Source: a virus
Taxonomy: Duplodnaviria > Heunggongvirae > Uroviricota > Caudoviricetes
DNA: 13,798 nt
Virus record (IMG/VR): IMGVR_UViG_3300029511_000167
Strand: one strand, 5' to 3'
Within the stretch, counting starts at the first letter, position 1. Each line of letters begins with the position of its first letter. Shown here piece after piece: positions 1 to 13,798 of this stretch. The notes under the pieces are model-generated. The model saw nothing but the letters and a program-made list of their open reading frames with translations, ran no database searches and had not been told where the DNA came from. The translations under genes and the position numbers were made by a program.

Positions 1-488
1 CCATTTCTTAATTCAAGATTAATATTCGTTTCATTTTCCCAGAAACGATACTGACGAATATAATAAGAAAAGAAACGCTTCATTTCATTTTCATTAGCTC
101 CTGCTTCTATTGTTTTTCCTTCTTCCAGATTCATACATTTTTCTTCATACTTTTCTTTGGCCCAGATACCACTTGGAGTAAATACGCCATTTTCATCAAA
201 TTCCAATGCGCCTTTCATTCCGCTAATGATAAGAGAACCGTCTGCTTTTGCGTAATATAGCTCTCCATTCTCATCATATGTCCAACCGGATACATCCCTA
301 TTTTCTTTATCTTTTGCATACCAGGTTCCATTTCTTAATTCAAAATGCCTGCCATCTGCGGCTGCTTCTGCTTCTGCTCTGCTTTCTGCAATATCATCTG
401 CAGTTGCTGCAAAGCTGCTGACAGTTAAGGCTGCTGAAAAGAATACTGCGCATAATAAAGTTGTTGTAACGTGTTTAAGTTTTTTCAT
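1..488 (-). CDS. Secreted/cell-surface protein, partial (runs off the left edge); signal peptide followed by cell-wall-binding-repeat-like segments
   Basis: Not in the ORF track; translated by hand. AAGGAG precedes ATG 488 and the frame is open to base 1: MKKLKHVTTTLLCAVFFSAALTVSSFA-ATADD...GTWYAKDKENRDVSGWTYDENGELYYAKADGS... It has a basic N-terminus, a hydrophobic core and an SFA cleavage-like site. The WY/GW/YY..DG pattern resembles Clostridia cell-wall-binding repeats. Confidence 0.75.
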   Translation of the reverse strand, partial: MKKLKHVTTTLLCAVFFSAALTVSSFAATADDIAESRAEAEAAADGRHFELRNGTWYAKDKENRDVSGWTYDENGELYYAKADGSLIISGMKGALEFDENGVFTPSGIWAKEKYEEKCMNLEEGKTIEAGANENEMKRFFSYYIRQYRFWENETNINLELRN

Positions 489-570
489 TTTTTGCTCCTT
501 TCTTATTGGCAAGGCGATGTTTTCATCTCCTTTTTTTCTTCTTAATGAAAGTATGTTCGTTTTTTTCATT

Positions 571-600
571 AAAAAAAGACAGCTTATAGCTGTCCTTTTT
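571..600. terminator. Intrinsic terminator (probably bidirectional) downstream of the Macro gene
   Basis: A7-GACAGC-TTATA-GCTGTC-CTTTTT; gives stem plus U7 on the minus strand, 18 nt past the Macro stop. Confidence 0.8.
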
Positions 601-618
601 GTTTGAAATTTTGGGTTC

Positions 619-1170
619 CTAGCAGAATTCTTCTACGCTGTCCCAGAGTTCATCTTTTAAGTCATCTCTATAGATTTTTTCAGTCTCTGAGGTAAAGCAT
701 ACCATAGAAATAACTTCAATGTTTTTGTTTCTCTCTTCATAATCCTGCACTGCCTGCAAAAAGATTCCAGGAGCATGTTCCATTGGGAACCCAAAGGCTC
801 CGGTTCCAAGAGATGGAACGTTGACGCTGCGGCACTTAAATGCGTCTGCAAGCAGAATGCTGTTATAATAACATTCGTACAATAACATTTTCTCTTCGTC
901 TTCCGGTTCTCCTGTGTACCTGGTATTGCCACAGCAATTAGGTGCCACTGTATGAATGATATATTTGACATCTTCCATATCAAAGGCTGGCGTCACTACG
1001 GCTTTTCCTGTATCGCAGTATCCAATAGCCTGGCAGGCATCATCCAGAGCATCCCATCTGGCAGCCGCATGAATTGCTCCATCTACGCCACTGCCACCAG
1101 CCAATTCATTATTAGCCGCATTTACAACCGCATCGGCAGGTGCAGAAGCAATGTTTCCTTTCAATTGCAT
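619..1170 (-). CDS. Macro domain protein (YmdB/MacroD-like ADP-ribosyl hydrolase / O-acetyl-ADP-ribose deacetylase)
   Basis: Motifs GNI, DAVVNAAN, GGSGVDGAIH, TPAF, IIHTVAP and PSLGTGAFGFP. No SD before ATG 1170, so the start is uncertain. Confidence 0.92.
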   Translation of the reverse strand: MQLKGNIASAPADAVVNAANNELAGGSGVDGAIHAAARWDALDDACQAIGYCDTGKAVVTPAFDMEDVKYIIHTVAPNCCGNTRYTGEPEDEEKMLLYECYYNSILLADAFKCRSVNVPSLGTGAFGFPMEHAPGIFLQAVQDYEERNKNIEVISMVCFTSETEKIYRDDLKDELWDSVEEFC

Positions 1171-1193
1171 TTTTTTCGTTTTTCTGCTATAAT
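1165..1193 (+). promoter_or_regulatory. Sigma-A promoter firing antisense into micro-ORF copy 1
   Basis: TTGCAT (1165-1170), 17-nt spacer, TATAAT (1188-1193) with extended TG. Confidence 0.7.
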
Positions 1194-1194
1194 G

Positions 1195-1226
1195 AAAAAA
1201 GACGGATATGCGCGAACATACCCGTC
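1195..1226 (-). terminator. Intrinsic terminator of micro-ORF copy 1
   Basis: Minus strand GACGGGTATG-TTCGCG-CATATCCGTC-TTTTTT just after the TAG; conserved in copy 2 (2466-2497). Confidence 0.8.
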
Positions 1227-1233
1227 TGCTCTC

Positions 1234-1407
1234 CTATCTTGGAGAGTTTCCCAAATCATCATGATTCGGGTTTTGGTTTTGTTGAGAGTCTGCATCTTCG
1301 TTGATGACAGACTCTTCTTCTTTTAACAGCTCCCAAAATTCTTCTTCAGTTGCTGTTTCAATGAGTCTTTTTCGGATCTTTCCTTTAAACCCAAACTTCG
1401 TTAACAT
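1234..1407 (-). CDS. 57-aa acidic micro-protein, paralog 1
   Basis: AAAGGAG SD before ATG 1407 (MLTKFGFKGKIRKRLIETATEEEFWELLKEEE...). 39 of the first 42 residues are identical to paralog 2, with many synonymous differences. Confidence 0.85.
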   Translation of the reverse strand: MLTKFGFKGKIRKRLIETATEEEFWELLKEEESVINEDADSQQNQNPNHDDLGNSPR

Positions 1408-1552
1408 ATACGTTTCTCCTTTCATCTTTTAATACAATTTCAGTATGGAGAATTTTTTTTGCCTATAAAAAACAACATTTTTTCCTTCTTTTTTTCTTTC
1501 CATCTTTCATACTAAAAAAGAATATTCGTTTGTTCGTTAGGAGGATTTTTTT

Positions 1553-1999
1553 ATGATTTGTAAATTTTGTGAAAAAGAAATTCCAGATGAAGTTGTAGTC
1601 TGCCCGGAATGTGGGAAACCAGTTGATGAAAAGTATGAGAGAGAGAAAGAAGAGAAAGAAGGAAACGTAGAACCTACACCTGCACCGGAACCAGATCCGG
1701 CTCCAATTCCAACTCCTACTCCTGCAGATAAGCCTGAGCAAAAATCCAAAGTAATGGCCGGTATTCTGGCACTTGTTTTTGGTTCTTTAGGTGTCCATAA
1801 TTTTTATCTGGGAAAAAATACGATTGGAGCGATCCAGCTTAGTATTACCGTTGTATCTTTACTATTGTCATGTTGCACGTTTGGACTCAGCTCATTAGGC
1901 GTTGTCGCAGTGGAAATTTGGGCAATTATAGAGGGTATTATGATCTTTGCTGGAAAAATCAATAAGGATGGAAAAGGTGTTCCGTTAAAAAATGATTAG
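1553..1999 (+). CDS. Zinc-ribbon + Pro-rich linker + TM2 domain membrane protein
   Basis: AGGAGG SD; CKFC...CPECG ribbon; PTPAPEPDPAPIPTP linker; TM2 signature KSKVMAGILALVFGSLGVHNFYLG. Confidence 0.9.
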   Translation: MICKFCEKEIPDEVVVCPECGKPVDEKYEREKEEKEGNVEPTPAPEPDPAPIPTPTPADKPEQKSKVMAGILALVFGSLGVHNFYLGKNTIGAIQLSITVVSLLLSCCTFGLSSLGVVAVEIWAIIEGIMIFAGKINKDGKGVPLKND

Positions 2000-2011
2000 A
2001 AAGGAATTTTG

Positions 2012-2410
2012 ATGTTTTCTTCATTTTCAGAATCAGCTCAGTATCGCATTAACATCTGCTGCCGTGTTCTTCTGCTGCTGCTATGCTTTTTCCTTTTAAT
2101 GTATTATTCCGGAATGGTTCAGCTGGAACCGTTATTTCCGCCATGCATCTTTTATACGAAAACAGGACTTTTTTGTCCTGCATGCGGCGGAACGAGAGCA
2201 TTTTTGTATCTGATTCATGGGCAGATTTTAATGAGTCTTTCCTACCATGTTCTTCCTGTTTATGGAGCATTTTTAATTATGGCAGGAACCCTTAATTCAT
2301 TTTTAAAAAGATCTGTTTTTCTGTTTCATCCGCTGCATTTTGTAGTTATACCGCCGTTAATGCTATTAAATGCAATTCTTCATAACTTAAGTATATTGTT
2401 TTGTTTTTAA
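2012..2410 (+). CDS. DUF2752 family membrane protein
   Basis: Signature PCIFYTKTGLFCPACGGTRAF...GQ...S..YH plus hydrophobic helices. AAAGGA favours ATG 2012 over TTG 2009. Confidence 0.88.
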   Translation: MFSSFSESAQYRINICCRVLLLLLCFFLLMYYSGMVQLEPLFPPCIFYTKTGLFCPACGGTRAFLYLIHGQILMSLSYHVLPVYGAFLIMAGTLNSFLKRSVFLFHPLHFVVIPPLMLLNAILHNLSILFCF

Positions 2411-2433
2411 GAGTGGGAAACCGCTCTTTTTTT
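2409..2433 (+). terminator. Intrinsic terminator of the TM2-DUF2752 pair
   Basis: AAGAGTGG-GAAA-CCGCTCTT followed by a T run. Confidence 0.8.
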
Positions 2434-2435
2434 CA

Positions 2436-2464
2436 TTGAATTACCATCCATTTTCTGCTATAAT
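2436..2464 (+). promoter_or_regulatory. Sigma-A promoter firing antisense into micro-ORF copy 2
   Basis: TTGAAT (2436-2441), 17-nt spacer, TATAAT (2459-2464) with extended TG; same geometry as copy 1. Confidence 0.7.
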
Positions 2465-2720
2465 GAAAAAAGACGGATATGCGCTAACATACCCGTCTGT
2501 TCTCCTAATTTGGAGAGTGTCCCAAATCATTCTGATTCAGGTTTTCATTTTGAGAATCTGCATCTTCGTTGATAACAGACTCTTCTTCCTTTACCAGCTC
2601 CCAAAATTCGTCTTCGGTAGCTGTTTCAATGAGTCTTTTTTGGATTTTTCCTTTGAATCCAAATTTTGTCAACATATACTTTCTCCTTTCTTCTTGAAAT
2701 ACAATTACAGTATGGAGAAA
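2451..2720. repeat. Diverged direct repeat, copy 2
   Basis: Aligns to 1180-1452 across terminator, ORF, SD and upstream CATACT motif. Confidence 0.95.
2505..2675 (-). CDS. 56-aa acidic micro-protein, paralog 2
   Basis: AAAGGAG SD before ATG 2675 (MLTKFGFKGKIQKRLIETATEDEFWELVKEEE...). The longer 92-aa call would cross a terminator. Confidence 0.85.
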   Translation of the reverse strand: MLTKFGFKGKIQKRLIETATEDEFWELVKEEESVINEDADSQNENLNQNDLGHSPN

Positions 2721-2733
2721 TTTTGGGATGCAT

Positions 2734-2762
2734 AAAAAAAGAGCAGGCATCTGCTCTTTTTT
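2734..2762. terminator. Bidirectional intrinsic terminator
   Basis: A7-GAGCAG-GCAT-CTGCTC-T6, directly after the ASCH stop. Confidence 0.85.
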
Positions 2763-2764
2763 CA

Positions 2765-3418
2765 TTAATTCAAAACATAACACCAGGACTGAGGCGGTCC
2801 GTTTAAAGCTTCTCCTGCCATTGTTTTGAACTCTTGAATTTCCCTTGGGTTTTGGTATTTTTTAATGTTTTGAAGTTCTATGGCATAATTCCAATTCGAC
2901 TCTCCCATTTCATCATAGAATCCAATTTGTTCCGCCCAATGATCGACTTTCCAATATAACGCATCAGCCTTTAATTTCGATTGATTAAATTCTTCTGCTG
3001 AAGAAAATCGCTCTGTATAGGGATGTTCCCATGGATCTGGCACCTCATCATACTTTTTCATATAGTCCAGTGCTATCGGGTCGTAAAAATAATCTAACAC
3101 AATCGTTGGATCATAATTTGAAAGTTGAATCTGCATAGCTTTTGCCGCTGCAGCTTTTTCTGCTTCTGTACCAAATTTTTCTATAAAATACGGGAGCAGA
3201 AAATATGTGCCAATTTTAACTTTTGGAATTTCAATTATATTTTTGACTTCCGCCGATCCTACAACTTTTCCAAGACCGTGGTTCTTTTTTGTTTCATACA
3301 AGAAAACAGTATCTCCTGCCTTCATATTTTTTCCTACTTTTTTTCTGAATTCCAGGTTCTTAATCCCATCAAATATATAATCCGTATATGGTTTTCGGAT
3401 AGAAAAAATAGTATTCAT
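2765..3418 (-). CDS. ASCH/PUA-superfamily protein with a long internal insertion
   Basis: SIRKPY..IFDGIKNLEFRK, GDTVFLYET, GKVVG and C-terminal YAIEL...PPQSWCYV. AAGGAG SD supports ATG 3418. Confidence 0.8.
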   Translation of the reverse strand: MNTIFSIRKPYTDYIFDGIKNLEFRKKVGKNMKAGDTVFLYETKKNHGLGKVVGSAEVKNIIEIPKVKIGTYFLLPYFIEKFGTEAEKAAAAKAMQIQLSNYDPTIVLDYFYDPIALDYMKKYDEVPDPWEHPYTERFSSAEEFNQSKLKADALYWKVDHWAEQIGFYDEMGESNWNYAIELQNIKKYQNPREIQEFKTMAGEALNGPPQSWCYVLN

Positions 3419-3431
3419 TCGTCTCCTTCTT

Positions 3432-4031
3432 TTAACTTTCAAAATTTGCTTCGTACTCTTCCATGTCAGTTACACACTCATCGATCTGAATTTCAGAAAG
3501 CTTTCTCCAGAAATAATAGTCATTTTCCATCTCAACGCATTTGAGCCTTAGCAAGATATCATTATCCGGCAGCACATAAGCGTTTTCAATCGTCACCAGC
3601 TTTCCAATCGTGTCAACAAAAACCGACTCATCCTGAAAGCATTCTTTTTCTTCATATGGAGTAAACATTTTTTTATACTCCCAGATTCGTAAAATCTTAT
3701 TTTTTGTATCACTTAAAAAATCATTTAATTCTGTCATACTGGTTCCTTTCTGAATTAATTCACTGTTTTTTTCACATTCTTCAAAACAAGGAGCAAATGC
3801 AACGACGTACTCATCCCAGCAATTTCCATGCACTGAAAGAAATACATTATCGACAAAATCTACTTCATTTTTTTTGGGACTCCAGCCATATGTATATTTG
3901 TTTTCTGCTTTTTTCCAAACCTTATATGGATACAGTTTTTGAATAACAACTCGATTTGGAAATCTTATATCCATAATTAGACACAAATAAGGCTTTTCTC
4001 CATTTAAGACATCAAATTTTTTTCTACGCAT
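3432..4031 (-). CDS. Hypothetical protein; probably the 3' half of a frameshifted gene together with 4004-4468
   Basis: Long ORF without an SD. It overlaps the upstream ORF by 28 nt across an A7 run and shares YL..I.D / PY / YGW / E.VVAF motifs with it. Confidence 0.7.
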   Translation of the reverse strand: MRRKKFDVLNGEKPYLCLIMDIRFPNRVVIQKLYPYKVWKKAENKYTYGWSPKKNEVDFVDNVFLSVHGNCWDEYVVAFAPCFEECEKNSELIQKGTSMTELNDFLSDTKNKILRIWEYKKMFTPYEEKECFQDESVFVDTIGKLVTIENAYVLPDNDILLRLKCVEMENDYYFWRKLSEIQIDECVTDMEEYEANFES

Positions 4032-4468
4032 TCATTAGCTGGGAAGTTTTCTACAGAAGAAACTGTAAAAACATCATGAAATATGTTTTTAATGTAATTT
4101 TTTAATTCATTTAAATACTCTGCATTATTTTGCGCTATTAGAGTACAAACCAAATCATTTAATTTTTCAAACTTATGTTCCTTTTTTTTAAATGCCACGA
4201 CAAATTCGCTGTATACTGGCTTAACGCTGTTTCTTATATAGTTTCCATTGCAGTCCCAACCATAATGTTTTTCGTTTTCGGTTTTATAGATGTACGGTTT
4301 GGCAATGATAAACTCCAGTGTTTCTTTCAACGAATCATATATCATGATCAAATATTCATTCTTGGATTTGAAAATATTTGGATCAAAATCTTGGATTACA
4401 CATTCTTGTTCTGGAAAAAAATTTGAATCAATGAATCCTAACTGTTTTTTTAATTTTTGAATATTCAT
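4004..4468 (-). CDS. Hypothetical protein; probably the 5' half of the frameshifted gene
   Basis: AAAGGA SD before ATG 4468; operon position. Confidence 0.75.
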   Translation of the reverse strand: MNIQKLKKQLGFIDSNFFPEQECVIQDFDPNIFKSKNEYLIMIYDSLKETLEFIIAKPYIYKTENEKHYGWDCNGNYIRNSVKPVYSEFVVAFKKKEHKFEKLNDLVCTLIAQNNAEYLNELKNYIKNIFHDVFTVSSVENFPANECVEKNLMS

Positions 4469-4483
4469 GTTAAGTTCCTTTTT

Positions 4484-4858
4484 TCAGATATTCCAATTTA
4501 ATTTCTCTCCACAATTGCTGCAATAGTTTTCAGTAGAATCTAGGCATTCGCAGCCGCAGCGTGGACAGTCTCCCAGTATCCTGTATACGTTTCCATTGAA
4601 ATCTTTCATCTCTTTTCTATTTTTAACAGGGCTTCCTGGTTGTTGCGTATCATATAGGCTTGGAGCCGGTTCACTCCACCAAGCTTGTATCATTTTTTTA
4701 GGAATTTCGATTCCTTTTTCCATTCCAAATGAATACTTAAATGTATCTTCCTTTGAATCATATTCTCCTGAAATAATCGAGTTTGTATTTTCCATTTGAA
4801 TTTTCAGCCAGTATATACCATTCTTTGGCTTCATATTATTAGCAACATCAATCCACAT
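4484..4858 (-). CDS. Phage-like protein: DUF551-like N-terminus and C-terminal zinc ribbon
   Basis: AAAGGA SD fits ATG 4858 (MWIDV...P.NGIYWL); C-terminal CPRCG...NYCSNCGEKLNW. The DUF551 resemblance is by eye only. Confidence 0.7.
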   Translation of the reverse strand: MWIDVANNMKPKNGIYWLKIQMENTNSIISGEYDSKEDTFKYSFGMEKGIEIPKKMIQAWWSEPAPSLYDTQQPGSPVKNRKEMKDFNGNVYRILGDCPRCGCECLDSTENYCSNCGEKLNWNI

Positions 4859-5726
4859 ATACATTCCTTTCGCATAAAAAGACATGCCTTTCAATATAGT
4901 TCCAGTTTTCAACACTGAAAATTGGAATATTCTTATCAACAATCCACCGATCGTGTACCGTAATACTGGTTCCAATTACACTTCCATCCTTTGCAAAATT
5001 GGGTTCTTTCGTCAACTCATGTCCAGTGCTTTTTATTACGCAGCTGCCACGCTTCTGCTCTGCTGGAAAATCATTCCAATTGATTCCTTTTTGAAGCATC
5101 AACATATCCTGAATTTCAGAATTTGATTTATGCTCCATCTCTTTATGAGAAAAGTAAGCACGGCCTACCATCTGAACGCTGTTTCGGCTGGCATCCTGCT
5201 GCCTCCAGAAGAAATAGTTGACAACATCTTCCCGTGGAATATTGAAACATCTGGCATCAAACATAGCTTTGTCAAATTTGCTCTCATATAAATCATACCA
5301 TTTTCTCCCTTCTTCATAAGTCATGAGCACTTTTGTATTGTAGTATAAATTTTCTACATTTTCCTGAAAGGACTTGTTAAATGCCATCGTTGCCATACTG
5401 GCAGCCACCGAACAAACTTTCTGCACTTCATAGTCAAACCATGCGGCTGTCTTAATATCCTTATAATCAATCAGGAGTAGGGAAATCTCATCTGACTGAG
5501 TATAACCAAGCATACATCCCTGGATATTCTGGCAAAGATACTTCGTAGTGTCTTGCATAGTTTTCATTAATACATCATCAAAAGGCTTTTTCATTCCTTT
5601 TGTAAATGTATGAAATGCCCTTCCATCAACACGGATGATCACTGGGCATCGTCTCATTAATTTTGTTTTAGGTACTTCCTCATAGTAGGTTTTCATGCGA
5701 CTTCCTAGACTGTTTTGTTCTTTCAT
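4848..5726 (-). CDS. thg1: tRNA(His) guanylyltransferase Thg1-like protein (3'-5' RNA polymerase family)
   Basis: RMK.YE, IIRVDGRAFHTFT, KPFD, GYTQSDEISL, FDAR, YFFWRQQDASRNS and GINWND motifs; AAGGAG SD. Confidence 0.95.
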   Translation of the reverse strand: MKEQNSLGSRMKTYYEEVPKTKLMRRCPVIIRVDGRAFHTFTKGMKKPFDDVLMKTMQDTTKYLCQNIQGCMLGYTQSDEISLLLIDYKDIKTAAWFDYEVQKVCSVAASMATMAFNKSFQENVENLYYNTKVLMTYEEGRKWYDLYESKFDKAMFDARCFNIPREDVVNYFFWRQQDASRNSVQMVGRAYFSHKEMEHKSNSEIQDMLMLQKGINWNDFPAEQKRGSCVIKSTGHELTKEPNFAKDGSVIGTSITVHDRWIVDKNIPIFSVENWNYIERHVFLCERNVYVD

Positions 5727-5776
5727 GTTTTTTCTCCTTTTTTCATTCTTTTTTTTAGTATGTATTTTTTTGACAT

Positions 5777-5802
5777 AAAAAAAGAGAGATTTCTCTCTCT
5801 TT
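5777..5802 (-). terminator. Intrinsic terminator after the CpXC gene
   Basis: Minus strand AAAGAGAGA-GAAA-TCTCTCTTT followed by further Ts. Confidence 0.7.
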
Positions 5803-6387
5803 CTATGTCATGGATTCAATATAGGCCCGGTCAACTTTCACAAAAACCAGCTTTTCCTGTAAATCCTTCTTATCAAATAGATCATAGGCTTCCTGATACA
5901 TTTCTTTTGGAACAGAAATGACATTAATAGGATTCTCTTCATCCACAAATTCAAGTTTGTCTGACTTTAAGCTCAAAAACAAGAGTCCTGATTTTAACTG
6001 CAAAATATTTGATACAATGTATTTGGTTGTTTCCACTATCAGATCATTTAATCCGGAATCAAAAATCGCAATCTTTTCAGCCAGATGTGCCATATCATCC
6101 ACGATCCGAAACCGATAACCTTCTGGAGCGTATTTTTCCAGAAAATCATTGCCATAATTGCATTGAAGTCCAATCATACACTTTGAATTCATATCGTGGT
6201 ATAAAAATGGATATACGAAATAGTTTTTTCTTCCACAAAAAGGACAATCGTTTCTGCCAAATTCTCCATTTAATATATTTCTTTTTTCTTCCCTATTAAG
6301 ATCTCCTGTGATGCTGTCCCACATCTGAATTTCATATTCTTTTTTGCAATCTGGACAATGTACTTTTTTCATATGATTTCTCGACAT
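5803..6387 (-). CDS. CpXC domain protein
   Basis: CPDC...WDSI...ILNGE...CPFCG...YPFLYHD and later R.V....L.EKI.IFD.GLND. GGAGGTG SD before ATG 6387; the TTG 6447 of the ORF track is the -35 box. Confidence 0.88.
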   Translation of the reverse strand: MSRNHMKKVHCPDCKKEYEIQMWDSITGDLNREEKRNILNGEFGRNDCPFCGRKNYFVYPFLYHDMNSKCMIGLQCNYGNDFLEKYAPEGYRFRIVDDMAHLAEKIAIFDSGLNDLIVETTKYIVSNILQLKSGLLFLSLKSDKLEFVDEENPINVISVPKEMYQEAYDLFDKKDLQEKLVFVKVDRAYIESMT

Positions 6388-6399
6388 CTCAACACCTCC

Positions 6400-6469
6400 A
6401 AACATATGTTCTGATTTAATTATACCATACAGCGGCAGCTTTTTCAATACCTTTTTAGAACATACGTTC
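6400..6469 (-). promoter_or_regulatory. Sigma-A promoter of the CpXC gene flanked by two Firmicute LexA (SOS/Cheo) boxes
   Basis: TTGAAA (6447-6442), 17 nt, TG-N-TATAAT (6424-6419). GAAC-N4-GTTC at 6458-6469 and GAAC-ATAT-GTTT at 6411-6400. Confidence 0.8.
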
Positions 6470-6479
6470 TTTCGACTGT

Positions 6480-6506
6480 AAAAAGAAAGACGGCAATGCC
6501 GCCTTT
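6480..6506 (-). terminator. Intrinsic terminator after tdk
   Basis: Minus strand AAAGGCGGC-ATT-GCCGTCTTT-CTTTTT. Confidence 0.75.
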
Positions 6507-6513
6507 CTATAGA

Positions 6514-7092
6514 CTATTTTAATTCTCCCTGCATGAAATGTTTTCTACACAAAGAAACGTATGATTCATTTCCACCCATTTCTATCAGCTCACCAGTTTT
6601 TACAACTTTTCTATTTTTTATTCTTGCGTTAAAGTGCGCTTTTTTTCCGCACCAGCAAATAGTTGGAATTTCTTCAATTACATCTGCAATCTCCATCAGG
6701 CGCTTTGATCCTTCAAACAAGTGTCCTGTAAAATCAGTCCGAAGTCCATAGCAAATAACGGTGATCTGGCATTCATCTACAATTCTTGCCAAATTATCAA
6801 TATCTTCTGTTTTTAAAAACTGTGATTCATCGACAATGATAACATCATATTCTTTTAGCATATTCTTTGGGATTGTAGCACAGCGTAATCTCCCAAAAAA
6901 GCTTTCGATTGTTTCACACTCAGCACTTAACCCAATTCTTGAAACTATTTTTGTTTCTCCATCCCTGTTTTCAATTGCTGGTTTTAATAAGAGAGGGTTT
7001 TTCCCTTTTTCCAGGTAGTTATACCGCACCATTAAAGCGTTCGCTGTTTTTGAACTTCCCATTGCTCCGTATCTAAAGTATAATTTTGCCAT
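6514..7092 (-). CDS. tdk: Thymidine kinase (TK1-like, bacterial type)
   Basis: LYFRYGAMGSSKT P-loop, SRIG, IIVDESQF, CYGLRTDF.G.LFEGS, zinc ligands CWC and CRKH, and GGNESY. Confidence 0.97.
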   Translation of the reverse strand: MAKLYFRYGAMGSSKTANALMVRYNYLEKGKNPLLLKPAIENRDGETKIVSRIGLSAECETIESFFGRLRCATIPKNMLKEYDVIIVDESQFLKTEDIDNLARIVDECQITVICYGLRTDFTGHLFEGSKRLMEIADVIEEIPTICWCGKKAHFNARIKNRKVVKTGELIEMGGNESYVSLCRKHFMQGELK

Positions 7093-7214
7093 ATTATTTT
7101 CCCTTTCTTTTTATAAGTAACCAGCCGTAAAACCACATACCTTTAGGTGTGTGGATACACGGCGGCCATAAATACTCTGCCTAACGGCAGGTGGTGCCGT
7201 ACTACGTTGCACTG

Positions 7215-7280
7215 TTACCATACAACTGTTCCGACCTCAACTCGACAATGATAGAAGGGCTTTTTGATCATCTTCTTCAT
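7215..7280 (-). pseudogene. 21-codon ORF with a strong SD; probably a passenger gene truncated near the left end
   Basis: TAGGAG-ATTAAAGAG-ATG, MKKMIKKPFYHCRVEVGTVVW*; follows the 7298 gene at operon spacing. Confidence 0.45.
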
Positions 7281-7297
7281 CTCTTTAATCTCCTATG

Positions 7298-7615
7298 CTA
7301 TTCCATAATTCCTCTTGTACCTAACTGAATTTTAAATGATTTAAAATTTTCTGCTCCATGCTCTCTCATAAACTCATAAGGTCTATCCGGCATCTCTGAA
7401 GTATAATAGATATAAAAGATACCTTTAAACCCTAACTGCTTTAATATAACCGATATGTCATAGTTATTTAACTCTGAAGCCTCTATAAATAAATCCATGA
7501 TTACAGGATATTGCTTTATTTCATCTAATGTAACATTTCTGATGTTCCTTGCTTCTCCGAAGTTACTATGAATTTCTGCTATGTTATATCCGGCATCTGT
7601 AAAAGCCTCAGCCAT
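7298..7615 (-). CDS. Hypothetical soluble protein (passenger)
   Basis: 105-aa ORF whose start overlaps the upstream stop by 8 nt, suggesting coupling; no family recognised. Confidence 0.7.
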   Translation of the reverse strand: MAEAFTDAGYNIAEIHSNFGEARNIRNVTLDEIKQYPVIMDLFIEASELNNYDISVILKQLGFKGIFYIYYTSEMPDRPYEFMREHGAENFKSFKIQLGTRGIME

Positions 7616-7928
7616 ATAAAGTTCCGACTAACATTAACATACAGTCAAAACCAACAAGCATCAAAGTTAAAACAGTAACTACTGCAGTCCACCCAACAAA
7701 CTCTCCTAAGTCTCTATCATCCATATAGAATGCAGTACAATACGTTCTTACAGGTACTAACAACAGTATTGAATGCAATGCTATTATTCCACCCATGATA
7801 ACACTACCACTTGATGTCAACCCAAAATTACTTGCAGTTGAATATCCAATGCTGAAAGCTACAATCACTGCTAATACAACAGTTAACAATGTTATCTTGT
7901 CATATGTACTTGCTTTTATCTTTCCCAT
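7608..7928 (-). CDS. Hypothetical three-helix membrane protein (passenger)
   Basis: TAAGGAG SD; three hydrophobic stretches (about aa 12-30, 41-59 and 77-104). Confidence 0.75.
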   Translation of the reverse strand: MGKIKASTYDKITLLTVVLAVIVAFSIGYSTASNFGLTSSGSVIMGGIIALHSILLLVPVRTYCTAFYMDDRDLGEFVGWTAVVTVLTLMLVGFDCMLMLVGTLYG

Positions 7929-7940
7929 TGTTGCTCCTTA

Positions 7941-8048
7941 CTAAATAAAGTATTTCACACAAGCTAATATTATACTACCTGCTACAATCGCAACTGCTAC
8001 AGTTACTAAAGCATATATTGCTAAAATAGCTGTTGCTATCAGACTCAT
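7941..8048 (-). CDS. 35-aa single-helix hydrophobic peptide (passenger)
   Basis: Translated by hand: MSLIATAILAIYALVTVAVAIVAGSIILACVKYFI*. It ends TAG TAA directly at the next gene's SD; no clear SD of its own. Confidence 0.55.
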   Translation of the reverse strand: MSLIATAILAIYALVTVAVAIVAGSIILACVKYFI

Positions 8049-8049
8049 T

Positions 8050-8195
8050 CAACCGCAGGTATCATGACCCAAATATCGTAGTATCCATTTCTGGACACTA
8101 AGTCTGGTGAACCATTTAACAGAAGCAAGTTCATGGAACATGAACTTCAGCTTCGCAGAAGTTGCCCTAGACCTTTATGGTCTAGGGTAGTTCAC
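8050..8195 (+). ncRNA. Orphan TnpB omegaRNA (reRNA)-like scaffold at the element right end; 5' boundary approximate
   Basis: Stems 8079-8087/8092-8100, 8122-8135/8139-8154 and 8163-8173/8179-8189. GTGAAC (8107-8112) is complementary to the terminal GTTCAC (8190-8195), as in omegaRNA pseudoknots. Confidence 0.7.
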
Positions 8196-9535
8196 TCATT
8201 ATAAAAATATTCTCCTACAATACTGAAGGATTCTATAATATCGGTTCCAGAGATTCGCTGTAAATTGATTGATTCAATTTCTCCAAGATTGAATTGATTG
8301 ATCCAATCAGATAGTTTATCGATGTTGCTTGGTGTATAGGCTAAGTATAACTTACCATGAATGTTTTTTACCAAAGAATACTTATTTACAATTTTATTTA
8401 GCATAGCCGTTATTTCAGTTTCATTCATTTCTTCATCATCGGCTTCTAGTACATCCAGTATGTAGTCTGAATCGCTTAAATCAATCTTTTTAAAAGATAA
8501 ATGATACCGGTACTCTTCAATAAAAGAACTTGATTCATCCATGTAAAAGCCAGCATTTTGTATAGCGAAATAGTTGATCTCATGAAACAAATTTTCAATA
8601 AGATATGATGGGTTTTGATTTATAACTTCTTTTCCGATTACCTTTTTTATTTCTTTTGCATTTTGATTTAGAATTCTATTGTTTTGATGTCGCTGATTTA
8701 CTATTGTGGATGTTTCAGTTTCAATATTTAATGTATTGCAAATATCTGAAAAATAATACTCAACCAATGTTCCGCACGTTTCCACAAGAGAAGCATCTTC
8801 TTTCATTGTTGACATTGCATGCATTAAATGCTTAAAACAATCATCCAAAAAGCGAAGCTTATTTTTTAATCCTTCTTCTACGGGAATAGAATTTTCTTCC
8901 TGTTTCTTGTCTTCAGTTATAATATTTTCTGGCTTTAGATAAAAGGAAATACTGTCTATTCTATTGTCCATTAATTGAATTGTGAGTTTTCCCTTTACAT
9001 TAAAATCCGAAAATAATGTTTTTAATAGCTTTAAAACATTTTGTTCATAAATAATCGAATAGTTACCCGTTCCATTTCTTTTTTCTAAAATAAAACCATA
9101 ATCTTTCAATCGTTGTATTTGCTGGGCATATTTCCTCTTTTCAGTTTCCTTTTCTGAATGAAATGAAAATTTAGGACTAATCAAACATGCGATTTCCACA
9201 TAAATAAGTCCACTTTTCTTTAAATAGAATTCTTTCAAAAAGCCAAGATAATAATGATCTAAGAATTCTTGAAAACTTCTCTTGTATTCAGCCACAGCTT
9301 CTATTAAATAACGTTCCGGGTGCAGTTCAGAATCGCTTCTATTTTTATTAAGACCCGAAATAGTCTCATTTGTCGCTGATTTTAATATTGATATAGATTC
9401 TTTGTATTCATATTTTTTTGATTTTAGAAATTCTTGGATTTTTAATTCTAATTCATAGATATCCTTTTCCCAATTTTTTTCTTCTAAATCTTCATTTTTA
9501 ATTCTTAAAAAAGCTCTTTCTAATAAATCTTTCAT
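8192..9535 (-). CDS. Hypothetical protein, 447 aa
   Basis: TAAGGAG SD and a long ORF; no motif recognised. The last sense base and the TGA stop are supplied by the IS right end. Confidence 0.85.
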   Translation of the reverse strand: MKDLLERAFLRIKNEDLEEKNWEKDIYELELKIQEFLKSKKYEYKESISILKSATNETISGLNKNRSDSELHPERYLIEAVAEYKRSFQEFLDHYYLGFLKEFYLKKSGLIYVEIACLISPKFSFHSEKETEKRKYAQQIQRLKDYGFILEKRNGTGNYSIIYEQNVLKLLKTLFSDFNVKGKLTIQLMDNRIDSISFYLKPENIITEDKKQEENSIPVEEGLKNKLRFLDDCFKHLMHAMSTMKEDASLVETCGTLVEYYFSDICNTLNIETETSTIVNQRHQNNRILNQNAKEIKKVIGKEVINQNPSYLIENLFHEINYFAIQNAGFYMDESSSFIEEYRYHLSFKKIDLSDSDYILDVLEADDEEMNETEITAMLNKIVNKYSLVKNIHGKLYLAYTPSNIDKLSDWINQFNLGEIESINLQRISGTDIIESFSIVGEYFYNE

Positions 9536-9556
9536 ATATTGCTTCTCCTTATGAAA

Positions 9557-9979
9557 TTAGTCATTTTCTTTATACTCTTCTACTTTAATTCCATTTTGTA
9601 TCATCCAATCAGCCACTAAATGTCTATGGCAAAAATCCTCTGGGCGTTCGTAACATAACAATGCAATATGATTTATTTTGCTTTGCCAAATTGGAACATT
9701 TTCTTTTTTGATTTCTTCTTGTTTGGTTTCAGGCAATAGAGAAATTAATTCTTTGACTGTTGTATAAGGATCTTTGTCTTTTAGTACTTGTTCATGAAAA
9801 CATCTAATATAATATTCATTATCATGCGTTTCCTTCCAAATCTTGAAAAAATCATATTTGGGTGCTAATTTTTTATATTCCAGGCCATGATAATAAGCTG
9901 GAGATTTTCCGCAAATTGCAATAATTTCAATATCTTTCGGCAGTTTTCGTACTTTGCCGAAATAGCTCGTATAAATCAT
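9557..9979 (-). CDS. DUF488 family protein
   Basis: MIYTSYF, KLAP, Y...F...VL and ALLCYE.P..FCHRHLVA motifs; ATGA overlap with the upstream gene. Confidence 0.85.
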   Translation of the reverse strand: MIYTSYFGKVRKLPKDIEIIAICGKSPAYYHGLEYKKLAPKYDFFKIWKETHDNEYYIRCFHEQVLKDKDPYTTVKELISLLPETKQEEIKKENVPIWQSKINHIALLCYERPEDFCHRHLVADWMIQNGIKVEEYKEND

Positions 9980-10476
9980 AATTTTTCTCCTTTTAAATAA
10001 TCAACAATATTCTTATACTCTCCATCTATTTTCAGCCGTGTTTTCTCTCCTGGATATAGAATGAGAATATTATCGCAGACTTCTTCTGCCATTGCAACTG
10101 CAGCTGCATCTGGAACTGCAGAGCAGATGCCAAACACTTTTTTTCCTTCCAGTGCTGGAAATTCATGTTTCAAAAAATTCTGAATCGACATCTGATAATG
10201 TGTGGTATTTTTTGTTGAAAATCGCTTAAGCAGATCAAGATCAACACCGATGTATGCCGGATACTTTTCAAACAGAAAAACTTGCTGAGCCATATAGCAG
10301 CCCAGATCCAGAATCGTAGCATCCGCAGGCGCAATTTGTCTTAGCAGCTCATAATTTTCCAGAAATCCAAGAAAATCGCCACCAATCTCACAATCTTCCT
10401 GTTTAAAAAGAGCTTCTTCCTTGTTTTCATGAATCTTTTCATACACTTCCTTTAATAATTCATCATAGTTTTTCAT
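9976..10476 (-). CDS. Small class I SAM-methyltransferase-like protein
   Basis: ILDLGC motif-I-like segment followed by YIGVD. TAGGAG SD is best spaced to ATG 10476 (alternative 10482). Confidence 0.6.
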   Translation of the reverse strand: MKNYDELLKEVYEKIHENKEEALFKQEDCEIGGDFLGFLENYELLRQIAPADATILDLGCYMAQQVFLFEKYPAYIGVDLDLLKRFSTKNTTHYQMSIQNFLKHEFPALEGKKVFGICSAVPDAAAVAMAEEVCDNILILYPGEKTRLKIDGEYKNIVDYLKGEKL

Positions 10477-10485
10477 ATTCATCTC

Positions 10486-10707
10486 CTACCATTCCAGCTT
10501 TTGACCACAATAGGGACAACGCTCCAGCGAGTATACCCGTTTGTAATATCCGTCATGACATTCTTCGTAGGCGGAATAATTCTTCTGACAACGAGGACAC
10601 TCAGATGGGTTCCACTCTTTTTGAATGACTTTCCTGGGTGTATTAATATCTCTTAATGCTTTTTGATAGCCTTTTTGATAGGCTCTTATAATGTTAATTT
10701 GATTCAT
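10486..10707 (-). CDS. Small phage-like zinc-ribbon protein
   Basis: AAGGAGG SD; P.KV...CPRC...RCPYCGQKLEW, similar to the C-terminus of 4484-4858. Confidence 0.8.
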   Translation of the reverse strand: MNQINIIRAYQKGYQKALRDINTPRKVIQKEWNPSECPRCQKNYSAYEECHDGYYKRVYSLERCPYCGQKLEW

Positions 10708-10758
10708 CTTATTTTCCTCCTTTTGTGTTCTTTCTTTCAGTATGGTGTTTTTTTTATG

Positions 10759-10793
10759 AAAAAAGAGCAGAAGCTATAAGCCGCCGCTCTTTT
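10759..10793. terminator. Intrinsic terminator after the 235-aa gene
   Basis: AAAAAAGAGC...GCTCTTTT imperfect stem; U6 on the minus strand. Confidence 0.65.
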
Positions 10794-10800
10794 CAAATAA

Positions 10801-11508
10801 CTATAATGATTCGTACTGCAAATCTGGACTTTTACTAATTCGATACATTACCGTTTTCGATAGTTTTTCAAATTGTTCTTTTGTGAAGATGTCCGTTTCT
10901 TCATCGCAGAAGGTGCAGAAGTTGAAAATATCTCCATACCCTTCCTGTTCAAGCTTATCAAGCTCATCCAGATCTTCCTGAGTTAACGTTCCTTTTTCTT
11001 TCAACTTCCAGACACGCTTATGGTTTTTTAATTCTGCTTCTGTGCAAAGAATGAATGTTGTATTGCAGTTCTCGCAAAATCCACAATAGTTTTTTTCTGC
11101 AATGCCAAGGCTTACCAACTCGTCTGCTTCTTCTTTTGAGAGATTGAATTTTTTTAAGCTATCTTCTTTCATGAATTTTTTCCAATTATTTCTTGCAATT
11201 TGATCCAAACGCAGCTTTTCTTCTGCGCTTTTATTAAGTCTATCAATTTCCGGATAATAAGTCGGATGCGAAAGAAACGGATACTTTTCTACTCGTTTCT
11301 TTTTCAAAGTATCTAGAATCTTAGTCGCCTGATTTGGTATTAAGCAATAGCTATAAGATTGCTTTAGTATTTTTAAGTCATCGTAAGAAAATTCATCAAA
11401 ATCATTTGCCTCATTTAACTGCATCTGAATCTGCTGCTGCAGCTGCTGCTCCTTTGCTTTTAATTCTTCGACTTCCTTGGCCATTGCTACAATTTCGTTT
11501 GCTTTCAT
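10801..11508 (-). CDS. Hypothetical protein with N-terminal coiled coil and a split CxxC...CxxC zinc ribbon
   Basis: AGGAG SD; KEVEELKAKEQQLQQQI; CENC and CTFC pairs. Confidence 0.8.
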   Translation of the reverse strand: MKANEIVAMAKEVEELKAKEQQLQQQIQMQLNEANDFDEFSYDDLKILKQSYSYCLIPNQATKILDTLKKKRVEKYPFLSHPTYYPEIDRLNKSAEEKLRLDQIARNNWKKFMKEDSLKKFNLSKEEADELVSLGIAEKNYCGFCENCNTTFILCTEAELKNHKRVWKLKEKGTLTQEDLDELDKLEQEGYGDIFNFCTFCDEETDIFTKEQFEKLSKTVMYRISKSPDLQYESL

Positions 11509-11558
11509 CTTAAATTCTCCTGTTCTTCTATTTTCCTATAATATGGTGTTTTTTGAAC

Positions 11559-11580
11559 AAAAAAGAAGGCCGAAGCCTTC
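11559..11580 (-). terminator. Intrinsic terminator ending the MBOAT operon
   Basis: GAAGGC-TTCG-GCCTTC-TTTTTT immediately after the MBOAT stop. Confidence 0.85.
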
Positions 11581-11582
11581 TA

Positions 11583-13094
11583 TTAAAAACCTTTATACAA
11601 AAATGCGGCTGCGTTATAGCCGGGACCATATGCGCCAAAAATTAAAACTAACAAAAACAGCCCAATCCAGGAAGCCCAGCGAAACCAGATTTCCTGCTGA
11701 TCCATCCAGGTTCTGGCATAACCGTATTTTTCCCTCAATAGTCCAACGATCAGCACAATTCCTGTACTGAAAATTAAAACTTTCAGATCAATGGGAGCAA
11801 TTCCTGTGTTAAAAATGCTTCCATCAAAGAAAATCCAGGGATTAGGATGAAAAAACGTCCTACCGAGGCCTTTAATAAATTCAAATGCAGCTGTCATGTC
11901 CGGCGCTCGAAAGAAAATGGCTCCGGTTGCGTAGATAAGATAAGTGCGGCTGCGCTGCAACAGTCTTCTGCTGAATGTCTCTGTTTTTGGCTTTATGTGT
12001 TTGTTTATTACAGGCAGAATCAGATCACTTAAAGTTAATAGTAACCAATACCACAAGCTTACGCCTACAATATATTTCATCCCTCCGTGCCAGATTCCCA
12101 TTACCATCCATAGCACAAACATTCCCACTGTAACTGGTATTTTTTTTCCTGCTTTTTTTCCAAAGCGTTTTTTCACGGATTTTCCAAATCGCACAAAGAG
12201 ATTGGATTTCAATAGTGGATACAAAACATAATCTTTCGCCCACGTTCCAAGGGTGATATGCCATCTTTGCCAAAATTCCTGGCTGCTCCTTGAAAGAAAT
12301 GGATTATTAAAGTTTTCAGCCAGATGAATATCAAATAGCTCAGCCGTTCCTAGCACAATATCCATGCAGCCAGAAAAATCTGCATACATCTGTATCGGAA
12401 ACAACAGAAACGCAATCCACAGGTAAAAACCAGTGTACGTATCCTGACCTGCCCAAATTGCATTAATAATTACACCTGCATTTTCTGCAATGACCAGTTT
12501 TTTCATAACACCGTATAAAATGCGTTGGCATCCGTGTGCCACGGTTTCAATCGAAAACGTATGCCCAGTATACAGTGCTTTCATCTGATCAAACCGGCTG
12601 ATTGGGCCTGAAATTAATTGTGGGAAAAAGGACAGAAATAAAAACAGCTTCAAAGGATTTCTTTCAGGCTCTATGGTATCCCAATAGCAATCCAGTAAAT
12701 ACCCGATGATCTGTGCTGTATAGTATCCCATTCCAAGGGCTGCGGCTGCCTCGCTTGGAATCTTCAACTGCAAAGCTTCTAAAATTGGTATGTAAATATC
12801 GCACCCTTTTAATCGAAACCACACCAGGACATTTAGGCCAATTGATACTGCTAAAATCCATTTAACTGCAATGGTTTTATTCTGTTTTTTTAACTTTTCA
12901 ATAGCAAGAGCGGCTGCATATGCGACAGCAGTTGATAATGCGATATAGAGAATAGTCCATGGCACAGCCGAACAAGCATAAAATAACAGGCTGGCTATTA
13001 AAAGCCAGACCCATTGAAATGATTTTGGAAATAGATAGAAGATACAAACCATGCAAGTTAAAAAAAGAAAATAATAAAAGGATGTAATCTGCAT
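11583..13094 (-). CDS. MBOAT family O-acyltransferase (DltB/AlgI-like)
   Basis: LGMGYYT.Q.I.YL.D.Y, FFPQLISGPI.R, YADFSGCMDI, ENFNNPF, EFWQRWHITL.W and catalytic GIWHG; many TM helices. Confidence 0.95.
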   Translation of the reverse strand: MQITSFYYFLFLTCMVCIFYLFPKSFQWVWLLIASLLFYACSAVPWTILYIALSTAVAYAAALAIEKLKKQNKTIAVKWILAVSIGLNVLVWFRLKGCDIYIPILEALQLKIPSEAAAALGMGYYTAQIIGYLLDCYWDTIEPERNPLKLFLFLSFFPQLISGPISRFDQMKALYTGHTFSIETVAHGCQRILYGVMKKLVIAENAGVIINAIWAGQDTYTGFYLWIAFLLFPIQMYADFSGCMDIVLGTAELFDIHLAENFNNPFLSRSSQEFWQRWHITLGTWAKDYVLYPLLKSNLFVRFGKSVKKRFGKKAGKKIPVTVGMFVLWMVMGIWHGGMKYIVGVSLWYWLLLTLSDLILPVINKHIKPKTETFSRRLLQRSRTYLIYATGAIFFRAPDMTAAFEFIKGLGRTFFHPNPWIFFDGSIFNTGIAPIDLKVLIFSTGIVLIVGLLREKYGYARTWMDQQEIWFRWASWIGLFLLVLIFGAYGPGYNAAAFLYKGF

Positions 13095-13097
13095 GAT

Positions 13098-13340
13098 TTA
13101 CCGACCCATTTCTAGAATAATATCTACCATTTCTCCTACATTTTTCATGGTAACCACTTTTCCCATTGGAATTTTAAAATGGAATTCTGACTCTACTGCT
13201 ACTACCAGATTAATGTGTTCAAAGGAATCCCAATCCTCCACATCCTCTGCGGTTGTCTCATCCGTCAGTACGATGGTGTCATCGTCAAATACATCGTGAA
13301 ATACTTCAGTTAATCGTTTAAATACTTCTTCTCTTCGCAT
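13098..13340 (-). CDS. Acyl carrier protein
   Basis: 80 aa, acidic; WDSFEHINLV phosphopantetheine serine motif; adjacent to the MBOAT gene. Confidence 0.93.
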   Translation of the reverse strand: MRREEVFKRLTEVFHDVFDDDTIVLTDETTAEDVEDWDSFEHINLVVAVESEFHFKIPMGKVVTMKNVGEMVDIILEMGR

Positions 13341-13366
13341 AAATTAAAAGTCCTTTCTTATTTCAA

Positions 13367-13798
13367 TTATTTTAAGCAGATGACTTGCATCTTTGCACTT
13401 GACACCTTTTTGCCGTCTTGATTTTTAATAACAGCCTTTATCAGCAGCAGATGCAGTGCATCATTTTTAGAAGCCACAGTGCCTTCTATGGTTAGTATGT
13501 CAGAATCATAGACAGGATTTAAAAATTTTATATCAACACTGTGAATGACACTGTATGTTCCTGGAATAAACATTCCGGCCAAAGTAGAATAAAAGGAAGC
13601 CGTCAGCATCCCAAACACCACATGTCTTTCATATTTTCCTTCTGAAACCGCTTTCGCAAAGTCATCGTCTTTGTGAAGCGGATTATGATCTCCTGTAAAA
13701 GTTCGGAATGCATCCACCATGTCCTGGTTTAATGATACCTGAAAGGAATGAGTCAGTCCTTCCTGGATCTCCTCATAGCGATAAGATAGTGGTTTCAT
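13367..13798 (-). CDS. MaoC/PhaJ-like hotdog-fold dehydratase; start at the window edge, may extend further
   Basis: F...TGDHNPLHKD hydratase motif, VFGML.AS and F.NPVY..D.L. Confidence 0.9.
   Translation of the reverse strand: MKPLSYRYEEIQEGLTHSFQVSLNQDMVDAFRTFTGDHNPLHKDDDFAKAVSEGKYERHVVFGMLTASFYSTLAGMFIPGTYSVIHSVDIKFLNPVYDSDILTIEGTVASKNDALHLLLIKAVIKNQDGKKVSSAKMQVICLK

Follow-up and report, generated by a model that had tools for sequence, protein, structure and literature searches.

A probable IscB-less derivative of ISC elements with a protein-coding cassette inside its split omegaRNA gene

Element ends and insertion site

The window, a 13,798-nt stretch of DNA from a Caudoviricetes virus (IMG/VR record IMGVR_UViG_3300029511_000167), contains a 1,081-bp segment (7115..8195) between a gene of 447 codons and tk. 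The segment has the layout of a non-autonomous ISC-type element, with its TnpA-sense top strand being the plus strand of the window. It comprises a left end (LE), a right end (RE) and, on the minus strand, two modules of an omegaRNA gene separated by a cassette of three ORFs.

In the IS608 scheme, a tetranucleotide guide beside each hairpin is complementary to the cleavage tetranucleotide. The LE (7115..7169, plus strand) consists of a 14-nt spacer, the guide AAAA (7129-7132), a hairpin with a 9-bp stem and a 4-nt loop that follows the guide directly (7133-7154), and an outer stem (7121-7128/7159-7165). The recognition part of the RE (8158..8195, also read on the top strand) has the guide GAAG (8158-8161) two bases 5' of a 10-bp stem with a TTTAT loop (8164-8188), and ends in the cleavage tetranucleotide TCAC at the element tip (8192-8195). 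Folded as single-stranded DNA, the LE (7111-7170) reaches -12.4 kcal/mol (z -3.76) and the RE (8150-8196) -10.9 kcal/mol (z -4.18), with 0 of 200 shuffles as good in either case. The LE is 92% identical over 48 nt to that of an IscB-bearing element (L036), and the hairpin stem sequences vary among copies while the pairing is preserved. In the relatives, AAAA or AAAG occurs together with TTAT, as read from their sequences.

In metagenome contigs, homology to independent copies sets in at 7108-7110, with no fewer than three other flanks adjoining it, and stops at 8195 in one contig (X19 record 19). These recurring homology boundaries, together with terminal motifs common to nine insertion sites, place the element ends beyond chance. 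The earlier note had proposed an IS200/IS605-superfamily insertion without a transposase, bounded at 7114/7115 and 8195/8196. Both proposals are supported: the nine distinct sites share the terminal motifs, and no Y1_Tnp or TnpB family match was found among the window ORFs. The guides AAAA and GAAG and the cleavage motifs TTAT (7111-7114) and TCAC (8192-8195) all lie where the note had placed them, and its IS608-type pairs, AAAA with TTAT and GAAG with TCAC, recur in the relatives. The LE hairpin was given exactly, but the RE stem spans 8164-8188 rather than 8163-8189; both fold significantly.

The target motif TTTAT (7110..7114, plus strand), which includes TTAT at 7111-7114, flanks the element and lies outside it. 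Its minus-strand (IscB-sense) reading is ATAAA, which abuts the 3' side of the element and is likely the TAM of the family's IscB. At 9/9 distinct sites the element starts with GTGAACTAC on the IscB strand and is then followed by ATAAA. At all nine, ATAAA adjoins one element end and the opposite flank is unrelated, thus there is no target duplication. Removing the element in silico leaves the upstream ORF ending in ..YFYNE with TAA in place of TGA, so that the C-terminus (..NE) is unchanged, and leaves 20 nt, ribosome-binding site included, before the tk ATG. A precise junction likewise resulted from removing the element of an IscB-bearing relative (L006).

The empty site (joint 7114->8196) was absent from 8 metagenome runs, a result that is uninformative either way since contigs drop rare variants. 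The 447-aa flank gene had no relatives in genome or viral contigs, and hence offered no empty-site comparison. Among GenBank phages (INPHARED, distant mode) tk was the sole match; the tk relatives L001-L004 (59–62% identity) and L005 (37%, weak) were set aside as neither syntenic nor close. A promoter and terminator scan stayed at chance level (7 sites vs 6.5 expected), and ARAGORN reported no tRNA.

The split omegaRNA and its cassette

Relatives of the element are found at 8 other sites in uncultivated gut-phage contigs. They measure 1,602–1,709 bp and all carry a HEARO-type omegaRNA and IscB, compared to 1,081 bp for the window copy. A 35-mer of the omegaRNA 3' module matched 9 viral contigs, each (9/9) with an IscB ORF of 419 or 432 aa directly behind it. 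A 24-mer of the 5' module matched 17 contigs, 10 of them new (3 with IscB, 1 cut by the contig end and 6 stubs). The stubs fall into two phage-contig groups (L029/L040/L042 and L030/L032/L044) with unrelated genes next to the 5' stubs, and suggest that decay of such elements is common. In L006, the ORF matches RRXRR (2e-55) and HNH, and the omegaRNA scores 106.4 bits on HEARO, above the gathering score of 83. All full relatives (12/12) possess IscB and none possesses TnpB or TnpA. In the window copy, the ORFs of 7115-8195 gave no Pfam match, and iscB is missing in the alignment to the relatives. The exact RE 32-mer was absent from viral contigs; an omegaRNA 21-mer occurred in no genome contigs and in one metagenome contig (L007). 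A protein-coding parent with the same ends exists, but its type encodes IscB and an omegaRNA, not the tnpA/tnpB expected in the earlier note.

About 245 nt between the element ends are omegaRNA. The 5' module (8049..8195, minus strand), which is also the RE, was recognized by Rfam, RNA folding (z -5.81) and identity to IscB-linked loci (83–91% over 76–78 nt, 11 loci). It contains the P1 helix, the terminal hairpin and the 5' strands of the pseudoknot and of a long-range helix, plus an extra hairpin of ~40 nt (8125-8164) not present in the phage relatives. Against Rfam HEARO (RF02033) it scores 26.8 bits (E 0.0034) relative to the gathering score of 83, and Rfam at the gathering threshold returned no match. 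The 3' module (7170..7266, minus strand) was recognized by alignment and by 85–88% identity over 68–97 nt to the omegaRNAs of 11 IscB-linked loci. It supplies the 3' strands of the long-range helix and the pseudoknot, and the terminal hairpins. Here it directly adjoins the LE, while in the relatives the iscB ribosome-binding site and ATG come next.

Between the modules, the alignment places a 782-bp cassette (7267..8048, minus strand) where the relatives have a central omegaRNA domain of ~72 nt. This domain, part of the Rfam consensus, is kept in 11/11 IscB-linked copies compared. Of the 11 pairs in the long-range helix between the omegaRNA halves, 8 are retained; one pair is lost, and one double change (A-U to G-C, compared with the phage copies) is compensatory. 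At 7266/7267 and 8048/8049, the points at which ordinary copies of the family depart from the window, metagenome contigs show loose ends. A joint 7266->8049 (skipping 782, side 30) in X14, X15 and X6 was rejected as a cargo-free window copy, and most likely represents ordinary family omegaRNAs with the 72-nt center. The view of the earlier note that only unrelated passenger ORFs lie between the ends was wrong, since 8195->8049 and 7266->7170 on the minus strand are the omegaRNA halves. Nor does cargo stand in for transposase or nuclease genes, as it had supposed: the cassette lies inside the omegaRNA gene, and iscB appears to have been lost by a separate clean deletion.

A guide segment is predicted at 8196..8211 (minus strand), beyond the element boundary and within the final codons of the 447-aa gene, if the guide is taken to be the 16 nt 5' of the scaffold. 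Its position was derived from the scaffold start and from Meers et al. (bioRxiv 10.1101/2023.03.14.532601).

The cassette holds three minus-strand ORFs. The first, a putative gene for a hydrophobic protein of 35 aa (7941..8048), has its ATG at the first base of the cassette; it has no family match and is identical in L007. The second (7608..7928), preceded by AAGGAG, encodes a multi-pass membrane protein of 106 aa whose best family match, Phage_holin_2, is sub-threshold (E 0.012). It falls in a group of 19 nearly identical proteins with forms of 106 and 109 aa, and the exact form of the window was found on 63 contigs. The third (7298..7615, 105 aa) equals the C-terminal 105 residues of a lipoprotein of ~239 aa. 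Its relatives P0020 (239 aa), P0022 (231 aa) and P0023 (369 aa) have an N-terminal signal with ..LLVGC, presumably a lipobox, and 134 further residues, both of which are missing from the window ORF. Thus, the third ORF is a 5'-truncated gene fragment, which points to decay. Non-transposon passenger ORFs are indeed present, as the earlier note had described, although the third is merely a lipoprotein 3' fragment.

The cassette proteins gave sub-threshold matches only in Pfam and PHROGs, and P0020 found only unnamed Bacillota clusters in the ESM Atlas. Two of the three cassette ORFs have near-identical protein relatives in public data, where full-length cassette genes also occur. The contig counts (63–70 for cassette proteins vs 20 for the flank protein) are biased by gene length and are no measure of spread. 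The cassette and the flanking operon share one reading direction, so the cassette would be co-transcribed with the operon. In the RNA library X13, depth is 4–6 over the cassette and 41–185 over the ends, but this was rejected as a sign of expression, given that it reflects contigs and multi-copy ends.

Origin and mobility of the window copy

We compared the window with cassette-bearing copies in other contexts. X19 record 19, a single 676-nt contig with a depth of 3.6, matches 7865-8195 with 1 mismatch (99.7%) and continues into 345 nt unlike the window; in the metagenome run of this record, 8267-8517 is uncovered. L007 (coverage 1.65) shares 99.8% identity over 7666-8133 in a different setting, and its RE tip differs from 8166 outward. 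The second site of the cassette form rests on the X19 contig and L007. The window locus itself is identical in metagenome runs from several studies. The cassette form persists across human and animal gut samples of several studies, where it seems to occupy more than one site.

Of the 9 IscB-bearing phage records searched, 1 has an intact TnpA and 1 a broken one, and the other 7 have none. An intact tnpA-tnpB IS605 occurs in the phage record of L006 (G001), and the tnpA-upstream side of this IS605 reads TTTTTAT/AAG, as in the window. The 12-nt RE tip GGGTAGTTCACT is common to the window and this IS605. For the LE of the G001 element no stable hairpin (-4.7 kcal/mol) and no match were found, and this IS605 is comparable with the window only at the RE tip and the TTTTTAT/AAG junction.

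We favor, as the probable reading, that 7115-8195 is an IscB-less ISC derivative with both ends and a split omegaRNA carrying a three-ORF cassette, likely mobilized in trans by Y1 TnpA. TnpA would act by single-strand ‘peel-and-paste’ excision and insertion, with the hairpin-adjacent guide AAAA pairing with TTAT in the flank and GAAG pairing with TCAC at the element tip. A full-length parent may have given rise to the window copy by two separate events, the deletion of iscB and the exchange of the central omegaRNA domain for the cassette. The lipoprotein gene would have been truncated by a later internal deletion.

The same origin may have led to a dead relic, fixed in the island, in which the cassette destroyed the omegaRNA and the ORFs decay without a role for the element. 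We regard this outcome as possible though distinctly the less probable. The omegaRNA may be dead, since the central domain is gone, the HEARO score has fallen from 106.4 to 26.8 bits, far under gathering, and one helix pair is lost. The truncated lipoprotein gene, the 6 other phage contigs with stubs of this omegaRNA, the lack of an empty site in 8 runs and the identity of the locus across runs of several studies also fit a relic. However, both ends are intact in their guides, hairpins and cleavage motifs, and a compensatory pair links the omegaRNA halves. The cassette-bearing RE also lies beside different DNA (X19, 99.7%; L007), which is hard to square with long immobility.

A composite locus, in which resident membrane and lipoprotein genes lay between two ISC copies and deletions left only stubs, would not be a single cargo element at all. 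OmegaRNA 5' stubs next to unrelated genes do exist (L029/L040/L042 and L030/L032/L044), as do full-length cassette genes elsewhere. Against this, the stubs in the window are exactly complementary in omegaRNA coordinates, so that nothing but the self-contained central domain is lacking, and the compensatory pair is common to both. Moreover, 7115-8195 can be removed as one unit to give a tight gene junction with the same protein end. We thus judge a composite very unlikely.

The version of the earlier note, an IS608-like tnpA/tnpB element with its transposase and nuclease genes exchanged for cargo, is highly improbable. Its guide and cleavage logic fits, and a tnpA-tnpB IS605 with the same RE tip is present in a related phage record, yet the left end of that element (G001) is unmatched. 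Read on the opposite strand, the internal DNA aligns with omegaRNAs of the IscB type, and the 12/12 full relatives carry IscB, none TnpB or TnpA. The absence of an observed empty site would suit structured intergenic RNAs and small genes native to the island, with no insertion, but each end module is found again next to different flanks and different internal DNA, and we dismiss this reading.

Within the favored reading of an IscB-less ISC derivative, what function remains to the omegaRNA, if any, we can only infer. We lean against the interrupted omegaRNA loading an IscB from elsewhere and cutting the empty site, with the last 16 nt of the upstream gene as guide and ATAAA as TAM. That it works, with a ~1.1-kb transcript folding round the 782-nt insert or two pieces reassembling to guide IscB from elsewhere, seems to us quite unlikely. 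In the two-piece version, reassembly would proceed via the retained long-range helix and pseudoknot, and would yield a natural guide resembling crRNA/tracrRNA. If this were true, the element would act as a homing cassette guided by RNA, driving its passenger genes into unoccupied TTTAT sites in giant gut phage-like islands, and would serve as a living model for the splitting of a one-piece omegaRNA on the way to Cas9.

Comparison with known systems

IS200/IS605 and ISC elements are regarded as minimal, comprising a nuclease gene, a guide RNA and two ends, and the non-autonomous derivatives that we know of (PATEs) carry no genes. The window copy indicates that element ends can frame foreign protein-coding DNA, and that this DNA entered the guide-RNA gene and not the nuclease slot. 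It offers a substrate for asking what amount of cargo TnpA can accommodate and what leads to the decay or co-option of OMEGA elements borne by phages. It likewise allows one to ask whether an omegaRNA withstands a large insert, or a split, at its central domain, a question that bears on compact IscB editors. Even if it is only a fossil, it records how these elements decay within large phage-like islands. Word searches of the open-access literature and passages of a 2026 OMEGA review gave no description of genes inside an omegaRNA, which is not proof of absence.

Like ISC/IscB-omegaRNA (OMEGA) elements, the window copy has 5'-GT on the IscB strand and subterminal hairpins. Its split omegaRNA would begin at the RE, as in ISC elements, and there is no tnpA in cis. 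ISC elements have 5'-GT termini, have termini in common with IS605 counterparts and insert upstream of ATGA, ATCA or ATAA (Kapitonov, Makarova & Koonin 2016, PMC4810608). The window copy likewise lies directly upstream of an ATAA-type site (N/ATAA, PMC4810608), with no duplication. Meers et al. 2023 (bioRxiv 10.1101/2023.03.14.532601) describe the RE as the boundary of the HEARO-like region that precedes iscB, and iscB as rarely near tnpA. The close relatives of the window copy (83–92% in the modules) are regular ISC members with IscB. In contrast, the window copy itself is without iscB, and 782 bp of protein-coding DNA split its omegaRNA, whose Rfam score is under the gathering level.

IS608 of Helicobacter pylori resembles the window copy in placing the element 3' of the target on the top strand, and AAAA/TTAT (LE) and GAAG/TCAC (RE) would, judged by their letters, fit its guide rule. 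IS608 uses a TTAC target and a TnpB-type partner, whereas the window copy has TTTAT, an IscB-type partner and no tnpA in cis. In IStrons, a group I intron is reported to be fused to IS605-type ends (bioRxiv 10.1101/2023.11.20.567912). They are similar to the window copy in being IS200/IS605 DNA that carries a large structured RNA plus other functions. Unlike IStrons, the window has no intron detected by Rfam, and the extra DNA of the window copy is protein-coding and located inside the scaffold of the guide RNA.

According to Meers et al. 2023 (bioRxiv 10.1101/2023.03.14.532601), it is common for PATE-like elements to encode an omegaRNA. PATE-like derivatives are, like the window copy, non-autonomous, with the ends and omegaRNA kept and the nuclease gene lost. 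PATEs have no protein-coding genes by definition, and the window copy, with three ORFs inside its RNA gene, is therefore not a PATE. As for PATE-like derivatives, both TnpA and the nuclease would act on the window copy in trans.

Ends of the element and its IscB-bearing relatives

The window element (7115-8195, 1,081 bp) is a genuine ISC-type element, non-autonomous and with exact boundaries. The earlier note had proposed a transposase-less IS200/IS605 mini-element, and the motifs and both hairpins that it named were located in the sequence: TTAT (7111-7114), part of TTTAT at 7110-7114; AAAA (7129-7132), immediately 5' of a left-end (LE) hairpin with a 9-bp stem at 7133-7154; GAAG (8158-8161), two bases 5' of a right-end (RE) hairpin with a 10-bp stem at 8164-8188; and TCAC (8192-8195). 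Folded as single-stranded DNA, the LE and RE regions each beat 200 of 200 shuffles (z -3.76 and z -4.18, respectively). The base composition shows two G+C-richer blocks with a low-GC centre between them.

On the minus strand, which is the IscB strand, 8195→8049 forms a strong fold (z -5.81) and gave the sole Rfam match at E < 1 in the element region, to HEARO (RF02033), the omegaRNA of IscB, at 26.8 bits (E 0.0034), under the gathering score of 83. With a 26-mer taken from this sequence we retrieved the phage contig L006, where the same sequence opens a full HEARO RNA (106.4 bits), with a 419-aa ORF 3' of it that contains RRXRR (2e-55) and HNH domains. This ORF is IscB. Beyond it lie a hairpin resembling window 7133-7154 and then ATAAA. 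Nine viral contigs matched a 35-mer drawn from the omegaRNA's 3' part, and in all nine IscB lies immediately behind. A 24-mer of the 5' part matched 17 contigs, ten of them new (three with IscB, one ended by the contig edge and six with a stub only).

Nine distinct insertion sites, including that in the window, were compared. Every element begins GTGAACTAC on the IscB strand and is directly followed by ATAAA; the window copy, at 1,081 bp, is shorter than the relatives (1,602-1,709 bp). These ends and sites fit ISC transposons, for which PMC4810608 gives 5'-GT termini, ends in common with IS605 counterparts and ATGA, ATCA or ATAA as the target directly downstream, and fit the RE as boundary of the HEARO-like region upstream of iscB, as given in Meers et al. 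The IscB-bearing relatives and the published ISC/HEARO layout thus establish that the orientation in the earlier note, LE at 7115 and RE at 8195 on the + strand, was right.

The six stub contigs represent two sites, each with an omegaRNA stub alone and then unrelated DNA, and are two further kinds of decayed copy. At one site (L029, L040 and L042, large phage contigs) an 87-nt stub leads to a ribosome-binding site and then to an ORF that encodes 814 aa or more and begins with a signal peptide; at the other (L030, L032 and L044, also large phage contigs) the stub is ~135 nt and breaks within the central domain before unrelated DNA. A search of four of the six stub records gave neither the 3' module nor an LE at any other position. 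At a further contig locus, L035, a flank (GCTCAGTTGGTAGAGC..) 25 nt ahead of the element start resembles a tRNA D-arm; ARAGORN found no tRNA there, and the contig stops within iscB.

An omegaRNA split by a gene cassette

We aligned the window copy to eight IscB-linked copies and compared its modules by BLAST with 11 IscB-linked loci. It comprises a 5' omegaRNA module (8195→8049, minus strand, 83-91% identity), a 3' omegaRNA module (7266→7170, minus strand, 85-88% identity) and the LE (7169→7115, 92% identity to the LE of the L036 IscB element). The 5' module has an additional hairpin of ~40 nt at the position of an optional hairpin in the Rfam consensus. iscB and its ribosome-binding site are missing, and the omegaRNA end (..GAGTATTTAT) joins the LE outer stem directly. 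In place of the ~72-nt omegaRNA central domain, which the Rfam consensus shows as two hairpins and all 11 IscB-linked copies compared retain, the window has 782 bp (8048→7267). Eight of the 11 pairs of the long-range helix closing this domain form between the two window halves; relative to the phage copies, one A-U has become G-C by a double change and one pair is lost. Judged from its sequence, the interrupted omegaRNA is unlikely still to be functional because the conserved centre is missing; residual function is still conceivable, since the closing helix, pseudoknot strands and 3' hairpins are kept.

Three ORFs lie in the cassette: a 35-aa hydrophobic ORF, a 106-aa membrane ORF preceded by AAGGAG, and an overlapping 105-aa ORF. 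Pfam and PHROG gave no significant match for any of the three, and protein searches returned near-identical relatives alone (87-94%). Nineteen proteins, in 106- and 109-aa forms, make up the cluster that includes the 106-aa protein. The 105-aa ORF corresponds to the last 105 residues of a ~239-aa protein (P0020, P0022, P0023) with an N-terminal signal ending in a ..LLVGC motif. We take this motif to be a lipobox, and the ~239-aa protein is therefore likely a lipoprotein. The window version thus looks like the result of an internal deletion, with the last part of the membrane gene now running into the lipoprotein gene at its middle. Decay is visible in part of the cargo.

Insertion junctions, other copies and neighbouring sequence

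The element is flanked by a 447-codon ORF with no assigned function (8192-9535, minus strand) and by the thymidine kinase gene, tk (6514-7092, minus strand, Pfam TK 7e-43). After in silico excision of 7115-8195 the 447-codon ORF still ends ..YFYNE, its stop now being TAA where the element supplies TGA, and 20 nt including the ribosome-binding site are left before the tk ATG. L006 has the same stop-for-stop swap, and at the contig locus L010 the junction lies within the stop codon (TA|G vs TA|A). The element's first IscB-strand bases (G TGA) replace the target's A TAA (window 8192-8197 with 7110-7114; L006 3966-3971). At three of nine sites the element leaves the upstream gene with an unchanged last residue and an in-frame stop: TGA takes the place of TAA in the window and L006, and TAG does so in L010. 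In AT-rich phage DNA, insertion at ATAAA would often mean insertion at a TAA stop.

The window stretch is present in 20 public runs from nine studies. Public-run contigs also hold other family copies, with homology starting at 7108-7110 and at least three different outside flanks, which part from the window inward at 7266/7267 and 8048/8049. In run X19 a cassette-bearing contig (record 19; 676 nt at depth 3.6) differs from 7865-8195 at a single position, and past 8195 it has 345 nt unlike the window; in that run the window flank 8267-8517 is without cover. A human-gut contig of 1.6 kb, L007 (coverage 1.65), bears the same cassette; it shares 99.8% identity with the window over 7666-8133 and leaves the window sequence at 8166, its surroundings being other DNA. 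Run X18 covers 7538-8044, with other DNA left of 7538. The empty site is undocumented, since no contig in eight public runs has the joint 7114-8196 and a search for relatives of the 447-aa flank gene found none.

L007 (469-504, 547-922) also has a 36-nt insert within the extra omegaRNA hairpin, which recurs in RNA run X13 at depth 175. Its RE tip differs from that of the window, and its first bases could pair with the P1 3' strand via G-U pairs. Upstream are an LE-like hairpin, 93% identical to that of locus L014, and 160 nt at 70% identity to the broken tnpA region of locus L018.

Elsewhere in the window, 10032-10363 falls inside a 168-aa ORF (9976-10482) as a variable segment between otherwise near-identical islands; a contig in run X6 has 333 other letters for these 330 bases. 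Minus-strand neighbours across 1-13798 are Macro domain, EVE/ASCH-like, Thg1-like tRNA-His guanylyltransferase, CpXC, thymidine kinase, DUF488, MBOAT and MaoC-like dehydratase genes, an unusual set for a single operon-like run. A sigma-70-like site (8264-8235, minus strand; TTTACA, 18-nt spacer, TATTAT; 10/12 matches) lies ~40 nt upstream of the omegaRNA start, within the 447-aa gene; such sites occur at chance level in the region.

Possible supply of TnpA and comparison with known systems

IS608-type Y1 transposition is the established biology of the family, and from it we infer the TnpA step. TnpA in trans, as the earlier note envisaged, would excise the top-strand segment bounded by TTAT| and TCAC| and reinsert it on the 3' side of TTTAT. 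Cleavage of the empty site beside ATAAA would, in full-length relatives, be the work of IscB and its omegaRNA (guide, the flank 5' of GTGAAC), and recombination after this cut would restore the element. Both steps draw also on family biology as described by Meers et al. and Kapitonov et al.

It is plausible that TnpA is available to the window element. Among nine IscB-bearing phage records searched, a tnpA-tnpB IS605 is intact in one, a broken fragment is present in a second, and TnpA is absent from the other seven. The apparently intact IS605 (L017, G001:C1:62790-66149; tnpA 136 aa, tnpB 379 aa) shares a 155-kb phage record, G001, with the L006 IscB element. The RE tip of this IS605 and the window have 12 nt (GGGTAGTTCACT) in common; the side of the IS605 upstream of tnpA has the sequence TTTTTAT|AAG, and no left end could be defined. 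Copies of a local repeat occur in both of its flanks (..AAAAAGACCTC..; ..CTTTTGAAAT.TAAGATTTGAC..).

Word searches of the open-access literature and of passages of a 2026 review turned up no account of an IscB element with passenger genes, or of such genes within an omegaRNA, which is not proof of absence. The window element descends from, and would work like, ISC/IscB transposons, but differs from these in having neither iscB nor a HEARO match at the gathering score. It also resembles the omegaRNA-bearing PATEs described by Meers et al., but PATEs are characterized by having no protein-coding genes, whereas the window element carries its cassette.
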